Source: Candidatus Magasanikiibacteriota bacterium (GTDB lineage: Bacteria; Patescibacteriota; Patescibacteriia; Magasanikbacterales; GWA2-37-8). Taken from it: a stretch of DNA of 64,000 bases. Made by a program: the position numbers and the translations under genes. Location: positions 16,272 through 80,271 of the forward strand of contig JACPGS010000019.1 in NCBI GenBank assembly GCA_016189025.1, written 5' to 3'. Below the pieces are notes generated by a model. The model was not told where the DNA came from. It did not search any database and saw nothing but the letters and a program-made list of their open reading frames with translations. Positions 1 through 64,000 of the stretch are shown here, in pieces; the first letter of the stretch is position 1, and each line of letters begins with the position of its first letter.

Positions 1-1091
1 ATGACGCCGCGGTCCATCTGCAGAAACTTACCAGCAAATTCCGCGGGGCGGAGCGCATCGCCACGGTGATGGGGCGCTTCTATGCCATGGATCGCAATAA
101 AAACTGGGACCGGATCCGGCTGGCTTACGAGGCCATGGTATTGGGGCGCGGCCGGCAGGCGCCAGGCGCGGAGGCCGCCGTTGCCGAAGCCTATAATTGC
201 GGCGAGTCCGACGAGTTTATTTCCCCCACGGTAATCCGCGTCGGCAATAATCCGGTGGCGACCATCCGCGATAACGATGCCATTTTTTTCTTTAACTTGC
301 GCAGCGACCGCGCCCGCGAGCTGACCAAGGTGTTTGTCCAGCCGGATTTTGAAGCCATTACTCCGGGCGGCTTCCGGCGGGAGCAGTTCCCCCGCCACAC
401 GCGTTTTGTGGCAATGACTGATTTTGGTCCGGATTTGCCCGGGGTATTTACCGCTTTCCCCAGCCGCGATATTGCGCACGGTTTAGTGGCGGCGCTAGCC
501 ACCCGGCCCCAGCTTTATGTGGCCGAATCGGAAAAATTCGCCCACATCACTTACTTTTTTAACGGCGGCTATGCCCGGCATTTAGGCGGCGAACAATGGA
601 TGAAAATCGCTTCCGACGGGACCAAACATTGGCAAACCGCGCCGGCCATGAAAGCGCATCCGGTGGCCGAAGCAGTGCTAAAGGCAATCCGCGAAGGAAA
701 AACCGATTTTATTGCAGTTAATTTTGCCAATGCCGATATGCTGGGGCACACCGGGAATTTAGCCGCAGCCCGCCAGGCGATTAGCATTTTGGATCGCGAA
801 CTAAATCGTTTAGTGAAGGCGGTGCTTAAAGTTGACGGCCGGGCGATGATTACCGCCGACCACGGCAATGCCGAAGAGTTAATCAATGGTGAAACCAAAG
901 AAGTAGATACGGAACACTCCGCCAATCCGGTCCCCTGTTTATTGGTGGCCTCGGCCGCCCGGCTGCGCCGCTGGCAACTAAAAGGCGGGCAAAAACTGCG
1001 GCCGGGGAAACTCGCCGACGTGGCGCCGACTATTTTGAAAATGATGTCGGTCCCCCGGCCCCGGGCAATGGCCGGCCGCCCCTTATTTTAG
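1..1091 (+). CDS. gpmI: 2,3-bisphosphoglycerate-independent phosphoglycerate mutase, C-terminal part. The 5' end lies upstream of the window. The frame-3 reading is open from nt 3; the listed ORF 66..1091 is only the internal-Met version.
   Basis: The translation (…GRFYAMDRNKNWDRIRLAYEAM… ITADHGNAEE… ADVAPTILK) is collinear with the C-terminal half of the full-length iPGM paralog at 1192..2772 and shares its motifs. The frame stays open to position 3. Confidence 0.85.
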   Translation, partial: DAAVHLQKLTSKFRGAERIATVMGRFYAMDRNKNWDRIRLAYEAMVLGRGRQAPGAEAAVAEAYNCGESDEFISPTVIRVGNNPVATIRDNDAIFFFNLRSDRARELTKVFVQPDFEAITPGGFRREQFPRHTRFVAMTDFGPDLPGVFTAFPSRDIAHGLVAALATRPQLYVAESEKFAHITYFFNGGYARHLGGEQWMKIASDGTKHWQTAPAMKAHPVAEAVLKAIREGKTDFIAVNFANADMLGHTGNLAAARQAISILDRELNRLVKAVLKVDGRAMITADHGNAEELINGETKEVDTEHSANPVPCLLVASAARLRRWQLKGGQKLRPGKLADVAPTILKMMSVPRPRAMAGRPLF

Positions 1092-1097
1092 CAGAGT

Positions 1098-1181
1098 AAG
1101 CAGATTCAGTTTATCAGCAGATTCAGTAGCCAGCAATCGATCAGTCGCTGAATCTGCTGATTGCTGATTAGCTGAATCTGC
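1098..1181. repeat. Array of an 11-bp repeat, AGCAGATTCAG. There are two direct copies plus two inverted copies (CTGAATCTGCT). They form a perfect 12-bp inverted repeat (cagcagattcag…ctgaatctgctg) between the two gpmI paralogs.
   Basis: Read directly from sequence 1098-1181. The same 11-mer occurs twice inside argS at 14986-15010. The chance expectation for an 11-mer in 64 kb is about 0.03. Confidence 0.6.
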
Positions 1182-1191
1182 TTTATCTACT

Positions 1192-2772
1192 ATGGCTTAT
1201 CGTCCAGTAGTCCTTATTATCTTTGACGGCTGGGGCGTGGCGCCGCCGAATCCGGGGAACGCCATCACCCAGGCGGTACTCCCTCATTTTACCGAATATC
1301 TTAAACATTATCCCGCCCTCACCCTGCACGCTTCCGGCACCGAGGTCGGGCTGTTGTTCGGCGAAATCGGCAACTCCGAAGTGGGACACTTGAATATCGG
1401 CACCGGCCGGGTGTATTACCAATCCGGCCCGCGGATTAATCAGGCCATCAGCGACGGGAGTTTTTATGAAAACCGCGCGCTGCAGGGGGCCATCACCCAC
1501 GTCAAAAAAAATAATTCGCGCCTGCATCTCTTAGGTTTGCTGTCGTCCGGCAATGTGCACGCCAGCCGAGAGCATCTCGCTGCCCTGCTGGAGCTTGCCC
1601 AGCGCGCCAAATTATCGCGCGAGAGCTTGGCCGTGCACGTTATTTTAGACGGCCGGGACTGTCCGTATAACAGCGGCGAGCGGCTGGTCCGCGAACTGGA
1701 AGAAACCATGAAGAAGCTGGGGGTCGGGAGAATTGCCAGCCTGACCGGCCGCTGGTTTGCGCTGGATCGCGATAACCGGTGGGAGCGGATTGAGGCGGCT
1801 TACCGCGCCATCGTGGAGGGTAAAGGAGAGAGAGCAGCCGACAGTGCCGCCGCGGCCATCGCCAGCGCTTACGGAGAAAAAATTTATGACGAAGAATTCC
1901 CCCCCACCGTAATTACCAAAGGGGGCGAGCCGCTGGCGCCGATTCGCCCCGGCGACGCCGTGATTTTTTTTAATTTTCGCCCCGACCGCGCCCGCGAGCT
2001 GACCAAGGCCATAGTGCTGCCCGGCTTTGATAAATTTTCCCGGCGATACCTTAGCAATCTCTATTTTGTTACCCTGCTGGAGTATGAGCGCGATTTGCCG
2101 GTGGCGGTAGCCTTTGCGCCGGTTGTTATCCGCCAGTGTTTAGCCGAAGTAGTAAGCGCCGCGGGCCTTAAGCAATTTCACATTGGCGAAACCGAGAAAT
2201 ACGCCCACGTTACCTATTTTTTGAACGGTATGATTGAGGACCCCTTCCCGGGCGAAGAGCGGGCGCTGGTGCCATCGCCGCGGGTCGCCAATTATGCCGC
2301 CACGCCGGAGATGTCGGCCGCCGGCATTGCCCGCGAGGTGATTAAGCGCCTGGGCAAAAACCAGCACGATCTGATTATAGTGAATTTTGCCAATGCCGAT
2401 ATGGTGGGGCACACCGGCGATCTCGCCGCCACCGTCAAATCCGTGGCGGCGGCCGACCGCGCTTTGGGCGACCTGGTGGACCATACTCTGGCGCAGGGCG
2501 GGGTGGCGGTGATTACCGCCGATCACGGCAATGCCGAGGAAGTAATCAATCTGCAGACCGGCGAAATTGACAAAGAACACTCCACCAATCCGGTCCCCTT
2601 TATTGTCGTCGGTAAGGATTTCCAGGGGATTGCTGGCCCGGCCGGCGACCCGCCAGAAGGGGATTTAAGCCTCTTGCCGCCAGCCGGGGTACTGGCGGAC
2701 GTGGCGCCCACCGTGCTAAAACTGTTGGGTTTGCCGCAGCCGGAAGAAATGACCGGGCGGGCGTTGATTTAG
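1192..2772 (+). CDS. gpmI: 2,3-bisphosphoglycerate-independent phosphoglycerate mutase, full length (526 aa).
   Basis: The N-terminal metalloenzyme motif is IFDGWG. Other motifs are SEVGHLNIGTGR, NFANADMVGHTGD and ITADHGNAEE. The length fits iPGM. Confidence 0.9.
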   Translation: MAYRPVVLIIFDGWGVAPPNPGNAITQAVLPHFTEYLKHYPALTLHASGTEVGLLFGEIGNSEVGHLNIGTGRVYYQSGPRINQAISDGSFYENRALQGAITHVKKNNSRLHLLGLLSSGNVHASREHLAALLELAQRAKLSRESLAVHVILDGRDCPYNSGERLVRELEETMKKLGVGRIASLTGRWFALDRDNRWERIEAAYRAIVEGKGERAADSAAAAIASAYGEKIYDEEFPPTVITKGGEPLAPIRPGDAVIFFNFRPDRARELTKAIVLPGFDKFSRRYLSNLYFVTLLEYERDLPVAVAFAPVVIRQCLAEVVSAAGLKQFHIGETEKYAHVTYFLNGMIEDPFPGEERALVPSPRVANYAATPEMSAAGIAREVIKRLGKNQHDLIIVNFANADMVGHTGDLAATVKSVAAADRALGDLVDHTLAQGGVAVITADHGNAEEVINLQTGEIDKEHSTNPVPFIVVGKDFQGIAGPAGDPPEGDLSLLPPAGVLADVAPTVLKLLGLPQPEEMTGRALI

Positions 2773-3923
2773 CTGTTCGTCGCGAGCGCTTCTTTAATTA
2801 TTTTTAAAACAGTTTCTTCTGCTTGGGATAACGTTTTCCCCGGGAGCGTCACCGACGCTTGTTTTTTTGTGCCCGTCGGCTGCAGGGGGGAGAGTAAAAC
2901 CGCGGCGTTATCGTGGTCGTTATTTACGGTAAAAATTCCCTGTACTGCTTCTGCCTTAGCTCCGGGCACTTCGTATAGCAACAGGGTGCGTTTGGCTTCC
3001 GGGGCGCCGGCAATCAGCTCCTCCACCATTCCTCCCAAATCTTCGGGAGTGGCGCCGGCGCGGGTAAAGTCATCGCGGGTGAGAGTAGTAACTATCAGCC
3101 CTAGGTTGGGGTGGCTGGTGAGGTGAGCGAGGGCTTGTCCCCATAGCTTCAGCGCCGCTACCGAACGGGTGCGATAGAGTTCGCGGATTACCCGTTCCCG
3201 ATCGGCGCCGTGTTCCACCAATTCTCCGGCCAGCTGCAGCGCCGCGGGTTTTAAGCGGGGATGGCGGAAGCCGTCGGTAGCAATAGTAAGGCCGGTAAGC
3301 AGTGCCGTGGCAATATCCGAGGTAATCGCCGTCGCCTCAATATTTAACAGCAGACGGTAGACCACTTCGGATAATGACGCGGCCGCCGGATTCACCAGCG
3401 CTATCGCGCCAAAACGTTCGTTGGCGGCGGCATTATCCAGATTAATCAGCGGTAGGCGGTGGAACAAGTCGGTATTGTTCAGATAGATGTCGCCGAGCGC
3501 CGCCAGGTCCGGCGCCCCCACGGTAACAATCAAATCGTATTTAAAAGCGCTTTGCGCCGTGCGCAGCTCGCGGCGGGTGATATTGCCCTGTTTGGGAGTG
3601 AGATAGATGGACAGCCAGCCGTCCTTAACGTCGTAGCTTAAAGTTTCCACCGGCGCCTGGGAAACGTCCACTTTGATAATGAATTTTTGTAAGTGCGTCA
3701 GCTCCGGCTTAATGGCGTTGGCGCCCGGCAGCCAGGCGAGCGTCCGCGGCAGCTGCCAGCCGCTGGCGGCAATTTCCGGCCGCTGGCCGGCGGACTTCAG
3801 GTAGCCGTAAAGCGCCAGGGCGCTGCCCGCCGCATCCCCGCCGGCGCGCGCCTCAAACAGCACCAGGGGGTAGCGGCTTTCCTGCACCAGTTGTTTAATT
3901 TGTTCAATGTCATTTAATGCCAT
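2769..3923 (-). CDS. DHH-family phosphoesterase (NrnA-like; DHH plus DHHA1). The longest ORF extends to 4007, but the Met at 3923 (MALNDIEQIKQL…) is the more plausible start.
   Basis: The N-terminal segment LVLFEARAGGDAAGSALAL resembles the HxxPDGDAxGS motif of NrnA in degenerate form. A C-terminal 'NNDHD… GAG…' region is DHHA1-like. The size is about 385 aa. Confidence 0.55.
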   Translation of the reverse strand: MALNDIEQIKQLVQESRYPLVLFEARAGGDAAGSALALYGYLKSAGQRPEIAASGWQLPRTLAWLPGANAIKPELTHLQKFIIKVDVSQAPVETLSYDVKDGWLSIYLTPKQGNITRRELRTAQSAFKYDLIVTVGAPDLAALGDIYLNNTDLFHRLPLINLDNAAANERFGAIALVNPAAASLSEVVYRLLLNIEATAITSDIATALLTGLTIATDGFRHPRLKPAALQLAGELVEHGADRERVIRELYRTRSVAALKLWGQALAHLTSHPNLGLIVTTLTRDDFTRAGATPEDLGGMVEELIAGAPEAKRTLLLYEVPGAKAEAVQGIFTVNNDHDNAAVLLSPLQPTGTKKQASVTLPGKTLSQAEETVLKIIKEALATNS

Positions 3924-4119
3924 AATAGCTAGGGCCCGGGCGATGCTGGGCAGTAATCGGGGAAGCAAAAAGCCAATTAGTGTACCAAGGCCAGTACCTA
4001 TTGTCAAGGATTTTTTAGGCCAGTAGTGTGGATAAACAATATGCTCGCTACAGCCAAAATCTTGCTAATTTCGCGACTTTCCGGTAGACTATGGGGTATC
4101 ATCAGGATGTTGTTGTTTT

Positions 4120-6411
4120 ATGATGGAAAAAGCCTACGACCCTAAAAAATACGAGGCGGACATTTACCGGCGCTGGGAGGCGAGCGGGTTTTTCGCGCCC
4201 GAGGCGCGTCCGCCTTGGGCGGATAATCCAGGGCCAGACACTCGTGAGCCGTACACTATTATCATGCCGCCGCCGAACGCCAATGCCCCTTCGCATGTGG
4301 GACATGCGCTGGGTTATACTATTCAGGATATTTTAATCCGCTGGCAGCGGATGCGCGGCCGGCGCACCCTGTGGCTGCCGGGCACCGACCACGCCGGGTT
4401 TGAAACCCAGGTGGTATTTGAAAAAAAGCTGGAGAAAGAAGGGCTTAGCCGTTTTAAAATGACGCGGGAAGAATTTTACCAGGCTTGCTGGGATTACGTG
4501 CAGACCAACAAACATATTTCCGAAGAGGCGATCAGGCGCCTCGGCGCTTCCTGCGACTGGAGCCGCAATATCTTTACCCTGGATCCGGAAATTATTAAGG
4601 TAGTGTACCAGACCTTCAAGCAGATGTATGATGACGGGCTGATTTATCGCGGCAACCGCATCAGCCACTGGTGCCCCAAACATCAGACCACTCTGTCCGA
4701 TTTGGAAACTAAATACGAAGAGCGCGCCGAGCCTTTTTATTATTTTAAATACGGCCCGTTTGTCATCGGCACCAGCCGCCCGGAAACCAAGTTTGGCGAT
4801 AAATACGTGGTAATGCACCCGGACGATCCGCGCTATGCTAAGTATCACGAGGGACAGCAGATAAATTTGGAATGGATCAACGGGCCGATTACGGCAACCA
4901 TCATTAAGGACCAGGCGGTGGACCGGGAATTTGGCACCGGGGTGATGACCATTACCCCGGCCCACGATGCGGTGGACTTTGCGATTGCGGAACGCCGCGG
5001 GCTTGATATTGAGCCGGTGATTGATAAGCGCGGCAAGCTGTTGCCGATCGCCGGCGAGTTCGCCGGCCGGAAGATTTTAGAGGCCCGATCGAAGATTGTG
5101 GAGAAGCTGCAGGCTAAAGGACTGGTGGATCATATTGACAAAAAATACCAACATAATGTTCAAATGTGTTATAAATGCAGCACCCTAATTGAGCCGCAGA
5201 TTGTGCCGCAGTGGTATGTAGCCATGACTAAACCATTGCCGGGCGGCCGGCCTAGCCTGCGCGATCTGGCTTTACAGGCGCTAGATAAAAAAGAAGTAGA
5301 GATTGTTACCGAACGGTTTGCCAAAATTTTCCGCCACTGGATGGAGAATATCCGCGACTGGCCGATCAGCCGGCAGATTTGGTGGGGGATTCCGATTCCC
5401 GTGAAATATTGCGGTGATTGCGGAGAGATAATTATTGATGTCATCGGTTCAGTGAAAAAGTGTCCGCAGTGTTCGCGCGAACAGCTGACCCCCGATCCCG
5501 ATACCTTTGACACCTGGTTTTCCTCGGGCCAGTGGCCGTATGCCACCTTGCTTGCTAACGATGCCAAGCAGGGCACGCAGACGTTGGCGCAGTATTACCC
5601 CACGCAGGTGATGGAGACCGCCTGGGATATTCTGTTTTTTTGGGTGGCGCGGATGATAATGTTCTCTTATTACCGCACCGGCAAGCCGCCGTTCCAAAAA
5701 GTATTTTTGCATGGTTTAGTGCGCGACAAAGACCGCCAAAAAATGAGCAAAAGCAAGGGCAATGTGATTGACCCTTTGGGAGTGATTGATTTATACGGCG
5801 CCGATGCCCTGCGTTTTGCCCTGATTTTTTCCACCGCCGCGGGCAACGACATTCCGCTCGCCGAAGATAAAATTAAAGGCATGAAGCATTTTGCCAATAA
5901 AGTGTGGAACATTGCGCGGTATATTACTGGCATTGGCGATGGTCATGTCATTCCCGCCCCCGTGTCATTCCCGCGTAAGCGGGAATCCACGGGGGTAAAC
6001 TCCAGCGGGAATCCAGTGCCGGCGAGCGACTGGATCCCCGCGTTCGGCGGGGATGACAAATGGACAGACGCCGACAAACTAATTCTCTCCCAACTCAACC
6101 AAACCATTACAGACGTCACAGACAACCTAGAAAATTTCCGCCTGCACGAAGCGGCGCAGACGCTTTACGATTTTATCTGGCATGAGTTTGCCGATAAATA
6201 TCTGGAAGCCAGCAAAGAACAGCTGAAAAACGAAGCGCTCAAAAACTCCACCCTTAATAATTTATACTTTGTCCTTGCTACCTCGCTCAAACTCCTCCAC
6301 CCGTTTATGCCTTTTGTTACCGAAGCGATTTGGGGTGAGATGTATGGGAAAGAAAGGTTACTTATAGTTGAGAAATGGTCTTCTTCAACGGACGAGTCCG
6401 AAGTGGTATAA
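4120..6411 (+). CDS. valS: Valyl-tRNA synthetase. It is a short form (763 aa) without the C-terminal coiled-coil.
   Basis: 'PPPNANAPSHVGHALGYTIQDILIRWQRMRGRRTLWLPGTDHAGFETQ' matches the ValRS HIGH region. 'KMSKSKGNVIDP' is the exact ValRS KMSKS motif. The anticodon-binding region 'KVWNIARYI…LILSQLNQTI' is present. Confidence 0.85.
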   Translation: MMEKAYDPKKYEADIYRRWEASGFFAPEARPPWADNPGPDTREPYTIIMPPPNANAPSHVGHALGYTIQDILIRWQRMRGRRTLWLPGTDHAGFETQVVFEKKLEKEGLSRFKMTREEFYQACWDYVQTNKHISEEAIRRLGASCDWSRNIFTLDPEIIKVVYQTFKQMYDDGLIYRGNRISHWCPKHQTTLSDLETKYEERAEPFYYFKYGPFVIGTSRPETKFGDKYVVMHPDDPRYAKYHEGQQINLEWINGPITATIIKDQAVDREFGTGVMTITPAHDAVDFAIAERRGLDIEPVIDKRGKLLPIAGEFAGRKILEARSKIVEKLQAKGLVDHIDKKYQHNVQMCYKCSTLIEPQIVPQWYVAMTKPLPGGRPSLRDLALQALDKKEVEIVTERFAKIFRHWMENIRDWPISRQIWWGIPIPVKYCGDCGEIIIDVIGSVKKCPQCSREQLTPDPDTFDTWFSSGQWPYATLLANDAKQGTQTLAQYYPTQVMETAWDILFFWVARMIMFSYYRTGKPPFQKVFLHGLVRDKDRQKMSKSKGNVIDPLGVIDLYGADALRFALIFSTAAGNDIPLAEDKIKGMKHFANKVWNIARYITGIGDGHVIPAPVSFPRKRESTGVNSSGNPVPASDWIPAFGGDDKWTDADKLILSQLNQTITDVTDNLENFRLHEAAQTLYDFIWHEFADKYLEASKEQLKNEALKNSTLNNLYFVLATSLKLLHPFMPFVTEAIWGEMYGKERLLIVEKWSSSTDESEVV
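5947..6061. repeat. MITE/RPE-like palindromic element inserted in-frame within valS. The terminal inverted repeats are GTCATTCCCGC…GCGGGGATGAC. There are two internal hairpins: attcccgcg-taa-cgcgggaat and atccccgc-gttcg-gcggggat.
   Basis: A second copy with the same core (gtcattcccgc…gcgggaatccagt…gagcgactggatcccc…ggggatgacaaat) sits intergenically at 29725..29796. The valS copy carries a 43-bp internal duplication. It encodes an extra ~30 aa (…PAPVSFPRKRESTGVNSSGNPVPASDWIPAFGGDDKW…) in the loop between KMSKS and the anticodon-binding helix. Confidence 0.65.
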
Positions 6412-6421
6412 TTAATGCATT

Positions 6422-7621
6422 ATGAAAGTTTCCCCTGACGCTAAAAAAATTGAGGAATTGCTTACCCGCGGAGTTGAGCATGTGTATCCAGCTAAAGAAT
6501 TTTTAGAGAAAGAACTGAAATCCGGCCGCCAGTTGACACTGTATACCGGTTATGACCCCACTGCGCCGACGTTGCATATCGGCCATGGAATCACCTTGCT
6601 TAAGCTAAAACAGTTTCAGGAATTGGGGCATAAGGTGATTATGCTTATTGGTGATTTCACCGCGATGATTGGCGATCCGACGGACAAAACGGCGGCGCGC
6701 CAGCAACTGAACCGTGAACAAGCTTTGAAAAATTCTCGATTATACCGCAAACAAGCGGGAGCAATTTTAGATTTTAGTGGTCAAGTGGGCGGTGAAATTG
6801 TAAAGTACAATAGCGAATGGCTTGATAAGCTGTCATTGCGCGAATTTGTACAAAATATTGCGCCGCATTTCACTACCCAGCAGTTGATGGCACGAGATAT
6901 GTTTGAATTGCGCTTAAAGGAGGATAAGCCAATTTTTATTCACGAATTCATATATCCGTTGTTGCAGGCGTTCGACAGCGTGGCGATGGATGTTGATGGA
7001 GAGGTCGGCGGCAATGACCAGACGTTTAATATGCTCGTGGGACGCGATCTGATGAAAGATTTAAAACAACAGGAGAAGTTTGTGGTAAGCATGAAACTTC
7101 TTACCGATCCCAGCGGTCAAAAAATGGGCAAGACCGAAGGTAACATGGTGGCGTTTTCCGACACGCCCGAAGATATGTTTGGCAAGGTAATGCGCTGGAC
7201 CGACGAAATGATCGCGCTGAGCTTTGAATTATGCACGCGAGTGTCAATGGCGGAGATCAGTCAGATAAAAAAAGCAATGGCGCAGGGTGCTAATCCGCGC
7301 GACTTCAAATTGCGCCTGGCTTACGAGATTACCAAAACATTTTTAGGCGAGTCCGCGGCTAAAAGCGGCCAGGCATATTTTGCTAGCGTGATTCAAAAAG
7401 ATGAACTGCCGGCTGACATTCCCGCCGTCAAGCCGTCGGCCTATGATATTGTTACGGTCCTGGCCGAAAGCAAACTCGTTGCCAGTAAATCCGACGCCCG
7501 CCGAGCCGTTGAACAAGGCGGGGTAAAGTTAAACGATAAAAAAGTAGTTAACGAAAAACAAGCCGTAAAATCGGGCGACGTTATTCAAAAAGGCAAGCGG
7601 TGGTTTGTGCGGGTGAAGTAG
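6422..7621 (+). CDS. tyrS: Tyrosyl-tRNA synthetase
   Basis: HIGH motif 'TLHIGHG'. KMSKS variant 'KMGKTEGN', typical of TyrRS (KFGKT). C-terminal S4 RNA-binding domain. Length 399 aa. Confidence 0.9.
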   Translation: MKVSPDAKKIEELLTRGVEHVYPAKEFLEKELKSGRQLTLYTGYDPTAPTLHIGHGITLLKLKQFQELGHKVIMLIGDFTAMIGDPTDKTAARQQLNREQALKNSRLYRKQAGAILDFSGQVGGEIVKYNSEWLDKLSLREFVQNIAPHFTTQQLMARDMFELRLKEDKPIFIHEFIYPLLQAFDSVAMDVDGEVGGNDQTFNMLVGRDLMKDLKQQEKFVVSMKLLTDPSGQKMGKTEGNMVAFSDTPEDMFGKVMRWTDEMIALSFELCTRVSMAEISQIKKAMAQGANPRDFKLRLAYEITKTFLGESAAKSGQAYFASVIQKDELPADIPAVKPSAYDIVTVLAESKLVASKSDARRAVEQGGVKLNDKKVVNEKQAVKSGDVIQKGKRWFVRVK

Positions 7622-7633
7622 AGCAGAAGGAAT

Positions 7634-8278
7634 ATGTTGGATGCCACTCGTTTAACCGAGCAGAATCGTCGGCTGTTTAATTGGTTGGCGCGCTGGTATG
7701 ATTTGGCGGTCCCCATCCAAATTTTTTTTCAGCCCGTGTACCGGCAAACGATTGAGGTTATCCGGCGTGAGGCTGGGTTGATTCTTCGTCGGGGCGGGCG
7801 GATAGTAGATGTGGCTTGCGGCACGGGAGAAGTAATCGTACGTCTGGCGCGGGAATTTCCGGCCGCGGAATTTATCGGTATTGATTTCGCTCCTGCCATG
7901 TTGCAAAAAGCGCGGGAGAAGGCCAGAGCGTTAACTCAAGCGCGATTTATTGAGGCGCCGGCTGCCGCCATCCCGCTGCCTGCCTCCAGCGCGGACGCGG
8001 TGCTATGTTCCGATGCTTTCCATCACTTGGCTGAACCCCAGGCGGTAATTGCCGAAATACATCGCGTCCTTAAACCAGGAGGGTTGTTTCTCTTGGTTGA
8101 CCCGGCTTTTAATAGCCGCCTGGCTCGTTGGTTGGGGAATTTGGTAAAAGGATTTGAGCACGCTTACCATTACTATTCTTTAACCGAACTCAAAACTTTG
8201 CTTACGGCGCCGGGTTTTACTATCACTGCCGGATTCCGCTATCGCTGGAATAATTATGTCCTCGCCAAAAAATCATAA
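7634..8278 (+). CDS. Class I SAM-dependent methyltransferase
   Basis: Motif I 'VDVACGTGEV'. Rossmann-fold methyltransferase layout (UbiE/COQ5-like). Confidence 0.7.
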   Translation: MLDATRLTEQNRRLFNWLARWYDLAVPIQIFFQPVYRQTIEVIRREAGLILRRGGRIVDVACGTGEVIVRLAREFPAAEFIGIDFAPAMLQKAREKARALTQARFIEAPAAAIPLPASSADAVLCSDAFHHLAEPQAVIAEIHRVLKPGGLFLLVDPAFNSRLARWLGNLVKGFEHAYHYYSLTELKTLLTAPGFTITAGFRYRWNNYVLAKKS

Positions 8279-8669
8279 CTTAATTCCGGCGCGCGAATTG
8301 TCGATATCGTTCAGCCGCTCCTCGGGCGCCGGCGGACAGAACGTCAATAAGGTGGCGACCAAAGCCACGGTGCGTTGGTACTTAGGCGGCTCGGCGGTGT
8401 TTTCCGAGGAAGTAAAACAGCGTCTGCGGCAGAAGCTGGCAGGGCGCCTTACCCAAAACGACGAATTAGTAATATCTTCACAGAATGAGCGCTCGCAAGC
8501 CCAAAATCGCGCGCAAGCAATCCGGCGGCTGAATGATTTAGTACGTCGCGCTCTTTTCGTCCCCAAAACCCGTCGCCCTACCCGCCCCACCCGCGCTTCC
8601 CAAGAGCGGCGTTTGGCTGCCAAAAAACGCCGCTCGCTCCTCAAACAGCGGCGGCGCCCTGGCGAATAG
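8256..8669 (+). CDS. arfB: Peptidyl-tRNA hydrolase ArfB (alternative ribosome-rescue factor, YaeJ-like)
   Basis: GGQ motif in 'SGAGGQNVNKVATK'. Basic C-terminal tail. 137 aa. It overlaps the upstream methyltransferase by 23 nt. Confidence 0.8.
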   Translation: MSSPKNHNLIPARELSISFSRSSGAGGQNVNKVATKATVRWYLGGSAVFSEEVKQRLRQKLAGRLTQNDELVISSQNERSQAQNRAQAIRRLNDLVRRALFVPKTRRPTRPTRASQERRLAAKKRRSLLKQRRRPGE

Positions 8670-8673
8670 CACT

Positions 8674-9210
8674 ATGGGTGAAAAAGAAACCTCCCAATTT
8701 TTATTAGGCCACCTGACCGATTTGCCGTTTATTGATCTGCATCGGCGCGGCGATTTAATCGGCGCGCTGTTGCAGCTGCCACCCGACGAGGCGCTGCGGC
8801 ATATCCCCAGAATCAGGAATTTGATTGCCGGCGAGGATTATCTGTTTACTTCCGGAGAGAATAATTATCGCGTGTGGCGCAGTCGGGAGGGGAATTATGA
8901 TGCAGAGAAATCAGCCGTCCCGCCCCCGGAGCGGTTTGCGCAGGAAGTTACTGCCAACGGCGTGACTATCAAGCTGCAGTGGAACCCGCCAGCGCAAATT
9001 TATGAGTTAGTTTTCCCTAATATGGATTTAGAGGAAGCGCCGGCGGATATTTTAAATAACGTTTTGCTGATTCCGAGCGCCGACCGCCAGCTAGCACGCC
9101 ATATTTTTACGCGCGCCCGCTCGTTAGCTCAACAAGCGCAAGGGTCGGGCAAAGTGTATCAGGTGTATCGGGGGGTGATGCGGTTTATTCGTCAGTTGCT
9201 GGGAGAATAA
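8674..9210 (+). CDS. Hypothetical protein
   Basis: 178-aa ORF with a start 4 nt after the arfB stop and the same composition as its neighbours. No motif recognised. Confidence 0.45.
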   Translation: MGEKETSQFLLGHLTDLPFIDLHRRGDLIGALLQLPPDEALRHIPRIRNLIAGEDYLFTSGENNYRVWRSREGNYDAEKSAVPPPERFAQEVTANGVTIKLQWNPPAQIYELVFPNMDLEEAPADILNNVLLIPSADRQLARHIFTRARSLAQQAQGSGKVYQVYRGVMRFIRQLLGE

Positions 9211-9299
9211 ATCAGATGTCTGATGTCCAAACTTAGCCCCGGCCCGGCCATTGACCGGGAGCGAAAAGTGCTCTAAACTACCGAAGAAAGGAGTTGGCC

Positions 9300-9584
9300 A
9301 TGGAGAACGAAAGAACGCGTGCACTGCTGGAGTGGGTGCGCGCCAAGCTGGTGGAATGGGGCGTACCTCACGACGAGGTGAAGGCAACTTTCGAGCTGCC
9401 ACTCCACCTGGTGCTCGCTTTGATCGGAGCAGCCAGGGCGGAGCTCGGCGTAGAACCCTTCTTCGGCCCCTCGCTCCATCGCGGGCGCTCGCCGGTCTAC
9501 CGGCTCGGTGGCCTGGGCAGGGAGCTGCTCCGGGTGGTGGTGGCCAACCAGGAAGCCGCTCCGCTGCCCGCGCCGCCGTCGTAG
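9300..9584 (+). CDS. Small hypothetical protein (~94 aa) encoded in a ~500 bp GC-rich micro-island
   Basis: Strong RBS AAAGGAG 8 nt upstream of the ATG at 9300. It is followed by the terminator at 9681-9716. In this GC-rich stretch, ORFs appear in all frames, so caution is needed. Confidence 0.35.
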   Translation: MENERTRALLEWVRAKLVEWGVPHDEVKATFELPLHLVLALIGAARAELGVEPFFGPSLHRGRSPVYRLGGLGRELLRVVVANQEAAPLPAPPS

Positions 9585-9680
9585 TACACTTGGGTCGCAG
9601 GTCTAACACCCGCCATCTCACCGCTCTTCGTGCGAAGCGTGGGACGCCAACAGAAAGGAGGTATCGCACGCAGCACAAAA

Positions 9681-9716
9681 CCCGCCTCGCCACTACGCTT
9701 GAGGCGGTTTTTGTTT
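9681..9716 (+). terminator. Rho-independent terminator
   Basis: cccgcctcgcc-actacgct-tgaggcggg followed by a TTTTTGTTT tract. Confidence 0.6.
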
Positions 9717-9772
9717 GGGGGAGAATGGACAAACCCGGCGGGGAGTGGTAGAGTAGGAGCAACTTTTGAATT

Positions 9773-10516
9773 ATGTTCCAAGCTAAAACAGAAAAAATTC
9801 AGCAATTAGCTCAAAAGTATCCCCATCGTATCAAAGAGCTTGAGGAAATTTTTAGCCGCAAGACTAACGTATATATTGACTATGCCAACGTTAAGCCGTG
9901 GGCAAGCAAGTTGGGGTGGCATGTAGAATTAAAGCGTTTAAAGCAGCTTTTAAATTCTTTTGGTACCATTAACGCCGTAAAAATTTATTGCGGCACGCTG
10001 GTGGGGAACAAAGAGTCGGTTGAGTTTAGTGAAGAATTGAAGCGGCTGGGTTATATCGTTACGACTAAGCCAGTTAAAATAATGAAAAAATCAATTGATG
10101 TTTCAAGCATTACCTCTGCTTCGCCAGATATTCTCAAAGATTTTATTCGTCGGTCATTGCTCCAGAAGCTAAAAGTTGAAACCGTCGAATATTTGAACAG
10201 TCGTTTGAAAGAACTCAATGATCAGGGTATATTCTATATCGAAGATTTAAAATGTAATTTTGATGTGGAGATTGGCAGAGACATGTTAATTGATTATGAT
10301 AAAAACGGCATTGAAAATTTTGTGTTGTGGAGCGGCGATAGCGACTTCGCCAGTTCGTTGGAGCAGCTTTTAGCCGACGGCAAAAGAGTATTCATTTTTG
10401 CCACCGCACGCAAAGTTGCAAACGAGCTCAATGAGCTTCGTAAGAAAGGATTGGCAATTTTTGATATTCAAAAAGTACGCAATTTTATTTGTTGGAATAA
10501 AGAAAAGACTGTATAA
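9773..10516 (+). CDS. NYN-domain (LabA/DUF88-like) predicted RNase
   Basis: 'NVYIDYANV' at the N-terminus and 'VLWSGDSDF' are the paired acidic motifs of NYN/LabA nucleases. AT-rich gene. Confidence 0.65.
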   Translation: MFQAKTEKIQQLAQKYPHRIKELEEIFSRKTNVYIDYANVKPWASKLGWHVELKRLKQLLNSFGTINAVKIYCGTLVGNKESVEFSEELKRLGYIVTTKPVKIMKKSIDVSSITSASPDILKDFIRRSLLQKLKVETVEYLNSRLKELNDQGIFYIEDLKCNFDVEIGRDMLIDYDKNGIENFVLWSGDSDFASSLEQLLADGKRVFIFATARKVANELNELRKKGLAIFDIQKVRNFICWNKEKTV

Positions 10517-10930
10517 AAGCAAAAAGGACTCCTGGCGGAGCCCTTAAGCTTTAGAATTCATGATCATCACTGATCAATAACACTATACCACATCACTAGC
10601 TAATTTGTCAAGCGGAGTGGTGTGGATATAATATCCGACCTATTTTATACCTTTAAGCCATCTCAAAACCCACTATTGTCATCCTTTCACCCCGCCTAGC
10701 GAGGTTCAGGACAGGCTTTGAGACTATTAGGCCCCCCGACTTAGTCGGGGTCGCTCAGGGTAAACTCCGCGGAAAGCTTTGCCCTAAGCCATGTGGTAAG
10801 CTTGCCAAATCAATTGCCGAAGGGATCTCTGTCTTAAGGGAAATTTTGGACAGAGATTCCTCGCTTGACACTCGGAATGACAGTTTTGAGATGACCTCCA
10901 TTTGAGATTTATAAATTGGCGGAGTGAGAT

Positions 10931-11473
10931 ATGAGGACTCCAAAAGAAATAGGTCAATGGCTGTTCAAAATAATTGTTGAAGCATTTATAATCGGCATCA
11001 TTGTAAGTTTGATTAGTAGTGCTTTATGGGCATATTATGATAGTTTTTCTTCATCGGCTGATTTTGTTAAGAATTTAAAGGGTGAAATCTCGTATAATAT
11101 ACAGATACTTGGCAGTCTTCAAACTTTAGCTAATTCAGCTGGTGAAAAACGCATTCCCTTTTATCGAAACCAAATAAAGACAAGCGTCAGGGATTCATTC
11201 TGGTATGTGCACAAAAATCAATTTTCTTCTGAAGAGATTACAAAGATTGAAAATTATTATACGAATATTGAATACTTACGAGAGTCAGTCGAACGTATTT
11301 GGATTGCAGGTAGTTCTGGGCAACAGGAACTTGCAAAAAATTTGTTAGATGGTGCCACAAAGCTACAGATTAGTTTAATTGCTGAAGGAGATGAGTTGCA
11401 AAGTATCTTGAAAAAAAATTCCTTAATAAGACCACGCTTGTGCGTTAGCAAATACTGTGTGCTCAGGCCATAA
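10931..11473 (+). CDS. Small membrane-anchored protein (N-terminal TM helix), hypothetical
   Basis: Hydrophobic helix 'LFKIIVEAFIIGIIVSLISSALWAYY'. AT-rich. It ends 15 nt before the SIR2-like gene, so the two are probably co-transcribed. Confidence 0.5.
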   Translation: MRTPKEIGQWLFKIIVEAFIIGIIVSLISSALWAYYDSFSSSADFVKNLKGEISYNIQILGSLQTLANSAGEKRIPFYRNQIKTSVRDSFWYVHKNQFSSEEITKIENYYTNIEYLRESVERIWIAGSSGQQELAKNLLDGATKLQISLIAEGDELQSILKKNSLIRPRLCVSKYCVLRP

Positions 11474-11488
11474 ACGAGCGGATTAAAT

Positions 11489-12511
11489 ATGAATTGGATT
11501 AATAATACAAGCGAGATAGGTTTGCTAACCGGAGCAGGGTTCACAGCAAATTTTGGAGGTTATCTACAACGGGAAATGTGGAATAAAATGTTTAATCATG
11601 AATTTACCCAAAAAAATGAGGTTATTAAAAAGAAAATGTTGAAAGCTGCAAGGGGGGCATGTCTGTCAAAAAGAGACTATGATTATGAGTCGGTTTATAC
11701 GGAACTATTTGAAACGCAGCCAGCAATTATACAAATTTTAATGGATACTTACAAGGTTCTAGACCAGAGTATTAGTATTAGTCACTATAACGAAACATCC
11801 TATAATGAACAAAAATTTAGAGAATTTATTGCTGAAGTTAGCAGGGCAAGCAATCAAACACCAATGGTATGGTTTACGTTGAACCAGGATTTATTTTGTG
11901 AAAATTTTGCTCAAGTTACCCCGCTCTGGATTAGGTATACGCGCCAGGACGATAATAACAACGATAAAGTTGTAGAACTGCCAAACGAGTTAAAACTTCA
12001 AGAAATACAAACACGTCATCCGAATGGCCAATTAGTGTATGTAAAACTTCATGGTTCGTATGGATGGTTGTCAAGTCGTGGTGGCAAGGCCGTAGCAGTT
12101 GGCGCAGATAAGAAAAAATTTATAGATCAAGAGCCTCTTTTAAAATCCTACTTTGATGAAATATTCTCCCCTTGGCTTAGACAGAAAAGAAAGCTATTAG
12201 TGATTGGATACTCTTTCCGCGATCAACATGTCAATGACTATTTGATTAAAGCTATACAAGATGAAAATTTGAGGCTGTTTATTATTAGTTTAGCCGACAT
12301 GAAGGACTTAGTTGATAGTTTTGCAAAGCAAGGCGATTCTAAAAAGGTAGAAATGGCTATAGATGGTTATTGGCAGAAAAAGTTGGTTGATATATTTACT
12401 GATTATGCACAAACCTCTGTTGAGGTAGATGAATTAAGGCAAGCCTTAACTAGAGATTGGATGAACAAAGATTTTTTTGGAACTCAAAGACTACCAAATC
12501 AAAACGCTTGA
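11489..12511 (+). CDS. SIR2-like (SIR2_2/DHS-like NAD-binding fold) protein of the kind found in anti-phage systems
   Basis: N-terminal 'GAGFTANFGG' resembles SIR2_2 'GAGFS'. 'FTLNQDLF' resembles 'TTNYD'. 'KLHGSYGW' carries the catalytic His. 'LLVIGYSFRDQHV' resembles the 'GYSxxD' motif. Confidence 0.65.
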   Translation: MNWINNTSEIGLLTGAGFTANFGGYLQREMWNKMFNHEFTQKNEVIKKKMLKAARGACLSKRDYDYESVYTELFETQPAIIQILMDTYKVLDQSISISHYNETSYNEQKFREFIAEVSRASNQTPMVWFTLNQDLFCENFAQVTPLWIRYTRQDDNNNDKVVELPNELKLQEIQTRHPNGQLVYVKLHGSYGWLSSRGGKAVAVGADKKKFIDQEPLLKSYFDEIFSPWLRQKRKLLVIGYSFRDQHVNDYLIKAIQDENLRLFIISLADMKDLVDSFAKQGDSKKVEMAIDGYWQKKLVDIFTDYAQTSVEVDELRQALTRDWMNKDFFGTQRLPNQNA

Positions 12512-12636
12512 ATTGTATATAGTTATGTCTTTTTTTAGTCATCCAGATATACACAGCATGAACTTGACAACCGGACGGCTGTATAGTATGCTTATATTAG
12601 CTAACCACCCCCACCCTGCCCCCGAAAGGGGGCCCG

Positions 12637-13362
12637 GTGGGGTTTTTTCTTATGTCCAAACTAGTTTTTGACATTGAAACGGTCGGCGAGGATTGGGAAT
12701 CCCTGGATCAAACTACGCAGGAAGCCCTGACGCGCTGGATTAAACGCGAGGCCGAGAGCGAAGCTGAATACCAGGTGTCGCTCGCCGCGGTAAAAGACGG
12801 GTTAGGGTTTTCGCCGCTCACCGGGCAGATTGTGGCGATCGGCGTATTGGATTGCGAAAAGAATAAAGGCGCCGTGTATTTTCAGGCGCCGGGAACTTCC
12901 CTTACGGAGTCAGAGGAAGACGGCATAAAATTCAAACCCGCTACCGAACGAGAAATGCTGGAACAATTCTGGCAGGGCGCCCGGCAGTACCAGGAATTTA
13001 TCAGCTTCAACGGCCGGGCATTTGACGCGCCGTTTTTAATGGTGCGCTCCGCTATCCACGGAATTCGCCCCAGTAAAGACCTAATGTCCAACCGCTATCT
13101 GGGGAGCCAGCGCTACGACTGCAAGCATATTGACCTCATGGATCAGTTGTCGTTTTACGGCGCTGCGCGCCGCAAGGGCAGCCTGCATTTGTGGAGTCGC
13201 GCTTTTAGCATCAAGAGCCCCAAAGCCGACGGCATCAGCGGCGACGACGTTAAACGATTATTCAGCGAGAAAAAATTTTTGGACATCGCCCGCTACAACG
13301 TCGGCGATTTAGCGGCGACGCGGCAGCTGTACGAACAATGGGAAAAGTATTTGCGGTTTTAG
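12637..13362 (+). CDS. RNase H-like 3'-5' exonuclease (PolB-exonuclease-like / YprB family). The true start is probably the Met at 12652.
   Basis: 'LVFDIETVG' is a DEDD-type Exo I motif. '…FNGRAFDAPFL…' and a later 'YNVGDL' give Exo II/III-like acidic residues. Confidence 0.55.
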   Translation: MGFFLMSKLVFDIETVGEDWESLDQTTQEALTRWIKREAESEAEYQVSLAAVKDGLGFSPLTGQIVAIGVLDCEKNKGAVYFQAPGTSLTESEEDGIKFKPATEREMLEQFWQGARQYQEFISFNGRAFDAPFLMVRSAIHGIRPSKDLMSNRYLGSQRYDCKHIDLMDQLSFYGAARRKGSLHLWSRAFSIKSPKADGISGDDVKRLFSEKKFLDIARYNVGDLAATRQLYEQWEKYLRF

Positions 13363-13586
13363 ACTTATCCACAGCGCCGGATCATTATTTATGGTTGATT
13401 CTGTGCTATACTATAGCAATCAGGGAGGGAGAAAATAATCCCTTTTTAATTTTGGGGATTGTTTTTTTTAACACTGATTTCACGGGTTAGACTTGGATTC
13501 CACGGATTGAGAATATACACGGATTAGAGTTCGCTGCCAGCCCAGGCTTTGACCGCCGCCTATCTTTTTGCTAGCATTAAGAGGAT

Positions 13587-15302
13587 ATGAATTACCCCGA
13601 GGTGATTGGCCAGCTGCTACGCCAGGCGGGAGTTACCGGTGAACTTAAATTCACCGCTCCGCCGCATACAGCGCAGGGCGATTTGGCCTTAGCTTGTTTT
13701 GATTTAGCTAAAGAATCAGGCGGACGTTCGCCGGCTGCCGCGGCCAAGGATTTAGCGGCGAGTATTACCCAAATGGCTTCCCCGCTGGTGGAACAGGCGC
13801 AGGCGGCCGGGCCGTATGTCAACTTTTTTTTGCGCGGGGGAGAGCTGGCGCGCTTAGTGTTGCCGGCAGTGGGGGATGATTACGGAGCGCATACCCTCGG
13901 CAAGGAAGAGACCATTATGGTGGAATTTGCCCATCCCAACACGCACAAGGCCTTCCACGTCGGGCATCTGCGCAACATTGTTACCGGCGAGAGCCTGGCC
14001 AGGTTGTTTCAGAACGCCGGCTACACCGTGGTGCGCGCCAACTATCAGGGCGATATCGGCTTGCACATCGGCAAATGTTTGTGGGGGTTATTACATGGCG
14101 AACCGCCGGCTGATCAGCTGGTCAGCAATCAGCAGTTAACTACGCCGGCGGCGCGGGTCAAGGTTTTGGGCGAAGCGTACGCGCGCGGAGCCGCCGCTTA
14201 CGAAGCGGATGAATCAGCTAAAAAAGAAATTCAGGAATTGAACGGCGCGGTTTATACCAATGACCCCAGCATCAGAAAAATTTACACCACCACGCGGGCC
14301 TGGAGCTTGGAGTATTTTGATACTCTATATCGCCGGCTCGACACCCGTTTTGACCGCCTTTATTTTGAATCCGAAATGTTTAGCCGGGGCAAGGAAATTG
14401 TGGAAGAGTGGCTTCCCCGCGGCGTATTTGTAGAGAGCGAAGGCGCGGTGATTTTTCCGGGGAAGCGCTTTGGCCTCCACGACCGGGTATTTTTGACCCG
14501 CGAACGGCTGCCCACTTATGAAGCTAAAGACTTGGCGCTGGCCGAGCGGCAATTTGCCGATTACCATCCGGCGCATATTTATCATGTAGTAGCCACGGAA
14601 CAGAGTGAGTATTTCCGGGTATTGTTCCAGGCGCTGGAAGCCACTTTGCCGGCCAGCCGCGGTCGGGAACATCATCTGGTATACGGCTGGGTGCGTTTGC
14701 GCGAAGGGAAAATGAGTTCGCGCACCGGCCAGGTGGTATTGGCAGAATGGCTGCTGGATACGGTCGGCGCCAAAATCCGGGAAATGATGGGCGAACGGGC
14801 AGCGGCGCTCCCCGACGCCACCGTAGAGCGGATTGCCGTGGCCGCAGTTAAGTACGCTTTTCTTAAAACCGGCGTTAGTAATGAACTGGCGTTTGACCTG
14901 GAGCGTTCGGTAAGTTTATCGGGCGATTCTGGTCCCTACCTCCTTTATATGGTAGCGCGGATGAAGAGTATTTTACGGCAGCAATCAGCAGATTCAGCAA
15001 GTCAGCAGATTCAGCAATTGGTTGGCGGAGTAACCATTACCACTTCCGAGAAACGCCTGTTGTTACAAATTGCCGAGTTTCCGGCAGTGACCCGCACCGC
15101 GGCCGAGCGCACCGACCCGTCGCTTGTTGCTCATTATTTATTAACGCTGGCCCAGCGCTTTAGTGATTTTTACGAAACCTGCCCCGTGCTCAAAGCCGAG
15201 CCGGCCACCCGCACTTTCCGCCTGGCGCTCCTTCACGCTACGCAATTAGTGCTGGAGCGCGGCCTGCAGCTGTTGGGCATTGCCACGGTAGAGGAGATGT
15301 AG
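13587..15302 (+). CDS. argS: Arginyl-tRNA synthetase
   Basis: 'HPNTHKAFHVGHLRN' is the HIGH region. The anticodon-binding DALR domain is present. It ends with the C-terminal Met conserved in ArgRS (…VEEM). 571 aa. Confidence 0.9.
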   Translation: MNYPEVIGQLLRQAGVTGELKFTAPPHTAQGDLALACFDLAKESGGRSPAAAAKDLAASITQMASPLVEQAQAAGPYVNFFLRGGELARLVLPAVGDDYGAHTLGKEETIMVEFAHPNTHKAFHVGHLRNIVTGESLARLFQNAGYTVVRANYQGDIGLHIGKCLWGLLHGEPPADQLVSNQQLTTPAARVKVLGEAYARGAAAYEADESAKKEIQELNGAVYTNDPSIRKIYTTTRAWSLEYFDTLYRRLDTRFDRLYFESEMFSRGKEIVEEWLPRGVFVESEGAVIFPGKRFGLHDRVFLTRERLPTYEAKDLALAERQFADYHPAHIYHVVATEQSEYFRVLFQALEATLPASRGREHHLVYGWVRLREGKMSSRTGQVVLAEWLLDTVGAKIREMMGERAAALPDATVERIAVAAVKYAFLKTGVSNELAFDLERSVSLSGDSGPYLLYMVARMKSILRQQSADSASQQIQQLVGGVTITTSEKRLLLQIAEFPAVTRTAAERTDPSLVAHYLLTLAQRFSDFYETCPVLKAEPATRTFRLALLHATQLVLERGLQLLGIATVEEM

Positions 15303-15311
15303 GGCGAAGCC

Positions 15312-15340
15312 TTGACTGGTGAGTTTTTTGGGTGTATAAT
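15312..15340 (+). promoter_or_regulatory. Near-consensus sigma70-type promoter: TTGACT, 17-nt spacer, TATAAT
   Basis: TTGACT at 15312-15317. Spacer 'ggtgagttttttgggtg'. TATAAT at 15335-15340. Confidence 0.55.
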
Positions 15341-15381
15341 GAAACTGTAGAAGAATTAAAAATACCAGTTAGCATTAGGGC

Positions 15382-15450
15382 GCGGCAGACGAGTGTCTTT
15401 GGGCGCGCACCCCGATTAAATCGGGGGAGCACCCAAAGAGTGTCTGCCGC
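15382..15450 (+). ncRNA. Long imperfect hairpin in the ~230-nt leader downstream of the promoter. Outer stem gcggcagac…gtctgccgc, inner hairpin CCCCGATTAAATCGGGGG. Possible small RNA or cis-regulatory structure.
   Basis: Seen directly. A related nested hairpin with inner CCCCGACTAGATCGGGGG lies at 26011-26078. A third inner-hairpin copy, CCCCGACTTAGTCGGGG, lies at 10734-10750. Confidence 0.35.
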
Positions 15451-15528
15451 GACCAACCAGGCTAATTTTAGCAATAGCGATAGCGACCAGGCGGATAACG
15501 ATTATGTTCGGCATTCTTCTGCAGTTTC

Positions 15529-15565
15529 ATCCTACTATCCTACTATCCTACTTACCTACTATCCT
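15529..15565 (+). repeat. Four tandem 8-bp repeats (ATCCTACT/ACCTACT) immediately upstream of the RHH gene start. Candidate operator.
   Basis: tcctactatcctactatcctacttacctactatcc, read directly. Confidence 0.5.
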
Positions 15566-15573
15566 AAACCAAT

Positions 15574-15777
15574 ATGCCTCGCGTCCGCACCCACAACGAG
15601 CCCATTGAGCGGGTTACGCTCAAGCTCCCCAAAAGCATCGCCACTTATTTCCGCCAGGCCTTTGGCCACGGCCGGCGCAGCGAATTTGTGGCCAACTGCC
15701 TGCGCCGCCACCGCCAGGAGCGGGAGGTCGCCGCTTTGGAAGAAGATCTGCGCGGCATCGGCGGCAAACGCGTCTGA
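15574..15777 (+). CDS. Ribbon-helix-helix (CopG/ParD-like) antitoxin candidate
   Basis: 67 aa, basic, with a 'VTLKLPKSIATYFRQ' beta-strand/helix pattern typical of RHH. It lies directly upstream of the MazF-like gene. Confidence 0.5.
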   Translation: MPRVRTHNEPIERVTLKLPKSIATYFRQAFGHGRRSEFVANCLRRHRQEREVAALEEDLRGIGGKRV

Positions 15778-15806
15778 CGCTCTGTTTTATCAATCAAACC
15801 AGGAAT

Positions 15807-16178
15807 ATGATAGCTCATTTTGATCTGGACAAAATGTACTGCGGCAAAATTAAACGGGGGGATATTTTTTTGGCCGAACACGAGCGCGAGCAGGTGGTGG
15901 TGGTAGTGCAGGATGATATTCTTAATGAACGGCTGGGGACGGTGCTCGCAGTTCCCGTTGAGCCGCACCGCGCCGGGGAGCCGGTGTTTAAAAATGAATT
16001 ATTGCTGTCTGCCAAAGAAATTAATTTGGGCCGGCCCGGCGTCTGCCTGACGCACAAACTGATGACCGTGGATCGCCGGCATCTGACTGCCAAAAAAGGG
16101 GAATTAGCTCCCGAGCGGCTAGGGGAATTATTAGCTGCCCTGGATATTACGCTCGGGCGATTCCGGGACCGCGGATAG
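15807..16178 (+). CDS. MazF/PemK-family endoribonuclease toxin
   Basis: 'KRGDIFLAEHE…QVVVVVQDDILN…LAVPV' matches the PemK/MazF N-terminal motif (RGDIYxxDL…RPxLVVSN…). 123 aa. Confidence 0.6.
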   Translation: MIAHFDLDKMYCGKIKRGDIFLAEHEREQVVVVVQDDILNERLGTVLAVPVEPHRAGEPVFKNELLLSAKEINLGRPGVCLTHKLMTVDRRHLTAKKGELAPERLGELLAALDITLGRFRDRG

Positions 16179-16196
16179 AGGTTCGTTTCAAGTAAC

Positions 16197-16226
16197 ACGA
16201 CTCGCCCAGTCGTGTTTTTCGTTGGG
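16197..16226 (+). terminator. Rho-independent terminator
   Basis: aacacgact-cgccc-agtcgtgtt followed by TTTCG. Confidence 0.5.
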
Positions 16227-16347
16227 TTCCTGGCGGTCATTGCCAATTTGGGCGATTAGTGTTTTAATTCTCCTCGGCATGTCTTTTTGCCTAGCTCCTT
16301 AACAACCAGGCAATTTTGCCTAGTGCTTCCGCCAAAAAACAGCAACC

Positions 16348-19300
16348 ATGGACCGCCACTTGCGGCCTAAAAAGGAGGCTTCCATGAAGTCGAAACGGAA
16401 TAACGCGGCGCTCATTTTCACCCTGTATTTGTTCGGTGCGGTTGGTTGCGCGAGTTCCGGGCCTACCCCGGGCACGGACGGCGATGCCAACGACGCCCGA
16501 GGGGATGCGGTGCTACCCGCCTGTGCCAAGGATCAGGACTGTCCGCCCGGCCAGCTCTGCGAGCTCGCCACACAGGTCTGCCGGCCTGGCTGCTCAACGG
16601 CCCACGGCTGCGGTCAAGGACGCCTCTGCGAGCTCGATGCCGGTGCCTGTGTGGAGTGCTTCGCCGACAGCGACTGTCTCCTAAAGCAGGAGCCCCGTTG
16701 TAACGCGAGCAAGCACCGCTGCGTCCCTTGCCTACCAGCGGGAGACAACTGCGGTCCGGGGGAGTATTGCCTTTTTGATGGCACGAACTACCGCTGCGAG
16801 GCCGGCTGCAAGGGAGACAGCGACTGCGGCGGAAACACGCCGCGCTGCGACCTGACCGCCCACCAGTGCGTCGCCTGCCTCGCCCACGCCGACTGCGCCG
16901 CCGGCACGTGCTGTACCGCCTCCCAGGAATGTATGGCCACGGACTTTCAGTCCGATGCGCGACACTGCGGCGCCTGCGGGGTGGAGTGTCTTGGCGGCTG
17001 GCTCTGCTGTGGGGGAACCTGCAGTAATCCCGCCAACGATCTCACGAACTGCGGCGGTTGTGGTAACGTCTGCACCGCCGCCCACGGTGCCCCGAAGTGC
17101 GCGGCGCGCGTTTGCGGTATTGAAGTCTGCGACAGCGGATGGGCCGACTGTAGTGGCGGAATCAGCGATGGGTGCGAAACCAACACCCAGATCAACTCCA
17201 ACCACTGCGGCGGCTGCAACCAGACCTGCCCTTTTCCTCCCAACGGGACACCGCGCTGCGCCCAGGGCCAATGTGAGATCATCTGCCAAGGTGGCTTCGC
17301 AGACTGCGACCAAGACCCGACCAGTGGCTGCGAGGTGAACACGATGACCAGCCAGGCCAACTGCGACGGCTGCGGTAACGTCTGCACCGCCGCCCACGCG
17401 ACAGCTCGCTGCTCCCAAGCCACCTGCCAGGTAGCAATCTGTGACCCCGGATATGCCGACTGCAACAGCAATCCCGCCGATGGCTGCGAATCCATGACTG
17501 AATCGGACACGGCGAACTGTGGTGGCTGTAATCGGGTATGTTCCCTACCCAACGCCATCGCTCAATGTTCCAGTGGGGCCTGCCTGCCTACCAGCTGTCT
17601 GTCGGGCTACGACAATTGCGACAATTTCGCCGGCAACGGTTGCGAAACCAGCCTCACGAGCGACCCGGCTCACTGTGGCGCCTGCGCCGCTGTCTGTTCG
17701 GATCTAAATGGCACGCCATCTTGTCGCAGCGGGACGTGCCGAATCACCTGTGCGCTGCCGTTTGACAACTGCGATAGTGACCTCGCGAATGGCTGCGAGG
17801 CCAATCTAGATGTTGACCCGAACAGCTGCGGCGGCTGTGGAGTGGTCTGTTCCTCACTGAATGTAGCAGTCCGGACGTGCAGCAATGGCATGTGCGCCGG
17901 AATCTGCGTTTCGGGATTCCAGGACTGCAATGGTAACAAGCAAGTGGACGGGTGTGAAATCAACCTCGTTACCGATGCTGCGAACTGCGGCGGCTGTGGG
18001 AACCGGTGCGACCTGCCGAACGCTACGGCCACCTGTACGCAGAGCGCCTGCGCCATTGATTCCTGCCAGTCTGGCTTTGGCAACTGTGACGGAGCGCCGA
18101 CCAACGGTTGCGAGGCAAACCTCCAGACCGATAGGGGTAACTGTGGAGTCTGCAATGTGATCTGTGCAATGCCGAATGGCACGCCGCGCTGTGTCCTCGG
18201 CAACTGCGCAATCGGCCCCTGCAACGCCGGGTACGCGGACTGCGACCGTAACATCAGCAACGGCTGCGAGTCCAATTCGCAAACCGATTCCAATAACTGC
18301 GGCGCCTGCGGCACGGTCTGTAGTGGCAGCGGTGCAACCTGCGTTGCTGGCCTGTGCACTTGCTCAATCTCAATGGGGGGGACGCTCTGCGGTGGTACCT
18401 GTGTCAACACCGCTACTGATCCGAACCACTGCGGCGGGTGCGGTCGGTCGTGCATGACTAGGCCTTGCATAAACTCGCTGTGCGATGGCATTAATTGTCC
18501 CGCTGGCTGGGCTGACTGCGACCAAAACAATCTCTGCGAAACAAATATCACCACAGTACAGAACTGTGGCCGGTGCGGCGTGGTCTGTTTGGTGCCGAAC
18601 GGTACCCCGGCTTGCGTCGGAGGGATCTGCCAGATCGCCTCCTGCACCGCGCCGTTCGCTGACTGCGTCAACGGCATCGCCGACGGCTGCGAAACGAATG
18701 TGAGCGGCAGCGATCTTCAGAACTGCGGAGCCTGCCAACAGACCTGCGTCCTAGCCCACGCGACGGCCCGTTGCTCCCAGGGCGCTTGCCAAGTAGTAGC
18801 CTGTGAGTCTAGCTATGGCGACTGCAATAGCGACCCCACCGACGGCTGTGAAACTAATCTCCTTACGGACTCTGCCCACTGCTTTAATTGCGGGAACAAG
18901 TGCCCACCAGATGCGCCAGTCTGCGTAAACGGAAATTGCCGTTGCAACAGCGACACGGATTGTGCCTTGGCGACCGGTCGGCCGAGGTGTAGTACACCGC
19001 TCCCGCCATACTTATGTGTTCAATGCCTGGACGACGCGATTGATTGCCCGCTCTATACTGCCTGTCATAAGGACGGGTATAGGTGCGAGGCTGTCTGCGG
19101 CGACGGAGCGCACACTCTCTGCAATGGCGGCTGTTGCCAGCAGGGCGTCTGCACCCAGGGGGTTGCCAATGACGCGTGTGGGAACAGTGGCGGGAGCTGT
19201 TCTGCCTGTAGTCCTTTTACGCCGATCTGCCTACCCACTGGAACGTGCAGCGGCTGCACAACATCAGCCGACTGCAAATTCGGCGTTCCTTGTATTAACG

Positions 19301-19569
19301 GCCTTTGCACCTGCCTGTTGGATGGTAATCGTTGCGTTACCAATTCAGATTGCTGCAGTGGGAATTGTGACGGTACCTTCTGTGGTGTTCCGAATAATTG
19401 CTATGAACCCGGGTTTGGCGGCCATTGCGGAGGAGGTGGAGATCCACCCTGCTGTTTTGGTGGAGAATGTTTTTTGAACGCCTGCTCCTTTGTTGATAAC
19501 GGTGAACGGTGTAGCGCCGATCGACAGTGTTCTAGCAAGAAATGTGAGGCCGGCGTTTGTGTTAGATGA
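16348..19569 (+). CDS. Cysteine-rich tandem-repeat lipoprotein with about 20 copies of a ~40-aa 'NCGxCGxxC…C…G…C' unit, ending in knottin-like 'C…CCS..C.G..C' units. The start is probably the Met at 16384.
   Basis: Signal peptide plus lipobox 'LFGAVGC'. Repeats such as 'TNCGGCGNVCTAAHGAPKCAARVCGIEVCDSGWADCSGGISDGCETN'. They resemble Myxococcus-type cysteine-rich repeats. Confidence 0.7.
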   Translation: MDRHLRPKKEASMKSKRNNAALIFTLYLFGAVGCASSGPTPGTDGDANDARGDAVLPACAKDQDCPPGQLCELATQVCRPGCSTAHGCGQGRLCELDAGACVECFADSDCLLKQEPRCNASKHRCVPCLPAGDNCGPGEYCLFDGTNYRCEAGCKGDSDCGGNTPRCDLTAHQCVACLAHADCAAGTCCTASQECMATDFQSDARHCGACGVECLGGWLCCGGTCSNPANDLTNCGGCGNVCTAAHGAPKCAARVCGIEVCDSGWADCSGGISDGCETNTQINSNHCGGCNQTCPFPPNGTPRCAQGQCEIICQGGFADCDQDPTSGCEVNTMTSQANCDGCGNVCTAAHATARCSQATCQVAICDPGYADCNSNPADGCESMTESDTANCGGCNRVCSLPNAIAQCSSGACLPTSCLSGYDNCDNFAGNGCETSLTSDPAHCGACAAVCSDLNGTPSCRSGTCRITCALPFDNCDSDLANGCEANLDVDPNSCGGCGVVCSSLNVAVRTCSNGMCAGICVSGFQDCNGNKQVDGCEINLVTDAANCGGCGNRCDLPNATATCTQSACAIDSCQSGFGNCDGAPTNGCEANLQTDRGNCGVCNVICAMPNGTPRCVLGNCAIGPCNAGYADCDRNISNGCESNSQTDSNNCGACGTVCSGSGATCVAGLCTCSISMGGTLCGGTCVNTATDPNHCGGCGRSCMTRPCINSLCDGINCPAGWADCDQNNLCETNITTVQNCGRCGVVCLVPNGTPACVGGICQIASCTAPFADCVNGIADGCETNVSGSDLQNCGACQQTCVLAHATARCSQGACQVVACESSYGDCNSDPTDGCETNLLTDSAHCFNCGNKCPPDAPVCVNGNCRCNSDTDCALATGRPRCSTPLPPYLCVQCLDDAIDCPLYTACHKDGYRCEAVCGDGAHTLCNGGCCQQGVCTQGVANDACGNSGGSCSACSPFTPICLPTGTCSGCTTSADCKFGVPCINGLCTCLLDGNRCVTNSDCCSGNCDGTFCGVPNNCYEPGFGGHCGGGGDPPCCFGGECFLNACSFVDNGERCSADRQCSSKKCEAGVCVR

Positions 19570-19802
19570 TACCCCAATGGAGGCCCCTGCGGCGCGGACA
19601 ATGCTAGTTGCTGTTCGAGGCAATGCACTGGTAACTACTGTCTGTAGTATTTCCAGCCGGAGACTTCAATTGAACTTAAACTTCGAGTCTTAAATCTACC
19701 GACATTCAAGTTTCTCGCTCTTTCCTTCATCCCTCTAGGACAACACTCCGCGGTTCTCGCGGAGGAGTGCCGCGGCGACACTCAACCTTCGCCCCACTCA
19801 AC

Positions 19803-19836
19803 AACCGCCTTTCGTACGAAGGGCGGTTTTTGTTCA
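19803..19836 (+). terminator. Rho-independent terminator
   Basis: aaccgccttt-cgtacg-aagggcggtt followed by TTTTGTT. Confidence 0.6.
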
Positions 19837-19859
19837 TCTCGTTGCCAGATTCAGTTACC

Positions 19860-19900
19860 AGTTTATCCACAAGTACCCCTTGACAGGTATATTATATAGT
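19860..19900 (+). promoter_or_regulatory. Conserved motif GTTTATCCACAAGTACCCCTTGACA (contains a perfect DnaA-box 9-mer, TTATCCACA) followed by a -35/-10-like TTGACA…TACTAT
   Basis: The same ~25-nt motif occurs at 29840-29866, and a variant at 29694-29720. Further TTATCCACA 9-mers occur at 13369 and 44207. Confidence 0.4.
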
Positions 19901-20006
19901 TATACTATAAAGTGGTAATTAGTACCGAGCTAATGCCACGGCCGCGCTCTAGTTGCCTGCTGGTCGGCAAACCAAACGGGCGGCGCGGGCAGGCGGGGCT
20001 GTTTTT

Positions 20007-20393
20007 ATGGATAAATCTAGCCATCATATTTTGTTGGTGGAAGACGACAAATTTTTAGCGGGAATTTACCAGCGGAAGTTCACCCTGGAAAAATTCAAAT
20101 TTACTGTGGTCGGCGACGGCTTCAGCGCTCTTAATTTTGTTGCCCGCCAGCGGCCGGATTTAATCTTACTTGATATTTTGCTGCCTAAACTAGACGGCAT
20201 GGCCGTATTGAAAAAGTTAAAGGCTGATCCGGCCACCCGTAATATCCCGGTGATTCTGCTCACTAACCTAGGGCAGCATGACGAAGTAGTGCGCGGGCTG
20301 CAAGCCGGCGCCGCCGCCTTCCTCATTAAAGCGCACTTTAAGCCGTCGGCGGTGGTGGCGAAGGTAAAAGAAGTACTGGGGAAACCCGAATAA
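20007..20393 (+). CDS. Stand-alone response-regulator receiver domain (CheY-like). The ORF could start at 19953.
   Basis: 'ILLVEDD', phospho-acceptor 'LILLDILLP', 'PVILLT' and 'K' in the REC-domain layout. No output domain. Confidence 0.75.
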   Translation: MDKSSHHILLVEDDKFLAGIYQRKFTLEKFKFTVVGDGFSALNFVARQRPDLILLDILLPKLDGMAVLKKLKADPATRNIPVILLTNLGQHDEVVRGLQAGAAAFLIKAHFKPSAVVAKVKEVLGKPE

Positions 20394-20409
20394 ATAAAAT
20401 CCGAATCTT

Positions 20410-20910
20410 ATGGCTTTTTTGCTATCTCGCCGCGGTAAAGCCGCTCTGATCATCGGCATAGTCGCCGGCAGTCTGGCGGGGCTCGTTTTGCTCTGGCGAA
20501 TAGCGTTGGCAGTGTCGCCCTCGTTGCGTTCGCGGGCGCCGTACTGGAACGCCCAACTGATGGTAAGACTAATCAAATGGGACCAGCGCCGGGCCCAGGC
20601 GCAGGCGGCCGCGGACACGGTGGGCGGCAAAACGCCAGAAGAGACCCTGCGTCTTTATCTGGCCGCGGTGGACAGCGGCGATTATCGGAGGGCGAGCACA
20701 TTTTTTGTGCCGGAAAAACAAAAGCAAGAACGCCAATCGTTTTCGCAATCAGTTCCGGCTGATATCGGGCGCATTCAAAATTTATTAGTAGAAGCGTTAA
20801 AACGCGGCGGCACCTATAGTGCGGACGGCAAGGAGTATGTTATTCATCAGCCGATCTTTGTTCATTTAGTACGTTATCCGGCCGGCAATTGGAAATTATT
20901 GGAGATTTAG
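20410..20910 (+). CDS. Hypothetical membrane-anchored protein
   Basis: N-terminal TM 'AALIIGIVAGSLAGLVLLW'. 166 aa. Confidence 0.45.
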   Translation: MAFLLSRRGKAALIIGIVAGSLAGLVLLWRIALAVSPSLRSRAPYWNAQLMVRLIKWDQRRAQAQAAADTVGGKTPEETLRLYLAAVDSGDYRRASTFFVPEKQKQERQSFSQSVPADIGRIQNLLVEALKRGGTYSADGKEYVIHQPIFVHLVRYPAGNWKLLEI

Positions 20911-20920
20911 CTTTGCTGCT

Positions 20921-23851
20921 ATGCGCCGCTTATCTGGGGTTTTTGTTCTTATCTTGTTAATCGGCGGGGTGGTTCCGGTGGGGTTGCCGGCGGCCCGGGC
21001 TTTTGATGAGCGCACCACTCATCCGGCGCTGACCGAGCAAATGGCCGAATTTTTTAATCTGAATTATCCGCAGGAGCCGCTCACTCCCAAGGAGAAAGCC
21101 CTGCTGGTGCAGGGCTCCATTGACGAAGATACTGAACCGCGCTGGATCAATCATTTTTATGATCCGATTTATAACGAAGGGTGGCGGGGGGAGCGAATGG
21201 GAATTTTGCCTTCGTGGCTAGTGCGGGCGTTAAGCCGGATTTTACTTTCACCCGAAGAGGCAGTTACCTCTAAACAATGGTCGCAGGATCGCGCGCGGCA
21301 GACTCGCTACGCTCTGGTGAAAGGCGATCGCACCTGGCAGCGCGCCCTGGAAGAAGCAGCAGTAAAGAAAAATCCCCGCGAGGCCTACTATACTTTGGGT
21401 TTTATTCTGCACCTTTTGGAAGATGCCGTAGTGCCCGATCATACGCGGGGCGATACGCACGCGCATCCTTTGGCATCAGTTACCGGCGATTACGGCAGCC
21501 CGTACGAGGAATATGCCAAAAGGATGTTTAATTCGGCGAGTATCAGCGGGCTGGCCAAAAGTTTTTTTCAGAGCGGCATTCGGCCGGTAAAGTTGTCGGA
21601 GTTGAATGATAACTTTGATATTTTAGCACGGTACTCCAATCAATACTTTTTTAGCAAAGACACCATTGAGAGTAAAAAATATCTTTTACCTGCCATCGTT
21701 AAAGAAGACAGTCAATTCGGTTATGGGCGCGATCAGGATAAAAGTATTTTTCCCCTCGTCAGAGTGAGTTATCTACGTACCGCCAGTCATAAATTGATTA
21801 AGCAATACACTTTAACTCAAGATCAAGCCAACTATCCCATTCTTAACGCCTATTTTGTCCGCCATTCCCGCGCTGCCCTTGCTTACGGCGCCGGGGTAAT
21901 TAAATTCTTCCGCGACGAGGTGCGTCGGCTGGTCCAAGCCGGCGCCGCGCTTCCCCCGGCGCCCCGGGGGATGCCCCTGGCTTTATCTCCTTTAATCCTT
22001 CATTCTGCCATAGAAAATGGCGGCACCCAGCCGGCCCCCACTTATTTTATTCCTGCCACCGGCACCATCAGCACGCCGCCCCTTAATGCCGATAATCCGC
22101 ATTTGCCCGGGGTTACCAATCCGCCGCTGTTACCCGCTTTATCCTTGCTCTCTCCTCTTCCCCCTTCGGAACGCGGAGCGTTCTCCCTCCCCGAAGAGCG
22201 TACCGCGTTTCCCGAGGGTGGAAGCGGGCAGGGCAATTTTTCGCCGGGTACGCCGGCGCTGGGCGCAGCGGTTGCTCCCGGGGTTCCGGCCAACGAAGAG
22301 CAGGTTTTGCGCCAGGCCATAGCCGGAGTCAGCCAGGCGCTGATTGACGGCGCGGCCGCCGGGGCGGCCGCGCCAGTAGCCGCTGGTTTGTTGCTGGCCA
22401 CCACCCTAGGCGCCCTGGGCTATGTTTTGCGGCCCCAGGCCACCGGGGACGGCGCCTCCGGCTGGGATATTGTGAGACTAGTGCCGCGCACTATTTATAC
22501 CACGGTTACCCGCACCGTAGAGCGCCTGGTGCCGGTAGTCCGTACGGTGGTGGAAGAAGTGCGTCAGGTGGTTTACCGCACGGTTTGGCAGCTGCGGGAG
22601 GTGGTGGTGCGGGCAGTTGGCCTGGTGCGGCGGATAATTATTCGGGTACCGGTACGCGAAGCAGTTACGGTAATCCGGCAGGTCACCCGCCAGGTAGTAG
22701 AGCTGGTTAAACGTTCGGTAGTGGAAGTTTACCAGACAGCGCAGACAATTTACCAAGAAATTAAAGTAGGAGAAGTAAGGGTTTCCCTGCCCTCACCCGC
22801 GCCTGCCGTCACTACTCCGGTAGCCGCTCCCATTGCTCCGGCCGCTCCGCCGCCTAATCTATATCGCTGGGTTGATTCGGTGTGGGGGCCGCGCTACGGC
22901 ATGGTGGTCGGCGGCGTATGGCACGACGTGGCGGGTTGGGAAAATTCTCGCTTAGATCAGATTTTTGGCGATACTATTTCCACTGTTTCTCGCGGCGCCT
23001 ATTCCGCGGGCTGGAGCGCGGCGCACGGCGGCGGCACGGTGGCGGGCGGCGCCAAATCCTTGGACGCGCTCTGGAGCATGCAGACTGGCGTAATGCACGG
23101 CGGATTGGCGCCGACGCCGGAGCTTTACGCTCGCGGCTTTACTTCGCGTTTCCCTAAAGGCAGCCGCGAACAGCAGGCGGAAATCGCCGCTTTTAACCGC
23201 GGGGTGGCTGATTATCATTATTTTGAGCCGGCGCTGATGTACAATCCGGCCGATGGCACCGTTTACACGGTTAATAGTGCCTTGGCCGCCGAGTTCAGCG
23301 CCCGGCTGGACTTCCGCCGCTTAAGCAACGACACGCCGCGCGATCAGGTGTCGCTTGCCGTGTACGATACTCCCGAAGATTTTTTGGCCGGACAGCCTAA
23401 TGCTAATCACGTTCCTCTTTTTCCCGAAGCGCCCCCGCCGCCCACCCTGTTTGAAGTTTATTTCAAGGAAGAGCGCGCTAAAGGGCGCTCTCCCGAAGAT
23501 ATTTTGCGCCATAATCCCTTTATGGGCACCGCCAGCCAGCCCGGGGCGCTGTATACCCCTTTATTAGCATCAGCTCCGGAGGGCAGCCTGGCCGCCTGGG
23601 CGCAGGCCGCTTTGCCCTGGCGCGCCGGGCTAAGCGAAGCCCAGCAGCGCAGCATTACCCACCTGCTAGAGACCCGGGCTAACGAAGGCAGACCGCTTAA
23701 CAATACCGACGCCAAAAATCTGGCCTTTGCCCTGGGCCGGCCGCCGGACTGGCCGCAGTTTGCCGGCGTTGCCGTTGCGGTCGCTCTCTCCCGCGCCCTC
23801 CCCCGGCCGGAGCTTTCCTTCACCCCCGCGTCAGCAAAACCAAGTCGGTAA
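20921..23851 (+). CDS. Large secreted protein (976 aa) with an N-terminal zinc-dependent phospholipase C / P1-nuclease-like motif and a Pro/Ala/Val-rich repetitive C-terminal half
   Basis: Signal peptide 'VFVLILLIGGVVPVGLPAARA'. 'FILHLLEDAVVPDHTRGDTHAH' resembles the H..D…P.H zinc-ligand motif of PLC/S1-P1 nucleases. This assignment is tentative. Confidence 0.45.
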   Translation: MRRLSGVFVLILLIGGVVPVGLPAARAFDERTTHPALTEQMAEFFNLNYPQEPLTPKEKALLVQGSIDEDTEPRWINHFYDPIYNEGWRGERMGILPSWLVRALSRILLSPEEAVTSKQWSQDRARQTRYALVKGDRTWQRALEEAAVKKNPREAYYTLGFILHLLEDAVVPDHTRGDTHAHPLASVTGDYGSPYEEYAKRMFNSASISGLAKSFFQSGIRPVKLSELNDNFDILARYSNQYFFSKDTIESKKYLLPAIVKEDSQFGYGRDQDKSIFPLVRVSYLRTASHKLIKQYTLTQDQANYPILNAYFVRHSRAALAYGAGVIKFFRDEVRRLVQAGAALPPAPRGMPLALSPLILHSAIENGGTQPAPTYFIPATGTISTPPLNADNPHLPGVTNPPLLPALSLLSPLPPSERGAFSLPEERTAFPEGGSGQGNFSPGTPALGAAVAPGVPANEEQVLRQAIAGVSQALIDGAAAGAAAPVAAGLLLATTLGALGYVLRPQATGDGASGWDIVRLVPRTIYTTVTRTVERLVPVVRTVVEEVRQVVYRTVWQLREVVVRAVGLVRRIIIRVPVREAVTVIRQVTRQVVELVKRSVVEVYQTAQTIYQEIKVGEVRVSLPSPAPAVTTPVAAPIAPAAPPPNLYRWVDSVWGPRYGMVVGGVWHDVAGWENSRLDQIFGDTISTVSRGAYSAGWSAAHGGGTVAGGAKSLDALWSMQTGVMHGGLAPTPELYARGFTSRFPKGSREQQAEIAAFNRGVADYHYFEPALMYNPADGTVYTVNSALAAEFSARLDFRRLSNDTPRDQVSLAVYDTPEDFLAGQPNANHVPLFPEAPPPPTLFEVYFKEERAKGRSPEDILRHNPFMGTASQPGALYTPLLASAPEGSLAAWAQAALPWRAGLSEAQQRSITHLLETRANEGRPLNNTDAKNLAFALGRPPDWPQFAGVAVAVALSRALPRPELSFTPASAKPSR

Positions 23852-23892
23852 CCTTGTTGTTCACTAGGTAGTCGTGGTAAACTACCGCTAGT

Positions 23893-24492
23893 ATGCTGGA
23901 GACAATTTTTGATACGCTTAATCAAGTCGCGCCCCAGGCGGCAATTTACGCCGCCATTATTTTAGTGGTGGGATTGTTAGTGTACCACTTTACCAAATTT
24001 TGGGTCGCTACCAATAAAACTAATCAGGCTCTGCCCGAAATCCAGGCCTCCCTCATAAAAATTGACCGCGGCCTGAACACTCTTAATAAGGTACTATTGG
24101 AAAAAAATATTATCAGTCAGTCCTGTTACTCTAACGTAAACAGTCCGCGCGCTTTGAATGATCTGGGTCGGCGACTATTGCCAGCTAGCGGGGCGGATCG
24201 CTTGCTGGCGCAACAAGCCGGGGCATTTCTCAATGAGCTGGAACAAAAACCGTACGATTCGCCACTGGAGGTGGAGCGCGAGGCGCTTAATCTGCTCCTG
24301 GCTAAAATGGATGATGCTGAATTCAGAGAATTGCAAAATTTCGCTTACAACCACCCCCAGTTTGACGGCAAGCCACTCACCTACACCGATATTTTATTTG
24401 TGATGTCGCTCGTTTTGCGCGATCAGTACCTGGCGCGCCACCCAGAACTTCGGTCAGATTTCGGTCAACTCCCTTCGCCAGGGTCAATTTGA
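23893..24492 (+). CDS. Hypothetical membrane-anchored protein
   Basis: N-terminal TM 'AAIYAAIILVVGLLVYHF'. Ends in a TGA stop. Confidence 0.45.
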   Translation: MLETIFDTLNQVAPQAAIYAAIILVVGLLVYHFTKFWVATNKTNQALPEIQASLIKIDRGLNTLNKVLLEKNIISQSCYSNVNSPRALNDLGRRLLPASGADRLLAQQAGAFLNELEQKPYDSPLEVEREALNLLLAKMDDAEFRELQNFAYNHPQFDGKPLTYTDILFVMSLVLRDQYLARHPELRSDFGQLPSPGSI

Positions 24493-24820
24493 ATTGTGGG
24501 TCTACTCAATGTAATCAACGTCCTAGTAATCATTATTGGCTTGCCTAGTTTGATTGTGAGCTGTGTTTATCTTAGGCGGAAGTTAAAAATTTTGGACAAT
24601 CGGAATCATCATTGGCAAAAATTAACTCTTAAAGAAAGACTTTAAAAATTATCACCGGCAGACCACAATTTAGTCGCCTCCTGGGTCATTCGCAATGATT
24701 ACGCCAAGGCGCATTCCGAGCTTAAGTAATCATCTAAATTACCGTCCGCTTGCTCTAGTTCCGCCATAATTATTGTGGTCGAGGGCTAGCCAGGCGGGTT
24801 TTTTTGTGGTATAGTATGGG

Positions 24821-25924
24821 GTGCGAGAATTTAGAAAAAATATGCTTCGTCCCCTAGAGCGCCCCGAGCTAATTGGCATCCCTGGTTTTGACGAACATGA
24901 GGTAGTGTTAAAAATAGAAGATGGCAACGTGGGGTTGCGCGGTTTTATTGCTTTGCACAACACCAATTTAGGGACCGCGGTAGGAGGAACGCGGATGTAT
25001 CCTTATGCTTCGGAGCGGGAAGCCCTGGAGGATGTGCTGCGCCTGTCGCGGGTGATGACCTATAAGTGCGCGATGGTGGGGGTGCCCCACGGCGGGGGCA
25101 AGGGGGTAATTATCGGTGACCCGGCTACCGGCAAAACCGAGGCTCTCCTCCAAGCTTACGCGCGGGCGGTTAACGAACTGCACGGCCGCTTTTATACCGG
25201 TGAAGATGTCGGCCTGGCCGAGGCCGATGTGCGGCTGATGCTGCAGCATTCTCCTTATTTTATCGGCAAACCAGGGCTGGCGGGCGACCCCTCTCCCTAC
25301 GCCGCCTTAAGCACTTTCTATGCCATGCAAACCATTGCGCGATTGCGGTTTGGTTCAGATGATTTAAGAGGGCGTTCGGTAGCGATTAAGGGAGTCGGCA
25401 AGGTGGGCAGCGAATTGGCGCGGTTGCTGGTGGAAGCCGGAGCAAAAGTGGCCATTGCCGACATCAACCCTCTGGCAATCAAGGCAGTTACCGATAAATT
25501 TCCGGCCGTGAAAATAGTGGCGCCGGCGGCCATCCACCAGGAAACCGCTGATTTATACGCTCCCTGCGCCTTAAGCAGCGAATTCACGCCCACTACGATG
25601 CGGGCGGTGCGCGCCCGGGTAATCTGCGGCGCCGCCAACAGCCAGCTGGCCGATGACTCGGTGGGGGATTGGTTTTGGCAGGAGAGCATTGCTTACGTGC
25701 CTGATTATGTAGCGAACGCCGGCGGCCTGATTAATGTGGTGGACGAGCTGGAGGAGGGCGGCTACCAGCATCGCCGGGTGCTGGAGCGCATCAACCAGGT
25801 GCGGCAGACCGTGGCCGATATTTTTCAGCTGTCCGCCAAGCGCCGGGAATCTCCCCACCGGGTGGCGGATTTGTTAGCCGAACATATTTTCAAAAATTTG
25901 CCGCCCACTCATATTATTGCTTAA
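24821..25924 (+). CDS. ldh: Glu/Leu/Phe/Val dehydrogenase family, leucine-dehydrogenase-like
   Basis: 'GTAVGGTRMY…MTYKCAMVGVPHGGGKGVI' is the family signature with the catalytic Lys. 'IKGVGKVGSELA' is the NAD-binding GxGxxG. ~360 aa fits Leu/Val DH rather than Glu DH. Confidence 0.8.
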   Translation: MREFRKNMLRPLERPELIGIPGFDEHEVVLKIEDGNVGLRGFIALHNTNLGTAVGGTRMYPYASEREALEDVLRLSRVMTYKCAMVGVPHGGGKGVIIGDPATGKTEALLQAYARAVNELHGRFYTGEDVGLAEADVRLMLQHSPYFIGKPGLAGDPSPYAALSTFYAMQTIARLRFGSDDLRGRSVAIKGVGKVGSELARLLVEAGAKVAIADINPLAIKAVTDKFPAVKIVAPAAIHQETADLYAPCALSSEFTPTTMRAVRARVICGAANSQLADDSVGDWFWQESIAYVPDYVANAGGLINVVDELEEGGYQHRRVLERINQVRQTVADIFQLSAKRRESPHRVADLLAEHIFKNLPPTHIIA

Positions 25925-26010
25925 GGATGAAGCCAGATTCCGAGTTGACCCAGCGCCACCCCGTCTCCTGATTTTGAATTACGGAACTATCTTAATTTGG
26001 TCGCTCGGTC

Positions 26011-26078
26011 GTGGTAGACACCCTCCGTGCTCCCCCCGACTAGATCGGGGGTGCGCGCGTAGGGAACCCGTCTACCAC
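26011..26078. repeat. Nested hairpin element: outer stem gtggtagac…gtctaccac, inner CCCCCCGACTAGATCGGGGG. Related to the element at 15382-15450.
   Basis: Read directly. It lies between the ldh stop and the bidirectional terminator. Confidence 0.4.
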
Positions 26079-26133
26079 TCCCTCGCTCATTTCGTAATTC
26101 ACAGCTCCTGAAGCTGATGTAGCCAGCAAAACA

Positions 26134-26159
26134 AAAACCCCGGCCGAGCGGGGTTTTTG
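26134..26159. terminator. Bidirectional rho-independent terminator between the convergent ldh and 26178..29573 genes
   Basis: aaaaaccccggc-cgag-cggggttttt. Confidence 0.6.
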
Positions 26160-26177
26160 AGTTTGCGGCGCCGCTGC

Positions 26178-29100
26178 TTAGTAAGTGAGGGTCTTGGCCT
26201 GAAGCGGCAAGTCGGTGCCCATGGCGGTTATGTTCGTAGAGACGCCATCACCCCAAGTAACCTGGCGGCTGCCGATGCGCACCGAGAGACTGGGATTCGG
26301 GTTGGTAGTCGTCTTGGTGGCCGCATCGGTGGTATCCAAGGTGATGTAAATCGTTTTGGAAGCGCCCGAGGAGATTTGGAAATCCGTAAAGTTAGCGTCC
26401 CTTAGGGCAGAATTGCCGCTGTTGGCGCTGGCGAAAGTCTGGGTGGCGGCGTAGTTGGTGGTAGCCAACTGGTTAGCGGTAGCCACGGAATCTTTGTACA
26501 CCGTCAGGGCGCGCGTTGCCCCTACTCCCGCCGCCTGCGAAATAGTAGTGCCGAAGTTGAAGTTCATCAACTGCACCATAGCAGTGTGGCCTTCCACATT
26601 CGCCTTGTTGATAATCGTAAAGATTCCCACGATCTGTGCGCTGTTCGGCGACGAAGCGCCGGTGGGAGAATTGGCATCCCAGCCCACAGTAAGCTTGGCG
26701 CGGTACAAGGTAGTGGTTGGAGCATAAGCACCACGGCTCAATCCGTATTGATTGGCGTTAGTAAGGAACGAGACGGTCGGGGTAATTGAAACGCCGGATT
26801 GCGTACCTACCGCAGTGAACGGCGTAATACTGCCGACATTGAAGGCCGAAAGAATTACGGGTTCAACTGTTTGTCCGGTGGAAGCGGCACCGAGTTCGCC
26901 AAAGGCGGTAAAGTCAACCACCAGTTTAATCTTCTTCGTCGCTCCTTTCGGAACCTCTAAATTGAGGCCGGTGAAGGTGGCGTGCGAGTAGGTGCTGGTG
27001 GCCGCCGCGGTGCCGGCGACGCTGTCGCTGAAAGCAGACACCGTGCCGCCAATCTGGGCGTCGGTAGCATCATCCACCAGCCTGACATTTTTCATGGTAC
27101 CGGTGGCGCCGGGGCTGAACCGCGCGCTTACCACAAACTGGGTAATCTTAATTGGTTCCGTGGAGCTCGCTTGCAGAGCGAACTTGGCAATCGTCTGATT
27201 AATATCGCCCATCAGGTAGTTGTTGGCTACCGGCGAATCCGAGTCTACGGAAGCCATAAAGGCGCCCGACGAAGAGATTTCCACATTCTGCAGCCGGATG
27301 GTCTGACCGACTAAGCTGGCGGAGGCTCCGGTGGTCTTGCCAGTAGCGGTTACCCCTGTCAGGTTCATGAGGGGGGTTGCCGTAAGCGTGGTGGTCTTAA
27401 TATCCGCATACACATCCACCGTGTACTGCCCGCCGTTGGTAATGCTTACTGCTGGCGAAACATTATAGGTGAAAGTATTGACCGTGGCACAGGTTGTTGC
27501 CGGGTTCAACTCTTGGCCCAGCTTTTTACCGGTGGAATCCTTCAGCGTTAGGTACTGCAAGTAAGTGCCGGTACAGGTATAGGCGGTGCGGTCGGCCAGG
27601 GTAATCTGCGAAACTTCCACGTCTTCGCCGGCGCCGGCCGTAATGACAAACGAAGCTACTTTAATCTGGGCAGCATTAACAGTACCGGTAGGATTGTCGG
27701 CCGATTTGTCGCCAAAGGCTGTGTTCATTGCCAGACTGACGGTGCCGGAGCGTACCGTTAGGGGGTTTCCGGTTTGCATAGCGGTATTAATGCTCCCCAG
27801 CGAAAGCATGCCATAGGCATTATGGTAACCTGCCGATAAGGCAATAGTAATTATTTCGCCGGCGTCGATGCTGGTATGGGTGAGGTCAGCGACAATAGTT
27901 ACCGTAGCCGTGGCGCCGGCTTTAAGGATAAAACTATTGCCGAAACTGCCCCAGCCATTGTGGGGCGCGCCATTGGCAGTAAGCATGGGTATAGTAGAAC
28001 CAACCTGCGATCCATCAACCTTGAGCCGGACATTGACTAAAGCATTATCCTGGCTGCCGCCTGAGGTGGAAGATACGTTTAAACTGCTGATTTTAATATC
28101 TTCGCCATTCGCTTGCCATAAGAATTTGGCCAGCACTAGATTGGTTGCGCTGTCCGGCACGATACCGGTGGGAGCATCGGCGGCAGTGGTTTGCGCCAGC
28201 GTGCCGGCGCTGAAACCGCCGGCGGTTCTTAATAATAAATTATCCAGCCGGCCGGTGCCGTAGGCCGAGAAGTATTGAATCCCAAGAATGCGAGTGTTAG
28301 GCGAGTAGGCCGATACATCTTGCTGTAAGTCGCGGGCAATGGTATGCCAGGCGCTGTTGGCGACGGTAGGGTCAATTTGGTAATATAAGGTATTGCCGCG
28401 CCAGCCGGGGATGTTATTAGTGGCGTAAGAAAGATATAGATACCCGTTGTTAAGGTCCGTGTAATCGGTTTTTAGCATGATCAGGAAATTGGCCTGATTC
28501 TGGTATTTGAAGTCCCACTGTAACACTGGGAAATTAGGGAATTGCCAGGGATTATTGGCCGGAGCGTAAAACACCATTCTGACCGAAGGGGAGCTGGCGG
28601 TCAGCGAGATTACCCGGCCATGCGCCGGATCTTCATCCACTATATTCTGAATTACCGAAGTAGTGCCGCTCGGATGAATAAACCAGGGATTGGTGTCGCC
28701 GTCACTGCCGTCTTCGTAGATTACCGAAGACAGAGGCGCGTTCGCGGAAAAATTCGCCACCACATCAGTACCGGCCGCATCAACGGTTACTGCCACATTG
28801 GGGAAAGTATATCCTTGCTTTTGCGCTACTAACTGATAATTGCCTGGCGGCAGGCCGGGCAACCCATAGCGGCCGGTCGCATCAGTTAACACACTGGCAT
28901 TGCCCGCCACTCCCACCGCTACTCCGGAGAGCGGATTATTTTGACTATCCGTGACCGTACCGGAAACCGTAGCCAAGGGCACTGTTTTTAAGAGCGCTAG
29001 ATTGTCTATCCGGCCAGTGCCATAACTAGAGAAGTATTGAATGCCGAGAATGGTAGTGCCCTGGGCATAGGCCGCCACGTCAGCCTGCAGATTGCGGGTT

Positions 29101-29573
29101 AAGGTGTGCCAAGCCCCATCGGCCAAGGAGAGATCAAGTTTGTAATAGAAAGTATTGCCGCGCCAGCCCGGAGTATTATCGGTGGCATAAGAAAGATAAA
29201 GATAGCCATTATTGATGCTGGTGTTATCGGTTTTAAGCATGACGAGGAAATTGGCGCGACTCTGGTATTTATAATCCCACTGGAGGATAGGGAAGCTGGG
29301 GAATTGCCAGGTGTTATTGGCGGGAGCGTAAAACACCATCCGTACCGAAGGAGAGCTGGCGGTAAGTGAGATTACCCGATCGTGAGCCGGGTCTTCATCC
29401 ACTATATTCTGAATTACCGAAGTGGTGCCGCTAGGATGAATAAACCAGGGGGCGGTGTCGCCGTCACTGCCGTCTTCGTAGACGACAATGTCGGCGGCCT
29501 GCGCCGGGAGGGGTGAATTTAACAAAACCAGGGCGAGCGTTAGGAGGGCGCTTAAATAGCGGCGGAATAGCAT
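26178..29573 (-). CDS. Large secreted protein (1131 aa). It has two N-terminal copies of an uncharacterised ~190-aa module, each followed by a carboxypeptidase-regulatory-like (CarbopepD_reg) beta-sandwich. The rest is a Thr/Ser/Ala/Val-rich beta-repeat region.
   Basis: Signal peptide 'LLTLALVLLNSPLPAQA'. Module copies start 'VVYEDGSDGDTAPWFIHPSGTTSV…' and 'VIYEDGSDGDTNPWFIHPSGTTSV…', and end 'YFSSYGTGRIDNLALL'. 'TVSGTVTDSQNNPLSGVAV…TDATGRYGLPGLPPGNYQLVAQKQGYTF' is CarbopepD_reg-like. Confidence 0.7.
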   Translation of the reverse strand: MLFRRYLSALLTLALVLLNSPLPAQAADIVVYEDGSDGDTAPWFIHPSGTTSVIQNIVDEDPAHDRVISLTASSPSVRMVFYAPANNTWQFPSFPILQWDYKYQSRANFLVMLKTDNTSINNGYLYLSYATDNTPGWRGNTFYYKLDLSLADGAWHTLTRNLQADVAAYAQGTTILGIQYFSSYGTGRIDNLALLKTVPLATVSGTVTDSQNNPLSGVAVGVAGNASVLTDATGRYGLPGLPPGNYQLVAQKQGYTFPNVAVTVDAAGTDVVANFSANAPLSSVIYEDGSDGDTNPWFIHPSGTTSVIQNIVDEDPAHGRVISLTASSPSVRMVFYAPANNPWQFPNFPVLQWDFKYQNQANFLIMLKTDYTDLNNGYLYLSYATNNIPGWRGNTLYYQIDPTVANSAWHTIARDLQQDVSAYSPNTRILGIQYFSAYGTGRLDNLLLRTAGGFSAGTLAQTTAADAPTGIVPDSATNLVLAKFLWQANGEDIKISSLNVSSTSGGSQDNALVNVRLKVDGSQVGSTIPMLTANGAPHNGWGSFGNSFILKAGATATVTIVADLTHTSIDAGEIITIALSAGYHNAYGMLSLGSINTAMQTGNPLTVRSGTVSLAMNTAFGDKSADNPTGTVNAAQIKVASFVITAGAGEDVEVSQITLADRTAYTCTGTYLQYLTLKDSTGKKLGQELNPATTCATVNTFTYNVSPAVSITNGGQYTVDVYADIKTTTLTATPLMNLTGVTATGKTTGASASLVGQTIRLQNVEISSSGAFMASVDSDSPVANNYLMGDINQTIAKFALQASSTEPIKITQFVVSARFSPGATGTMKNVRLVDDATDAQIGGTVSAFSDSVAGTAAATSTYSHATFTGLNLEVPKGATKKIKLVVDFTAFGELGAASTGQTVEPVILSAFNVGSITPFTAVGTQSGVSITPTVSFLTNANQYGLSRGAYAPTTTLYRAKLTVGWDANSPTGASSPNSAQIVGIFTIINKANVEGHTAMVQLMNFNFGTTISQAAGVGATRALTVYKDSVATANQLATTNYAATQTFASANSGNSALRDANFTDFQISSGASKTIYITLDTTDAATKTTTNPNPSLSVRIGSRQVTWGDGVSTNITAMGTDLPLQAKTLTY
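28160..29500 (-). repeat. Two tandem copies of the ~190-aa 'YEDGSDGDTxPWF…YFSAYGTGRIDNL' module (protein-level repeat, roughly 60-90% aa identity)
   Basis: Aligned by eye against the six copies in 39225..41225 and 53160..55150. Confidence 0.6.
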
Positions 29574-29724
29574 ATTAACCAGGCGAATTAAAGGTTATTT
29601 AGGCGGGTTGTAACCGCGTTTTGTTCGCTAAAGATAGTAAACGACAAATTATAGCATAAGTCAATGCCGGCGTCAAGGGCAGGCAGAGGCGGTGGAGTTA
29701 TCCGCAGGTATCCCTTGGCAACAT

Positions 29725-29796
29725 GTCATTCCCGCCGCAAGCGGGAATCCAGTATCGGTGAGCGACTGGATCCCCGTTTTGACGGGGATGACAAAT
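29725..29796. repeat. Intergenic copy of the MITE/RPE-like element found in valS
   Basis: gtcattcccgccgcaagcgggaatccagtatcggtgagcgactggatccccgttttgacggggatgacaaat. The spurious ORFs 5943..6125(-) and 29673..29855(-) both translate it to 'GIQSL.GTGFPL…'. Confidence 0.6.
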
Positions 29797-29837
29797 AGTG
29801 GGTGAACCAAACGCCATGATTTACGTCGCAATGGGAT

Positions 29838-29880
29838 ACGTGTGGAGTTATCCACAAGTACACCTTGACGGGTTAACTAT
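29838..29880 (+). promoter_or_regulatory. Second copy of the GAGTTATCCACAAGTACACCTTGAC motif (DnaA-box-like TTATCCACA plus a -35-like element) upstream of the transglutaminase-like giant gene
   Basis: Compare 19860-19885. A degenerate copy lies at 29694-29720 (gagttatccgcaggtatcccttggcaac). Confidence 0.4.
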
Positions 29881-30010
29881 AAAGAATTACTCTTAAAGTA
29901 GAAAAGATGTTTCGGTCGGGCTGGTTGGTTCGTTTTCCTTGCCCTTGCTTTTGTTATTGCTAAAGAGGTATACTAGGGTGGAGAGCGCACAAAATTTAAG
30001 TTTTTCAGGT

Positions 30011-33000
30011 ATGACGACAGCAGCCAGGCGAATCATTGTTTGGGCAGTCATTGTCCAGTTAGTTTTTTTGCCGCTGGCGCCGCTCTGGGCGCAAGAAGCG
30101 GCAGTTGCCCCGTCGGGCAGCGTTCCCCAGGCCAGCGCCCCTGATTCTTTTGGCGCCGCCTCTCTGTTACCATCAGTTAATACCGGCACGTTAAATGTTG
30201 CCGGTTTTAATTTACCGGCTGATTCCACCGCCGCTGCCCCCAGTACTACTATTAATATCGTTAATCCTGGCAATCTCGGCAGCGATAATCAAGTCGGCAA
30301 TGCGGCGCCGGAGATGGCAACTTCCACCCCCGCAGGAGCGGCCACTCCCTTGCCTTCCTATTCGTCTTTAATGCGCCAGGTCAAAGACATCAAAGCAGGC
30401 AAGATTAAGAATGATGGATCAGTCGCTGCCGCATTTAAAGCCTTTATTGAAGCGGAAGAGAAAAAATTGGATCAGCTGGGGGTGGATTCAGATAAGCAAG
30501 AGCGATATTTTACCTTGCTTAAACAGCAATGGCGCGCGGTGGGCGGCAGTCCCGCTTTAACGACTTGGGAAAAGGCTTCGCAAAAATTACGCGGAATTTT
30601 TGGCCTGACCGAAACCACCGAAGAAGCGGCCACGCCGCCGGAGGACAACATCTTAATTCCCCGGCAGCCCGGCTCGTTTAAATTTAATGATGAGAAAATA
30701 ATCGTTGAATCTCTAAATAGCGCGGCCAATAAACCGAAGCCGGCGCCCTTAAGCTGGTGGCGCAATATTTTTTGGGTTGACTCGGCAGTAGCGGCCGATG
30801 ACCCGAATTTACCCCAACTGGCGGACGTTCAACCAGACAATGGCGAGGTGGTGATTAACTCGGAAATAATGGATTTAGCCGGTTCCCTCAATAATAATCC
30901 GGTGAAGATTTTGAACTATGTAAGAAATAATGTTAGTTACGTACCGTATTATGGCGCCAAAAAAGGGAGCCTCGGTTGTTTAAGAGAAAAAGTTTGCAAT
31001 GATGTGGACGCCTCGTCTTTGCTGATTGCTCTCTTGCGTGCCGGCGGTATCCCCGCTCGCTATAAAAAAAGTCTGGCGCTGTTTCCGGTGGGCCAGCTAA
31101 ACAATTTTCTGGGGGTAGATGAAACCAAAACTGCTTTTGCGGCGCTGGCTTTGAATAAAGTGCCGGTGTACACCATCAACAGCGTTAATGCCGGCAAAAC
31201 CCTGGCGGATGCCGATTTTTCCCTGGAAACCCAATTAGCCGTGGAATGGGTATTTGCGGAGGCTTTTTATGATTATGACCAGCGCGGCGGCGATATTGAT
31301 AATCAGCTTAGTTTTACCGATGCCACCACTACGGCGGCAGTGCAGCTGGCACTCGGCGGATCTCCCAAAAAACAATGGCTGGCGCTGGACGCAGTGGTTA
31401 AGCCGTCTACCCGCCTAAAAAAAGAAATCGTCGCGGATACGGCGCAGTTTGATACCCAGAGTTTTTGGAACAACTATCTTTCCTATCAAGGCAGTTTATC
31501 GCCGCTTAATAAATATATTGATGATCTTGCCAGCGCTACCGGCAAAAATATTACTGATCCGGCTTATCAGTCGGTGAAAATCCCCGCCAGCGCGGATTTG
31601 CCCTATCTGCCCCCCACTTTGCCGTATTATACCCGCACCGGTTCAGTGGGCGGTTCGCTAATCCAGCCCGAGGCCTGGTCGGTGTTGCCTGCTAGTTTAC
31701 GTCAGCAGGTAACCATCAGTTTGCGCAAAGCGGCGGATAATAGTGTAGTGTTGCAGCATACTTTTTTTGGCAATGAAATCAATAATGTGGAGTTGAATTT
31801 GAATTATGAAGGCGCCACCGACCAAGACCGGCAAATTATTGACAGCTATGGCGGTATTGCCTATACGCCGGCGGCTTTGGCCAGCCTTAAGCCGTATTTA
31901 GAAAGCGAGGGAGCGCGCTATGATTCCACCGCCGTTCTCCAGGTTGGCGATACCCTGATTCTGGAGTTTAATTATTTAGTGCAAGGACAAAGCGTTTATT
32001 TAGACGAAAAGTTTTCCCTGGCCGGCAATCAAGAGGGTATTTATATCGTATTATCCAAAGTTCAGGATGACCCGGCGCTAGATACCAATTCTCATATTCT
32101 GTTGCGCGGCAACACCGGGCTGGCGCGCAAGTATTTACTGCAAGATGAGCAGAGCGGTAGGTTGTTGGGAAAGTCGCTGGATTATGAGTTTCATTTCTCT
32201 TTTGTGCGCGCGGTGGTAACGCAAAACCGCGTGCTTGCCAAGGTCAACGGTCTGCCCACCACCTTTGACTTCCAGGGGCTGACCTTGGATTCCAGCACCT
32301 ATATTACCGACTATTCCAATCGCGGCGATTACCGCACTCACCAAAAAGATTTCCGGCTCCTGTGGGGGCTGAACAGCTCGTATTACGAGGGGCAGCTACT
32401 GGAAGATATTACCGGTTTGCAGAGCATTGCTACGGTCCAGGGATTGCAGTACGCCTACGCCCACCCGGCCGATTACACTGTTTATACCATCGCCAGCACC
32501 ACGCCCAATTACCAGTCGCTGGTAAGTTCGCTGGCGCTGTCTGACGCCACGAAAAACAACATAATTTGGGAAATCCAGCAGGGCAATACCGTGATTACGC
32601 CCGATAAAATAATCACTGACGGCATTTGGCGAGGCGTGCTTTATATTGTTCGGCGCCCGGATTTTACCGCCCAGTTCGCGATTGGCGAGCAGGTGAGCAA
32701 TGGGGGGTGGACGACGGATGGATACGAGATAATTTTGGTGTTAATTGATGGCAAGGAGTACGCGCGCTTTAAGAATGAGGGAGTAAACGATAATTTTGTA
32801 TTTGCTGATGGCATCTTTGGTGCTGATGATAAAAAATGTCGCATGCCTAAGACACAGTTTTTGGGTATTATGAATAATCAGAATAATGAAGGCTGGCAAC
32901 CGGCATATGGTCTACCTTGCTTGACTGAAACCAAACAGTTTGGCTCGGTAAATCATACCTATATTTTAACCACCGAGGCGGCTAAATTCTACAGTCCAAG

Positions 33001-34639
33001 TAAGTATGATTATTGGGTAACAGAAGCGAATGCTAAGAATATTTTGAGCAATGATAAGGATAAGGACAATACCGAAAACTTGAGTGATATTAAGTTAGAT
33101 AGTACTTTTAAATTTAACCCTATCGCTGGGACATATTCTTGGTTCGGGCACTATGGCTGGCGAGGCAAAATGATCACCGCCTATTATCAACCTACCAGCC
33201 AGGGTGGAGCGGGGCGCATGGTTTATGGCGATATTTTAGATAAACTTACGCAAGCGCACTTTAATCCCCAGAGCTATCTTTGTTCTTCACGAGACACCTA
33301 TTGCGGAAAGGAGAACTATGTGTTGAATACGATAGGTTTTCCCACTGGGAACAAAAGAGTAGCGGCACCATTCATTATAAATTGGGGGATTGACACCCAA
33401 GGTTATTATCAGGATTTTATCGGCGGACAGGTATATGTAAAAACCAGCGGTAGAAATAAAATTTACTATGTTCCCGGCAAAATTTCAGAGTATTACAATA
33501 ACCAGCAGAACTGCCGCCTAGTTAATGGTCAAACAGTCTGCGGCAGTGGAGGGGTGTTTGGGTTTCCCACCAGTGACCCTTATCTAAAAAACGACAAAAT
33601 TACCTTAAAACAAACTTTTGAGAGCGAAGCAATTGTGTGGAATACGCAAACTGGTGCCACCGGCCCTGAATATGCCGCCTATTATTATTGTGATGAAGTT
33701 GATACCAATAGTAATTTTATCATCGGCAAAGCACTTCTGCATGGTTTATGGGACGGCGGAAGTTCTTTAGCCAAAGGCGCGATTATTTTTGGCGCCACCG
33801 CCTTTGCCGCCGGGGCCACAATTGATTTTGTATTTGGCACTCATGGCGGCGCCACCATTGCCGCTTGGAGTGCCATTGGTATTGGAGCCACAATAGGTGT
33901 GGCAGAGGTTTATCGGCAGGGAGTTAGTAATGTTTTTGCCAATGTCGACCAACGAATTCAATATGAATTTGAGCATTCCAACTGTACAGCCCGTAAAGCA
34001 TATTTGTTTTCCCGGTATGTGCCAGAAGCGGCAGTGATAGTTTTGGGGATTAAGGATTTAGCTGTTAAAACACCGTCTGAATTACGCGGTATCACTCTTA
34101 CTAATAATATTTTTACTGCTTCCCAAAGCGAGGTCTTGCCGAGGATGAAGAGTGCGTTTATTCAGAATTTGGGCTTTTTTGACAGAGTATTCAGAAGAGG
34201 TGAGGCGGATAGAACAAAAATTATTGAGGATATTGATCTAAAAGTGCAGTCTGAATTGGCGACACAGACTAAGATAAAGGGCACATCATTGACACAAGAA
34301 GAAGAGAGTTCGGTAATAACCAAAGAGTATACAAAAGACTTATCACAAAATAAGTTAGTTGTTAAGAAAATTACAGAAGAAGTGGAACCGACACTAGATC
34401 GAATCACCCGAGGGGAAAAGTATCCCTGGCAAAATGATGGCAGTATATATAAAAATATTTCCCCAGCTGATAGCGGGAGGCCGCCAATCATGAATGATCC
34501 TAATTATTATACTGAGTATGTACACCCCACATATGGTTTGCAATTGGGTGACCCAGGGCTACAAAGGGTGATTATTGGTAAGGGTGGAGAAGTTTATTTT
34601 ACCGCCGATCATTATCACAATTTTATCCGACTAAAATAG
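30011..34639 (+). CDS. Giant secreted protein (about 1540 aa from the Met at 30011; the ORF is open from 29939). It has a transglutaminase-like cysteine-protease core, a C-terminal glycine-zipper/TM-like segment and an AT-rich C-terminal ~250-aa module. Polymorphic-toxin-like architecture.
   Basis: Signal peptide 'RRIIVWAVIVQLVFLPLAPLWAQEA'. 'GSLGCLREKVCNDVDASSLLIALLRAGGIPARY' matches the transglutaminase-like core (the catalytic Cys followed by the ALLRAxGIPAR motif). 'GAIIFGATAFAAGATIDFVFGTHGGATIAAWSAIGIGATIGVA' is a glycine-zipper. GC content drops sharply from about 33.0 kb to the end. Confidence 0.6.
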   Translation: MTTAARRIIVWAVIVQLVFLPLAPLWAQEAAVAPSGSVPQASAPDSFGAASLLPSVNTGTLNVAGFNLPADSTAAAPSTTINIVNPGNLGSDNQVGNAAPEMATSTPAGAATPLPSYSSLMRQVKDIKAGKIKNDGSVAAAFKAFIEAEEKKLDQLGVDSDKQERYFTLLKQQWRAVGGSPALTTWEKASQKLRGIFGLTETTEEAATPPEDNILIPRQPGSFKFNDEKIIVESLNSAANKPKPAPLSWWRNIFWVDSAVAADDPNLPQLADVQPDNGEVVINSEIMDLAGSLNNNPVKILNYVRNNVSYVPYYGAKKGSLGCLREKVCNDVDASSLLIALLRAGGIPARYKKSLALFPVGQLNNFLGVDETKTAFAALALNKVPVYTINSVNAGKTLADADFSLETQLAVEWVFAEAFYDYDQRGGDIDNQLSFTDATTTAAVQLALGGSPKKQWLALDAVVKPSTRLKKEIVADTAQFDTQSFWNNYLSYQGSLSPLNKYIDDLASATGKNITDPAYQSVKIPASADLPYLPPTLPYYTRTGSVGGSLIQPEAWSVLPASLRQQVTISLRKAADNSVVLQHTFFGNEINNVELNLNYEGATDQDRQIIDSYGGIAYTPAALASLKPYLESEGARYDSTAVLQVGDTLILEFNYLVQGQSVYLDEKFSLAGNQEGIYIVLSKVQDDPALDTNSHILLRGNTGLARKYLLQDEQSGRLLGKSLDYEFHFSFVRAVVTQNRVLAKVNGLPTTFDFQGLTLDSSTYITDYSNRGDYRTHQKDFRLLWGLNSSYYEGQLLEDITGLQSIATVQGLQYAYAHPADYTVYTIASTTPNYQSLVSSLALSDATKNNIIWEIQQGNTVITPDKIITDGIWRGVLYIVRRPDFTAQFAIGEQVSNGGWTTDGYEIILVLIDGKEYARFKNEGVNDNFVFADGIFGADDKKCRMPKTQFLGIMNNQNNEGWQPAYGLPCLTETKQFGSVNHTYILTTEAAKFYSPSKYDYWVTEANAKNILSNDKDKDNTENLSDIKLDSTFKFNPIAGTYSWFGHYGWRGKMITAYYQPTSQGGAGRMVYGDILDKLTQAHFNPQSYLCSSRDTYCGKENYVLNTIGFPTGNKRVAAPFIINWGIDTQGYYQDFIGGQVYVKTSGRNKIYYVPGKISEYYNNQQNCRLVNGQTVCGSGGVFGFPTSDPYLKNDKITLKQTFESEAIVWNTQTGATGPEYAAYYYCDEVDTNSNFIIGKALLHGLWDGGSSLAKGAIIFGATAFAAGATIDFVFGTHGGATIAAWSAIGIGATIGVAEVYRQGVSNVFANVDQRIQYEFEHSNCTARKAYLFSRYVPEAAVIVLGIKDLAVKTPSELRGITLTNNIFTASQSEVLPRMKSAFIQNLGFFDRVFRRGEADRTKIIEDIDLKVQSELATQTKIKGTSLTQEEESSVITKEYTKDLSQNKLVVKKITEEVEPTLDRITRGEKYPWQNDGSIYKNISPADSGRPPIMNDPNYYTEYVHPTYGLQLGDPGLQRVIIGKGGEVYFTADHYHNFIRLK

Positions 34640-34662
34640 CGGCGGCAGATTGCTTAAAGTTA

Positions 34663-35313
34663 TTGTTTTTATCTATCACTATTATGGAAAATTTTGCAGA
34701 TTTGAAGAAATTTGAAAATCGTGAGTCTCTGAAAAGAGATTTAGAAAATCGGGGTATTATTTTTAGTGATGGTTTAACTGGCCAAGAGATTACGCATGCG
34801 GAGAAAAAATTTAAGTTTAATTTTCCGCCCGACTTAAAAATGTTTCTTCAACATGCATTGCCAATCGCTAGAAAAGAGCGAGATGAATCGTTTTTTCCCG
34901 ATTGGAGGCATTTGAATAGTGATAGTTTGAATTTTTATATGGGTCTTCCATTAGAGGGAATATTGTTTGATGTTGAAAACAATAACTTCTGGTTGCCTGA
35001 ACTGGAACAGAAACCGCAAGATAGCGAGAAAGCAAAAAAGATTATGATTGAAGCTGTTAATAAAGCCCCAAAATTGATTCCTATTTATGCACACCGGTAT
35101 CTTCCCGCTGAGCCGCTTGAAGAAAATAACCCTATTTTTAGCGTGCATCAGACGGACATTATTTATTACGGATCATATTTGTATGATTATTTTCAAGTCG
35201 AATTTAATAAAAGGGTCTATGCAAGTAGTGGCGTAAAGCCGAAAAAAATAAAATTTTGGAGTGCAATTATAGAAAGCAATACCGGCCGGAGTGAATCGAT
35301 GCTGGCTCCATAG
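34663..35313 (+). CDS. SUKH/SMI1-KNR4-like immunity-protein candidate
   Basis: 'GLTGQEITHAEKKFKFNFPPDLKMFLQH' resembles the SUKH N-terminal 'I..aEk.lg..lP.dyk.FL' motif. It lies immediately downstream of the AT-rich C-terminus of the giant protein and shares its composition. Confidence 0.4.
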   Translation: MFLSITIMENFADLKKFENRESLKRDLENRGIIFSDGLTGQEITHAEKKFKFNFPPDLKMFLQHALPIARKERDESFFPDWRHLNSDSLNFYMGLPLEGILFDVENNNFWLPELEQKPQDSEKAKKIMIEAVNKAPKLIPIYAHRYLPAEPLEENNPIFSVHQTDIIYYGSYLYDYFQVEFNKRVYASSGVKPKKIKFWSAIIESNTGRSESMLAP

Positions 35314-35566
35314 TCCCGCTATAACCACCGCCACGATAATTTGCCACTCTGTCGATGTCCATTATGGTCAAGATTATAGCTATTTTGGTGGTCAAAAAGC
35401 AGCACAAGCGATATTAAATGGCAATGTGGTGTATTTGGTAGGTAATGATGTGTTGAAAATATATAATGCACAGGGTGGCGTTTGTGGGATATTAGGGTCA
35501 CCAATTAGCGAGTTTGATTCTGTCACTAGATCGCAACGTTTCGAAAACGGTGTTATATCGTTATAG
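35291..35566 (+). CDS. Small hypothetical ORF (91 aa), possibly a second immunity/orphan module
   Basis: Open frame, AT-rich, overlaps the previous gene's end. No motif. It could be spurious. Confidence 0.25.
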   Translation: MNRCWLHSPAITTATIICHSVDVHYGQDYSYFGGQKAAQAILNGNVVYLVGNDVLKIYNAQGGVCGILGSPISEFDSVTRSQRFENGVISL

Positions 35567-35596
35567 TAACTACTCTCATTTTCATTTATTACACAT

Positions 35597-35914
35597 ATGT
35601 TAGAAAAAATGCACAGTAAAATTTACCATCTATTCATGCCGAATATTTATAAGATTGTTATATTTATTATAATGAGCTTTATCACAATTTATGCTATAGG
35701 AATTTCTTTTTCCCTTGCGTTGACGGATGTGGAGGAAAAATTTAGCACAATCAACGGCATTATTAGCATATTTTTTGTATGGCCGTTATTGGCTATCGGC
35801 AATTTGATAGCGGGCTTAAGTTTAAATATCATATATATTTATATATTGAGTTGCATAATCTATTTTTCATTATTCTGGTTAAAAAATAAGCTGAAACAAG
35901 AAAAAGAAAATTAG
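35597..35914 (+). CDS. Small membrane protein with 3 predicted TM helices, hypothetical
   Basis: 'IYKIVIFIIMSFITIYAIGISFSLAL', 'IISIFFVWPLLAIGNLIAGL' and 'IIYIYILSCIIYFSLFWL'. Very AT-rich. Confidence 0.4.
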   Translation: MLEKMHSKIYHLFMPNIYKIVIFIIMSFITIYAIGISFSLALTDVEEKFSTINGIISIFFVWPLLAIGNLIAGLSLNIIYIYILSCIIYFSLFWLKNKLKQEKEN

Positions 35915-35917
35915 TAT

Positions 35918-38900
35918 ATGCCCAAACTTAAAAAAATTCTTGTTTGGTTTACGGTATTCGCCAATCTGGCGTTTAATTTTACGCTGGGCGGGCAAGTATT
36001 GGCGCTAGGCGCATCGGTTTCTGATTCTCAAAAAGCGTCTGTGGCTGAAATTGCGTCCCAACCCAAGGCCTCAGCCGCGCTCAATCGGGCAAGTATCAGC
36101 GGGGACACGGACAGTCCGGTGATTGATTTAACCACGGCGCCGCGTTGGCAGCCGAAAAAATTAATACCGGTAACGCCGGGATCGGCCCAGGTAAAAGCAG
36201 AGGCAATCAGATATCAAGAGGCGCCGGCCTCGCCCCGGGCCTTGCGGGGGGCGACCATTAAACAGTTATGGCAGAAAAAATCCGAGGCCGAGCGGAAAAA
36301 TGTATCAGCCGGGCAGTCTAAGTCCGTCAGTTTTAGCCAATGGAACCGATTGGTGGCTTGGGTGGGTAAGATGCTCGGGCCAACTCCGGCGCGGGCCGCC
36401 ACGCCGCTCATCGCCTATGAGGCCGGCATTGAACAGCGGCCGCTGGATTATGCTTTGTATTATTTAGCCAATCAGCAAAATCCCAATGGATCGTTTGGCG
36501 CGGCTAATGTTTATGAGGCCACGGCCGAGATGGTTTTCTTTCTTAATGACATCGGCCGCACCGCCAATGATCAGTATCTGCCGGCGCTTAATTATATTTT
36601 GAATACTACGCCGACCACGACGCGCGCCCAAGCGTTGAAAGCCAGAATAGTTGCCGGCCTGGGGCAAAACGCGACCCCGTTACTGGATGAAATCGTTTCC
36701 AGCCAAAACGCGGACGGCGGCTATGGGTTGTTGCCAGGCTACGAAAGCGATCTAGTAACTACTTTAGAGGTCGCGCTGGCTTTGCGGGCGGCCAATTATC
36801 AGCCGGCGGACCGGCAGACGGAAGCGTTATGGTTTGCGCTTAATCAGATTCCTGCTTCCGGAGAATTGCGTTATGCCGCCGTCAGCCCGCCCAGTTATTA
36901 TTTGATTAACAAAACGGCGCAAAATTTGCAGCCATTCCAAGGTTTGACAATTACCGACAGCCAGTCACAAATCACGGTGGCGGTTAATGATAAAGTGAAT
37001 GCCTTGCTGGGGTATTTGAGTTCGCAATACGATGCGTCATCCGGACGCTTGTTGGGAGCGGCCGATGTGCTGGATGAAATTATGACGGCGCAAACCTGGC
37101 GCCGTTACGGGGTGGAATTAATTAATTGGCACGCCTTGCGTCAATCAATTTTAAGCCAACAGCAAACCGACGGCTCGTTTATGAACTCGGTGCTGGCTAC
37201 CGAGCAGGGCATTGACGCCACGGCCTTGCCGGATTTGTCTTTGGTAGATCATATCAATACCACTCCTTTGGTTAATAAAAATAACGTTACTTGGCAGGTT
37301 ACCGTTACCAATGCGGGTTATGCCTCTAACGGTCAGGCCCGGCTTAATTTGGTGGCGGATAATGTTTGGGTGAGCACGGTGGATTTTGCGGGTCAGGGGA
37401 TAGTAGTCCCGCCCAACAGCACCGTAACTTTGAATATTAACGTGGCCGATACCACCGGATTGATTGGCGATACGGAAATCAAGTATTATCTTAGCGACGC
37501 GGAAGAGCTGAATTACGACAATAACTGGCTGGCCAAGCATTTTACTTTTGCCTCGGCCGCCGATGGTTCCCCGGCCTTGCCGCTTTATTATATTGCGCAA
37601 AAATGGGAGATCGGAAACGACCCGGCGGTGAACGTGCGCTGGCAGCGAAAAAGCGACCCGCAGCGGTTTAATTACGTATTTATGTACCGGGAGAAAGGAA
37701 CGGGACAGTGGAATTTTGCCTCTTTGGATAATTCTTTAGCCGGGGCATTTTTATCTCCTTTTGGCGAAGGGATAACTTACGAGATAACCATTGGGACAGT
37801 GCATTTAGACCAGCAAACCATAACTTATTTTAATAATTTAAGCGAGGTTACCACTAGCGCCGATCCCAATAAATTTATGGGTCAGGTGAGCGGCACGGTG
37901 GGTGATGCGTTTCAGAAGTTCCCTAATTTAAACACCACGGCCTACGGCGCCGGCGCTCTCACTGACAGTCAGTCAGCGTTTGTTTATGCGAAGATGGAAA
38001 ACGGTACTTCTGCGGCGCAGGTTGACGCCGCGCCCCATGAGTCAATCAGGAAAAAATTCGCAGTGGCAGTTGGTGCCACCACTACGGTGGCTCTTCCCAC
38101 CCGGTTAAAAGAGGATACCGTAGCGCCGCAGATTACCTACTTAGCCATTCCTTTAAGTAATTTCCTGATTAAAAATCAAACCGAAGCTAGCCTTAGCGCC
38201 AGCGTCTCGGATAATGTGGCGGCCAAGGAAGTTGATTTTTACTATTGGGATCCCGGTCCGGGCGCCTGGTTATTTTTGGGCACCGCCGAGGTAAGGAGCG
38301 GCGGGGCTTCGTTTTTGTGGTATGTGCCGGCAGATTTGCTGGGGGTGGGTTATAAAATAAAAGCAGTGGCCCGGGATTATCGCGGCAATGTATCGGCGCC
38401 CCAAGAGTGGGGTCCGTTCCAGATTATTGACGGCAGCCCGCCCGCCCGCACCATCTCCGGCACAATCAGATATTACGACGGTGTAAAAACAGTGCCCAAT
38501 GCCACGGTAATTTTACAAAATGATGTTGGCGCGCAATTAGCCGCCACCACTACCGACAGCAACGGCAGGTATCAATTTACCGGTGTGGCCGATGGCGGCG
38601 CTTACGGGGTGACGGTAACCTCAACCGACATGAGCACCAATGGCGTTGATAGTGCTGATCAGACCAAGATCGGCAGGCACATTGTTGGTTTGGAGCCTTT
38701 TGATTCCATTTACAAAATAATTGCCGGGGATGTTAATGATAGCGGTGGTCTTACTAGTGCTGATCAGGGAAAGATCGGCCGGTTTATCACTGGCCTTGAT
38801 GTGAACCTGCCTTCCGGTATTTGGAAGTTTTATGATGCCAGCGTTGTTTTAACTTCCGCCAATTATTTAACCACCGGTTTAGCCAAAACATATACCAACT

Positions 38901-41230
38901 TAACCGCGGACCAGGCTGACCAGGATTTTGTCGGCATTAAAATGGGAGACGTAGACAATTCGTGGAGTACTGCCAATAAAGATATCACCCTATTCAGCTT
39001 CCCCTCTGCCACCAGCACCATCACCGGCGCCAATATCGCCGTCACCGTTCCGTCTGGCACTAATGTTACGGCTCTGGTGCCCACCATTATCCACACCGGC
39101 GCTTCGGTCAGCCCGGGGAGCGGCGCGGCGCAAGATTTTACCAATCCGGTCACCTATACTGTCACCGCCCTTGATGGTTCAACCCAGGCGTACACAGTGA
39201 CGGTTACGGTTTCGCCTCCCCTGGTCATTATTTATGAAGACGGAAACGACCTGGACACTGCCCCCTGGTTCGTGAGCCCCGCGGGCACCACCTCGCAACT
39301 GGAAAATATCGCGGCCGACGATCCGGCCCACGGCCGCGTAATTAAGCTCACTGCCAGCCCTGCCTCCAGCCGGATGGTATTCTATGCCCCCACCAGCAAC
39401 CCCTGGCAATACCCCAGCCTCCCTATTTTACAGTGGGATTTTAAGTACCAAACCCAGGCCAACTTCTTTATCTCGCTCAAAACCGATAACACGGCCATTA
39501 ACAACGGCTATCTCTACCTCTCGTACGCCACCGCCAACACCCCCGGCTTCCGCGGCAACACCTTTTATTATCAGCTAGACCCCGCGCTTGCCGATGGTTC
39601 TTGGCGTACCTTAACCCGCAACCTTCAGCAGGATGTGGCGGCTTTTTCGCCCAACACCACCATCCTCGGCATTCAGTACTTCTCGGCCTATGGCACTGGC
39701 AGCATAGACAATCTGGCTCTGCTCAAAGAAAGCGCCCTCGCTACCGTATCGGGCAAAGTCGTTGACGCCAAAGGCAACCCGATCGTCGGCGCTCTTATCA
39801 GCGCCCCGCCCTATAATCTGACGACAGTTACCGACAGCCAAGGCAACTACCGCTTACCGGGCCTGCCCCCGGGTTCGTATACGCTCACTCCGGTAAAGTT
39901 TGGCCTTGATCTGCCCGCTGCTTCGGTCACGGTTGGCGTTTCTGGCGCTGATGTTTCTGGAATTAATTCGTCAGGCAACTTCGTCCTCTACGAATCCGGC
40001 GATGACCTGGACACCGCCCCGTGGTTCATTTCCCCCGCTGGCACCGCCTCCACCCTGGCCAACGTCAGCGACGACGCTAACCACGGCCGCGCCATTGCCC
40101 TGACCGCTAACGACCCTTCCACCCGGATGGTGTTCTACGCTCCTACGAATAACCCCTGGGCGCTCGCCACTCACCCGGTACTGCAGTGGGAAATGAAATA
40201 TTCGAGCGATCCGGAATTCCTGATCTATCTTAACACCAACAACGGCGTCCGCTACTTGTCATACGGCACGCAAAACACCCCAGGCTGGCGGGGCAATAAG
40301 TTTTATTTTAAGCTTGACCCTGGTTTTAAGGATGGTAAATGGCACACCCTCATTCGCAATCTCCAGCAAGACGTTGCTTCACTTTCCTCCACTACTACCA
40401 TTACCGGCATCAGCTATTTCTCCGCGTACAACAGCGGCCGGATTGACAATCTTCAGCTTAGGCCCGCCCAGCCCCTCTCCACTGTTTCCGGCACGGTTAC
40501 CGACGACCAGGGGAATTCCGTGGCTGGAGTAGCGGTTTCCGCTCCGCCTTACGGGGTCAGCGTTCAAACCGATGCCACTGGTAAGTACTCCCTCCCCGGC
40601 CTTCCTGCTGGTTCTTACACTCTGACCTTCCAAAAACCAGGCTACACTTTCCCCACGACCCTCCTGACCGTAGACGGCTCTAACCCTAACCTGACGCAAG
40701 ACGTGAGCGGCACCCTGCCCGCCTCAATCACCTACGAAGACGGCAGTGACGGCGATACCAACCCCTGGTTTATCAGCCCCGCTGGCACTAATTCAACTCT
40801 GGTAAACATCATAGACGAAGACCCGGCGCACGACCGCGTCATCAGTCTTACTGCCAACGCCAATTCCACCCGCCTGGTCTTCTACGCTCCGGCCTCTAAC
40901 CCCTGGGCCTATCCGGCGCTTCCCATTATTCAGTGGGACCAGAAGTACGCCGGCGATTGGGAAGTCCTTGTCTACCTGGACACCTCGGCCGGCGCCCGTT
41001 ATCTCTCCTATTCGCCGCATCACGCCAGCAATTACCTCTACAACAATAACACCGCCCGCCTTAAAATGGACGCCAATCTGGCAGACGGCGCCTGGCACAC
41101 CATTACCCGCGATTTGCAGGCTGATTTCGCCACGCTCTTCCCGGGCGTTACCATTACCGGTGTCAAGTATTTCTCGGTTTACGGGACGGGGCGGATAGAC
41201 AATTTACGGTTATTGAAGCAGCTGCCGTAA
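35918..41230 (+). CDS. Giant secreted protein (1770 aa). Domain order: an alpha/alpha-toroid (prenyltransferase/terpene-cyclase-like 'QxxDGSFG' repeats), Ig-like domains, a dockerin-like Ca-binding repeat pair, then three copies of [uncharacterised ~190-aa module + CarbopepD_reg].
   Basis: Signal peptide 'ILVWFTVFANLAFNFTLGGQVLALGASV'. 'QQNPNGSFG', 'SQNADGGYG' and 'QQQTDGSFM' are toroid repeats. 'GDVNDSGGLTSADQGKIGRFITG' and 'STNGVDSADQTKIGRHIVG' are dockerin-like. Module copies start at 'LVIIYEDGNDLDTAPWF', 'FVLYESGDDLDTAPWF' and 'ASITYEDGSDGDTNPWF'. Confidence 0.75.
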   Translation: MPKLKKILVWFTVFANLAFNFTLGGQVLALGASVSDSQKASVAEIASQPKASAALNRASISGDTDSPVIDLTTAPRWQPKKLIPVTPGSAQVKAEAIRYQEAPASPRALRGATIKQLWQKKSEAERKNVSAGQSKSVSFSQWNRLVAWVGKMLGPTPARAATPLIAYEAGIEQRPLDYALYYLANQQNPNGSFGAANVYEATAEMVFFLNDIGRTANDQYLPALNYILNTTPTTTRAQALKARIVAGLGQNATPLLDEIVSSQNADGGYGLLPGYESDLVTTLEVALALRAANYQPADRQTEALWFALNQIPASGELRYAAVSPPSYYLINKTAQNLQPFQGLTITDSQSQITVAVNDKVNALLGYLSSQYDASSGRLLGAADVLDEIMTAQTWRRYGVELINWHALRQSILSQQQTDGSFMNSVLATEQGIDATALPDLSLVDHINTTPLVNKNNVTWQVTVTNAGYASNGQARLNLVADNVWVSTVDFAGQGIVVPPNSTVTLNINVADTTGLIGDTEIKYYLSDAEELNYDNNWLAKHFTFASAADGSPALPLYYIAQKWEIGNDPAVNVRWQRKSDPQRFNYVFMYREKGTGQWNFASLDNSLAGAFLSPFGEGITYEITIGTVHLDQQTITYFNNLSEVTTSADPNKFMGQVSGTVGDAFQKFPNLNTTAYGAGALTDSQSAFVYAKMENGTSAAQVDAAPHESIRKKFAVAVGATTTVALPTRLKEDTVAPQITYLAIPLSNFLIKNQTEASLSASVSDNVAAKEVDFYYWDPGPGAWLFLGTAEVRSGGASFLWYVPADLLGVGYKIKAVARDYRGNVSAPQEWGPFQIIDGSPPARTISGTIRYYDGVKTVPNATVILQNDVGAQLAATTTDSNGRYQFTGVADGGAYGVTVTSTDMSTNGVDSADQTKIGRHIVGLEPFDSIYKIIAGDVNDSGGLTSADQGKIGRFITGLDVNLPSGIWKFYDASVVLTSANYLTTGLAKTYTNLTADQADQDFVGIKMGDVDNSWSTANKDITLFSFPSATSTITGANIAVTVPSGTNVTALVPTIIHTGASVSPGSGAAQDFTNPVTYTVTALDGSTQAYTVTVTVSPPLVIIYEDGNDLDTAPWFVSPAGTTSQLENIAADDPAHGRVIKLTASPASSRMVFYAPTSNPWQYPSLPILQWDFKYQTQANFFISLKTDNTAINNGYLYLSYATANTPGFRGNTFYYQLDPALADGSWRTLTRNLQQDVAAFSPNTTILGIQYFSAYGTGSIDNLALLKESALATVSGKVVDAKGNPIVGALISAPPYNLTTVTDSQGNYRLPGLPPGSYTLTPVKFGLDLPAASVTVGVSGADVSGINSSGNFVLYESGDDLDTAPWFISPAGTASTLANVSDDANHGRAIALTANDPSTRMVFYAPTNNPWALATHPVLQWEMKYSSDPEFLIYLNTNNGVRYLSYGTQNTPGWRGNKFYFKLDPGFKDGKWHTLIRNLQQDVASLSSTTTITGISYFSAYNSGRIDNLQLRPAQPLSTVSGTVTDDQGNSVAGVAVSAPPYGVSVQTDATGKYSLPGLPAGSYTLTFQKPGYTFPTTLLTVDGSNPNLTQDVSGTLPASITYEDGSDGDTNPWFISPAGTNSTLVNIIDEDPAHDRVISLTANANSTRLVFYAPASNPWAYPALPIIQWDQKYAGDWEVLVYLDTSAGARYLSYSPHHASNYLYNNNTARLKMDANLADGAWHTITRDLQADFATLFPGVTITGVKYFSVYGTGRIDNLRLLKQLP
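39225..41225 (+). repeat. ~2 kb segment (module copies B1-B3) about 88-90% nucleotide-identical to 53160..55150 in the 2994-aa gene
   Basis: Long near-identical runs, for example 39961-40450 vs 53911-54400, and 40700-41220 vs 54650-55140. Confidence 0.75.
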
Positions 41231-41242
41231 GCCAACAATCAA

Positions 41243-41278
41243 AATACCTCGCTAGCCAAGCGGCGAGGTATTTTGTGG
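41243..41278 (+). terminator. Rho-independent terminator
   Basis: aaaatacctcgc-tagccaagc-ggcgaggtatttt followed by GTGG…TTTTTT. Confidence 0.6.
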
Positions 41279-41409
41279 ACTTTTTTGGTAAGCCTTGGTA
41301 TTATTAAGAGAGCATCAAGATTCTAAAATTGCATTGCGTTATTTCACCTTTTTCCCTCTCGGTATTACCAATGATAAGAGCACTGAATTCGTAGTGAGTT
41401 TATTTGTTT

Positions 41410-41495
41410 GTCATTTCGACCGAAGGGAGAAATTTCTCTCCAATTGGCCAAAACGATAAGATAGAGATTCCTCACATTCGTTCGGAATGACAGTC
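41410..41495. repeat. Second MITE-like element family. TIR GTCATTTCGACCGAA…TTCGGAATGACAGTC. Core …gaagggaga…tctc…agagattcctc…tcggaatgacagt.
   Basis: A divergent copy lies at about 10815-10885 (…gccgaagggatctctgtc…cagagattcctcgcttgacactcggaatgacagtt). Both share the GTCATTCC-type terminus of the valS element. Confidence 0.45.
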
Positions 41496-41529
41496 AAAAA
41501 TTTCTGTCAATTTTGGCTGTAGTAAACTA

Positions 41530-43062
41530 ATGGTAGGAATAACTCGCTATAAGTTCATTATGAAGCCAGATTCCGATCGGCGCGCGACGGCAATTCAGCG
41601 TTTACTAAGTACTAAACCGTCAGCGTTTTGGGAGCGCCTCCGCGAGCGCCGGACGTTGGAGCTGTTCCACCGGGCGGCCGAAGGAGTGCCGGCTTATCGT
41701 GATTTTTTGCGCCGGCATCAGATTAATCATGCTAAAATAAAAAGTTGGGCCGATTTTCAGCAGGTGCCCATTATCAACAAAAAAAATTATCTGCGCCACT
41801 ATCCTCTGCCGGCGCTTTGCTGGGGCGGCACCTTAAAGCGTCCCTTAGTTTTTACTGCCACCTCCGGCTCCACCGGCGAGCCGGTTTATTTCCCCCGCGG
41901 CGAGGCGCTGGACTGGCAGTATTCAATAATAGTCGAAACATTTCTCCGCCAGTCGCGCTCGGGGGGACCGGTCTTGGTGATTGTCGGGTTTGGCATGGGA
42001 GTGTGGATTGGGGGGCTGATTACGTATCGCGCCTTCGAAATTGCGGCGGCGCGACTCGGTTATCCGCTTTCGATTATTACGCCCGGGATTAACAAAGAAG
42101 AAATTTTTAATGCGTTCCGGCGGCTGGCGCCGCACTACCGGCAGACCATTCTCATCGGCTATCCGCCGTTTATTAAAGATATTATTGACGAAGCGCCGGA
42201 GCGTGGCATTAAGCTGAAGCAGTTAAATCTTCGCCTCTGGTTTGCCGCCGAAGCTTTTAGCGAAACCTTCCGCGATTATCTGGCGCAGCGGGGCGGCGTG
42301 CAGAGCTGTTACCGGGGTACTATTAATATTTACGGCAGCGCCGATATCGGCGCCATGGCTTACGAATCCAACGTCAGTATTATGGTGAAGCGGCTGGCGC
42401 GGCGCCGCCCGCGTTTATTTACCAGTTTATTTTCGGCGATTAACAAAACGCCCACTTTGGCCCAGTATCATCCGCTGTTTATTAATTTTGAGGCGCCGGG
42501 GGGCGAGATTGTGTTAACCGGCGACAATGCTCTGCCCTTGGTGCGCTACGCGATTGGCGACCACGGTGGGGTGTTTAGTTTTGCCGAAATGGAGGAGCGG
42601 CTGGCAGGCGCCGGCGTGCGGCTCTCGGCAGAACTCCGCGCCGCCGGCTTCTCGCGCGCCAGTATCGCCGCGCTGCCGTTTGTCTATGTTTACGAGCGGA
42701 GCGATTTTTCGGCCACGATTTACGGATTGCAGGTGTATCCCGAAACGATTCGGGAGGTTTTGGCGGATAAATCGTGGGCACCGTATTTTACCGGTAAACT
42801 TACTATGCGCACCGAATTTGATTCCCGGCAAAATCAGTTTTTGGAAATTAATGTGGAGCGGCGCAAAAACCGCGTCGCTCCCCCGGCACTGCGCCGTAAA
42901 TTAATCGCGGCGATCCTGCAGAATCTGCAGCGTAAGAATTCGGAATTCCGGGAATTGGTAAAGTATGTTCAAGGGCGCCCGTTGGTGCAGCTGGCGGTTT
43001 GGCCGGCGGAGCATCCGCAGTATTTTCGCCCGGGCGTTAAACAAAGATGGGTGGAAAAATAA
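41530..43062 (+). CDS. Phenylacetate-CoA-ligase-like (PaaK/CapK/F390-synthetase family) adenylate-forming enzyme
   Basis: 'FTATSGSTGEPVYFP' is a P-loop-like AMP-binding motif of the PaaK family. 510 aa. The start may be the Met at 41560 (MKPDSDRR…). Confidence 0.65.
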   Translation: MVGITRYKFIMKPDSDRRATAIQRLLSTKPSAFWERLRERRTLELFHRAAEGVPAYRDFLRRHQINHAKIKSWADFQQVPIINKKNYLRHYPLPALCWGGTLKRPLVFTATSGSTGEPVYFPRGEALDWQYSIIVETFLRQSRSGGPVLVIVGFGMGVWIGGLITYRAFEIAAARLGYPLSIITPGINKEEIFNAFRRLAPHYRQTILIGYPPFIKDIIDEAPERGIKLKQLNLRLWFAAEAFSETFRDYLAQRGGVQSCYRGTINIYGSADIGAMAYESNVSIMVKRLARRRPRLFTSLFSAINKTPTLAQYHPLFINFEAPGGEIVLTGDNALPLVRYAIGDHGGVFSFAEMEERLAGAGVRLSAELRAAGFSRASIAALPFVYVYERSDFSATIYGLQVYPETIREVLADKSWAPYFTGKLTMRTEFDSRQNQFLEINVERRKNRVAPPALRRKLIAAILQNLQRKNSEFRELVKYVQGRPLVQLAVWPAEHPQYFRPGVKQRWVEK

Positions 43063-44144
43063 ACCTGTTTATGGAACCGCAGCTGATTACTAAAGTCGGC
43101 GCCTCACTTGAGGAATTAAGGCAGCAGTTTCCCGCCGCCGAGATAATTGACCGTTACCAGGAACAACTGGAAGAGCTGTTTTTAATCCGCCATCCCCAGT
43201 ATCGCTTTAATAAAAATTATCAATCAGACTGGGCGACCTTTTTGGCCGCGCACCAGGGAGGCCGTCCCCTCTCGGCGCTCGGCAGCTGGTTTTATTTTCC
43301 CTGGAGCCGTCAGCTGGTTCATTATTTGCCTCACGAGTTGCACCAAGAATTGCGCACGGCGCGCAACCGCAACCTTATTACTGTTGCCGAGCAGGAGAGA
43401 TTTTATAATTTTACCGTCGGCATTGCCGGGTTAAGTGTCGGCAGTCATCCTGCCGCTACCTTGGCGATGATGGGCGGAGCGCGGGCAATGAAACTGGCCG
43501 ATGCCGACACCCTGTCGGCATCTAATTTGAACCGCGTGCGTTATGACTACACCCAGCTCGGCGTCGCTAAGTGCGAACTGGCGGCGCGCTATATTTATCA
43601 GCTTAACCCGTACGCCTCTCTTCGGCTATACCAGGCCGGCATTACGGTTGACAATATCACAGAATTTTTAGCGGGCGACCCTCGGCTGGATGTATTGATA
43701 GAGGAGATGGATAATCTGGAGATGAAAATTCGGATTCGCCTGGCGGCGCGGGAATTAGGAATCCCGGTAATTATGGCGACCGACAACGGCGACGGCATCA
43801 TTGTTGATATTGAGCGATATGATTTGGATCGCCATTTGCCGCTTTTCAACGGCGCTGCCGGTGATTTAACTCTGGAAGAATTTCAAAATTTTCCGCCGGA
43901 GCGGCTGCCGGAGTTAGCGGCCAAAATTGTCGGTCCCGAGCTGATTGTGCCCCGCATGCGCGCCTCGCTCGGGGAGGTCGGCAAAACTCTGTATTCCTGG
44001 CCCCAGCTGGGGGATGCGGCTACGCTGTGCGGGGTGGCTGCGGCTTATTTAGTTAAGCGGCTGGCGATTGGCGAAGAGGTAAAAAGCGGGAAATATGAGA
44101 TTAATTTGGGCTCCCTGTTTAGCAGTGATAAGGATTATCAGTGA
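43047..44144 (+). CDS. ThiF/MoeB/E1-like adenylyltransferase-fold protein with an N-terminal extension
   Basis: 'FTVGIAGLSVGSHPAATLAMMGGARAMKLADADTLSASNLNR' matches ThiF 'GxGxxGS…A..LA..G…L.L.D.D.V..SNLNRQ'. 'MATDN' matches the MoeB 'DATDN'. It overlaps the PaaK-like gene by 16 nt, so the two are translationally coupled. Confidence 0.65.
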   Translation: MGGKINLFMEPQLITKVGASLEELRQQFPAAEIIDRYQEQLEELFLIRHPQYRFNKNYQSDWATFLAAHQGGRPLSALGSWFYFPWSRQLVHYLPHELHQELRTARNRNLITVAEQERFYNFTVGIAGLSVGSHPAATLAMMGGARAMKLADADTLSASNLNRVRYDYTQLGVAKCELAARYIYQLNPYASLRLYQAGITVDNITEFLAGDPRLDVLIEEMDNLEMKIRIRLAARELGIPVIMATDNGDGIIVDIERYDLDRHLPLFNGAAGDLTLEEFQNFPPERLPELAAKIVGPELIVPRMRASLGEVGKTLYSWPQLGDAATLCGVAAAYLVKRLAIGEEVKSGKYEINLGSLFSSDKDYQ

Positions 44145-44399
44145 TGAGCCAAGAAGTACCATTCCGGTAGTTCTGTCGCGGTACTATACGCCCCTCATGG
44201 GCGTATTTTTATCCACAGTTTTAGCCGCGAGTTCACCTTTACAAGCATCTTGTATAGTTGTATATTAGCATTGAGGGGGCAAGGATTGACGTAAAATGTG
44301 TCTGCAGGTATTCTGCAGAGAGGAACCCTCCCCGCTATTTTAGTAGTGAATTAGGATAAGTTTATCAAATTATCGTAATTACTCCCTTTTCTTCTCTTT

Positions 44400-45086
44400 A
44401 TGCAACCAAACACCGTAAAAATCACAATCATTTTTTCACTGGCGGCGATAATTTTACTCGGTGCCGGTTGCGTACTATTTCAACCAAAAAATAACGCTCG
44501 TCGCCAGCAGTCTGTTGCCAACGTTACCAATGATGAGCGAAAGAAATTGTACGAAAATAAAGAATTAGGTTTTGCCTTTGCTTATCCCGCTGAATTTGGC
44601 GAAGTGATTCTAGAAAAGGGGGCAGGCGAAACCGGAAATATATATAGCGGAAAGTTTACTGTGAAGAGCGACATTATATTTGGTGGCCTTAGCGTTGACT
44701 ATACTGCCGGCACTGATTTCGGGACTATTAGTTTTAATCAAGGCTTTCAGAAGAAGTTGGCGAATCGGTATGAATTAAAGTATGGCCCAGATATCAATGT
44801 ATCCATTCTTAATATTGAACCGTTACAAACGTTATACACGGCAGACAATGAGGAGATATTAGTGTTTGATGCCAGTGGCATGCTTGATTATCGCGATTAT
44901 GATCCCGAAACCGATGGCGGGATGGGCGGCCAGGTTTCGCCGGAAGGCAAAGCAGCAGTTATCAATTTGAAGGGCAATATCTATAAATCCATTACCTTTG
45001 AATTGTTAAATGCCACAGAAAACAAAGAAGCCAATAAACAGTTCATTGATATTTTGGAATCTATCAAGGTAACCTCCCCGGAATAG
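44400..45086 (+). CDS. Lipoprotein paralog 1 (228 aa), hypothetical
   Basis: 'MQPNTVKITIIFSLAAIILLGAGC' is a signal peptide with lipobox. The N-terminal 45 aa are nearly identical to paralogs 2 and 3. Confidence 0.6.
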   Translation: MQPNTVKITIIFSLAAIILLGAGCVLFQPKNNARRQQSVANVTNDERKKLYENKELGFAFAYPAEFGEVILEKGAGETGNIYSGKFTVKSDIIFGGLSVDYTAGTDFGTISFNQGFQKKLANRYELKYGPDINVSILNIEPLQTLYTADNEEILVFDASGMLDYRDYDPETDGGMGGQVSPEGKAAVINLKGNIYKSITFELLNATENKEANKQFIDILESIKVTSPE

Positions 45087-45135
45087 CGATATGTTTATCA
45101 AATTATCGTAATTACTCATTTTCCTACTTCTCTTT

Positions 45136-46377
45136 ATGCAACCAAACACCGCAAAAATCACAATCGTCTTTTCGCTTTCCGCAATCATTTTATTTGGCGG
45201 TGGTTGCGTACTATTTCAACCAAAAAATAACGCTCGTCGCCAGCAGTCTGTTGCCAACGTTTCCGCACCCGGGAGCGAAAACATCATCGCTAACGCTTTT
45301 TATCTCCCGATGGCGCCGGCAGATATCCAAACATTCCTTAACTCCCAACCGGGAATTCTCAAAAATTATCAAGAGCAGAATTACAGCCAGACTTTTTCCG
45401 GCGCGGAAATTATAGACTCTGCTGCCAATGACAGCCTGCGCGGGTTATTGAACCCGCGCATTTTACTGGTTTTGTTAGAATTCAAAAAAAACGTCATCAC
45501 CAATAGCAATCTCCAGGCCAGCGATCTTAAAAATCTGTTCGGTCTATCGTCAGAACGCGTGGAACGATTGAATGCCCGCATTTTCCTCGGCGGCGAATAC
45601 TGGACAGAATTTCCTGACGCCTGGCAAAATCTCCTCCTCCAGCTCACGGCGGCCGCCGAAACATTGCGACAGTATCCTGCCAATATCTCTATCGTGTCTT
45701 TTCGTGACGGCACAACCTCGACGCTACCCAATACTCTAAACGAGGAGACCAAACGCCTGGAGGCGTTGCTGGCTGAACTGGCCGATACGCCAGCACAGTG
45801 GCGGCGCTGGATCTCCAAGGAGCCGGGGTCGTTTTATGAGGTTTATAAAAGGTGGTTTGGGAATCCAGTGAAGGAAATTACTACTTTAACCGCAACAAGC
45901 ACCAGTGCAGATACTATCTCTCCAACATACCTCAACCAAGATTATCGTTCCTCCAAATTATATTATGATTTTGGAACACTTGAGTTGTCAGGTTATTTGG
46001 CTATTCAAAAATTTACTTGCGACCCCGAGATAGAGCCAATGTGTGAGGGTAATACCGATTATGCTTTTTTCGTTATTACCAATTCTTCTAATAAGAGTAA
46101 TTTTTACGATTTTCTGAAGGCCGGTGGTTATTATCCGTTAATTCAGTCAGATAGAATTGGGATAGGTTGTTACCAAGAAAAAGAGCAGAAGATTCATTCT
46201 GTTAATACCAGCGATCTAGATTGGGTTACGAGCGTTATCGGTGGGGACGAATTTAAAAAGTTAGTGGCCAGCGATAAAGAACACCCAGTTCGTCTCCGCC
46301 TAACCCGTCCCATTTTTAGCGGGGGTAGTGGCGCCCCCGAATGTTACTCGCATTTTAGATATTTTAAGGTGTGGTAA
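45136..46377 (+). CDS. Lipoprotein paralog 2 (413 aa) with a middle domain shared with the S8/M23 giant protein
   Basis: 'MQPNTAKITIVFSLSAIILFGGGC'. The middle ~200 aa '…NPRILLVLLEFKKNVITNS…QWRRWISKEPGSFYEVYKRWFGNPV' aligns with the 47238-gene segment '…NQRILLVLLELKAQVITNS…QWQQWVSKNGGSFYDLYQRWFGTPL'. Confidence 0.6.
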   Translation: MQPNTAKITIVFSLSAIILFGGGCVLFQPKNNARRQQSVANVSAPGSENIIANAFYLPMAPADIQTFLNSQPGILKNYQEQNYSQTFSGAEIIDSAANDSLRGLLNPRILLVLLEFKKNVITNSNLQASDLKNLFGLSSERVERLNARIFLGGEYWTEFPDAWQNLLLQLTAAAETLRQYPANISIVSFRDGTTSTLPNTLNEETKRLEALLAELADTPAQWRRWISKEPGSFYEVYKRWFGNPVKEITTLTATSTSADTISPTYLNQDYRSSKLYYDFGTLELSGYLAIQKFTCDPEIEPMCEGNTDYAFFVITNSSNKSNFYDFLKAGGYYPLIQSDRIGIGCYQEKEQKIHSVNTSDLDWVTSVIGGDEFKKLVASDKEHPVRLRLTRPIFSGGSGAPECYSHFRYFKVW

Positions 46378-46403
46378 CAGATTATTTTTACTTTTTTCTC
46401 TTT

Positions 46404-47231
46404 ATGCAACCAAACACCGCAAAAATCACCATCATCTTTTCGCTTTCCGCCATAATTTTGCTCGGCGGTGGTTGTGCGTTTTTTAAATTACAGCCATTCT
46501 CACGGGCCCCGCGGCAATTAAGCTCGGTGCCGGTAACAAGCTCTCAGCCAGCTAACCCTACAGCAGTTCCGGGGAGTGAAAACATTATGAATGGCATATT
46601 TGATATGATTATGGAGAAAAAAGATATACAAAAATTTATTGACCAGCAACACGGTATTTTAAGTAAATATAAAGAAGATTCTTCTGATGGTTTAAGGACT
46701 GTGGCAGAGGAGTTAGACCAAGTTACCACTTTAGATTTGCCCACGTCTCTTAATCCGCGCGTGTTTTTAGTTTTAATGGAATTAAAATCAAGTATTGTTA
46801 CCAGGCCTAACGTTACTGATTCGGAGGTTAGGAATGTTTTTGGCGTAACCACACAGCAGTATATAGATTGGCTGATAAAATATATCAACGCGCGAAGGCC
46901 TAGTGAAAAATTGTCACCGGGAGAAATAACAGAACTTAAGGGCCAGTTTAGCACCACCACACTACTAATGCAGTTGGAGTATGTTACCGATAAATTTATG
47001 GGTGCAATTTTTGAGGAACAATCCTCGCGTAAAATTATTTTTAAAAATGGCGATTCCTTCCAACCAGCGGCCAATATCAATTCAGAGACCTATGCTATTC
47101 AAGCGATAATGGCAGACTTAGCGGATTCGCAAGAGCAGTGGGAATTATGGGTGTCTAAAAAACCAGGGTCGTTCTACCAAACTTACAAGCAGTGGTTTGG
47201 CGACCCTGTATTAAGTGAGGATTTAAAATAG
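46404..47231 (+). CDS. Lipoprotein paralog 3 (276 aa; the listed ORF starts at 46371)
   Basis: 'MQPNTAKITIIFSLSAIILLGGGC'. It carries the same middle domain (…NPRVFLVLMELKSSIVTRP…QWELWVSKKPGSFYQTYKQWFGDPV). Confidence 0.6.
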   Translation: MQPNTAKITIIFSLSAIILLGGGCAFFKLQPFSRAPRQLSSVPVTSSQPANPTAVPGSENIMNGIFDMIMEKKDIQKFIDQQHGILSKYKEDSSDGLRTVAEELDQVTTLDLPTSLNPRVFLVLMELKSSIVTRPNVTDSEVRNVFGVTTQQYIDWLIKYINARRPSEKLSPGEITELKGQFSTTTLLMQLEYVTDKFMGAIFEEQSSRKIIFKNGDSFQPAANINSETYAIQAIMADLADSQEQWELWVSKKPGSFYQTYKQWFGDPVLSEDLK

Positions 47232-47237
47232 CCAACT

Positions 47238-50200
47238 TTGCGATTCAAAACGCTTGGTAATATGTACAAAACCATTTTTTTAAAATGGCTGCCAGCTCCA
47301 TTAGCGGCAATTTCCTTAGTTAGCTTGCTTTCGACGCCGGCTTTAGCATTGGAGAATGAAAATGTTGGCCCGTTGTCTGCTTCGTCTACTTTAGAGGCGC
47401 CGGTAGCGGACGCCTTGGCCACTTCTACCTTTCTTTTTGGCGCCTCTTCAACCACCGCTGTTTTAGAGCCAGGCAAACAACCGGGTAGTGATAAGACTGA
47501 TAAGGCGGCGGCAGAAAAGAAACAACGAAACTTTACGATTCCAATTTTTGATAAATCCCTGCGCGATAAGTATGGGGATAATTTAACGATTACCGATGAC
47601 GATGTATTCCTTGGCAGTGGCTTGATCAGCAGAACGGCCAGCACCACGCCCGCCGAAGCCGAACAAGCAGCCCGCGAGCGCCAGCGCGACTATGCAGCGC
47701 GGCGAGAGCGCATTAAAACCCGTCAGCAAAAGAAGGAGCAGTCATTACTTGCCCCTCGTTTCCGACCCGATGAACTGATTATTAAATTTAAGGTCAATGT
47801 TTCCGAGCTGGAGCGGGCAGAAGTATTGCGGGGGCAGGCATTAAAAGAGTTGGCCATTCGTTCTGTGCGTTCGCGCGTCGTTTTGCCGGGCGAAAAAATT
47901 ATCCTTAACAAGCAGTTAAAATTTGATGAGATGCGTTCGCTGGCGGCGACCCTGAAGCAGGATCCGCGCGTGGAATATGCGGAACCCAATTTTATCGCCC
48001 GCGCGTTGTCGGTAGCGCCCAATGACAGTGATTATGGCCAGCAGTGGGCGCTATCCAAAATACAAGCGCCGGATAGCTGGGAAATTACCACCGGCACCCC
48101 TTCGGCGGTGATTGCTATTTTAGATAGCGGCTGGAGCGCAACGCATCCCGACGCGCCGGCGCGTACGGTAGCAGGTTATGACTTTGTAGGCGATGACAGC
48201 GTGCCAGACGATGATAACGGCCATGGCACCTTGGTGACCGGGGTAATTGCCGGTAAAGCCAACAACGGCCTTGGCATTGCCGGCGTTTGTTGGGAGTGCG
48301 CCATTATGCCGGTTAAGGTGGTAAATAGCGTCGGAGAAGCCACTGTCGCGGATGTGGCAGACGGTATCCGGTGGGCCGTTGATCACGGAGCCAAAATTAT
48401 CAATATCAGCGTCGGCTCTTATGATTATTCGGTATATTTAAAAGAAGCCATTGATTATGCCCTAGCTCGGGACGTACTAGTGGTGGCGGCGGCTGGCAAT
48501 GATAAATCCAATTTTCCGGTGTACCCAGCCGCGTTGCCCGGTGTTATTGCCGTTTCGGCTACTACCAATGCCGACCAGTTGTGGGCTAGCTCAAATTATG
48601 GCGGTTATGTAACTTTAAGCGCCCCGGGTGAAAATATCTACAGCACGGATTTTAACGGCGGATATTCGTTAACGAGCGGCACCTCGTTAGCGAGCGCTTA
48701 CATTTCTGGGGCCTTGGGCATTCTGCAGTCGGCTAAACCCAATACCACTTCCACGCCATTGCTACAGGCGCTACTGGCCGGCGCTGATGATGTTGGTTTT
48801 GCTGGTAAAGACAGCTATTTCGGCGTCGGGCGGCTTAATATTATGAAGGCCCTGCAGGCGCTTTTGGGCAATAATTTAACCGGCGGTTTGCCGGAGAAGC
48901 CGGCGTATAGCGAGGATGATATATTTGGAGATGCTTTTTATTCCACCATTTCACTATCAGAAATCAGAAATTTTCTTAGTGCTCAAGCTGGCATACTCAA
49001 AAATTATCAAGAGGAGAGCCAAGGGCAAATTTTAGCCGGAGCAGATATTGCTGATATCGCTTCAATCGATAGTCAATTGGCGCCAATCAACCAGCGGATT
49101 CTTTTGGTGCTTTTAGAATTGAAAGCGCAAGTTATTACCAATTCTGCTCTTTCCCCGTCAACGTTACCGACTATATTTGGCGTTACTCAACAACAATATC
49201 TGCAATTTCTTCGCGCCATAGGTGTTTCTGAAGATAAATTAACACCCCTACCCACCACTGACCGTCTGCTCATTCAACTTACCTATGTAGCGGAAAAACT
49301 TCGGGAATACTTGAATTTAGGTGAATCAGGAGTGAGACAAATTATCTTTAAGGATGGTACGACGGTGGATACACCAACGCAAATTAACGCGGAGACTTAT
49401 GCACTGCAACGGCTGTTAGCTGAACAGGCGGATTCCCGCGCGCAATGGCAGCAATGGGTCTCAAAGAATGGCGGTTCTTTTTATGATTTATATCAACGTT
49501 GGTTTGGTACGCCGCTACAAACACTAGCTGGCAAAATAATTGAGCCACCCGCCATTCCTTTTTTACAGAAGCCGTATCGCGATGAAACATATTGGTGTGG
49601 TGTCACCAGTTTTTTTGATCATAAGTATCCTGTTTATTATTCTCAAGAAGTCGCTCGCGGTAATTTTGCTACCGACACCGTTGCATTATTCACAGGGAAT
49701 ATTCTAACTGCAGTGCCTACCACTACGGGATATAATTCTTATACTGGGCATGACGGGTTTGATATGCTTATTCGAGACTGTAATACATCCGGTCCTGCAG
49801 CTATTGGTAAAAATGTTCTTGCTGTCGCCGATGGCGTAGTCACGAAAGCCACTTCAACAAATTCGGCTGGTAATATCGTTTGGGTCGAACACGATGCGGA
49901 TGGTGACGGAAGAAATGATTACCGAACTGCCTACTATCATCTCAAAGAACCCAGTTCTCTTCATCCCGGTGTCACTGTATCAGCAGGTGTAACAATTATA
50001 GGGATAGCAGGCGATACAGGTCGTTCATCTAAAGGGGTACATTTGCATTTCGGCGTTTATAAATTGATCTATAATTCTAACGGTTCTTTTAATTCGGCTA
50101 AAGCTATTGACCCCTACGGCTGGTGGGGTGATTATCCTGATCCCTGGGAGGTGGCTAATAAATATGCCAAGAGTTCCTTTTTGTGGAAATCCTCCACCGA

Positions 50201-53200
50201 AGTTGATGACTTAGACCCAGGATTTACTGCGTTTAACAAACAATCCAAAGATACTCTATGGAATTATTATCCGAGTAAACTAGCCACCGCGGGTCGCGCG
50301 CTGTATACCTACGCCCAATTCCAGCCTGCCCGCCACTGGGATAACTGGGCGTTTTGGGGTGCGGATTTGCCTACCGCCGGTAAATATCAGGTATTTGCCT
50401 ATATCCCCTCCAGCACTTTAAAAAAGGAAATCTCCTCGGCCGTAATTTATCACGTTTATCACCAGGGAGGGATGACTACTACCACGGTTAACCAAAAGCA
50501 ATGGGCCGGGCAGTGGGCGCCGCTCGGTGAATTTATGTTTGAGGCCGGTGCTCATGCGGCGGTGCGGCTGGTGGACGAAACCGAGGACGCGGCCGATCAG
50601 GGCAAAGTGATCTGGGCCGATCGGGTTAAATGGATTCCGGTGGGCGACGCGCCGGCGCCTGCTCCACCGCCTCCGGATTTGCAGATTATGAATGACGGCA
50701 GTTTAAAGTTCGTGCGCTATACTCCCGGATTGCTCTCGCAACGTTATCAGTATTATCTGACGGCGACTGTTAAAAATATCGGCGGCAGCGACACGGTTGA
50801 TGCGGCGATCTGTTTTAAGGTTAAAGTCGGCGCGGAAAATGGGCAATGCGTGGGTAATAAAAAGCTCGGGGCGATTGCTGCTTCCCAATGGCAAACCATA
50901 AATTTGTCTTTTACCCTGGCGGATGACCTCGCCCGCTACTCTACCAGCACTATCGTGGGCGCGCTGACAATTGTGCCAACTAGCGTGTATCCCGCGGAGT
51001 CCGAGTCCGGCACCAGCAACAATAGCGTGGATCTTAGCCGCGGATTATTCGGCGACACGGTAGGCGGCGTGGATTTTACTCTAACCGAGTTATCCGGTTT
51101 GCAGATTGAGTCCGGCAGCGGCGACGTGAAATTTGTGATGAAATCCGAACAAGCCGCGGCCGGCGATGCAGTAATTGATTTGAACAATTTTCACTCCGAG
51201 ATGGCCAAAATATTTTTGCAAGCCTTGAGTATTCCCAACTACAAGCAGCATATTTCTCTTGATATCATCAAGATCAGCGGCGGTTATACCGGCCAAGCTG
51301 CCCTGGCGCCGCCGTTTGAACAGACTGATCAAGCCGATGCCATGCTGAATGCTGACCTAGCCATGAAATTTGATCTGTTCGGCAAATCTGACCTGGTTAC
51401 TTACGGCGATATTTGGACTAATTTAGTCAGCCAAAGTCCTTATTTGGCAGAAATCCAGGCCTCGGGTTTTCGCGAACAACCCCGCTGGATCATCGCCGCC
51501 ACCATTATCCCCGGCCGCATCACCGCCAGTCAGACCGGCAACACGATGTTTTTTGAAGACATTGATTTGGATATTAATACCGGCTGGTGGGTGGAGGAAC
51601 CTGCCCTTAATTTAACTCCTTACAATCTAAGCAGCGCGGCGCAGCAAGATTTGCAACAACGTTTAGCGGTTTATAAATCCCGGCTGGAAACTATTGTTAA
51701 AGATTACGCCAAAAATATTTTAATTCCCGAAATGAATAGTCCCGATGGCATTGCCGATCCCCGCTATAAGCGGCTGCGTTCGGTATACGGCGCCGTGGCC
51801 GCGGCGCAGTGGTATAAAGAACAGGTGCGCCGCAATCCGCAACTCCCGTTTGCCGCGCTGGTGGATTCCGAAAATCTTGCCGGGCTGGAATTGCCGACGC
51901 CGTTTGACCGCGCCTATTGGGATGTCCAGGCTTATCAATTGATCGCCAAGCAACCCTGCAACTGGTGGATTAATACGCCCGGCGAGTGTTCCCTGACAGG
52001 CGGCGCGGATTGGCAGCAAAGCCAGCCAGCCGTTACCGGCGCTCTGTCTTTTACCGAACAGTATATTGCCTCGTCTACTCTAGGCAGTTTTGAGGCAGTG
52101 CAGGGCAGCGGTATCAATTATGCTTTCGGGTCGGCTGTGCATGATGATAAGAATGCGCTGCCAGACATTGCTTTTAAAGATGCCGTGGTTACTGATCACA
52201 ATAATGAGAAGATTTTAGCCGGGGAGCCGGTGTCGTTTGTCGCCAGAACAACCAGCACTAATTTTCCCGCCTCGCAAGAATACTTTGTTAAGGTGCTTGA
52301 TACTTATTCTACTGAAGACGGACGCACCATTACCGACGAAACATGGTTGTTAAGACTTACTGCGGGCATTGGTAACTCCGAGATATTATCCACCACCGGG
52401 CGCGCCTTCCGTAATATTGGTTTGCATCATATTACTTTTGTGATTGACCCCTCTAATGATATTCCGGAATCCGACGAAACAAATAATACCCATGATTTAT
52501 ATATCAATGTTAAGCCGAACGGTTTGATCTTACAAGTGCGGCAACCGGCAGCGGGGGCAACGGTAATGCTTGACCCCGATCACCCGCTGGTGTTGAGAGG
52601 CGAAGCCTATGATGCCCCCCGGGAAGTTTATCTGTCTGGCACTTCGGTGGAATGGCGATCTGATGTTGATGGCTTTTTAGGGTACGGGCCGGTGGTGATT
52701 AAAGAAGCGTTGACGCCCGGGTTGCATACCTTTTCGTTTCTTGCTTTTGGCTTATACCACGAGGCAGTTACCACTACTCGTTTGAATGTACAAATCAAGC
52801 CCCAGCCGGGACTTGCCGTCAGCAGCAGCCAGGCCAGCGTTACCAGTTCGGCGACGTATGATTTTGGCAAAGTATATATTGGCGCCAGCAGCAGCGTTTC
52901 GTATGTGTTACGCAATAACGGCGCTGCCGACCTCAATTTTTATGATACGCCCCCGGTTATGGTGAGCGGGGCTGACGCCGGTGAATTTACCGTAGTAGAA
53001 CAGCCGCCGTCGGTATTGCCGCCGGGTTCCGCCGCTACCTTCACCATACGTTTTGCTTCAATGGCCACCGGGACAAAAGAGGCGGCTGTTAATATTGCCA
53101 ATAACGATCATCGTGTTGCGTTGTTTACTATTGAATTACGCGGCCGGGCGGAAATTGCACCGCTAATCTACGAATCTGGCTCGGACGGCGATACCAATCC

Positions 53201-56200
53201 CTGGTTCATCTACCCCTCTGGCACGGCCTCCACGCTCGCCAATGTGGTGGATGACGACCCGGCCCACGACCGCGTTATTCACCTCATCGCCAACACTCTG
53301 TCCACCCGCATGGTGTTCTATGCCCCGGCGAATAACCCCTGGCAATACCCCAGCTTCCCCGTCATGCAATGGGGCTTCAAGTACCAAAACCAGGCCAACT
53401 TCTTAATCATGCTCAAAACCGACAATCTCGCTCTCAACAACGGCTACCAGTATCTTTCTTATTCTACGCACAATACCCCGGGCTGGCGCGGCAATACTTT
53501 TTACTACCAGCTTGATCCGGCTTTGGCCGATGGTTCTTGGCGCACCTTGACTCGCAACCTCCAGCAGGATGTGAGCGCCTTTTCGCCCAACACTACCATC
53601 CTTGGTATTCAGTACTTCTCGGCCTATGGCACCGGGAGCATTGACAATCTGGCTTTGCTTAAAGAGGGTGCTCTCGCTACGGTTTCAGGCAAGGTCGCTG
53701 ACGCCAAGGGCAATCCTATCATTGGCGCTCTCATCAGCGCCCCGCCCTACCAGCTGACGACAGTTACCGACAGCCAAGGCAATTACCGCTTACCGGGGTT
53801 GCCCCAGGGCTCTTATACGCTCACTCCGGCAAAGTTTGGCCTTGATCTGCCTGCCGCTTCTACCACAGTTGCCGCCTCTGGCGTTGATATTTCCGGACTC
53901 AATCTCTCCGGCAACTTCGTGCTCTACGAATCCGGCGATGACCTGGACACCGCCCCCTGGTTCGTGAGCCCCGCCGGCACCGCTTCCACCCTGGCCAATG
54001 TCGGGGACGACACCAGCCACGGCCGCGCCATTGCCCTGACCGCTAACGACCCTTCCACCCGGATGGTGTTCTACGCTCCGGCGAATAATCCCTGGACACT
54101 CGCCACTCACCCGGTACTGCAGTGGGAAATGAAATACACCAGCGATCCGGAATTCCTGATCTATCTCAATACCACCGGCGGCGTTTATTATCTTTCCTAC
54201 GGCACCAACAATACTCCAGGCTGGCGGGGCAATAAGTTTTATTTTAAGCTTGATTCCAGCCTTAAAGATGGTAAATGGCACATTCTGGCCCGCGACCTCC
54301 AGACAGATGTCGCCTTGCTCTCGTCTACCACTACCATTACCGGTATTCAGTACTTCTCGGCCTATAATTCGGGCAGAATTGACAACCTCCAGCTTAAACC
54401 TATTCAACCTCTGGTCGCCGCCCTTACGGGCACGGTACGCGATGACGCCGGATATCCCGTTCCCGACGCCGCAGTGAGTATCGCTGCTTATCCAGTTGTT
54501 GTTCTCACCGACAGTCAGGGCATCTATAAGCTATTTGGATTGCCCTACGGAGATTATATTTTAGCAGTACAAAAGTCAGGTTATTACTTTCCCACCAGCT
54601 CAATCTCCTTCTCTGGCTATCGGCAATACGATATCAGTGGTACAGCTTTGTCTGTCGTCACCTACGAAGACGGCTCGGATGGCGACACCAGTCCCTGGTT
54701 TATCAGCCCCGGCGGCACTAATTCAACTCTGGCAAATATCGTGGATGACGACCCGGCGCACGACCGCGTTATCAGCCTGATTGCCAACGCCAATTCAACG
54801 CGAATGGTCTTCTACGCTCCCGCCACTAACCCCTGGGTTTTTCCTACGTTCCCTATCCTCCAGTGGGACGAGAAGTATGCCGGCGACTGGGAAGCGCTGA
54901 TCTATCTGGATACCTCGGCTGGAGCGCGCTATCTTTCCTACTCCCCGCATCACGCCAGCAATTACGTCTACAACAATAACACCGCCCGCCTGAAAGTTGA
55001 CGTGGCTCTCGCGGACGGCGCCTGGCATACCCTTACCCGCGATCTGCAAGCTGACTTCAATACGTTGTTCCCGGGCGTTACCATTACCGGCCTCAAGTAC
55101 TTCTCGGTTTACGGAACGGGGCGGGTAGATAATTTACGCCTACTTAAACAGTTGCCTGCTTCCCGTTTAAGTTTCGCCGATCCAGTATATTATGGATACG
55201 GTTCGTTTTATCAAGCCTCCGATTTAGCAGTCGGCGACCTGAATAAAGATGGAAACACGGATGTAGTAGTAATAGAAAATTTCATTTATTCTTCTCAAGG
55301 AAATGATGTTAATGTATTTTTTGGCAATAGTAACGGCACGTTTCAATTATCCCGAGACTACGCCAGCGGCAATGCCCAATTGCGGCGGGTGGCATTGCAA
55401 GATTTTAATGGCGATCAGTTTACTGATATTGCGGTAATCACCCACGGAGGCCAGACGGTATATGTATTCTTAAATCAAGGCGATGGCACGTTTGGCAATC
55501 CGGTCGGTTATCTTTTACCTGGTTGGGGGGAAGGATTGGCGGCGGCAGATGTAAATAACGACCATATATCGGATATCATTACGTCCAGCGGTGGCACCTA
55601 TAGCATCTTGCTGGGTAATGGTGATGGCAGTTTTCAGCCCCTCCTGACAGCGTATGTTAACAGTAAACCCTATGATATTCTTGCTGCCGACATGAATAAT
55701 GATGGCAAAATAGATTTAGTATTTGCTAACATGAATCAAAGCACGGTAGGTATTCTTTTAGGAAACGGCGACGGTATCTTTGGCAGTCAAGCCGAATACA
55801 TTACGGGGCGTTACCCGAGTGCTTTGACGGTAGGGGATTTTAATGGCGATAAACGGTTGGATATAGTGACGGCGGATCGCGCTACTATTAGTACACTGCT
55901 CGGCAACGGCGACGGCACTTTCCAGCCGGCGCAGATTAAAATAGGCGAATTTGAGAGCCTGATTGACATTGACGCCGCTGATTTTAATGGTGATGGTTTT
56001 TTAGATATTGCCGTTACCGATAGGCGTTGCTGCAATGACTACGCTAGCCGGGTATTAGTGATGACGGGCGACGGTCAGGGGTCATTTGCTAATGCCACTG
56101 AATATTTGGTAATTGGCTCCTTGGGGGCCTTAAAAAGTGATGATTTTAATCACGACAATAAGCCTGACGTTGCCGCATTAGGTAGTTCCTTAAGTATCTT

Positions 56201-56222
56201 GTTGAATACTACTGCCCCCTAG
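47238..56222 (+). CDS. Giant secreted multidomain protease/adhesin (2994 aa). Domain order: I9-like propeptide, S8 subtilisin domain, lipoprotein-shared domain, M23 (LytM) peptidase domain, multiple Ig-like/beta domains, 3× [uncharacterised ~190-aa module + CarbopepD_reg], C-terminal FG-GAP/VCBS beta-propeller repeats.
   Basis: S8 triad context: 'AILDSGWSATHPD', 'DDNGHGTLVTGVIAG', 'GTSLASAYISGALG'. M23: 'YTGHDGFDM…' and 'GVHLHFGVY'. FG-GAP: 'DLNKDGNTDVVV', 'DFNGDQFTDIAV', 'DVNNDHISDIIT', 'DMNNDGKIDLVF', 'DFNGDKRLDIVT', 'DFNGDGFLDIAV'. Signal peptide 'LAAISLVSLLSTPALA'. Confidence 0.8.
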   Translation: MRFKTLGNMYKTIFLKWLPAPLAAISLVSLLSTPALALENENVGPLSASSTLEAPVADALATSTFLFGASSTTAVLEPGKQPGSDKTDKAAAEKKQRNFTIPIFDKSLRDKYGDNLTITDDDVFLGSGLISRTASTTPAEAEQAARERQRDYAARRERIKTRQQKKEQSLLAPRFRPDELIIKFKVNVSELERAEVLRGQALKELAIRSVRSRVVLPGEKIILNKQLKFDEMRSLAATLKQDPRVEYAEPNFIARALSVAPNDSDYGQQWALSKIQAPDSWEITTGTPSAVIAILDSGWSATHPDAPARTVAGYDFVGDDSVPDDDNGHGTLVTGVIAGKANNGLGIAGVCWECAIMPVKVVNSVGEATVADVADGIRWAVDHGAKIINISVGSYDYSVYLKEAIDYALARDVLVVAAAGNDKSNFPVYPAALPGVIAVSATTNADQLWASSNYGGYVTLSAPGENIYSTDFNGGYSLTSGTSLASAYISGALGILQSAKPNTTSTPLLQALLAGADDVGFAGKDSYFGVGRLNIMKALQALLGNNLTGGLPEKPAYSEDDIFGDAFYSTISLSEIRNFLSAQAGILKNYQEESQGQILAGADIADIASIDSQLAPINQRILLVLLELKAQVITNSALSPSTLPTIFGVTQQQYLQFLRAIGVSEDKLTPLPTTDRLLIQLTYVAEKLREYLNLGESGVRQIIFKDGTTVDTPTQINAETYALQRLLAEQADSRAQWQQWVSKNGGSFYDLYQRWFGTPLQTLAGKIIEPPAIPFLQKPYRDETYWCGVTSFFDHKYPVYYSQEVARGNFATDTVALFTGNILTAVPTTTGYNSYTGHDGFDMLIRDCNTSGPAAIGKNVLAVADGVVTKATSTNSAGNIVWVEHDADGDGRNDYRTAYYHLKEPSSLHPGVTVSAGVTIIGIAGDTGRSSKGVHLHFGVYKLIYNSNGSFNSAKAIDPYGWWGDYPDPWEVANKYAKSSFLWKSSTEVDDLDPGFTAFNKQSKDTLWNYYPSKLATAGRALYTYAQFQPARHWDNWAFWGADLPTAGKYQVFAYIPSSTLKKEISSAVIYHVYHQGGMTTTTVNQKQWAGQWAPLGEFMFEAGAHAAVRLVDETEDAADQGKVIWADRVKWIPVGDAPAPAPPPPDLQIMNDGSLKFVRYTPGLLSQRYQYYLTATVKNIGGSDTVDAAICFKVKVGAENGQCVGNKKLGAIAASQWQTINLSFTLADDLARYSTSTIVGALTIVPTSVYPAESESGTSNNSVDLSRGLFGDTVGGVDFTLTELSGLQIESGSGDVKFVMKSEQAAAGDAVIDLNNFHSEMAKIFLQALSIPNYKQHISLDIIKISGGYTGQAALAPPFEQTDQADAMLNADLAMKFDLFGKSDLVTYGDIWTNLVSQSPYLAEIQASGFREQPRWIIAATIIPGRITASQTGNTMFFEDIDLDINTGWWVEEPALNLTPYNLSSAAQQDLQQRLAVYKSRLETIVKDYAKNILIPEMNSPDGIADPRYKRLRSVYGAVAAAQWYKEQVRRNPQLPFAALVDSENLAGLELPTPFDRAYWDVQAYQLIAKQPCNWWINTPGECSLTGGADWQQSQPAVTGALSFTEQYIASSTLGSFEAVQGSGINYAFGSAVHDDKNALPDIAFKDAVVTDHNNEKILAGEPVSFVARTTSTNFPASQEYFVKVLDTYSTEDGRTITDETWLLRLTAGIGNSEILSTTGRAFRNIGLHHITFVIDPSNDIPESDETNNTHDLYINVKPNGLILQVRQPAAGATVMLDPDHPLVLRGEAYDAPREVYLSGTSVEWRSDVDGFLGYGPVVIKEALTPGLHTFSFLAFGLYHEAVTTTRLNVQIKPQPGLAVSSSQASVTSSATYDFGKVYIGASSSVSYVLRNNGAADLNFYDTPPVMVSGADAGEFTVVEQPPSVLPPGSAATFTIRFASMATGTKEAAVNIANNDHRVALFTIELRGRAEIAPLIYESGSDGDTNPWFIYPSGTASTLANVVDDDPAHDRVIHLIANTLSTRMVFYAPANNPWQYPSFPVMQWGFKYQNQANFLIMLKTDNLALNNGYQYLSYSTHNTPGWRGNTFYYQLDPALADGSWRTLTRNLQQDVSAFSPNTTILGIQYFSAYGTGSIDNLALLKEGALATVSGKVADAKGNPIIGALISAPPYQLTTVTDSQGNYRLPGLPQGSYTLTPAKFGLDLPAASTTVAASGVDISGLNLSGNFVLYESGDDLDTAPWFVSPAGTASTLANVGDDTSHGRAIALTANDPSTRMVFYAPANNPWTLATHPVLQWEMKYTSDPEFLIYLNTTGGVYYLSYGTNNTPGWRGNKFYFKLDSSLKDGKWHILARDLQTDVALLSSTTTITGIQYFSAYNSGRIDNLQLKPIQPLVAALTGTVRDDAGYPVPDAAVSIAAYPVVVLTDSQGIYKLFGLPYGDYILAVQKSGYYFPTSSISFSGYRQYDISGTALSVVTYEDGSDGDTSPWFISPGGTNSTLANIVDDDPAHDRVISLIANANSTRMVFYAPATNPWVFPTFPILQWDEKYAGDWEALIYLDTSAGARYLSYSPHHASNYVYNNNTARLKVDVALADGAWHTLTRDLQADFNTLFPGVTITGLKYFSVYGTGRVDNLRLLKQLPASRLSFADPVYYGYGSFYQASDLAVGDLNKDGNTDVVVIENFIYSSQGNDVNVFFGNSNGTFQLSRDYASGNAQLRRVALQDFNGDQFTDIAVITHGGQTVYVFLNQGDGTFGNPVGYLLPGWGEGLAAADVNNDHISDIITSSGGTYSILLGNGDGSFQPLLTAYVNSKPYDILAADMNNDGKIDLVFANMNQSTVGILLGNGDGIFGSQAEYITGRYPSALTVGDFNGDKRLDIVTADRATISTLLGNGDGTFQPAQIKIGEFESLIDIDAADFNGDGFLDIAVTDRRCCNDYASRVLVMTGDGQGSFANATEYLVIGSLGALKSDDFNHDNKPDVAALGSSLSILLNTTAP
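53160..55150 (+). repeat. ~2 kb segment (module copies C1-C3), about 88-90% nucleotide-identical to 39225..41225
   Basis: See the paired feature. This is a risk for assembly collapse or chimeras. Confidence 0.75.
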
Positions 56223-56379
56223 ACACCTTCCAGATTACTTTAACTCTAAAAGCGTAAATATCCTCGCTTCGTGCCGGGGATATTTTTTGCGGTAGACTTC
56301 TTGTGCAAATTTTGATAATATTAAGGGGAGGCCTCAACCAGGTTGAATACAGGATATTATCATAATTCAAGGTAAAAAT

Positions 56380-57405
56380 ATGGATTTAACCCAAGCCAAT
56401 TACAATGCCTGGGCAGTAAAGCCGGAAGATTTCCCCAAAAACGGGCCGCTCTCCGAGCAGCTGAAGTTTTTGTTGCGATATGGCATTTTGGCGCCGTCCG
56501 CGCATAATACCCAACCATGGTATTTTGATATCAAGGATAATGTCATAGAGATATACATCAATAAAAAGCGAATACTCGGCGCCTCAGACCCTACCGGTAG
56601 GCAGACGTATGAGAGTATGGGCGCTTGTATAGAAAATTTAGTTATCGCGGCGAATTATTTTAATTTTCACGTACAAGTTAACTATTCTTTTGGCAAAGAA
56701 GACGATGAAAGGAAATTAGTTGCGATAGTGGCTGTTTCACTTTCTACAAGTTCTATCCGGCCACCCCTTGCTTCTTTGCTACCTTTTGTGCCAAAACGTC
56801 ATAGCGCAAAATTAGCATATCATAGGGATCGTTTGAGCGAAGATCAAAAGAAAGGTTTGATGAGCGCAAATGAGTGGCCAGATTTGGAGTTAAAAATTAT
56901 TGATGATTCGTACATAATTGGAAAGATAGCTTATTTGGTTGGTGAGGGGACGCGCCGTGCAATGCAATGGCCGGAGTTCTTAGAAGAACTACGAAACTGG
57001 TTAAAGCCAAATTGGACTAAAGAGTATGAAGGAATGCCCGGTTTTACAGTCGGTATGCCAGGCTTTGTTTCTTGGCTATTTCCAAAATTACTTGGAAAGA
57101 TTGACGTGAGTAGAATGCAAGAGAAAATGATGCAAAAATTAGTTAGAAAAACACCCGCTATTGGAATTATTTCTGTCTACAGTCAAGGGCCAATGGCCTG
57201 GATGAATGCTGGCAGGCTATTCGAGCGTATTTCACTCCTTGTTACTAAAGACGGTTTTGGGACATCTGCAATGGGGGCGCCAGTTGAGTTTAATGATATA
57301 GCCAGAAAATTAAAAATTATACTGCAAATAAGTGGCTGTCCGACTTTGGTTTTTAGAATCGGACGGCCTAAAGTTAATGTTGGGCATAGTCCACGTCATC
57401 TATAA
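56380..57405 (+). CDS. Nitroreductase-family protein (two-lobed, Acg-like; 341 aa)
   Basis: 'LAPSAHNTQPWYF' is the nitroreductase FMN-binding signature. The length suggests tandem nitroreductase-like halves. AT-rich. Confidence 0.6.
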   Translation: MDLTQANYNAWAVKPEDFPKNGPLSEQLKFLLRYGILAPSAHNTQPWYFDIKDNVIEIYINKKRILGASDPTGRQTYESMGACIENLVIAANYFNFHVQVNYSFGKEDDERKLVAIVAVSLSTSSIRPPLASLLPFVPKRHSAKLAYHRDRLSEDQKKGLMSANEWPDLELKIIDDSYIIGKIAYLVGEGTRRAMQWPEFLEELRNWLKPNWTKEYEGMPGFTVGMPGFVSWLFPKLLGKIDVSRMQEKMMQKLVRKTPAIGIISVYSQGPMAWMNAGRLFERISLLVTKDGFGTSAMGAPVEFNDIARKLKIILQISGCPTLVFRIGRPKVNVGHSPRHL

Positions 57406-57459
57406 GACATCACACTCCAAAATCGGACTCACCACTAAATCCGAGCAAGGAGTAATTAA

Positions 57460-57726
57460 ATTTGTTGGTGTTTAATTTGGATCAAGCAGCATCTCTCGAT
57501 TGAATCGTTCTGGGGACAGAGCGCGAATGCTGTCAAGATTCAAATCTGTGTTGCTCTCGCCGCGTACCTGCTGCTGACCGTTCTGAAGAAGCAACAGCGC
57601 AGCATCGATCGCAATTCCTACGAAATTCTACAAATTTTAACTGTGTCGCCATTCGATAAAACCCCCATAGCCAAGCTCGTTTCCGAGTTTCAGCTACCAA
57701 TTCCATGGCCATCTGGCCAGAAATAG
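57460..57726 (+). mobile_element. C-terminal remnant (~88 codons) of an IS4/IS5-superfamily (DDE_Tnp_1-like) transposase gene. Pseudogene fragment.
   Basis: Translation '…SANAVKIQICVALAAYLLLTVLKKQQRSIDRNSYEILQILTVSPFDKTPIAKL…' resembles the conserved C-terminus of IS4/IS5-type transposases (NAVKTQIWIA…LLL…K…SLYEILQ…). There is no start and no upstream part. The frame opens right after a TAA. Confidence 0.5.
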
Positions 57727-57782
57727 GCTCAGTTATTGGAGTTTTAACGAGACACTAGTGACATCAATTTAGAATCAAACTT

Positions 57783-58817
57783 ATGATTTTTAATTATACT
57801 TTGCTTGAAAAGTTACTTTTGCGTTTTAATGTCATTCCACATCCAGTATATGATGCATTAGTAAATGTAATTGCTGGCAGAGCATTACAAGCCAGTTTGA
57901 AACTTGGTCTAGTTGATCTTTTAAGCGAAGGGTATCATGGTTTATCTGAAATTCAGCAGCGCCTGAGTTTTTCTACTGAAGGTATAGAGTTATTAATGAC
58001 CAACTTAGTTGCGCTCGGGTATGTAAAAAAAACTAAAAAAGACATGTATAGTTTATCAAAAAGGGGACAAAGGTTTTTTAATATAGAATCGAAGTATGCA
58101 ATAAGGAATTTTGTATATTTTTCTGAACAAGTTTATAAAGAATTTTTAGATTTAGAACAATCAATAAAAAGTGGCGAAGCGGTAAGAAGCCTGGAAACCT
58201 TAAATCCACAGCAATGGGAGATATTTACTAATGCAATGATTGAAATGGCGAGAACTAATGCAAAAAGTATAGCGCGGGCAATACCCTTGCTTCCTAGTCA
58301 AAAAAGGCTCCTTGATTTGGGCGGGATGCATGGTTTATATGCAATTGAATTTTGCAAATATTTTCCGCAGTTAACTGCGGTAATCGTAGATTATGAAGAC
58401 GTTAGGAAATATGCTGAACGATTGATTGCGCAAAATAATTTGCAGGAGCGTATTATATTTCGCGTAGGTGATTTCGTTAAAGAGAGTTTTGGTAGTGGTT
58501 ATGATATTATTCTTGCGTTCAATATCATCCATGGATTAAAGGCGGATGTAAATAATGATTTGACAAAGAAAGTTTTTTCCGCTTTAAATCCTGCTGGCTT
58601 TTATGTAATTTTAGATCAGATTAAGGATAGTTTCACAATGTCTAATCTCTCACGGTTGTTTGTTTCTTCCATTGGTTTGATGTTGTTAAATAAAGTTGGT
58701 GGGAAAACCTATCCTTTGGAAGAAATAAAGAAATGGTGTAGAGATGCTGCTTTTAGTAAATTAGAATTTAAAAGAATGATGCCGCCAGGTTACGGTATGA
58801 TAATAGCAACAAAATAA
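57783..58817 (+). CDS. Class I SAM-dependent O-methyltransferase (PF00891-like, with an N-terminal winged-helix dimerisation domain)
   Basis: 'LVDLLSEGYHGLSEIQQRLSFSTEGIELLMTNLVALGYVKK' is the dimerisation/wHTH region. 'LLDLGGMHGLYAIEFCKYFPQLTAVIVDYEDV' is SAM motif I. AT-rich. Confidence 0.75.
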   Translation: MIFNYTLLEKLLLRFNVIPHPVYDALVNVIAGRALQASLKLGLVDLLSEGYHGLSEIQQRLSFSTEGIELLMTNLVALGYVKKTKKDMYSLSKRGQRFFNIESKYAIRNFVYFSEQVYKEFLDLEQSIKSGEAVRSLETLNPQQWEIFTNAMIEMARTNAKSIARAIPLLPSQKRLLDLGGMHGLYAIEFCKYFPQLTAVIVDYEDVRKYAERLIAQNNLQERIIFRVGDFVKESFGSGYDIILAFNIIHGLKADVNNDLTKKVFSALNPAGFYVILDQIKDSFTMSNLSRLFVSSIGLMLLNKVGGKTYPLEEIKKWCRDAAFSKLEFKRMMPPGYGMIIATK

Positions 58818-58820
58818 ATT

Positions 58821-60455
58821 TTGATAGTTATGGAAATCTTCCAATTTTTTTCATCGATAAAGACGCTTATATTGATTTTTGCTGTAATGGCGAATATTTT
58901 GTTAGCTATTTTAGTATTGCGTAGCAATATTAAAAGCGCAACGAATATAATTTTTATATTATTCAACTTCACCACCATTGGTTGGTTGATTGCCGCACAC
59001 GCCTACTCGCTTTTGTCTGCCACTTCAGTTTTTGCGTTATTATTAACTCGCCTCAGCCTTTTTTTTGCAGTACCCATGTGTATGTTGTTATTCTTATTTG
59101 CGCATACCTTTCCTTTTAATAAAATTCAATTAAAAAAGACTATTTTTGATTTATTCATTTTTTTTACCATCATTCTAATGTTGCTTATGTTGTCGCCATA
59201 TACGTTTATTGGCGTGGCTGCGGCGCAGAATTCTCCTAAGCCGTTGTTTAGTTTTATTATTCTTTCCTTATTTATATCCTTCATAATCATTTTTAGCATG
59301 CTTACGGTATATACTCTAATAAGAAAGTTTTTAACATTTAAAGGTGTAGAGAGGCGACAGGCTTACATTATTCTTTGGGGGATATTTTTGCTAGTTGGTC
59401 TAATTATTACGACAGTTTCCATCCCAGCCATATTTTTTGGTATTACAAGTTTTGTATTTTTAGTCCCATTATATACTCTCGTTTTCGTAGGTGCCGCTAC
59501 GTATGCAATAGTAAAGCATCATATGTTTAATATTGAAATAATCACTACAGAAATTTTGGTAATATTATTATGGGCCATCCTTTTTTCAAAGATTTTGATT
59601 GTTGGGCAAGTAAAAGGCAAGGCTTCTGACATCGTGATTTTTGTGATGACAATCATATTTGGGATTTTTTTAATAAGAAGTGTAAAGCGGGAAATTATGC
59701 AACGAGAAGAACTGTCCAGTTTAGCAGCCTCACTCCAAGTCGCCAACACCCGTCTTAAAGAACTTGATCAACAAAAAACCGATTTTTTGTCCATTGCCGC
59801 GCATCAGTTGAGGACGCCGTTGTCCATTCTCAATGGCTATTTGGAATTGATGCGGGAGAAAGCATATAAAAAAGAGGAGTTGGCAGAAGTATATTCTAAC
59901 ATGGAGGCGAGCAATCAACGGCTGGTAAAATTGATAGACGAATTTTTGGATATTACCAGAATTGAGCAGGGCCGCACTAAATACGATTTTGTGGAAAAAG
60001 ATATCCGGGAAATTATTGATAGCGTAATAGAAGAATTTACCGAACGGTTGGAGCAAAAGGGGTTAAAGATAACATGGCACCGGCCCCCCGAGGCGTTAAA
60101 GGCCAACTTGGATACGGAAAAGATTCGGCATGTGGTGTTTAATTTTGTTGATAATGCTGCCAAGTATAGCGAGAAAGGCACTATTACCATTGAAACTGCG
60201 GCAGAAGATGATGGTTTGGCAGTGAGAGTAAAAGACCATGGGATAGGTTTTAATAAAACCGATCAAAGCAATCTGTTCCAAAAATTTTATCGCGGTGAAA
60301 ATGTAAAACATATTGATGTCAGCGGTACCGGATTAGGGCTGTATGTATGCAGCAAGTTTATAGAAGGACATAAGGGGAGGATTTGGGGGAAAAGTGAAGG
60401 GTTGGGGAAAGGGAGCGAGTTTGGATTTTGGATTCCTTATGTGACTAATCAATAG
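58821..60455 (+). CDS. Sensor histidine kinase with an N-terminal ~7-TM domain
   Basis: Multiple hydrophobic helices, then HisKA 'LSIAAHQLRTPLSILNGY' and HATPase_c ('DNAAKYS…GTGLGLYVCSKFIE'). Confidence 0.8.
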   Translation: MIVMEIFQFFSSIKTLILIFAVMANILLAILVLRSNIKSATNIIFILFNFTTIGWLIAAHAYSLLSATSVFALLLTRLSLFFAVPMCMLLFLFAHTFPFNKIQLKKTIFDLFIFFTIILMLLMLSPYTFIGVAAAQNSPKPLFSFIILSLFISFIIIFSMLTVYTLIRKFLTFKGVERRQAYIILWGIFLLVGLIITTVSIPAIFFGITSFVFLVPLYTLVFVGAATYAIVKHHMFNIEIITTEILVILLWAILFSKILIVGQVKGKASDIVIFVMTIIFGIFLIRSVKREIMQREELSSLAASLQVANTRLKELDQQKTDFLSIAAHQLRTPLSILNGYLELMREKAYKKEELAEVYSNMEASNQRLVKLIDEFLDITRIEQGRTKYDFVEKDIREIIDSVIEEFTERLEQKGLKITWHRPPEALKANLDTEKIRHVVFNFVDNAAKYSEKGTITIETAAEDDGLAVRVKDHGIGFNKTDQSNLFQKFYRGENVKHIDVSGTGLGLYVCSKFIEGHKGRIWGKSEGLGKGSEFGFWIPYVTNQ

Positions 60456-60460
60456 GGATT

Positions 60461-62053
60461 ATGATTATTATTGATCAACTACGCGCTGTCCTTTGGGGTT
60501 CAGTGACTATACTCAATGGTTGGTTAGTGTATTTTGTTTACAAATCAAACAAGAAGAGTATTACAAGTTGGTTATTTACTATTTTGAGCATATCGCTCCA
60601 ATGGTGGTTATGGTCAATTTTTTTAGCGTTTATTTATTTCGGTCCTTTCTTCCCGCGACTGAGTATGTCTGCTGCAGTATTTATTAATACCAGCACATTT
60701 TTGTTAGCTTATGTATTAGCTTATAAGAAGTTACCTAAAAAAATTGTCCTAATGTGCTTGGTTATCTGGATCATTATAACGGTGCCCTTAACTTTATCTT
60801 CTTATGTTTTTGAGCAAGCAAGTACGAGACCGATAATTAATGCTGTGCCAGGCCCAGCGATTCATGTTTTTGGTATCCCCACACTTATTTTAATTTTTGG
60901 CGCGATCTATGTTCTTATTAAAGCCAGCCTTACAGCCACAGGTTTAAGAAAGAAACAAATCCAACTATTTTTGTACGGGATAATCGGAATGTTTTCCTGT
61001 ATAATTTTTACCATTTTTTTACCAATTGTTTTTTTCCAATATGCTTCCTTTGTTCAAATTGCTCCTCTTTACGTATTTCTTTTTCTCGTTTGTGTTGCCA
61101 TCGCCATCCTCAAATATCAGCTTTTCAATGTAGAAATCCTGGCCATTGAAGGGTTGGCCATTCTCCTCAATGGCGCTCTTTTTATTCAGCTGTTATTTTC
61201 CGAAAGCACCAGCGGAGTAGCGGTGCGTTCTTTAATTCTGGCGACCTCGGCAGTTGTTTCTTATTGGTTTGTAAAGCTTCATAAAAGACAGTTTAAGCAG
61301 CAGGAAGAAATAATGCGCCTGAAGGTATTTGCCGATTTGGACAAGAAAAAAACCGAATTCCTTACCATCGCCGCCCACCAGCTGCGCACGCCGGTTTCCA
61401 TTATCAGCAGTTATACCAGCCTGATTGAGGAAGGCGCCTACGGGCAGGTGAATGCGGAGCTGAAGGAAGTGCTGGACAATATGAGCGACAGCACCAAGTG
61501 GCTGGTGCGCCTGGCCGATGAAATGATGAGCATCGCCCACCTGGAGCAGAACCAGGTCAAGTATCACTTCTCGCAGTTTGATCTGGGCAGTCTGGCCGAC
61601 GGCGTGGCAAAGGAATTAGCTTCTAAAGCCCGAGAGGCTAAAGTTAAATTGGTTTGGCAGCGCCCTGCTAAGCCCAGCCCGGTGCGGGGCGATGCGGAAA
61701 AGCTGCGCGCCTGCATGCTTAATCTGCTGGACAACGCCATTAAGTACGGCAGCCAGGAAGACCGGGCAAGCGCTGTTACCATTACTTTGCAGTCCGCCAA
61801 AGACGGCTATCGTTTTGCGGTGGCGGACCAGGGTTTGGGATTTGCGGAAGCGGACCGGGCGCATTTTTTTGAGAAATTCTCGCGCGGCGACAATGCCCGG
61901 GGCGTCCACGTCAATTACAGCTCCGGCCTGGGCCTCTACATCGTCAAATCATTCGTGGCCGCCCACGACGGGGAAGTGTTTGCCGAAAGCCCGGGCCTGG
62001 GGCAGGGGAGCACGTTCGGGTTTTGGGTGCCGCGGGAGAGAAAAGCGGAATAA
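60461..62053 (+). CDS. Sensor histidine kinase, tandem paralog of the previous gene (7TM + HisKA + HATPase_c)
   Basis: 'LTIAAHQLRTPVSIISSY', 'LLDNAIKYGS' and 'GLGLYIVKSFVAAHDG'. The C-terminal half is markedly more GC-rich than the N-terminal half. Confidence 0.8.
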   Translation: MIIIDQLRAVLWGSVTILNGWLVYFVYKSNKKSITSWLFTILSISLQWWLWSIFLAFIYFGPFFPRLSMSAAVFINTSTFLLAYVLAYKKLPKKIVLMCLVIWIIITVPLTLSSYVFEQASTRPIINAVPGPAIHVFGIPTLILIFGAIYVLIKASLTATGLRKKQIQLFLYGIIGMFSCIIFTIFLPIVFFQYASFVQIAPLYVFLFLVCVAIAILKYQLFNVEILAIEGLAILLNGALFIQLLFSESTSGVAVRSLILATSAVVSYWFVKLHKRQFKQQEEIMRLKVFADLDKKKTEFLTIAAHQLRTPVSIISSYTSLIEEGAYGQVNAELKEVLDNMSDSTKWLVRLADEMMSIAHLEQNQVKYHFSQFDLGSLADGVAKELASKAREAKVKLVWQRPAKPSPVRGDAEKLRACMLNLLDNAIKYGSQEDRASAVTITLQSAKDGYRFAVADQGLGFAEADRAHFFEKFSRGDNARGVHVNYSSGLGLYIVKSFVAAHDGEVFAESPGLGQGSTFGFWVPRERKAE

Positions 62054-62073
62054 GAAATAAGTAGAAATAAACC

Positions 62074-62116
62074 CGACCCTGCAGCAGAGCTGCAGGGTAT
62101 CTGGGCGGGTTTTTTA
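62074..62116 (+). terminator. Rho-independent terminator. A near-identical second hairpin lies at 62163-62190.
   Basis: cccgaccctgcagc-agag-ctgcagggtatctgggcgggtttttt. The second hairpin is accctgcggc-agag-ccgcagggt. Confidence 0.6.
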
Positions 62117-62222
62117 GTAGCGGAGTCGGCTCCGCCGACGGATCTATCTTTAATTGTCCGCTTACCCTGCGGCAGAGCCGCAGGGTATTCGCGGACTTCT
62201 AATAAATAAGGCGGATACCGGT

Positions 62223-63416
62223 ATGCCTGAATCCAAGCAAAATTTTCCTAAAACTATCACAGCCGATTTTGAATACACCTTCAAGGTATCGGCGGACGGT
62301 CTTTATGCTATCACTATCAACGCGCGTTGCCGCTCGATTGCCCAAACCGGCGCCAGCAACGATGAAGATCTTCGGGTGGAAATTGCCGGTCGCCAGTTCC
62401 GCGAATTGCCGCCGATTGATAAAGTTCAGTATTACAACATTCCGCCGGCCTGGAACGGTACGGAGTTAAAAGGTTTAACCAAGACCATAGTTTTTATCCT
62501 GCGACTCGCTGCCGGGGATTGGCGGCTGAAGCTAACCCCGCGGGGAGAGGCGGTAATTGAGCGGCAACCGGCAATTCATTTAATTGCTAACCTGGCAGTG
62601 GTTGAGTTTAAGCCGGATACCCAGGCTGAAGATGGTGATCGTCGGCCGTGGTATACTTTTGTTTTAGTGGGGCTACCGTTGCAGTCTGTTTCTGCTGATG
62701 TCAGCGTAGGCTGGCATTGGTGGGATGGCGATGATGTTAAATTAGTGATTGACGGTGCAATTCAAAAAAATTCAGAATCTCGTTTTCACCGCGGTTGGTT
62801 GTGGTCAGCTAGTTTATGGCAGTTGTTTGGTGACAAACGAGAGCAGAAGCGTATTGAGGTAAATTTGCAGCGAGGCCTCCATTATATTGAATTTGGGGCT
62901 GATCGCACACCAACGCTCCATGCCGTGAGTTTGGATTTAGGCGCTGGCGGAGCAAAGCGAACCCCGACGCGCGAAGATCCAAAGTGGACTGGAAATAATT
63001 TTGCCGATGACAGCGATCAGATGATTTTAGCGCGAATGATTTTCGGTGAGGCCAGGAGCGCTTCCAATAAAGCGAGAGCGGGAGTTGGTTGGACAGCGCG
63101 GAATCGTCTTACCATTGGTGGTTGGCGTGGCAGAATATATCGCGAAGTAATTTTGAAAAATTCGCAGTATAGCGCTTTTAATCAAGGCGACCCTAACCGG
63201 TTATTGGTGGAAGATCCTTTGCGCGCTGAAAATCTAATAGACAAACAAGCTTGGCTTGATTGTTATGACCTTGCCGGGCAAATAATTGCTGGTGAGGTTG
63301 ACGATCCAACCAATGGCGCGACTAATTATTATGACCAAAGCATTACGGCGCCCTCTTGGGCGACTAAAGAGAATTTTATTATCAAGATTGATACGATTTT
63401 TTTTCATCGGTTATGA
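62223..63416 (+). CDS. Protein with a C-terminal SleB-like cell-wall hydrolase domain (Hydrolase_2). The ORF is open from 62154.
   Basis: 'MILARMIFGEARSASNKARAGVGWTARNRL…NSQYSAFNQGDPN' matches the SleB/CwlJ-type domain (…EA…gq.aVa.Vi.NR…QFs…). Confidence 0.55.
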   Translation: MPESKQNFPKTITADFEYTFKVSADGLYAITINARCRSIAQTGASNDEDLRVEIAGRQFRELPPIDKVQYYNIPPAWNGTELKGLTKTIVFILRLAAGDWRLKLTPRGEAVIERQPAIHLIANLAVVEFKPDTQAEDGDRRPWYTFVLVGLPLQSVSADVSVGWHWWDGDDVKLVIDGAIQKNSESRFHRGWLWSASLWQLFGDKREQKRIEVNLQRGLHYIEFGADRTPTLHAVSLDLGAGGAKRTPTREDPKWTGNNFADDSDQMILARMIFGEARSASNKARAGVGWTARNRLTIGGWRGRIYREVILKNSQYSAFNQGDPNRLLVEDPLRAENLIDKQAWLDCYDLAGQIIAGEVDDPTNGATNYYDQSITAPSWATKENFIIKIDTIFFHRL

Positions 63417-64000
63417 AAAGATCACTGAAGATTGGCATCGGCTTTTTTACGGTTTGGGGAGTAATTAACTTTGCCTTCTTTTCAATTATAGTGGTTAACT
63501 ATTTAAAAGAAGATTGGGAAGACTGGCGAACTACCCCTAAGGTAAAGTTAGCAGCAATACCGCCTGCGTCTGCATCACAAGTTTCTTCGTCTACGGTAGT
63601 CCAGCCGGTAGTAGAGCCGGTTGAAATTACCCATTTGTCTAGTTCCGATTTTGAAAGATTGACATTGAGTGAGAAAGGAGAACCGTTTTATTATTTGCAT
63701 TTCAAATTACAGCCGGTTACCTACCAGGGTAAATCAATGAAATCTTTAAAATTTTCTCCGCTTCGGGACAAAGTTGGTTTTCTTTATGAATCTTCTAATT
63801 ATGGAATTGCCGAAGATCGGGCCTTGGTTGCTTTAGACATCAAGACCAAACGTTTTATCAAGGTTTATCAAGGGACCTTTCGCACGGGGTCCTGGAAGTG
63901 GGAAGACAATCACACAATCATTGTTTTGCAATCGTGTGGGACGCATTGTTTGCTTGCTTCACGTCGCGACGCCGGCACCGGTAAAGAATTGGCTTTTTAT
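63413..64000 (+). CDS. Hypothetical membrane-anchored protein, 3' end beyond the window
   Basis: ATG at 63413 overlapping the upstream stop (ATGA). TM helix 'IGIGFFTVWGVINFAFFSIIVV'. The frame is open to the window end. Confidence 0.4.
   Translation, partial: MKRSLKIGIGFFTVWGVINFAFFSIIVVNYLKEDWEDWRTTPKVKLAAIPPASASQVSSSTVVQPVVEPVEITHLSSSDFERLTLSEKGEPFYYLHFKLQPVTYQGKSMKSLKFSPLRDKVGFLYESSNYGIAEDRALVALDIKTKRFIKVYQGTFRTGSWKWEDNHTIIVLQSCGTHCLLASRRDAGTGKELAFY

Follow-up and report, generated by a model that had tools for sequence, protein, structure and literature searches.

The plus-strand open reading frame at positions 4120..6411 of the 64-kb window (the whole stretch of DNA that we analysed) is valS, which encodes a valine--tRNA ligase (ValRS) of 763 aa; Pfam, homologues and an alignment to T. 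thermophilus ValRS (1GAX) all point to this assignment. The protein contains the tRNA-synt_1 (residues 15-578) and Anticodon_1 (652-758) domains of a class I synthetase, its KMSKS motif is intact in the translation, and it is 100% identical to an annotated valine--tRNA ligase of Candidatus Magasanikbacteria, the annotation that its closest relatives also carry. Within this gene lies a palindromic element of 111 nt (5947..6057, plus strand; GTCAT...ATGAC), which folds as single-stranded DNA (ssDNA) and occupies codons 610-646 exactly, from the first base of 610 to the last base of 646. The element is in frame, as the first-pass annotation had stated: just one of the three sense frames across it is free of stops, and this is the frame used. 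The stretch that it encodes, VIPAPVSFPRKRESTGVNSSGNPVPASDWIPAFGGDD, amounts by translation to 37 residues, not the previously estimated 30 or so; ESTGVNSSGNPVPASDWIPAFGGDDK is an example of a peptide predicted from a segment of the element.

The element has an intergenic twin of 68 nt (29725-29792), with which it shares the blocks CATGTCATTCCCGC, GCGGGAATCCAGT, GAGCGACTGGATCCCCG and CGGGGATGACAAAT. Each copy is a head-to-head pair of TGTC-tagged hairpins (GTCAT-TCCCGC..GCGGGA-ATCCAG); two such patterns occur in the window vs 0.03-0.04 expected from shuffles, and the sequence and these counts together bear out the presence of two copies. The starts that had been assigned to them are correct, but the ends (6061 and 29796) had taken in an AAAT that both copies share, and the elements themselves stop at 6057 and 29792. 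The antisense peptides GIQSLAGTGFPL and GIQSLTDTGFPL do read as had been described, although they restate the identity of the DNA and are not a separate proof of homology. The proposed fold check, computed for ssDNA, gave strong structures for both copies, with -23 kcal/mol (z -6.1) in the intergenic twin and -40.2 kcal/mol (z -7.0) in the element of valS. We also considered a stretch at 10660-10724 as a third, degenerate copy; it shares only GGATGACAAT..GTGGGT and GGGTAAACTCC with the others and was not confirmed.

Architecture and family of the hairpins

The intergenic copy comprises unit 1 on the plus strand (TGTCATTCCCGC-CGCAA-GCGGGAATCCAG, 29724..29752), a 13-nt plus-strand spacer delimited by comparison of the copies (TATCGGTGAGCGA, 29753..29765), and unit 2 on the minus strand (TGTCATCCCCG-TCAAAA-CGGGGATCCAG, 29766..29793). 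The valS copy is nested at three levels: its big-loop unit carries a simple unit in the inner loop and is joined by an ordinary partner unit. On the plus strand, the sequence of the big-loop unit opens with an outer 5' arm (GTCATTCCCGC, 5947..5957) that pairs with 6005-6014; next comes the 5' side of an inner stem (CCCCGT, 5958..5963), which pairs with ACGGGG at 5989-5994 in both the minimum free energy structure and the family consensus. The inner loop holds the simple hairpin unit GTCATTCCCGC-GTAA-GCGGGAATCC (5964..5988). There follow the 3' side of the inner stem with the conserved TAAACTCCA segment of the big-loop variant (5989..6004; junction CGGGRTAAACTCCRGCGGGAATCCAG), the outer 3' arm with its tail GCGGGAATCCAG (6005..6016; delimited by sequence and copy comparison), and a 13-nt spacer between the head-to-head units (6017..6029), the flanks of which (CCAGT/ACTGG) pair. 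The partner unit, TGTCATCCCCGC-CGAAC-GCGGGGATCCAG, occupies 6030..6058 on the minus strand.

The 43 nt by which the valS copy exceeds its twin had been read as an internal duplication. They instead reflect a big-loop variant (…CCCCGT..ACGGGG-TAAACTCC…), the inner loop of which houses a simple unit, and no tandem duplication is involved. This variant is widespread in the form GTCATTCCCGC-CCCGTATCAAGTACGGGG-TAAACTCCA-GCGGGAATCCAG, its outer 5' arm being the same as that of the valS copy, and its junction is present in at least 120 metagenome stretches. The nesting is likewise not confined to valS: a simple unit sits in a big loop in the same manner in L284 and L205, the architecture recurs in unrelated metagenomes, nests of other kinds occur at four more loci (L261, L272, L298, L309), and dimers among the genome copies also lie at the centres of longer palindromes.

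By their sequence, both copies are members of a known family, that of the CGTC-REPs and Ssn-related motifs (SRM). In the 2013 survey by Di Nocera et al. (PMC3733652), CGTC-REPs have a (C/T)GTC terminal tag, an 8-9 bp stem starting with AT, a loop of ~4-5 nt and a 3-nt tail; a host genome contains many copies of them, mostly as head-to-head dimers and often as heterodimers. The units in the window resemble CGTC-1 of that survey in tag, AT-started 8-bp stem, short loop, tail and head-to-head pairing. An unpaired tGTC precedes the stem at 5946-5949, 5963-5966 and 29724-29727 on the plus strand, and an unpaired TGTC is also found in the minus-strand units that end at 6058 and 29793; the stems are ATTCCCGC/GCGGGAAT and ATCCCCG(C)/(G)CGGGGAT, in agreement with the CGTC-REP stem, with loops of 4-6 nt and a CCA(G) tail. 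The big-loop unit of valS is a variant of this layout with a structured loop, of which we met no description in the part of the survey available to us. Tags face outward in the head-to-head dimers of both window copies and in 121 further dimers.

Furthermore, the published SRM pattern, HGTCWYN(0-2)YYVSBRHN(0-5)WNVSBRGN(0-2)RNCYNB, matches three units in the window (5963-5990 and 29724-29752 on the plus strand, 6030-6058 on the minus strand) vs 0.24 in shuffles; the fourth, intergenic unit 2, deviates from it at one stem position. The hairpin is also close to the NTS consensus, CGTCATTCCCGCGMAVGCGGGAATCYRG (PMC11893778), of the Neisseria dRS3/NTS repeats, although NTS are reported to be rarely intragenic (2% in N. 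meningitidis, PMC11893778) and here one of two loci is, both of these being known from the 64-kb window. A search of the whole window against Rfam at the gathering threshold, and of each copy with E values allowed up to 10, returned nothing meaningful (the best match, FtrB, scored 18 bits against a cut-off of 66), and a literature search for the peptide signatures of the element found no papers.

The first-pass annotation had called the element RPE-like, and in this it was right: tag, AT-started 8-bp stems and head-to-head pairing are those of the CGTC-REP superfamily, in which PMC3733652 places RPE-6 and RPE-4 of Rickettsia conorii and dRS3 of Neisseria. The link to RPE-4 and RPE-6, which belong to other organisms, is by that assignment and not by sequence comparison, and RPE-1 is a longer, different element. 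Like the window's valS copy, Rickettsia RPEs are palindromic repeats that lie in frame in housekeeping genes and are read as extra surface peptides. It had further been suggested that such in-frame spread is rare elsewhere. This does not hold: the same survey already catalogued intragenic CGTC and GTAG REPs in 2013, some of them in tRNA synthetase genes, with 20-30 aa per in-frame dimer and more for clusters (PMC3733652), and many of the 121 genome matches listed in our own search are in-frame intragenic dimers. The genes concerned encode PheT, CCA-adding enzyme, IleRS (two dimers in one gene), HsdS, NadB, UbiB, TsaD and a reverse transcriptase (RT). All told, the observation made in the first-pass annotation is confirmed and its interpretation is partly supported.

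The hairpin family is pan-phylum and not specific to this genome. A strict 30-nt dimer pattern is found at no fewer than 120 genome loci in many phyla, the single hairpin in at least 120 viral contigs, and strict patterns at 120 loci or more in each of the genome, viral and metagenome collections; over the 121 genome copies listed, the spacer between units varies and the flanks are unrelated. Patescibacteria and the Candidate Phyla Radiation (CPR) do not figure among the host phyla listed in 2013 (PMC3733652).

Candidate enzymes of mobilisation

We consider it highly probable that both copies are head-to-head CGTC/TGTC-tagged REP heterodimers, that of valS being nested, which are tolerated in frame and mobilised in trans. 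The units themselves would be non-coding, non-autonomous DNA, existing as ssDNA hairpins that are recognised in trans. To our knowledge, no experiment has yet demonstrated that CGTC REPs are mobile, and no transposition mechanism has been shown for the family. From the literature, we hypothesize that the hairpins spread by means of a small GIY-YIG Ssn nuclease, an enzyme that binds and cleaves them only as ssDNA, or, with lower probability, by means of a RAYT-type Y1 transposase, and that exposed hairpin loops are the preferred sites of new copies. The Ssn system comprises a small GIY-YIG gene with a single domain (cd10448), which usually has the motif at its flanks, and strand-specific binding and cleavage of ssDNA hairpins (PMC11893778); the 2025 paper describes SsnA as a GIY-YIG ssDNA nuclease and reports cleavage and an effect on transformation, and no transposition. 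GIY-YIG genes adjoin hairpins in nine of the loci that we collected (L031, L108, L109, L074, L002, L098, L048, L136, L063), whereas the 64-kb window yielded no GIY-YIG open reading frame to a motif regex or to phmmer against all six-frame ORFs. On a CPR contig (L247), a valS that bears a REP is preceded, two genes upstream, by a GIY-YIG gene of 83 aa; this GIY-YIG gene has no hairpins at its own flanks. A shallow homologue search with the CPR GIY-YIG protein gave 39 matches, most of them unnamed.

An alternative that we regard as unlikely is that the element is a REPIN moved by a RAYT, an IS200/IS605-like Y1 enzyme, and not by Ssn. The architecture is that of a REPIN, in which two REPs in inverted orientation fold, together with the spacer between them, into a long hairpin (Bertels and Rainey 2011; bioRxiv 10.1101/2021.07.10.451892), and Bertels and Rainey regard the Neisseria 21-mer ATTCCCGCGCAGGCGGGAATC as a REPIN that is associated with a Group 2 RAYT. 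Canonical REPINs, however, have GTAG-tagged REPs and a flanked single-copy RAYT, in contrast to the TGTC tag found here; in the 2013 survey, no transposase was found to be associated with CGTC REPs (PMC3733652). Two CPR loci, L242 and L140, do have Y1_Tnp genes no more than a few kb from dimers, and the L242 protein has a weak match to NCBIfam REP_Tyr_transpos, but this match is far below the cut-off (36 vs 80 bits), the Y1 genes of both loci fall below the NCBIfam RAYT cut-off, and neither is flanked by hairpins. The window itself gave no Y1 transposase ORF when all six-frame ORFs were searched by phmmer with Y1_Tnp queries.

The ValRS linker as an insertion site

The location of the insert in a surface loop of ValRS, as first proposed, is corroborated by three comparisons. 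T. thermophilus ValRS (1GAX) aligns on either side of the insert and leaves query residues 604-644 without a match; AlphaFold predicts the insert as a coil of low confidence (pLDDT 47-54) that is bracketed by helices 582-605 and 650-671 with scores of ~90 or higher, that is, a floppy surface loop between two confidently modelled helices; and the ValRS of the closest relatives (P0002-P0005), which are ~80% identical outside the loop, have no insert, as the alignment suggested at the outset reveals. The usual loop is of 10-17 residues, and the element takes its place instead of lengthening it. We looked for an empty-site allele by alignment to the closest syntenic orthologue (L245, P0002), in which the loop is not alignable because it is hypervariable; the insertion therefore cannot be dated, nor its boundaries proven. 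A palindrome suspected in the loop of another orthologue (L246) proved to be an (AAATTAC)x4 microsatellite without a hairpin.

Among 120 ValRS homologues, inserts of the GTCAT type number eight, and all eight are in this one loop; other sites of ValRS tolerate insertions, yet they contain no GTCAT-type insert. Moreover, at least five other CPR ValRS lineages have different hairpin dimers, located at this same point to within a few codons. One reading of this clustering is that the insertion is functional and lineage-specific, with either the peptide or a domain-boundary mRNA hairpin under selection, and the replacement of the usual loop might be taken in the same sense. We judge this improbable, bearing in mind that the encoded peptides are wholly different between lineages, that the closest relatives lack the insert, that the model is a low-confidence coil, and that the same DNA is intergenic elsewhere in the window and also occurs in unrelated genes and phyla. 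Most likely, the element peptide is a tolerated passenger without a function of its own.

More doubtful still is a classical MITE, i.e., a deletion derivative of an IS with terminal inverted repeats that are moved by a DDE transposase and leave a target-site duplication. In its favour, GTCATTCCCGC and GCGGGGATGAC form inverted repeats at the ends and a size of 68-111 nt is suitable, but the sequences that flank both copies (CAT and AAAT) are not direct repeats, nor do direct repeats flank the 121 other dimers; the first-pass label of MITE is not supported in its strict sense. The supposed terminal inverted repeats are outer arms that belong to two independent, self-contained hairpins, and single hairpins of this kind are found as well (L243, viral matches); in addition, the spacer between the two is not conserved, no IS with such ends was seen, and PMC3733652 classifies these hairpins as REPs. 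It is very improbable that the assembly is at fault, through a chimeric join at a repeat common to many community members: hairpins shared by many organisms in like samples could mislead assemblers, but valS stays in frame and shows strong homology before and after the insert, the gene order around it is the same as in the relatives L241 and L245, and analogous inserts occupy the same loop in independent assemblies.

We return to REP heterodimers mobilised in trans, for which the valS copy would have entered or replaced a hypervariable linker that leads from the last catalytic/stem-contact helix to the first helix of the anticodon-binding domain. We suggest that three features allowed it to survive: a length of exactly 37 codons, the absence of stops in the one frame used, and translation into a surface loop without order.

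Possible target choice and repeat-derived loops in the CPR

The repeated occupancy of the ValRS loop, together with nesting at multiple levels, suggests a preference for existing hairpin loops. We tentatively propose, as a possibility somewhat short of an even chance, that the ValRS linker, which runs from the helix that follows KMSKS to the first helix of the anticodon domain, is a recurrent landing pad for CGTC hairpins across the CPR, and that insertion favours exposed hairpin loops which are re-colonised endlessly. What this analysis adds is limited to the recurrent occupancy of the ValRS site and to the nesting; the rest is a known kind of event. Nested copies and a repeatedly occupied loop nevertheless offer a testable hint on target choice, namely hairpin loops.

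Most earlier records of CGTC-REP/Ssn-motif hairpins are from Proteobacteria and a small number of other phyla, and the hairpins have recently been tied to ssDNA-specific GIY-YIG nucleases. The present data extend them into the CPR, where essential genes encode them as additional loops. Annotators of CPR proteins should regard peptides such as VIPA..GIQ, SFPRKRES, WIPAF.G and LDSR.RGND as repeat-derived and not as conserved motifs. CPR genomes are otherwise seen as streamlined; if the phenomenon is general, REP-encoded peptides would constitute a systematic and uncatalogued source of length variation in their housekeeping proteins, such as ValRS, PheT, TsaD and CCA-adding enzyme.

Architecture of the valS element and its intergenic twin

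The first-pass annotation had reported a palindromic element in valS and an intergenic twin, and inspection of the sequence locates both at the positions then given. The valS copy comprises 111 nt, from the GTCAT that starts at 5947 to the ATGAC that ends at 6057; the intergenic copy comprises 68 nt (29725–29792). CAT lies directly 5′ and AAAT directly 3′ of both copies, which is why slightly longer ends had earlier been assigned. The aligned copies are near-identical in their common parts, and a 42-nt block is exclusive to valS. Each is built from self-contained hairpin units of the form tGTC-AT-TCCCGC/loop/GCGGGA-AT-CCAG, which face one another across a 13-nt spacer; each hairpin pattern occurs twice in the 64 kb, versus 0.03–0.04 expected. 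As ssDNA, both copies fold far more stably than shuffles on either strand (twin, −23 kcal/mol, z −6.1; valS copy, −40.2 kcal/mol, z −7.0), and the folded shape is that of three hairpins closed by a terminal stem. A scan with the published pattern for the Ssn-related motif (SRM; PMC11893778) found three matches in the window (5963–5990, +; 6030–6058, −; 29724–29752, +) versus 0.24 in shuffles; the fourth hairpin unit falls outside the pattern by a single stem position.

The 42 extra nucleotides had been described as an internal duplication, a description that did not hold: they belong to a big-loop unit, a variant with a CCCCGT..ACGGGG inner stem, within which a simple unit is nested. They are not a tandem duplication. 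L205, a locus from another genome, is arranged as in valS: outer arm, short stem, complete simple unit, ACGGGRTAAACTCC, outer 3′ arm. At least 120 metagenome stretches matched the junction CGGGRTAAACTCCRGCGGGAATCCAG, and the common big-loop unit found in this way is GTCATTCCCGC-CCCGTATCAAGTACGGGG-TAAACTCCA-GCGGGAATCCAG. The valS copy, L284 and L205 hold a simple unit inside its inner loop; L261, L272, L298 and L309 hold other inserts at the same point. The valS DNA is a nest of three CGTC/SRM hairpins, and its twin a pair.

The twin lies between divergent promoters, bracketed by two copies (29694–29711 and 29844–29861) of an upstream motif, GGAGTTATCC(A/G)CA(A/G)GTA..CCTTGAC..TATA, that recurs at 19863–19911 and 44221–44269. 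This motif, in which a −35-like TTGAC comes after a DnaA-box-like TTATCCACA, lies ahead of three large genes and probably serves as a promoter or regulator site particular to the lineage. Three loci, 26178–29573 (−), 39.2–41.2 kb and 53.2–55.1 kb, hold very large genes for secreted or surface proteins and have internal repeats of about 740–760 nt in common. A gene-free stretch of 290 nt (10640–10930) contains cagGGTAAACTCCgcggaaagc, which calls to mind the big-loop unit's TAAACTCC segment as well as GGUAAACUCC in RNase P RNA; the stretch has no Rfam match, even at E up to 1, and may represent either a decayed repeat or an ncRNA that escaped detection. Two neighbouring paralogous genes at 66–2772 have DNA blocks 73–84% identical; the duplication is kept in the relatives L241 and L245, from whose synteny we judge the pair to be putatively phosphoglycerate mutase (iPGM)-like.

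Family identity, distribution and candidate partner genes

The Neisseria Transformation Sequence, CGTCATTCCCGCGMAVGCGGGAATCYRG, contains the old dRS3 repeat (PMC11893778, Nat Commun 2025). The same study defines the degenerate SRM, which is present in many bacteria, and describes CGTC/SRM-type hairpins as substrates of Ssn ssDNA nucleases: small GIY-YIG enzymes of the SsnA type (cd10448) bind and cut the hairpin solely as ssDNA, and their genes typically have the motif on their flanks. An earlier survey (PMC3733652, BMC Genomics 2013) sorts prokaryotic repetitive palindromes (REPs) into GTAG-tagged and CGTC-tagged superfamilies, the latter often beginning TGTC, with 8–9-bp stems that start with AT, loops of 4–5 nt and a mainly head-to-head dimeric arrangement. 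Neisseria dRS3 and R. conorii RPE-6 are there CGTC-1, and RPE-4 is CGTC-4; the original ‘RPE-like, in-frame’ reading was essentially right. The survey also catalogues in-frame intragenic REPs, some within tRNA synthetase genes, that encode 20–30 residues as dimers and 43–82 as clusters. The kind of element has been known since 2013 and a candidate enzyme since 2025; the phylum and the host gene are new here.

The hairpin DNA is repeated across phyla as well as inside the window. The single hairpin CTGGATYCCCG-N4-9-CGGGRATGAC occurs in at least 120 viral contigs, the matches listed including Neisseria-type arrays and many lone hairpins. A strict 30-base compact dimer pattern, GGAATCCAG-N9-15-CTGGATCCCCG-N4-8-CGGGGATGAC, has at least 120 matches in one-genome-per-species contigs; among those listed, the hosts are Patescibacteria, Saccharibacteria, Planctomycetota, Nitrospirae, Omnitrophota, Zixibacteria and alpha-, beta-, gamma- and deltaproteobacteria, cultured sphingomonads included. 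In the 121 listed genome copies the hairpin sequence hardly varies, the spacer does so freely, and the flanking DNA is unrelated from copy to copy.

In-frame insertion had been thought rare outside Rickettsia. Dimers lie inside long open frames in 29 of these 121 copies, and the clear in-frame cases inspected include PheT (L184, another Magasanikbacterium), CCA-adding enzyme (L183), HsdS (L132, L197), NadB (L219), UbiB (L231), a membrane glycosyltransferase-like protein (L239) and reverse transcriptase (L205); the event is therefore common. The IleRS gene of a Sphingobium (L137, 1370–4696, −) keeps its frame through two separate dimers and one further segment that resembles a hairpin, and the IleRS gene of L225 has a dimer at the first of these sites. 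TsaD exceeds its usual length by 50–70 residues in two relatives from the Candidate Phyla Radiation (CPR): a nested in-frame dimer (4445–4547) makes up the excess in L243, and in L247 the gene (8728–9969) contains several low-complexity, repeat-like segments.

The 64-kb window itself has no GIY-YIG or Y1 transposase ORF. GIY-YIG genes adjoin hairpins in nine of the fetched loci. In L247, a CPR contig, a GIY-YIG gene for 83 aa (Pfam E-value 1e-17; 38% identity with a hairpin-flanked one) precedes the REP-bearing valS by two genes and has no hairpins immediately adjoining. Alternatively, the dimers might be REPINs driven by a REP-associated tyrosine transposase (RAYT): the same Neisseria 21-mer has been tied as a REPIN to a Group 2 RAYT (Bertels and Rainey, bioRxiv 10.1101/2021.07.10.451892), and the CPR loci L242 and L140 have Y1_Tnp genes near dimers. 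Those genes are not hairpin-flanked and score under the NCBIfam RAYT cut-off, and the 2013 survey found no dedicated transposase for CGTC REPs. The MITE label first proposed is not borne out in its strict sense. We infer that the hairpins would spread via ssDNA intermediates, aided by Ssn or, less likely, by a RAYT.

The occupied ValRS loop

The host gene (4120–6411) encodes a class I synthetase with tRNA-synt_1 (15–578) and Anticodon_1 (652–758) domains; the product is identical to the annotated valine–tRNA ligase of a Candidatus Magasanikbacteria MAG, encoded on a 93.7-kb contig. The element extends from the first base of codon 610 to the last base of codon 646, exactly in frame, and encodes VIPAPVSFPRKRESTGVNSSGNPVPASDWIPAFGGDD; the frame in use is the only one of three sense frames free of stops. 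T. thermophilus ValRS (1GAX) aligns with residues 3–603 and 645–755, leaving 604–644 to face a 9-residue loop. In an AlphaFold model built with 62 homologues (pLDDT 84, pTM 0.82, confident overall), residues ~606–649 are coil at pLDDT about 47–54, flanked by helices 582–605 and 650–671 at about 90 or more. Loop length ranges from nearly nil to about 40 residues among 120 aligned homologues, and the GTCAT-type signature is absent from the closest relatives, P0002–P0005 (about 80% identity outside the loop). The element occupies a disordered, hypervariable linker, and close relatives are without it.

Different CGTC-type hairpins occupy the same loop in the DNA of five other orthologues, with stems TCCGAG.. 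(L241), CCCCG/TCCCGC (L242), TCC(A/C)GCG (L243), TCCGGA/CCTGAA (L244) and TGCGAGC (L247); they start 0–2 codons after ..ARF(V/I)L(S/N) and end 0–3 codons before T.AD(K/R). The eight carriers of GTCAT-type inserts among the 120 homologues fall in at least five places of a neighbour-joining tree, and no such insert occurs outside this loop; positions about 430–452 and 484–486 do tolerate other insertions. This repeated occupation of one loop in CPR may be a new point. It is unlikely to mark a selected ValRS feature, a reading that the recurrence favours and the differing encoded peptides and low-confidence coil do not; we prefer that survivors within coding DNA would be frame-preserving, stop-free insertions in tolerant loops, the encoded peptide being presumably a passenger. 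An assembly artefact, a chimeric join at a shared repeat, sits poorly with homology that runs on in frame on both sides of the insert and with a gene order matched by L245, one of the closest relatives; the finding as observed in the window is real. A heptanucleotide microsatellite, (AAATTAC)x4, fills the same loop in a Doudnabacteria ValRS (L246, 2790–2830) and codes for EITNYKLQITN, which is another route of loop growth.

Composite elements and hairpin loops as possible insertion targets

Among the 121 listed genome matches, many of those in Rhodocyclales and Planctomycetota are composite elements in which the dimer is centred in a longer palindrome. It lies at the exact centre of a longer conserved palindrome in eight Rhodocyclales loci (L134, L135, L144, L164, L189, L192, L208, L227) and four of Planctomycetota (L124, L128, L160, L185); the surrounding palindromes include TAGGGAAACGCTGA…TCAGCG.TCCCTA and GTTGCGGAAAG…CTTTCCGCAAC. 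REPs of H. neapolitanus are likewise centred in longer palindromes, according to the 2013 survey (PMC3733652). At L125, L127, L155, L200, L204 and L226, the dimer's terminal 11–12 nt are duplicated together with 6–7 nt of flank on one or both sides (for example atactcGTCATTCCCGCGctcatactcGTCATTCCCGCG), which may be the footprint of an insertion or repair process.

Given the nesting and the palindrome-centred dimers, hairpin loops look like a preferred target, in which new copies would settle. The multi-level nesting may itself be a new point; together with the occupied ValRS loop, it offers a testable hint that hairpin loops serve as an insertion target.

Follow-up and report, generated by a model that had tools for sequence, protein, structure and literature searches.

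A stand-alone SIR2-type gene, predicted to encode an NADase effector, in a probably composite locus of Candidatus Magasanikbacteria

Gene content and edges of the AT-rich locus

We analyzed a 64-kb window of a Candidatus Magasanikbacteria (CPR) chromosome in which three contiguous, co-oriented genes lie on the + strand. The first (9773..10516) encodes a NYN/LabA-like nuclease of 247 aa. The second (10931..11473) encodes a 180-aa protein, referred to here as TM-180, with an N-terminal TM helix (approximately residues 11-33), a helical domain, and a C-terminal Cys pair. The third (11489..12511) encodes a stand-alone SIR2_2 (SIRim-type) sirtuin of 340 aa, which is a predicted NADase effector. An earlier note on this DNA had placed the three ORFs at exactly these coordinates and lengths and had described an AT-rich island between the housekeeping genes arfB and argS of ~60% GC. 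The GC content of each gene was 33-40%, and that of 9773-12511 was 37.7%, compared with a window mean of 50.2% (approximately the 5th percentile of 2.7-kb windows), which agrees with the non-uniform composition described. The flanks of the AT-rich part, however, measured 50-58% GC, and other genes intervene between the locus and its supposed neighbors on both sides. The genome was patchy in composition (33-62% GC per kb), with at least 3 further AT-rich patches. On the left, a 178-aa ORF is followed by a block of 63% GC that contains a 94-aa ORF; on the right, the adjacent gene (12652-13362) encodes a PolB-exo-like exonuclease.

An 11-bp direct repeat, ATGTCCAAACT, which carries no strand assignment, was found on both sides of the locus. 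The left copy (9223..9233) is located 13 nt past the stop codon of the 178-aa ORF, and the right copy (12652..12662) covers nt 1-11 of the exonuclease gene (MSKL...), the ATG of which is the true start because the proteins of its relatives align from residue 1. The 11-mer occurs only twice in the 64 kb. An 11-mer common to both boundary zones was obtained in 40 of 20,000 shuffles and in none of 242 equally spaced control zone pairs (p ~0.002). As a candidate for a target-site duplication or an att core, the repeat may mark the edges of an insert, and its positions suggest that the inserted segment corresponds to 9223-12662, which is wider than the segment in the earlier note. The 94-aa ORF (9300..9584, + strand) falls inside the repeat-bounded segment, in a block of 63-67% GC that is opposite in composition to the AT-rich part. 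This ORF was called as a gene on contigs of the same population and gave no Pfam or PHROG match. A hairpin with a U-run (9671..9717, + strand; -20.6 kcal/mol, z -2.3) is likely the terminator of this GC-rich ORF.

No empty site was found among 61 metagenomic loci with relatives of the exonuclease (up to 74% identical) or on the contigs of the same population. The 61 loci had no other gene in common with the window, and identical flanking proteins were found only on contigs of the same sample series, all of which carry the insert. The empty site was unrecoverable for these two reasons, and we therefore infer the insertion and its boundaries from the composition and the single 11-bp repeat. No integrase or recombinase gene was detected within the 64 kb. 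A viral origin of the locus was rejected: a PHROG search gave no matches, a fold search gave no viral match, and viral contigs contained just 8 weak relatives of SIR2 and one of NYN.

The NYN gene, its convergent unit and the signals of the TM-180/SIR2 operon

The NYN identity of the first gene was borne out by Pfam PF01936 (E 2.1e-16; 61.2 bits against a gathering cut-off of 24.2). More than 100 CPR proteins of ~248 aa share 65-79% identity with the window protein. The identity at third codon positions between lineages is only 44-50%, which is saturated, and the conservation of the amino-acid sequence therefore reflects selection and not recent transfer; a recently spreading gene was rejected on the same grounds. 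NYN relatives stand alone in unrelated contexts, for example between thioredoxin genes and rplT-infC, and one relative in another genome lies within a type I R-M/Shedu island. A NYN neighbor was absent from all of the SIR2-family loci examined. NYN is an autonomous and strongly constrained solo gene, a unit separate from TM-180/SIR2. A literature search found nothing on this gene.

A scan for promoters and terminators detected a putative conserved small transcription unit (10513..10611, - strand) that converges on the 3' end of NYN and has a predicted RNA of ~60 nt. The unit consists of a -35 element (TTGACA, 10611-10606) and a TG-extended -10 element (TATAGT, 10587-10582), both assigned from consensus matches, followed by a first hairpin (10576-10561) and a terminator hairpin (10545-10524) with a T-run that reaches the NYN stop codon; all of these elements are on the - strand. 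The same arrangement of promoter and hairpins was present in all four independent NYN lineages examined. The convergent element of the window is 88% identical to that of locus L157, with 46% identity at the third codon positions of NYN, and in 5 of the 15 stem pairs both bases have changed with pairing retained. No Rfam family matched the element, and no copy of the 3' hairpin of NYN was found in viral contigs. From these sequence features, the convergent element is probably a small RNA. The par (Fst/RNA II) type I toxin-antitoxin system likewise has a bidirectional terminator hairpin that serves both a protein-coding gene and a convergent gene for a small RNA, and such a hairpin is predicted here in the four lineages. 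Unlike in par, where the toxin is a small membrane peptide, the "toxin" would here be a 247-aa NYN nuclease, and the predicted RNA overlaps just the stop codon and the 3' end of the NYN mRNA.

NYN and the TM-180 gene are separated by a spacer of ~415 nt, which holds the hairpin and promoter-like sites. A candidate σ70-like promoter facing TM-180/SIR2 (TTGTCA-16-TATAAT, 10605..10632, + strand) matches the consensus at 11 of 12 positions and is present only in the lineage of the window among the four NYN lineages compared. This site is followed by a structured and partly GC-rich leader of ~300 nt (10633..10930, + strand) upstream of the TM-180 gene; the spacer (414 nt) gave a folding energy of -136.6 kcal/mol (z -4.3). 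The leader had no Rfam match and was not conserved 3' of NYN at other loci, and no known Rfam family was detected in the spacers or elsewhere in the window. The leader corresponds to the region for which the earlier note had proposed a MITE-like element at 10.8 kb. We rejected this reading, as the 64-kb window holds only a single copy and terminal inverted repeats are absent around 10.6-10.9 kb. The hairpin terminator noted at 12.6 kb, by comparison, is real: a strong intrinsic terminator (12609..12650, + strand; -30.3 kcal/mol, z -4.0) followed by the U-run UUUUUUCUU ends 1-3 nt before the ATG of the exonuclease. The gap of 15 nt between TM-180 and SIR2, as originally described, leaves no room for transcription signals and indicates that the two genes are co-transcribed.

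The TM-180 and SIR2 proteins and their relatives

The hydropathy profile of TM-180 contains one hydrophobic segment, in line with the single N-terminal TM helix described before. Because its N-terminus is positively charged and the Cys pair at its C-terminus is conserved, TM-180 may be a membrane anchor of N-in/C-out topology with the helical domain outside the cytoplasm. An exhaustive search of 1.84 billion representatives gave 5 homologs, all of them remote (E 3e-22 to 1e-6), and a word-index protein search returned only the protein itself; the family alignment (A2) comprises six sequences. The TM-180 family is very rare and TM-180 is a near-orphan, with no Pfam, NCBIfam, PADLOC, or PHROG family. 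The single-sequence AF2 model (pLDDT 43) was unreliable and unusable for a fold search. TM-180 relatives head other short operons, one of which carries the gene of a receiver-domain protein 12 nt downstream.

The SIR2 protein matched Pfam PF13289 (SIR2_2) above its gathering cut-off (E 3.1e-11; 44.0 bits against 24.5), and the motifs GAGFT, TLNQD, KLHGS, and VIGYSFRD reported previously were all present, at positions that do not vary in an alignment of 32 family sequences. The residues T14, G15, A16, F18, N132, Q133, D134, and H188 are invariant in the 32 members including the window protein. H188 is the catalytic His of KLHGS, and the set of NAD-binding and catalytic motifs is intact. The structure model was confident and shows a SIR2 Rossmann fold; the zinc-ribbon module found in canonical sirtuins is lacking, and the protein contains only two Cys residues. 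Anti-phage NADase sirtuins ranked above deacylases and SirTM among its structural neighbors. The identity to relatives reaches 38% for SIR2 and 79% for NYN. The domain-only family is uniform in length (~313-354 aa) and includes more than 1000 proteins in CPR, Desulfobacterota, Nitrospirota, Gammaproteobacteria, and archaea. A literature search found no tested stand-alone SIR2 of ~330 aa.

The closest relatives of SIR2 are found in defense islands with Pycsar, CBASS, TIR-like/caspase, R-M, DUF4238, and LexA-S24 genes and large serine recombinases; 15 of the 86 SIR2 loci have a recombinase of this type at a distance of no more than 4 kb. Many other members are located among housekeeping genes, such as those for glutamine synthetase, aminoacyl-tRNA synthetases, and glycosyltransferases. 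No recurrent partner was found among 150 immediate neighbors of the family, and HerA is absent from the 25 recurrent neighbor families listed for these 150 flanks. These contexts describe a solitary family that is frequently present in defense islands and recombinase-bearing elements.

Among anti-phage effectors, the SIR2-type NADases form a major class. To our knowledge, all characterized members come with either a sensor domain or a protein partner (HerA, ThsB, pAgo, STAND, or KomAB). The window SIR2 is a solitary domain with no obvious sensor; it stands alone as first described, without a TIR, HerA, pAgo, or SLOG partner, and also without STAND. Its 340 aa are essentially all SIR2 fold, and a fused sensor domain (SLOG/Macro, STAND, or APAZ) is therefore lacking. 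PADLOC and NCBIfam gave only partial SIR2 matches, far below system-level cut-offs. In regard to SIR2-HerA (Nezha/GAO_19; PDB 8w9l, 8yhx, 8j4u, and 8sub), the window protein is 15-18% identical with a Foldseek TM-score of ~0.5, shorter (340 aa compared with ~380-430 aa), and scored 38.3 bits against a cut-off of 500 for the NCBIfam SIR2_antiphage equivalog NF042942; its gene adjoins those of TM-180 and the PolB-exo-like exonuclease instead of a HerA ATPase. The protein differs from ThsA of Thoeris by lacking the SLOG/Macro domain, with no ThsB/TIR gene nearby, from DSR1/DSR2 (~1000-aa SIR2 proteins) by lacking their large sensor region, and from Avs5 by lacking the STAND domain. The best PADLOC match was to Aga_SIR2 of SPARSA, which was partial (49 bits, residues 106-272); the window protein has no APAZ region, and no pAgo gene occurs in its neighborhood. 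The architecture is the same as that of the vertebrate SIRal proteins FAM118B and FAM118A, stand-alone sirtuins of ~330-350 aa in which one SIR2_2 domain is present and no sensor is fused to it. The activity of FAM118B requires filament formation, which is a precedent for the regulation of a domain-only SIRim protein (PMC12700824).

Origin of the locus and role of the TM-180/SIR2 pair

On balance, we favor the reading that the locus is a composite assembled from accessory modules that were acquired independently of one another, among them an abortive-infection gene for a SIR2 NADase, and not a single three-gene system. The composite would be lodged between the 178-aa ORF and the exonuclease gene. 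One module would comprise the NYN nuclease gene and the conserved convergent small-RNA-like unit, with the terminator hairpin common to both. The other would be the operon of TM-180 and then SIR2, probably starting at the promoter-like site 10605-10632 and ending at the terminator 12609-12650. By analogy with every characterized member of the SIRim clade, the SIR2 protein is most likely an NAD+ glycohydrolase that stays inactive in uninfected cells. On infection it would be switched on through its oligomeric state, with NAD+ depletion and aborted phage replication as the outcome; defense sirtuins are activated by oligomerization or filaments (PMC12700824). Our statements on NADase activity, anti-phage role, and trigger are predictions drawn from relatives of the protein. 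With less than even probability, TM-180 may be a lineage-specific sensor or modulator of SIR2; alternatively, it may have no functional tie to SIR2 and be transcribed with it as a passenger, for instance a surface-exclusion protein.

A stronger partnership would make TM-180 and SIR2 an obligate two-component defense system, in which the SIR2 NADase of the cytoplasm would be released or activated once its membrane-anchored partner has sensed an event at the envelope, such as phage adsorption, DNA injection, or membrane damage. The 15-nt junction and the single terminator, which define one operon, are in favor of this reading, as is the position of TM-180 relatives at the head of other short operons. 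The pair itself, which the earlier note had treated as a two-gene unit, was not kept elsewhere: none of the 86 SIR2 loci contained a TM-180 relative (phmmer --max, E ≤10), and in the reverse survey none of the 3 TM-180 relatives with informative flanks adjoined a SIR2 gene. Small TM proteins were present directly 5' of SIR2 in 7 of 37 cases, compared with 84 of 738 in the background (p 0.13), which is no significant enrichment. The nearest SIR2 lineage does have a membrane protein at the corresponding position, in the form of a discrete 1.64-kb block of TM-DUF2726, which is not homologous to TM-180, and SIR2. The block appears mobile, since its copies at loci L006 and L007 are 90.5% identical in nucleotide sequence between different flanks, and it has the same 15-nt junction; at a further locus, L004, a 122-aa multi-TM ORF lies 10 nt 5' of SIR2. 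The TM-DUF2726/SIR2 block argues for a looser form of the pairing idea. Against the obligate system, the upstream TM proteins are mutually unrelated, and the DUF2726 protein could itself be an effector or belong with the adjacent PycC gene in L006. The predicted N-in/C-out topology of TM-180 would moreover leave only ~10 cytoplasmic residues for contact with SIR2. We consider the obligate two-component system unlikely.

Decidedly doubtful is a non-immune role, in which SIR2 would be a regulatory or metabolic enzyme on mobile DNA (a deacylase, a protein or small-molecule ADP-ribosyltransferase, or an addiction-type toxin). Such a role would suit the many family members flanked by housekeeping genes and a solitary family without a sensor domain, but the structural ranking of the anti-phage NADase sirtuins above deacylases and SirTM, the missing zinc ribbon with only two Cys residues, and the dense defense islands around the closest relatives all speak against it. 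The SIRim clade as a whole is also defense-associated, with a 12-fold enrichment beside defense systems (10.1101/2024.09.18.613514).

It is highly improbable that NYN, TM-180, and SIR2 were acquired together and act jointly as a single three-gene cassette against phages: the genes are AT-rich, co-oriented, contiguous, and enclosed by the 11-bp repeat, and a NYN relative resides in the type I R-M/Shedu island, but the spacer with its hairpin and promoter-like sites parts NYN from TM-180, NYN relatives of 65-79% identity occur solo, SIR2-family loci have no NYN neighbor, conservation differs greatly among the three proteins, and the cassette already fails on co-occurrence. From the defense cassette proposed in the earlier note, the defense-type SIR2 and the co-transcribed TM gene are retained, and the three-gene unit is abandoned with NYN being independent.

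The favored composite reading has a more speculative extension, which we hold to be improbable as a whole. In this branch of solitary SIR2 proteins, the NADase would be wired to interchangeable small membrane-anchored proteins (TM-180 here, TM-DUF2726 in Nomurabacteria, and the multi-TM protein beside CBASS), whose membrane or extracytoplasmic parts would sense envelope events in the course of phage attack. If true, this would be a modular "membrane sensor + SIR2" architecture outside Thoeris, DSR, SIR2-HerA, SPARSA, and Avs5. NYN and the conserved convergent small RNA may in turn constitute a widespread and as yet undescribed nuclease/antisense-RNA module of CPR bacteria, distinct from TM-180/SIR2.

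The immune repertoires of CPR bacteria are thought to be sparse and poorly charted, and a testable SIR2 candidate in this group is therefore useful. Its usefulness has limits, since homology and context are the basis of the assignment and the support for the TM partnership is weak. A family of more than 1000 domain-only SIR2 proteins raises the question of how a bare SIR2 domain stays silent and is then triggered, and the vertebrate FAM118 proteins pose the same question.

Composition and boundaries of the AT-rich segment

The three ORFs have exactly the coordinates and lengths claimed in the earlier note, and HMM searches supported both of its domain assignments: a 247-aa NYN-domain protein (9773-10516; Pfam E 2.1e-16) and a 340-aa SIR2_2-domain protein (11489-12511; Pfam E 3.1e-11, above the Pfam cut-off). 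The 180-aa protein between them (TM-180, 10931-11473) matches none of the Pfam, NCBIfam, PADLOC or PHROGs families. The proposed AT-rich island was also observed (37.7% GC at 9773-12511 versus 50.2% for the whole window), with flanks of 50–58% rather than 60% GC. The genome is a general mosaic (33–62% GC per kb), and further AT-rich patches lie at about 33-36, 44-47 and 56-61 kb of the window. arfB and argS do not directly adjoin the segment; to the left lie a 178-aa ORF and then a 63% GC block holding a 94-aa ORF that has its own terminator, and to the right a PolB-exo-like exonuclease gene. The 94-aa ORF (9300-9584) has no family match and is inside a block of 63–67% GC (9231-9772), which sits within a repeat-bounded segment and adjoins the 38% GC genes.

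The 11-mer ATGTCCAAACT has only two copies in the 64 kb, arranged as a direct repeat at 9223-9233, 13 nt past the stop of the 178-aa ORF, and at 12652-12662, exactly at the ATG of the exonuclease gene. Shuffling gave an 11-mer common to both boundary zones in 40 of 20,000 trials, whereas 242 control zone pairs with equal spacing gave none. The repeat suggests an inserted segment of approximately 3.4 kb (9223-12662), whose history would be composite because it also includes the GC-rich ORF. The insert is present in every same-population contig, no synteny with the window was found at 61 loci of exonuclease-gene relatives (up to 74% identical), and the 64-kb window encodes no integrase or recombinase. 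With the insert removed, the exonuclease ATG would fall 13 nt past the stop of the 178-aa ORF, behind a Shine-Dalgarno-like GGGAGA motif.

Elsewhere in the window (29939-35313), a 1566-aa ORF becomes AT-rich towards its 3' end, from about 33 kb onward. The next ORF, of 216 aa, gives a weak SUKH-1/SMI1_KNR4 match (E 5e-4, below cut-off), and polymorphic toxins with an exchanged C-terminal toxin domain plus an immunity gene typically show this layout. At 56380-62053 lies an AT-rich block (33–43% GC) whose products are a nitroreductase-like protein, an O-methyltransferase and a tandem pair of 7TM-type histidine kinases. Three further ORFs are very large, at 1073 aa (16348-19569; 61–65% GC), 1770 aa (35918-41230) and 2994 aa (47238-56222). 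The whole 64 kb yielded neither a tRNA nor an Rfam RNA.

TM-180 and its link to SIR2

The 15-nt spacer between the TM-180 and SIR2 genes has no room for a promoter or terminator, and the two genes are therefore co-transcribed. The transcript ends at the strong hairpin terminator already noticed at 12.6 kb (12609-12650; -30.3 kcal/mol, z -4.0). In the 415-nt spacer upstream, the MITE-like element proposed at 10.8 kb was not borne out, having neither a second copy in the window nor terminal inverted repeats. The remainder of this spacer (~10633-10930) has strong predicted structure (z -4.3) and follows a plus-strand site resembling a promoter (TTGTCA-16-TATAAT). It is not conserved at other NYN loci, and we read it as a putative long leader of the TM-180-SIR2 operon.

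A word-indexed search with TM-180 returned only itself. Exhaustive HMMER searching of 1.84 billion representatives gave five remote homologs (129–205 aa; E 3e-22 to 1e-6), and TM-180 therefore belongs to a genuine, though very rare, family. In every full-length member a basic N-terminus precedes a single hydrophobic helix, with a helical region after it, and a C-terminal Cys pair occurs in four of the six. The structure model from the single sequence was of too low confidence to use (pLDDT 43), and it is only from sequence that we infer TM-180 to be a predicted N-in/C-out membrane anchor with an extracytoplasmic domain. One homolog has an HTH_17 gene before it and convergent genes after it. 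At locus L173 (665-1750), a gene for a 172-aa receiver-domain (Response_reg) protein begins 12 nt after that of another family member. SIR2 genes were absent from the flanks of the TM-180 homologs, one contig being too short to judge, and no SIR2-family locus contained a TM-180 relative; the neighbour pair is therefore not conserved among homologs of either gene. The L173 arrangement hints that this rare family may lead short operons in which the second gene varies, and TM-180 may be a lineage-specific SIR2 modulator or a passenger.

An obligate two-component system of TM sensor and SIR2 is a possible but unlikely alternative. In its favour, loci L006 (4411-6045) and L007 (4432-6067) in other genomes have a common 1.64-kb block with 90.5% nucleotide identity and different flanking genes, which runs from about 44 nt before the gene for TM-DUF2726, a small N-terminal-TM protein non-homologous to TM-180, to about 90 nt past the SIR2 stop, with the same 15-nt junction as in the window. 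TM-DUF2726 and SIR2 form a portable module of two genes, set in different defence islands. However, the TM-180/SIR2 pair did not recur among homologs, and small N-terminal-TM ORFs directly upstream of SIR2 show no significant enrichment (7/37 versus 84/738, p 0.13). The block hosts are a Nomurabacteria genome and another uncultured bacterium; the block lies behind two Pycsar cyclases in one and behind TIR-like and caspase genes in the other.

The SIR2 protein and its genomic setting

The SIR2 family is large (>1000 matches, nearly all 313–354 aa) and ranges over many CPR lineages, Desulfobacterota, Nitrospirota, Gammaproteobacteria, Planctomycetota and archaea, with at most 38% identity to the window SIR2. 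TGAGF, TLNQD, KLHGS and GYxFxD are invariant in a 32-member alignment, from which a confident AlphaFold model was obtained (pLDDT 83.6, pTM 0.85). The comparison figures for the model were 13.3 for KomC, 13.1 for ThsA, 12.8 for Avs5, approximately 11–12 for canonical sirtuins and 10.9 for the vertebrate stand-alone sirtuin FAM118B, an ordering with which both Foldseek and profile searching of PDB sequences agreed. These results place the window SIR2 among the defence-type (SIRim) sirtuins. The SIR2-HerA branch is the nearest to it, though still distant (15–18% identity, TM-score ~0.5). It scored 38 bits against the NCBI anti-phage SIR2 equivalog (cut-off 500 bits), and PADLOC gave partial matches only. 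Defence sirtuins are NADases activated by a change of oligomeric state, often into filaments (PMC12700824), and the SIRim clade overall is 12-fold enriched beside known defence systems (10.1101/2024.09.18.613514).

No recurrent partner gene was found among 86 SIR2 loci, of which 80 were in species-representative genomes and 5 came from metagenomes, the window being the last. Within 4 kb of SIR2, large serine recombinases occurred at 15 of these loci, N6/N4 DNA methyltransferases at 9, LexA/S24 repressors at 5 and DUF4238 at 4. Among 150 immediate neighbours the serine recombinase was the commonest family (6); the others were doubletons or singletons, in which defence or mobile genes (DpnII, RmuC, cpYpsA-SLOG, YhcG nuclease, HTH_17) were mixed with housekeeping genes. 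The closest relatives reside within dense defence islands, in the orders LexA-S24, DUF3892, PycC and PycTM, second PycC, TM-DUF2726, SIR2 (L006); S24, TIR-like gene, caspase, 217-aa ORF, TM-DUF2726, SIR2, serine recombinase (L007); and S24, CD-NTase, Cap15, 122-aa multi-TM ORF, SIR2 (L004). This setting fits the published SIRim enrichment and NADase work, and we regard a non-immune role of the window SIR2 as improbable. More distant relatives (23–24% identical) occur at 3692-5984 of three viral, provirus-like contigs (L163-L165), where SIR2 lies 12 nt downstream of a conserved ORF pair (~120 and 307 aa), possibly a distinct SIR2 system whose partner is fixed.

The NYN module and a probable composite insert

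More than 100 CPR proteins of ~248 aa share 65–79% identity with the NYN protein. Third codon positions of the gene are only 44–50% identical between lineages (46% between the window and locus L157); the amino-acid conservation therefore reflects strong selection and not recent spread. The gene is AT-richer than its flanks at all loci examined (window, L157-L161 and L170), and its neighbours differ wholly between loci: in one lineage thioredoxin/DsbD genes flank it on one side and rplT-rpmI-infC on the other, and in another genome it interrupts a type I R-M operon, inserted between hsdM and hsdS beside a Shedu-type gene and an integrase. With such unrelated contexts and no NYN neighbour at any SIR2 locus, the NYN gene is a separate unit, and the single NYN-TM-SIR2 cassette of the earlier note is most improbable.

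A conserved non-coding element lies directly 3' of the NYN stop (88% nucleotide identity, window versus L157). It holds a convergent small unit (window 10513-10611, minus strand; L157 4743-4842; L160 4740-4844; L170 ~4758-4860) with a near-consensus opposite-strand promoter, two hairpins and a T-run in all four of the independent lineages available. The promoter has 10–11 of 12 consensus matches in each and lies ~66–100 nt past the NYN stop (97–125 nt in L170), pointing back to a hairpin and T-run immediately adjacent to the stop codon; 5 of 15 stem pairs are preserved via two-sided changes. Promoter, hairpin and covariation point to a predicted RNA of ~60 nt, convergent with NYN and with a bidirectional terminator common to both; an antisense small RNA is one possible identity. 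The element has no Rfam match. We take this layout to be reminiscent of type I toxin-antitoxin loci.

The observation made in the earlier note is confirmed and its interpretation partly supported. We moderately favour a composite accessory insert, in which one module would be an autonomous NYN gene with its small RNA and the other a TM-180-SIR2 operon, whose solitary SIRim protein is predicted to act as an NADase in abortive infection. The window SIR2 is a bare defence-type SIR2 domain that lacks all of the known partners and sensor domains.

Follow-up and report, generated by a model that had tools for sequence, protein, structure and literature searches.

A predicted secreted scaffold protein with a barnase-family ribonuclease tip and a SUKH-fold neighbor forms a candidate polymorphic toxin locus in Candidatus Magasanikbacteria

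A 64-kb stretch of DNA from Candidatus Magasanikbacteria (CPR/Patescibacteria; the whole stretch analyzed is henceforth called the window) carries, in this order and all on the + strand, a gene for a large, predicted secreted protein, a gene with a SUKH-fold product, an LGFP-like fragment that lacks a start codon, and a small ORF for a putative membrane protein. The first-pass annotation had read this arrangement as a polymorphic toxin system, which raises the question of which activity resides at the C-terminus of the large protein and whether the SUKH-fold protein is its immunity partner. All ORFs annotated previously were recovered at their coordinates in the ORF list. The large gene (toxin-scaffold gene) spans 30011..34639 and encodes 1542 aa from ATG 30011; its longest ORF opens at TTG 29939 and comprises 1566 aa, and amino acid positions are counted from 29939 throughout. 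ATG 30011 is likely the true start, since the family alignment begins at the signal peptide and since an independent gene call on an identical Logan contig likewise yielded a protein of 1542 aa. The locus sequence was identical across five sequencing runs, and no tip swapping within the population was seen among them. Searches for direct and inverted repeats flanking the AT-rich tract (see below) returned just short chance matches, promoter and terminator scans stayed at background level, no tRNA genes were found, and an NCBIfam search with the four locus proteins gave zero matches.

The large protein starts with a predicted Sec signal peptide (MTTAARRIIVWAVIVQLVFLPLAPLWA, with the putative cleavage site ahead of QE; 30011..30091), and its relatives keep a hydrophobic N-terminus closing in A-x-A/Q-E. 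A transglutaminase fold lies directly behind the signal peptide, as in the transglutaminase domains of polymorphic toxins. The conserved core (aa 140–930; 30356..32728) contains this transglutaminase-like domain and a beta-rich part. In agreement with the transglutaminase-like core noted earlier, Pfam placed the respective match at aa 320–375 (nt 30896–31063); the beta-rich part had no fold match in the PDB. Based on the alignment only, Cys353 is retained in at least 90% of the close relatives (Gly in P0006 and P0012); in the same alignment, the strand on which the His would be expected has no conserved one, and the Asp/Glu is mostly retained. No RHS repeats were matched by Pfam in the large protein, RHS being present only in distant relatives (e.g., P0062, P0070, P0074). 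The core is followed by the scaffold's C-terminal half, which is AT-rich, less conserved, and bears LGFP-like repeats (32729..33679; Pfam LGFP match at aa 1150–1189, nt 33386–33505); it starts at the GC3 switch and close to the position at which the similarity ranking of the relatives shifts (aa ~930). A YYYC junction motif (aa 1248–1251; 33680..33691) was recognized from BLAST end points and tail sequences: the alignments of many relatives end shortly before it (aa 1229–1238), and several relatives have YYCG followed by a hydrophobic stretch. The previously described glycine-zipper segment was located as a Gly/Ala-rich hydrophobic stretch at aa 1261–1325 (33719..33913), common only to P0001–P0003 (55–71% identity). 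Behind it, a family-built profile identified the pre-toxin junction motif C-x-A-R-x2-Y...hydrophobic (aa 1328–1381; 33920..34081) in 28 of 55 family members, 146–272 aa from the C-terminus and ahead of differing tips. This motif is family-specific and corresponds to no described PT domain. The cassette linker (aa 1382–1466; 34082..34336) is partly common to P0001–P0003 and P0240, and aa 1345–1466, i.e., the linker and part of the junction motif, share 39–58% identity with P0001–P0003. As delimited by these alignments, the variable cassette begins at the C-x-A-R motif, and the actual tip junction is placed at aa ~1381–1466.

Comparison with orthologous loci was informative on cassette exchange. 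The large protein has 54 full-length relatives at 33–50% identity (those named at the source being Magasanikbacteria or Peregrinibacteria), whose cores (aa 140–930) are 41–62% identical and whose tails carry EndoU, AHH/HNH, REase-7, NAGPA, or LGFP domains or are without an assigned domain. End-to-end alignment of the C-terminal region with orthologs was not obtained; instead, the alignments end at aa ~1229–1238, ~1274–1302, ~1369–1391, or ~1464–1508, the last 60 aa of the window protein are present in none of the 54 relatives, and none of them carries the RNase tip described below. Forced alignment of the window tip with the tips of its own family gave 11–25% identity, i.e., no significant similarity. 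P0001, P0002, and P0003 have a common tip and a common downstream protein of ~420 aa (36–41% identity), P0004, with its EndoU tip, is followed by another gene (a 133-aa ORF), P0006 has neither a nuclease tip nor an islet, and in the window the SUKH gene occupies the position after the tip. As read from these loci, the tip and the gene downstream of it vary together. The polymorphic-toxin organization proposed initially, with a swapped tip on a scaffold and an immunity candidate downstream, is supported by the relatives.

The composition of the locus has to be read differently. The GC content falls from 0.50–0.54 to 0.40–0.45 at about 32.7–32.9 kb, close to the abrupt AT-rich switch that had been reported near 33.0 kb, reaches 0.30–0.39 across 34.0–35.9 kb, and is back at 0.58 at 36.0 kb, while GC3 of the large gene, at first about 0.65, drops to about 0.40 at aa ~930–950. 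The resulting AT-rich tract of 3.1 kb includes the SUKH gene, ORF3, and ORF4. The first-pass annotation had taken the switch as the border of a foreign toxin module. It sits where the conserved core ends, ~630 aa away from the C-terminus, and the GC3 drop is also present in the genes of three of the four relatives examined; hence, composition does not delimit the cassette and is no mark of the toxin tip alone. Since the window has further low-GC patches (10–13, 44–47, and 56–61 kb), the AT-rich tract is not unique in the genome.

The tip itself (aa 1467–1566; 34337..34636) was assigned via Pfam and the PDB to the barnase/RNase Sa family (PF00545, “Tox-Barnase”). It scored 27.7 bits against a gathering score of 24, with aa 1467–1565 covering profile positions 7–97 of 98, and its PDB sequence matches were RNase Sa2, Sa3, and Sa (E 3e-6). 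Glu, Arg, and His of the tip align with Glu54, Arg69, and His85 of RNase Sa, and the catalytic columns vary little or not at all among 23 aligned sequences; the equivalent of Arg65 is missing from the window tip and likewise throughout its subfamily. Judged by its sequence, the tip is a barnase/RNase Sa-type ribonuclease with the catalytic Glu/Arg/His in place, and the earlier suggestion that the toxin domain may be new does not stand, as the C-terminal ~100 aa match PF00545 above the cutoff as well as RNase Sa structures. The last 219 aa had returned no matches in a word-indexed homologue search; novelty on this ground was dropped, since an exhaustive HMMER search gave 1074 relatives and the empty result therefore reflects a limit of sensitivity. 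More than 1000 of the tip relatives are located at the C-termini of other proteins. Those at 47–54% identity sit on SpvB+RHS, RHS, PT-HINT, and CdiA/PT-VENN scaffolds, and overall the window tip is 47–58% identical to tips of unrelated proteins. Unlike other Tox-Barnase tips, it has a 2-aa insertion (GLQLGDPGLQR) and an altered loop (GRPPIMNDPNYY), both common only to P0240 and P0243, with which it forms a small subclade; the contig of P0240, the closest tip, is only 562 nt long.

ORF2 (34684..35313; 209 aa from ATG, alternative TTG 34663) begins 45 nt past the stop codon of the toxin-scaffold gene, shares its strand, and lies within the same AT-rich tract. Its annotation as a SUKH-like (SMI1/KNR4) protein held with regard to fold and family and fell short for the single sequence, as its own score against Pfam SMI1_KNR4 (21.1 bits) lies below the gathering score of 25.4, whereas 38 of the 52 members of the ORF2 family match this model at E ≤ 0.01 (best 2e-6). 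An NCBI protein identical along the 209 aa of ORF2 carries the name SMI1/KNR4. ORF2 has the alpha+beta arrangement of the SUKH fold, and its joint-best structural matches include YobK; a PDB sequence search returned a chance match only. YobK is the antitoxin of YobL, which is an RNase. YobK and YobL are discussed together in a review on the toxin-antitoxin systems of B. subtilis (PMC6562991). Across phyla, members of the ORF2 family are 45–50% identical, with 25 invariant columns. Such conservation is unusually high for an immunity protein. In six other contexts (L011, L012, L014, L142–L144), the ORF2 homologues stand alone, with no RNase upstream in any of them. Position and fold are what make ORF2 a candidate immunity protein of the RNase tip; the partner counts for tip relatives (see below) speak against this role.

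The unusual point of the locus is that a SUKH-fold neighbor takes the place of barstar. Among tip relatives sampled outside the P0240/P0243 subclade to which the window tip belongs, barstar is the neighbor at 115 of 125 loci (75 of 80 from genomes, 40 of 45 from metagenomes), and an ORF2-type SUKH gene lies beside none of the 125. Unlike barnase-barstar and RNase Sa-barstar pairs, the tip has no barstar-like ORF within the 64-kb window, as searched with a profile built from barstar-like ORFs of 45 relatives (best E 3.4). Imm-Barstar is also the sole partner given for Tox-Barnase in one survey of polymorphic toxins (PMC3482391).

The two further small AT-rich ORFs reported downstream are present. 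ORF3 (35291..35566), a frame for an LGFP-like repeat that lacks an in-frame ATG, had no Pfam match; it showed a weak resemblance to the LGFP parts of P0006 and P0012 (36% identity over 44–75 aa, E ~1e-5 in a small database of 54 proteins) and is probably a remnant of a scaffold gene whose 3′ end was displaced. ORF4 (35597..35914), the ORF for which three TM helices had been noted, has three hydrophobic segments by inspection and matched neither Pfam nor NCBIfam; no relatives of it occurred in any locus fetched from other organisms, and its position is occupied in the relatives by a gene for an RDD-family membrane protein. A syntenic giant surface protein (35918..41230; Pfam CarboxypepD_reg, Glce_b_sandwich, CARDB) closes the variable islet, being 38–41% identical to the downstream gene of the relatives in L006, L007, L008, and L145.

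On balance, we consider a Sec-dependent polymorphic toxin locus probable, with an exported scaffold, an exchangeable RNase cassette, and a SUKH protein that would shield the producer. The 1542-aa protein would be exported via its N-terminal signal peptide, and the scaffold, whose folds (transglutaminase-like domain, beta-rich core, and LGFP-like wall-binding repeats) suggest such a role, would display or release it. The final ~190 aa, by the alignments, form an exchangeable cassette behind the C-x-A-R motif, here tipped by the RNase, and the glycine-zipper segment, on a speculative reading, would probably aid passage of the tip across the target-cell membrane. Inside the target, the RNase would, as its family suggests, cleave RNA and thereby stop growth, while the SUKH-fold protein may bind and block it in the producer. 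Recombination at the conserved junctions would bring new tips and partner genes, which would account for the nested similarity pattern, for the AT richness of the 3′ part, and for the downstream LGFP fragment that lacks a start.

Other explanations were weighed against the same data. A polymorphic toxin locus in which ORF2 is not the inhibitor of the RNase, i.e., a left-over or orphan SUKH protein acting against another toxin or in another role, appears doubtful, yet it is the most serious of these: exchange would have placed the RNase tip upstream of ORF2 without barstar, the producer being safe through unfolded export or another inhibitor, e.g., ORF4. It agrees with the barstar found at 115 of 125 tip relatives and the SUKH gene found at none, with the stand-alone occurrence and high conservation of ORF2 homologues elsewhere, and with orphan SUKH genes being common (PMC3482391). 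The location of ORF2 immediately past the toxin stop codon in the same AT-rich tract speaks against it, as does the tip-specific gene in that position in every examined relative with an assigned or family-shared tip; moreover, the barstar rule is drawn from outside the P0240/P0243 subclade, in which the window tip has its altered loops. Barnase-type RNases are also lethal to a producer that lacks an inhibitor.

That the protein is no weapon and instead a surface-anchored scavenging nuclease, which, like the EndoU or HNH nucleases of relatives, digests nucleic acids of the environment or host for uptake while ORF2 merely guards the producer cytoplasm like barstar for secreted barnase, is unlikely. 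CPR bacteria are unable to make nucleotides, nucleases make up the majority of the assignable tips of the scaffold family, and many small secreted enzymes with barstar occur within the RNase family, all of which would suit such a function. Simple barnase-barstar pairs have, in addition, been regarded as an incipient form without polymorphism (PMC3482391). Scavenging leaves unexplained, however, why conserved junctions are the sites at which tips with unrelated folds are exchanged along with their partner genes, why a hydrophobic segment precedes the toxin, and why the same tip is found on RHS, CdiA, and HINT delivery scaffolds. That the AT-rich tract and the differing tip reflect no more than the divergence expected of a rapidly evolving surface protein, with unrelated neighbors and no cassette exchange, is very improbable; the patchy composition of the genome and the GC3 drop shared by relatives would be in line with it, but it is contradicted by tips from unrelated Pfam families, by a window tip far closer to tips on unrelated proteins (47–58%) than to those of its own family (11–25%), by the shift in similarity ranking at aa ~930, and by the co-variation of the neighbors.

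Among known systems, N-terminal transglutaminase domains occur on Sec-dependent polymorphic toxins (Zhang et al. 2012, PMC3482391, section 19). The window protein resembles these transglutaminase-headed Sec/T2SS toxins in that a transglutaminase-fold domain comes after the signal peptide, in a long scaffold whose C-terminal nuclease tip varies, in a partner gene directly downstream, and in that more distant relatives of its transglutaminase domain sit on RHS proteins. It differs from them in a scaffold that combines a beta-rich core with LGFP-like repeats and lacks RHS repeats, in junctions marked by YYC and C-x-A-R rather than VENN, HINT, or TG, and in that the source-named members of its family are CPR bacteria; compared with the inactive transglutaminase domain described there (PMC3482391), the window family mostly retains the putative catalytic Cys. 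As on RHS, CdiA, and HINT toxins, the PF00545 tip is at the extreme C-terminus and keeps Glu, Arg, and His. The SUKH superfamily neutralizes many nuclease folds (PMC3113570, PMC3482391), and a barnase-fold partner of SUKH is listed in neither of the two sources. Like SUKH-1 immunity proteins (e.g., YobK), ORF2 is directly downstream of a C-terminal nuclease toxin; unlike them, its subfamily is longer (about 190–210 aa), shows strong conservation from phylum to phylum, and stands alone in the other contexts that were examined.

CPR/Patescibacteria are regarded as living on other cells, yet little is known of the molecules with which they act against hosts or rivals. For CPR toxins, the searchable literature yielded no more than a brief reference to an RHS-type toxin of a Saccharibacteria genome (PMC6031116), and nothing on the scaffold family of the window. 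The nuclease tips of this family, which comprises at least 54 members, are interchangeable, and the locus offers a concrete candidate toxin/immunity pair. More tentatively, the family may be a CPR-wide, Sec-exported platform for nuclease toxins against hosts or competitors, on which a barnase-fold RNase would here have switched from barstar to a SUKH inhibitor. If the SUKH protein does not neutralize the RNase, the locus would represent a toxin tip captured without its inhibitor. If it does, the barnase family would have a second, unrelated inhibitor fold, and a widespread, highly conserved orphan SUKH subfamily would be explained. A switch from barstar to SUKH, if true, would mean a structurally new block in one of the best-studied enzyme-inhibitor systems, and the ORF2 family would be a widespread defense against this RNase subclade.

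The scaffold gene, which encodes the large protein with a transglutaminase-like domain, lies on the forward strand, ends at position 34639, and can be read from TTG 29939 (1566 aa; the start used for amino-acid numbering here) or from ATG 30011 (1542 aa). The ATG is likely the true start, since the signal peptide forms the N-terminus of the relatives in the alignment and the protein was independently called as 1542 aa on an identical contig. It is followed in the ORF listing, all on the same strand, by ORF2 (34663..35313, 216 aa; 209 aa from ATG 34684), ORF3 (91-aa frame, 35291..35566), ORF4 (105 aa, 35597..35914), and a giant gene (1770 aa, 35918..41230) starting three bases past ORF4. On sequence inspection ORF3 lacks an in-frame ATG, and from its weak similarity to the LGFP parts of the scaffold relatives P0006 and P0012, it might tentatively be taken for a remnant left by a displaced 3′ end. 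The three transmembrane helices noted in the first-pass annotation correspond to three hydrophobic stretches seen by inspection in ORF4, for which no relatives were detected in Pfam, NCBIfam, or the loci fetched from other organisms. ORF4 occupies the site of an RDD-family membrane protein in relatives, and the RDD gene is absent from the window. Three giant secreted proteins (26178..29573 (−), 35918..41230 (+), and 47238..56222 (+)) have repeated beta-sandwich modules in common (Glce_b_sandwich-like + CarboxypepD_reg), to which the 2994-aa protein adds subtilase S8, peptidase M23, and FG-GAP domains, and about 700 nt near 39.3–40.0 kb are 82% identical to 53253–53951.

A homologue search returned 54 full-length scaffold relatives (1154–1877 aa, 33–50% identity); those with source names came from Magasanikbacteria, Peregrinibacteria, or an unclassified “bacterium,” and no description of this CPR-specific scaffold family was found in the searchable literature. 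More distant proteins carry the transglutaminase-like domain ahead of RHS repeats. Of the proposed Cys-protease core, the transglutaminase-like domain is supported, and 90% or more of close relatives keep its putative catalytic Cys353; a conserved His was not found in the alignment of relatives. Sec-dependent polymorphic toxins with inactive N-terminal transglutaminase domains, for which an anchoring role was suggested, have been described (PMC3482391, section 19). For the beta-rich remainder of the scaffold, no convincing fold match was found in the PDB.

As anticipated for a polymorphic toxin, the C-terminal region does not align end-to-end with its orthologues, and alignments of relatives end at several points. 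Residues ~140–930 align in all 54 relatives (41–62% identity), whereas across aa 950–1230 identity is lower and the relatives rank differently, with P0010 and P0008 at the top in the core and poor here. The segment aa 1230–1345 is shared at 55–71% only with P0001–P0003 (P0005 and P0007, ~30%), aa 1345–1466 are common only to the window protein and P0001–P0003 among the scaffold relatives, and the last 100 aa have no counterpart in any of the 54. Tails of relatives comprise EndoU_bacteria, AHH/HNH, Tox-REase-7, NAGPA, or LGFP repeats, and many are without family assignment. A tip with “SGH[YF]” and no Pfam match ends P0001–P0003 and, by eye, also P0007, P0008, P0011, P0014, and others. A profile search placed a junction motif (C-x-A-R-x2-Y…hydrophobic; window aa 1328–1381) in 28 of 55 family members, 146–272 aa from the C-terminus and before differing tips; a second junction, “YYC(G)” (aa 1248–1251), lies just past the endpoint of many alignments.

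The abrupt switch to AT-rich composition reported at about 33.0 kb is present, but does not delimit the toxin module. GC falls from ~0.50–0.54 to 0.40–0.45 near 32.7–32.9 kb and to 0.30–0.39 over 34.0–35.9 kb before reaching 0.58 at 36.0 kb, and GC3 in the scaffold gene drops from ~0.65 to ~0.40 at aa ~930–950, i.e., ~630 aa ahead of the C-terminus, and is therefore no marker of the tip. An equivalent GC3 fall of 0.2–0.3 at the same relative position, ~2.7 kb into the scaffold gene, was found in three of four relatives examined (loci L007, 0.55 to 0.28; L009, 0.55 to 0.33; L008, 0.47 to 0.27), so the AT-rich 3′ part recurs in the family and is not peculiar to this genome. Additional low-GC patches occur elsewhere in the window. 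One (9773..13362, 35–43% GC) encodes NYN, SIR2_2, and PolB-exonuclease-like proteins and looks like a small defence islet; another (56380..62053, 33–43% GC over 56–61 kb) encodes a nitroreductase-like protein, an O-methyltransferase, and two 7TM-receptor histidine kinases.

The suggestion that the toxin domain might be new is refuted: aa 1467–1565 score 27.7 bits with the Pfam Ribonuclease profile PF00545 (cut-off 24), and PDB matches to RNase Sa2, Sa3, and Sa have E values from 3e-6 to 1e-3. An alignment with RNase Sa and 21 relatives shows that the tip has the residues matching RNase Sa Glu54, Arg69, and His85, and that these hardly vary across the set. An exhaustive HMMER search gave 1074 tip relatives, always at the extreme C-terminus of host proteins of 63–3921 aa, and the long carriers are SpvB+RHS, RHS, PT-HINT, and filamentous-haemagglutinin/PT-VENN toxins. 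This identifies the tip as the “Tox-Barnase” module already described in PMC3482391, in a subclade whose 2-aa insertion and changed loop are shared only with the tip relatives P0240 and P0243. Five others (P0241, P0245, P0258, P0274, and P0365; 237–424 aa) have RNase matches in two or three stretches and may contain tandem RNase domains.

ORF2, proposed as a SUKH/SMI1 immunity candidate, is as the 209-aa form identical to a protein named [quoted passage not shown] by NCBI, which places the window in a CPR/Patescibacteria genome bin. Although ORF2 itself stays under the Pfam SMI1_KNR4 cut-off (21.1 vs 25.4 bits), 38 of 52 members of its family reach E ≤ 0.01 and its structure model has a pLDDT of 90.4, so that the predicted SUKH fold is sound. 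The subfamily numbers 885 relatives (P0121–P0239 among them) from CPR, Firmicutes, Planctomycetes, Myxococcota, and Actinobacteria. Identity is 45–50% between CPR, Paenibacillus, Gimesia, and Pyxidicoccus, 25 columns are invariant in a 52-sequence sample (one block being “NPxFSVHQTDIIYYG”), and relatives in six other contexts all stand alone; this stand-alone state and strong conservation are unusual for an immunity protein.

The pairing of tip and ORF2 is itself anomalous. Imm-Barstar is the sole partner listed for Tox-Barnase, in an association called specific (PMC3482391), and the SUKH survey (PMC3113570) leaves barnase unmentioned. Among fetched loci with tip relatives, a barstar-like ORF was present in 75 of 80 from genomes and 40 of 45 from metagenomes (three of the remaining five metagenome loci end at contig ends), downstream of the RNase wherever coordinates were inspected, and an ORF2-type SUKH gene in none of either set. 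No barstar-like ORF was detected in the 64-kb window (best E 3.4). Given the small subclade into which the window tip falls, a subclade-specific inhibitor switch from barstar to SUKH is possible.

Cassette swapping between orthologous loci is supported: in the relatives, the downstream gene varies with the tip, as a polymorphic toxin locus predicts. P0001, P0002, and P0003 share one tip and are each followed by a member of a ~420-aa family (36–41% identity), which is a candidate new immunity family (L006 5131–6912; L007 6561–7676 and 7720–8967; L146 5742–7043). Downstream of P0004, which has an EndoU tip, lies an unrelated ORF of 133 aa, and downstream of P0008 another unrelated one. P0006 (L145 91–4791) ends in LGFP repeats without nuclease tip or islet, the giant gene (4857–9731) following after 66 nt, and this locus may represent a tip-less ground state. 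The giant gene of relatives is syntenic with 35918..41230 (38–41% identity). An RDD-family membrane protein lies just past the islet in L006 (6390–6912, fused to the ~420-aa protein), L008 (10089–10610), and L146 (7091–7342).

The observation is real, and with a shared scaffold and varying tips and downstream genes, a polymorphic toxin locus is for the most part the right reading. The scaffold protein would be exported via Sec and displayed at the surface via the transglutaminase-like domain, beta-rich core, and LGFP-like repeats. A ~190-aa cassette would then be delivered, speculatively with the aid of the Gly-rich hydrophobic stretch at aa 1261–1325, and the barnase-type tip, judging by its conserved catalytic residues, would degrade RNA, while ORF2, from its position and fold, would protect the producer. 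Diversification of the tips would proceed through recombination at the conserved junctions, which is supported. Still of interest are the CPR-specific scaffold family and a barnase-type tip that stands beside SUKH, not barstar.
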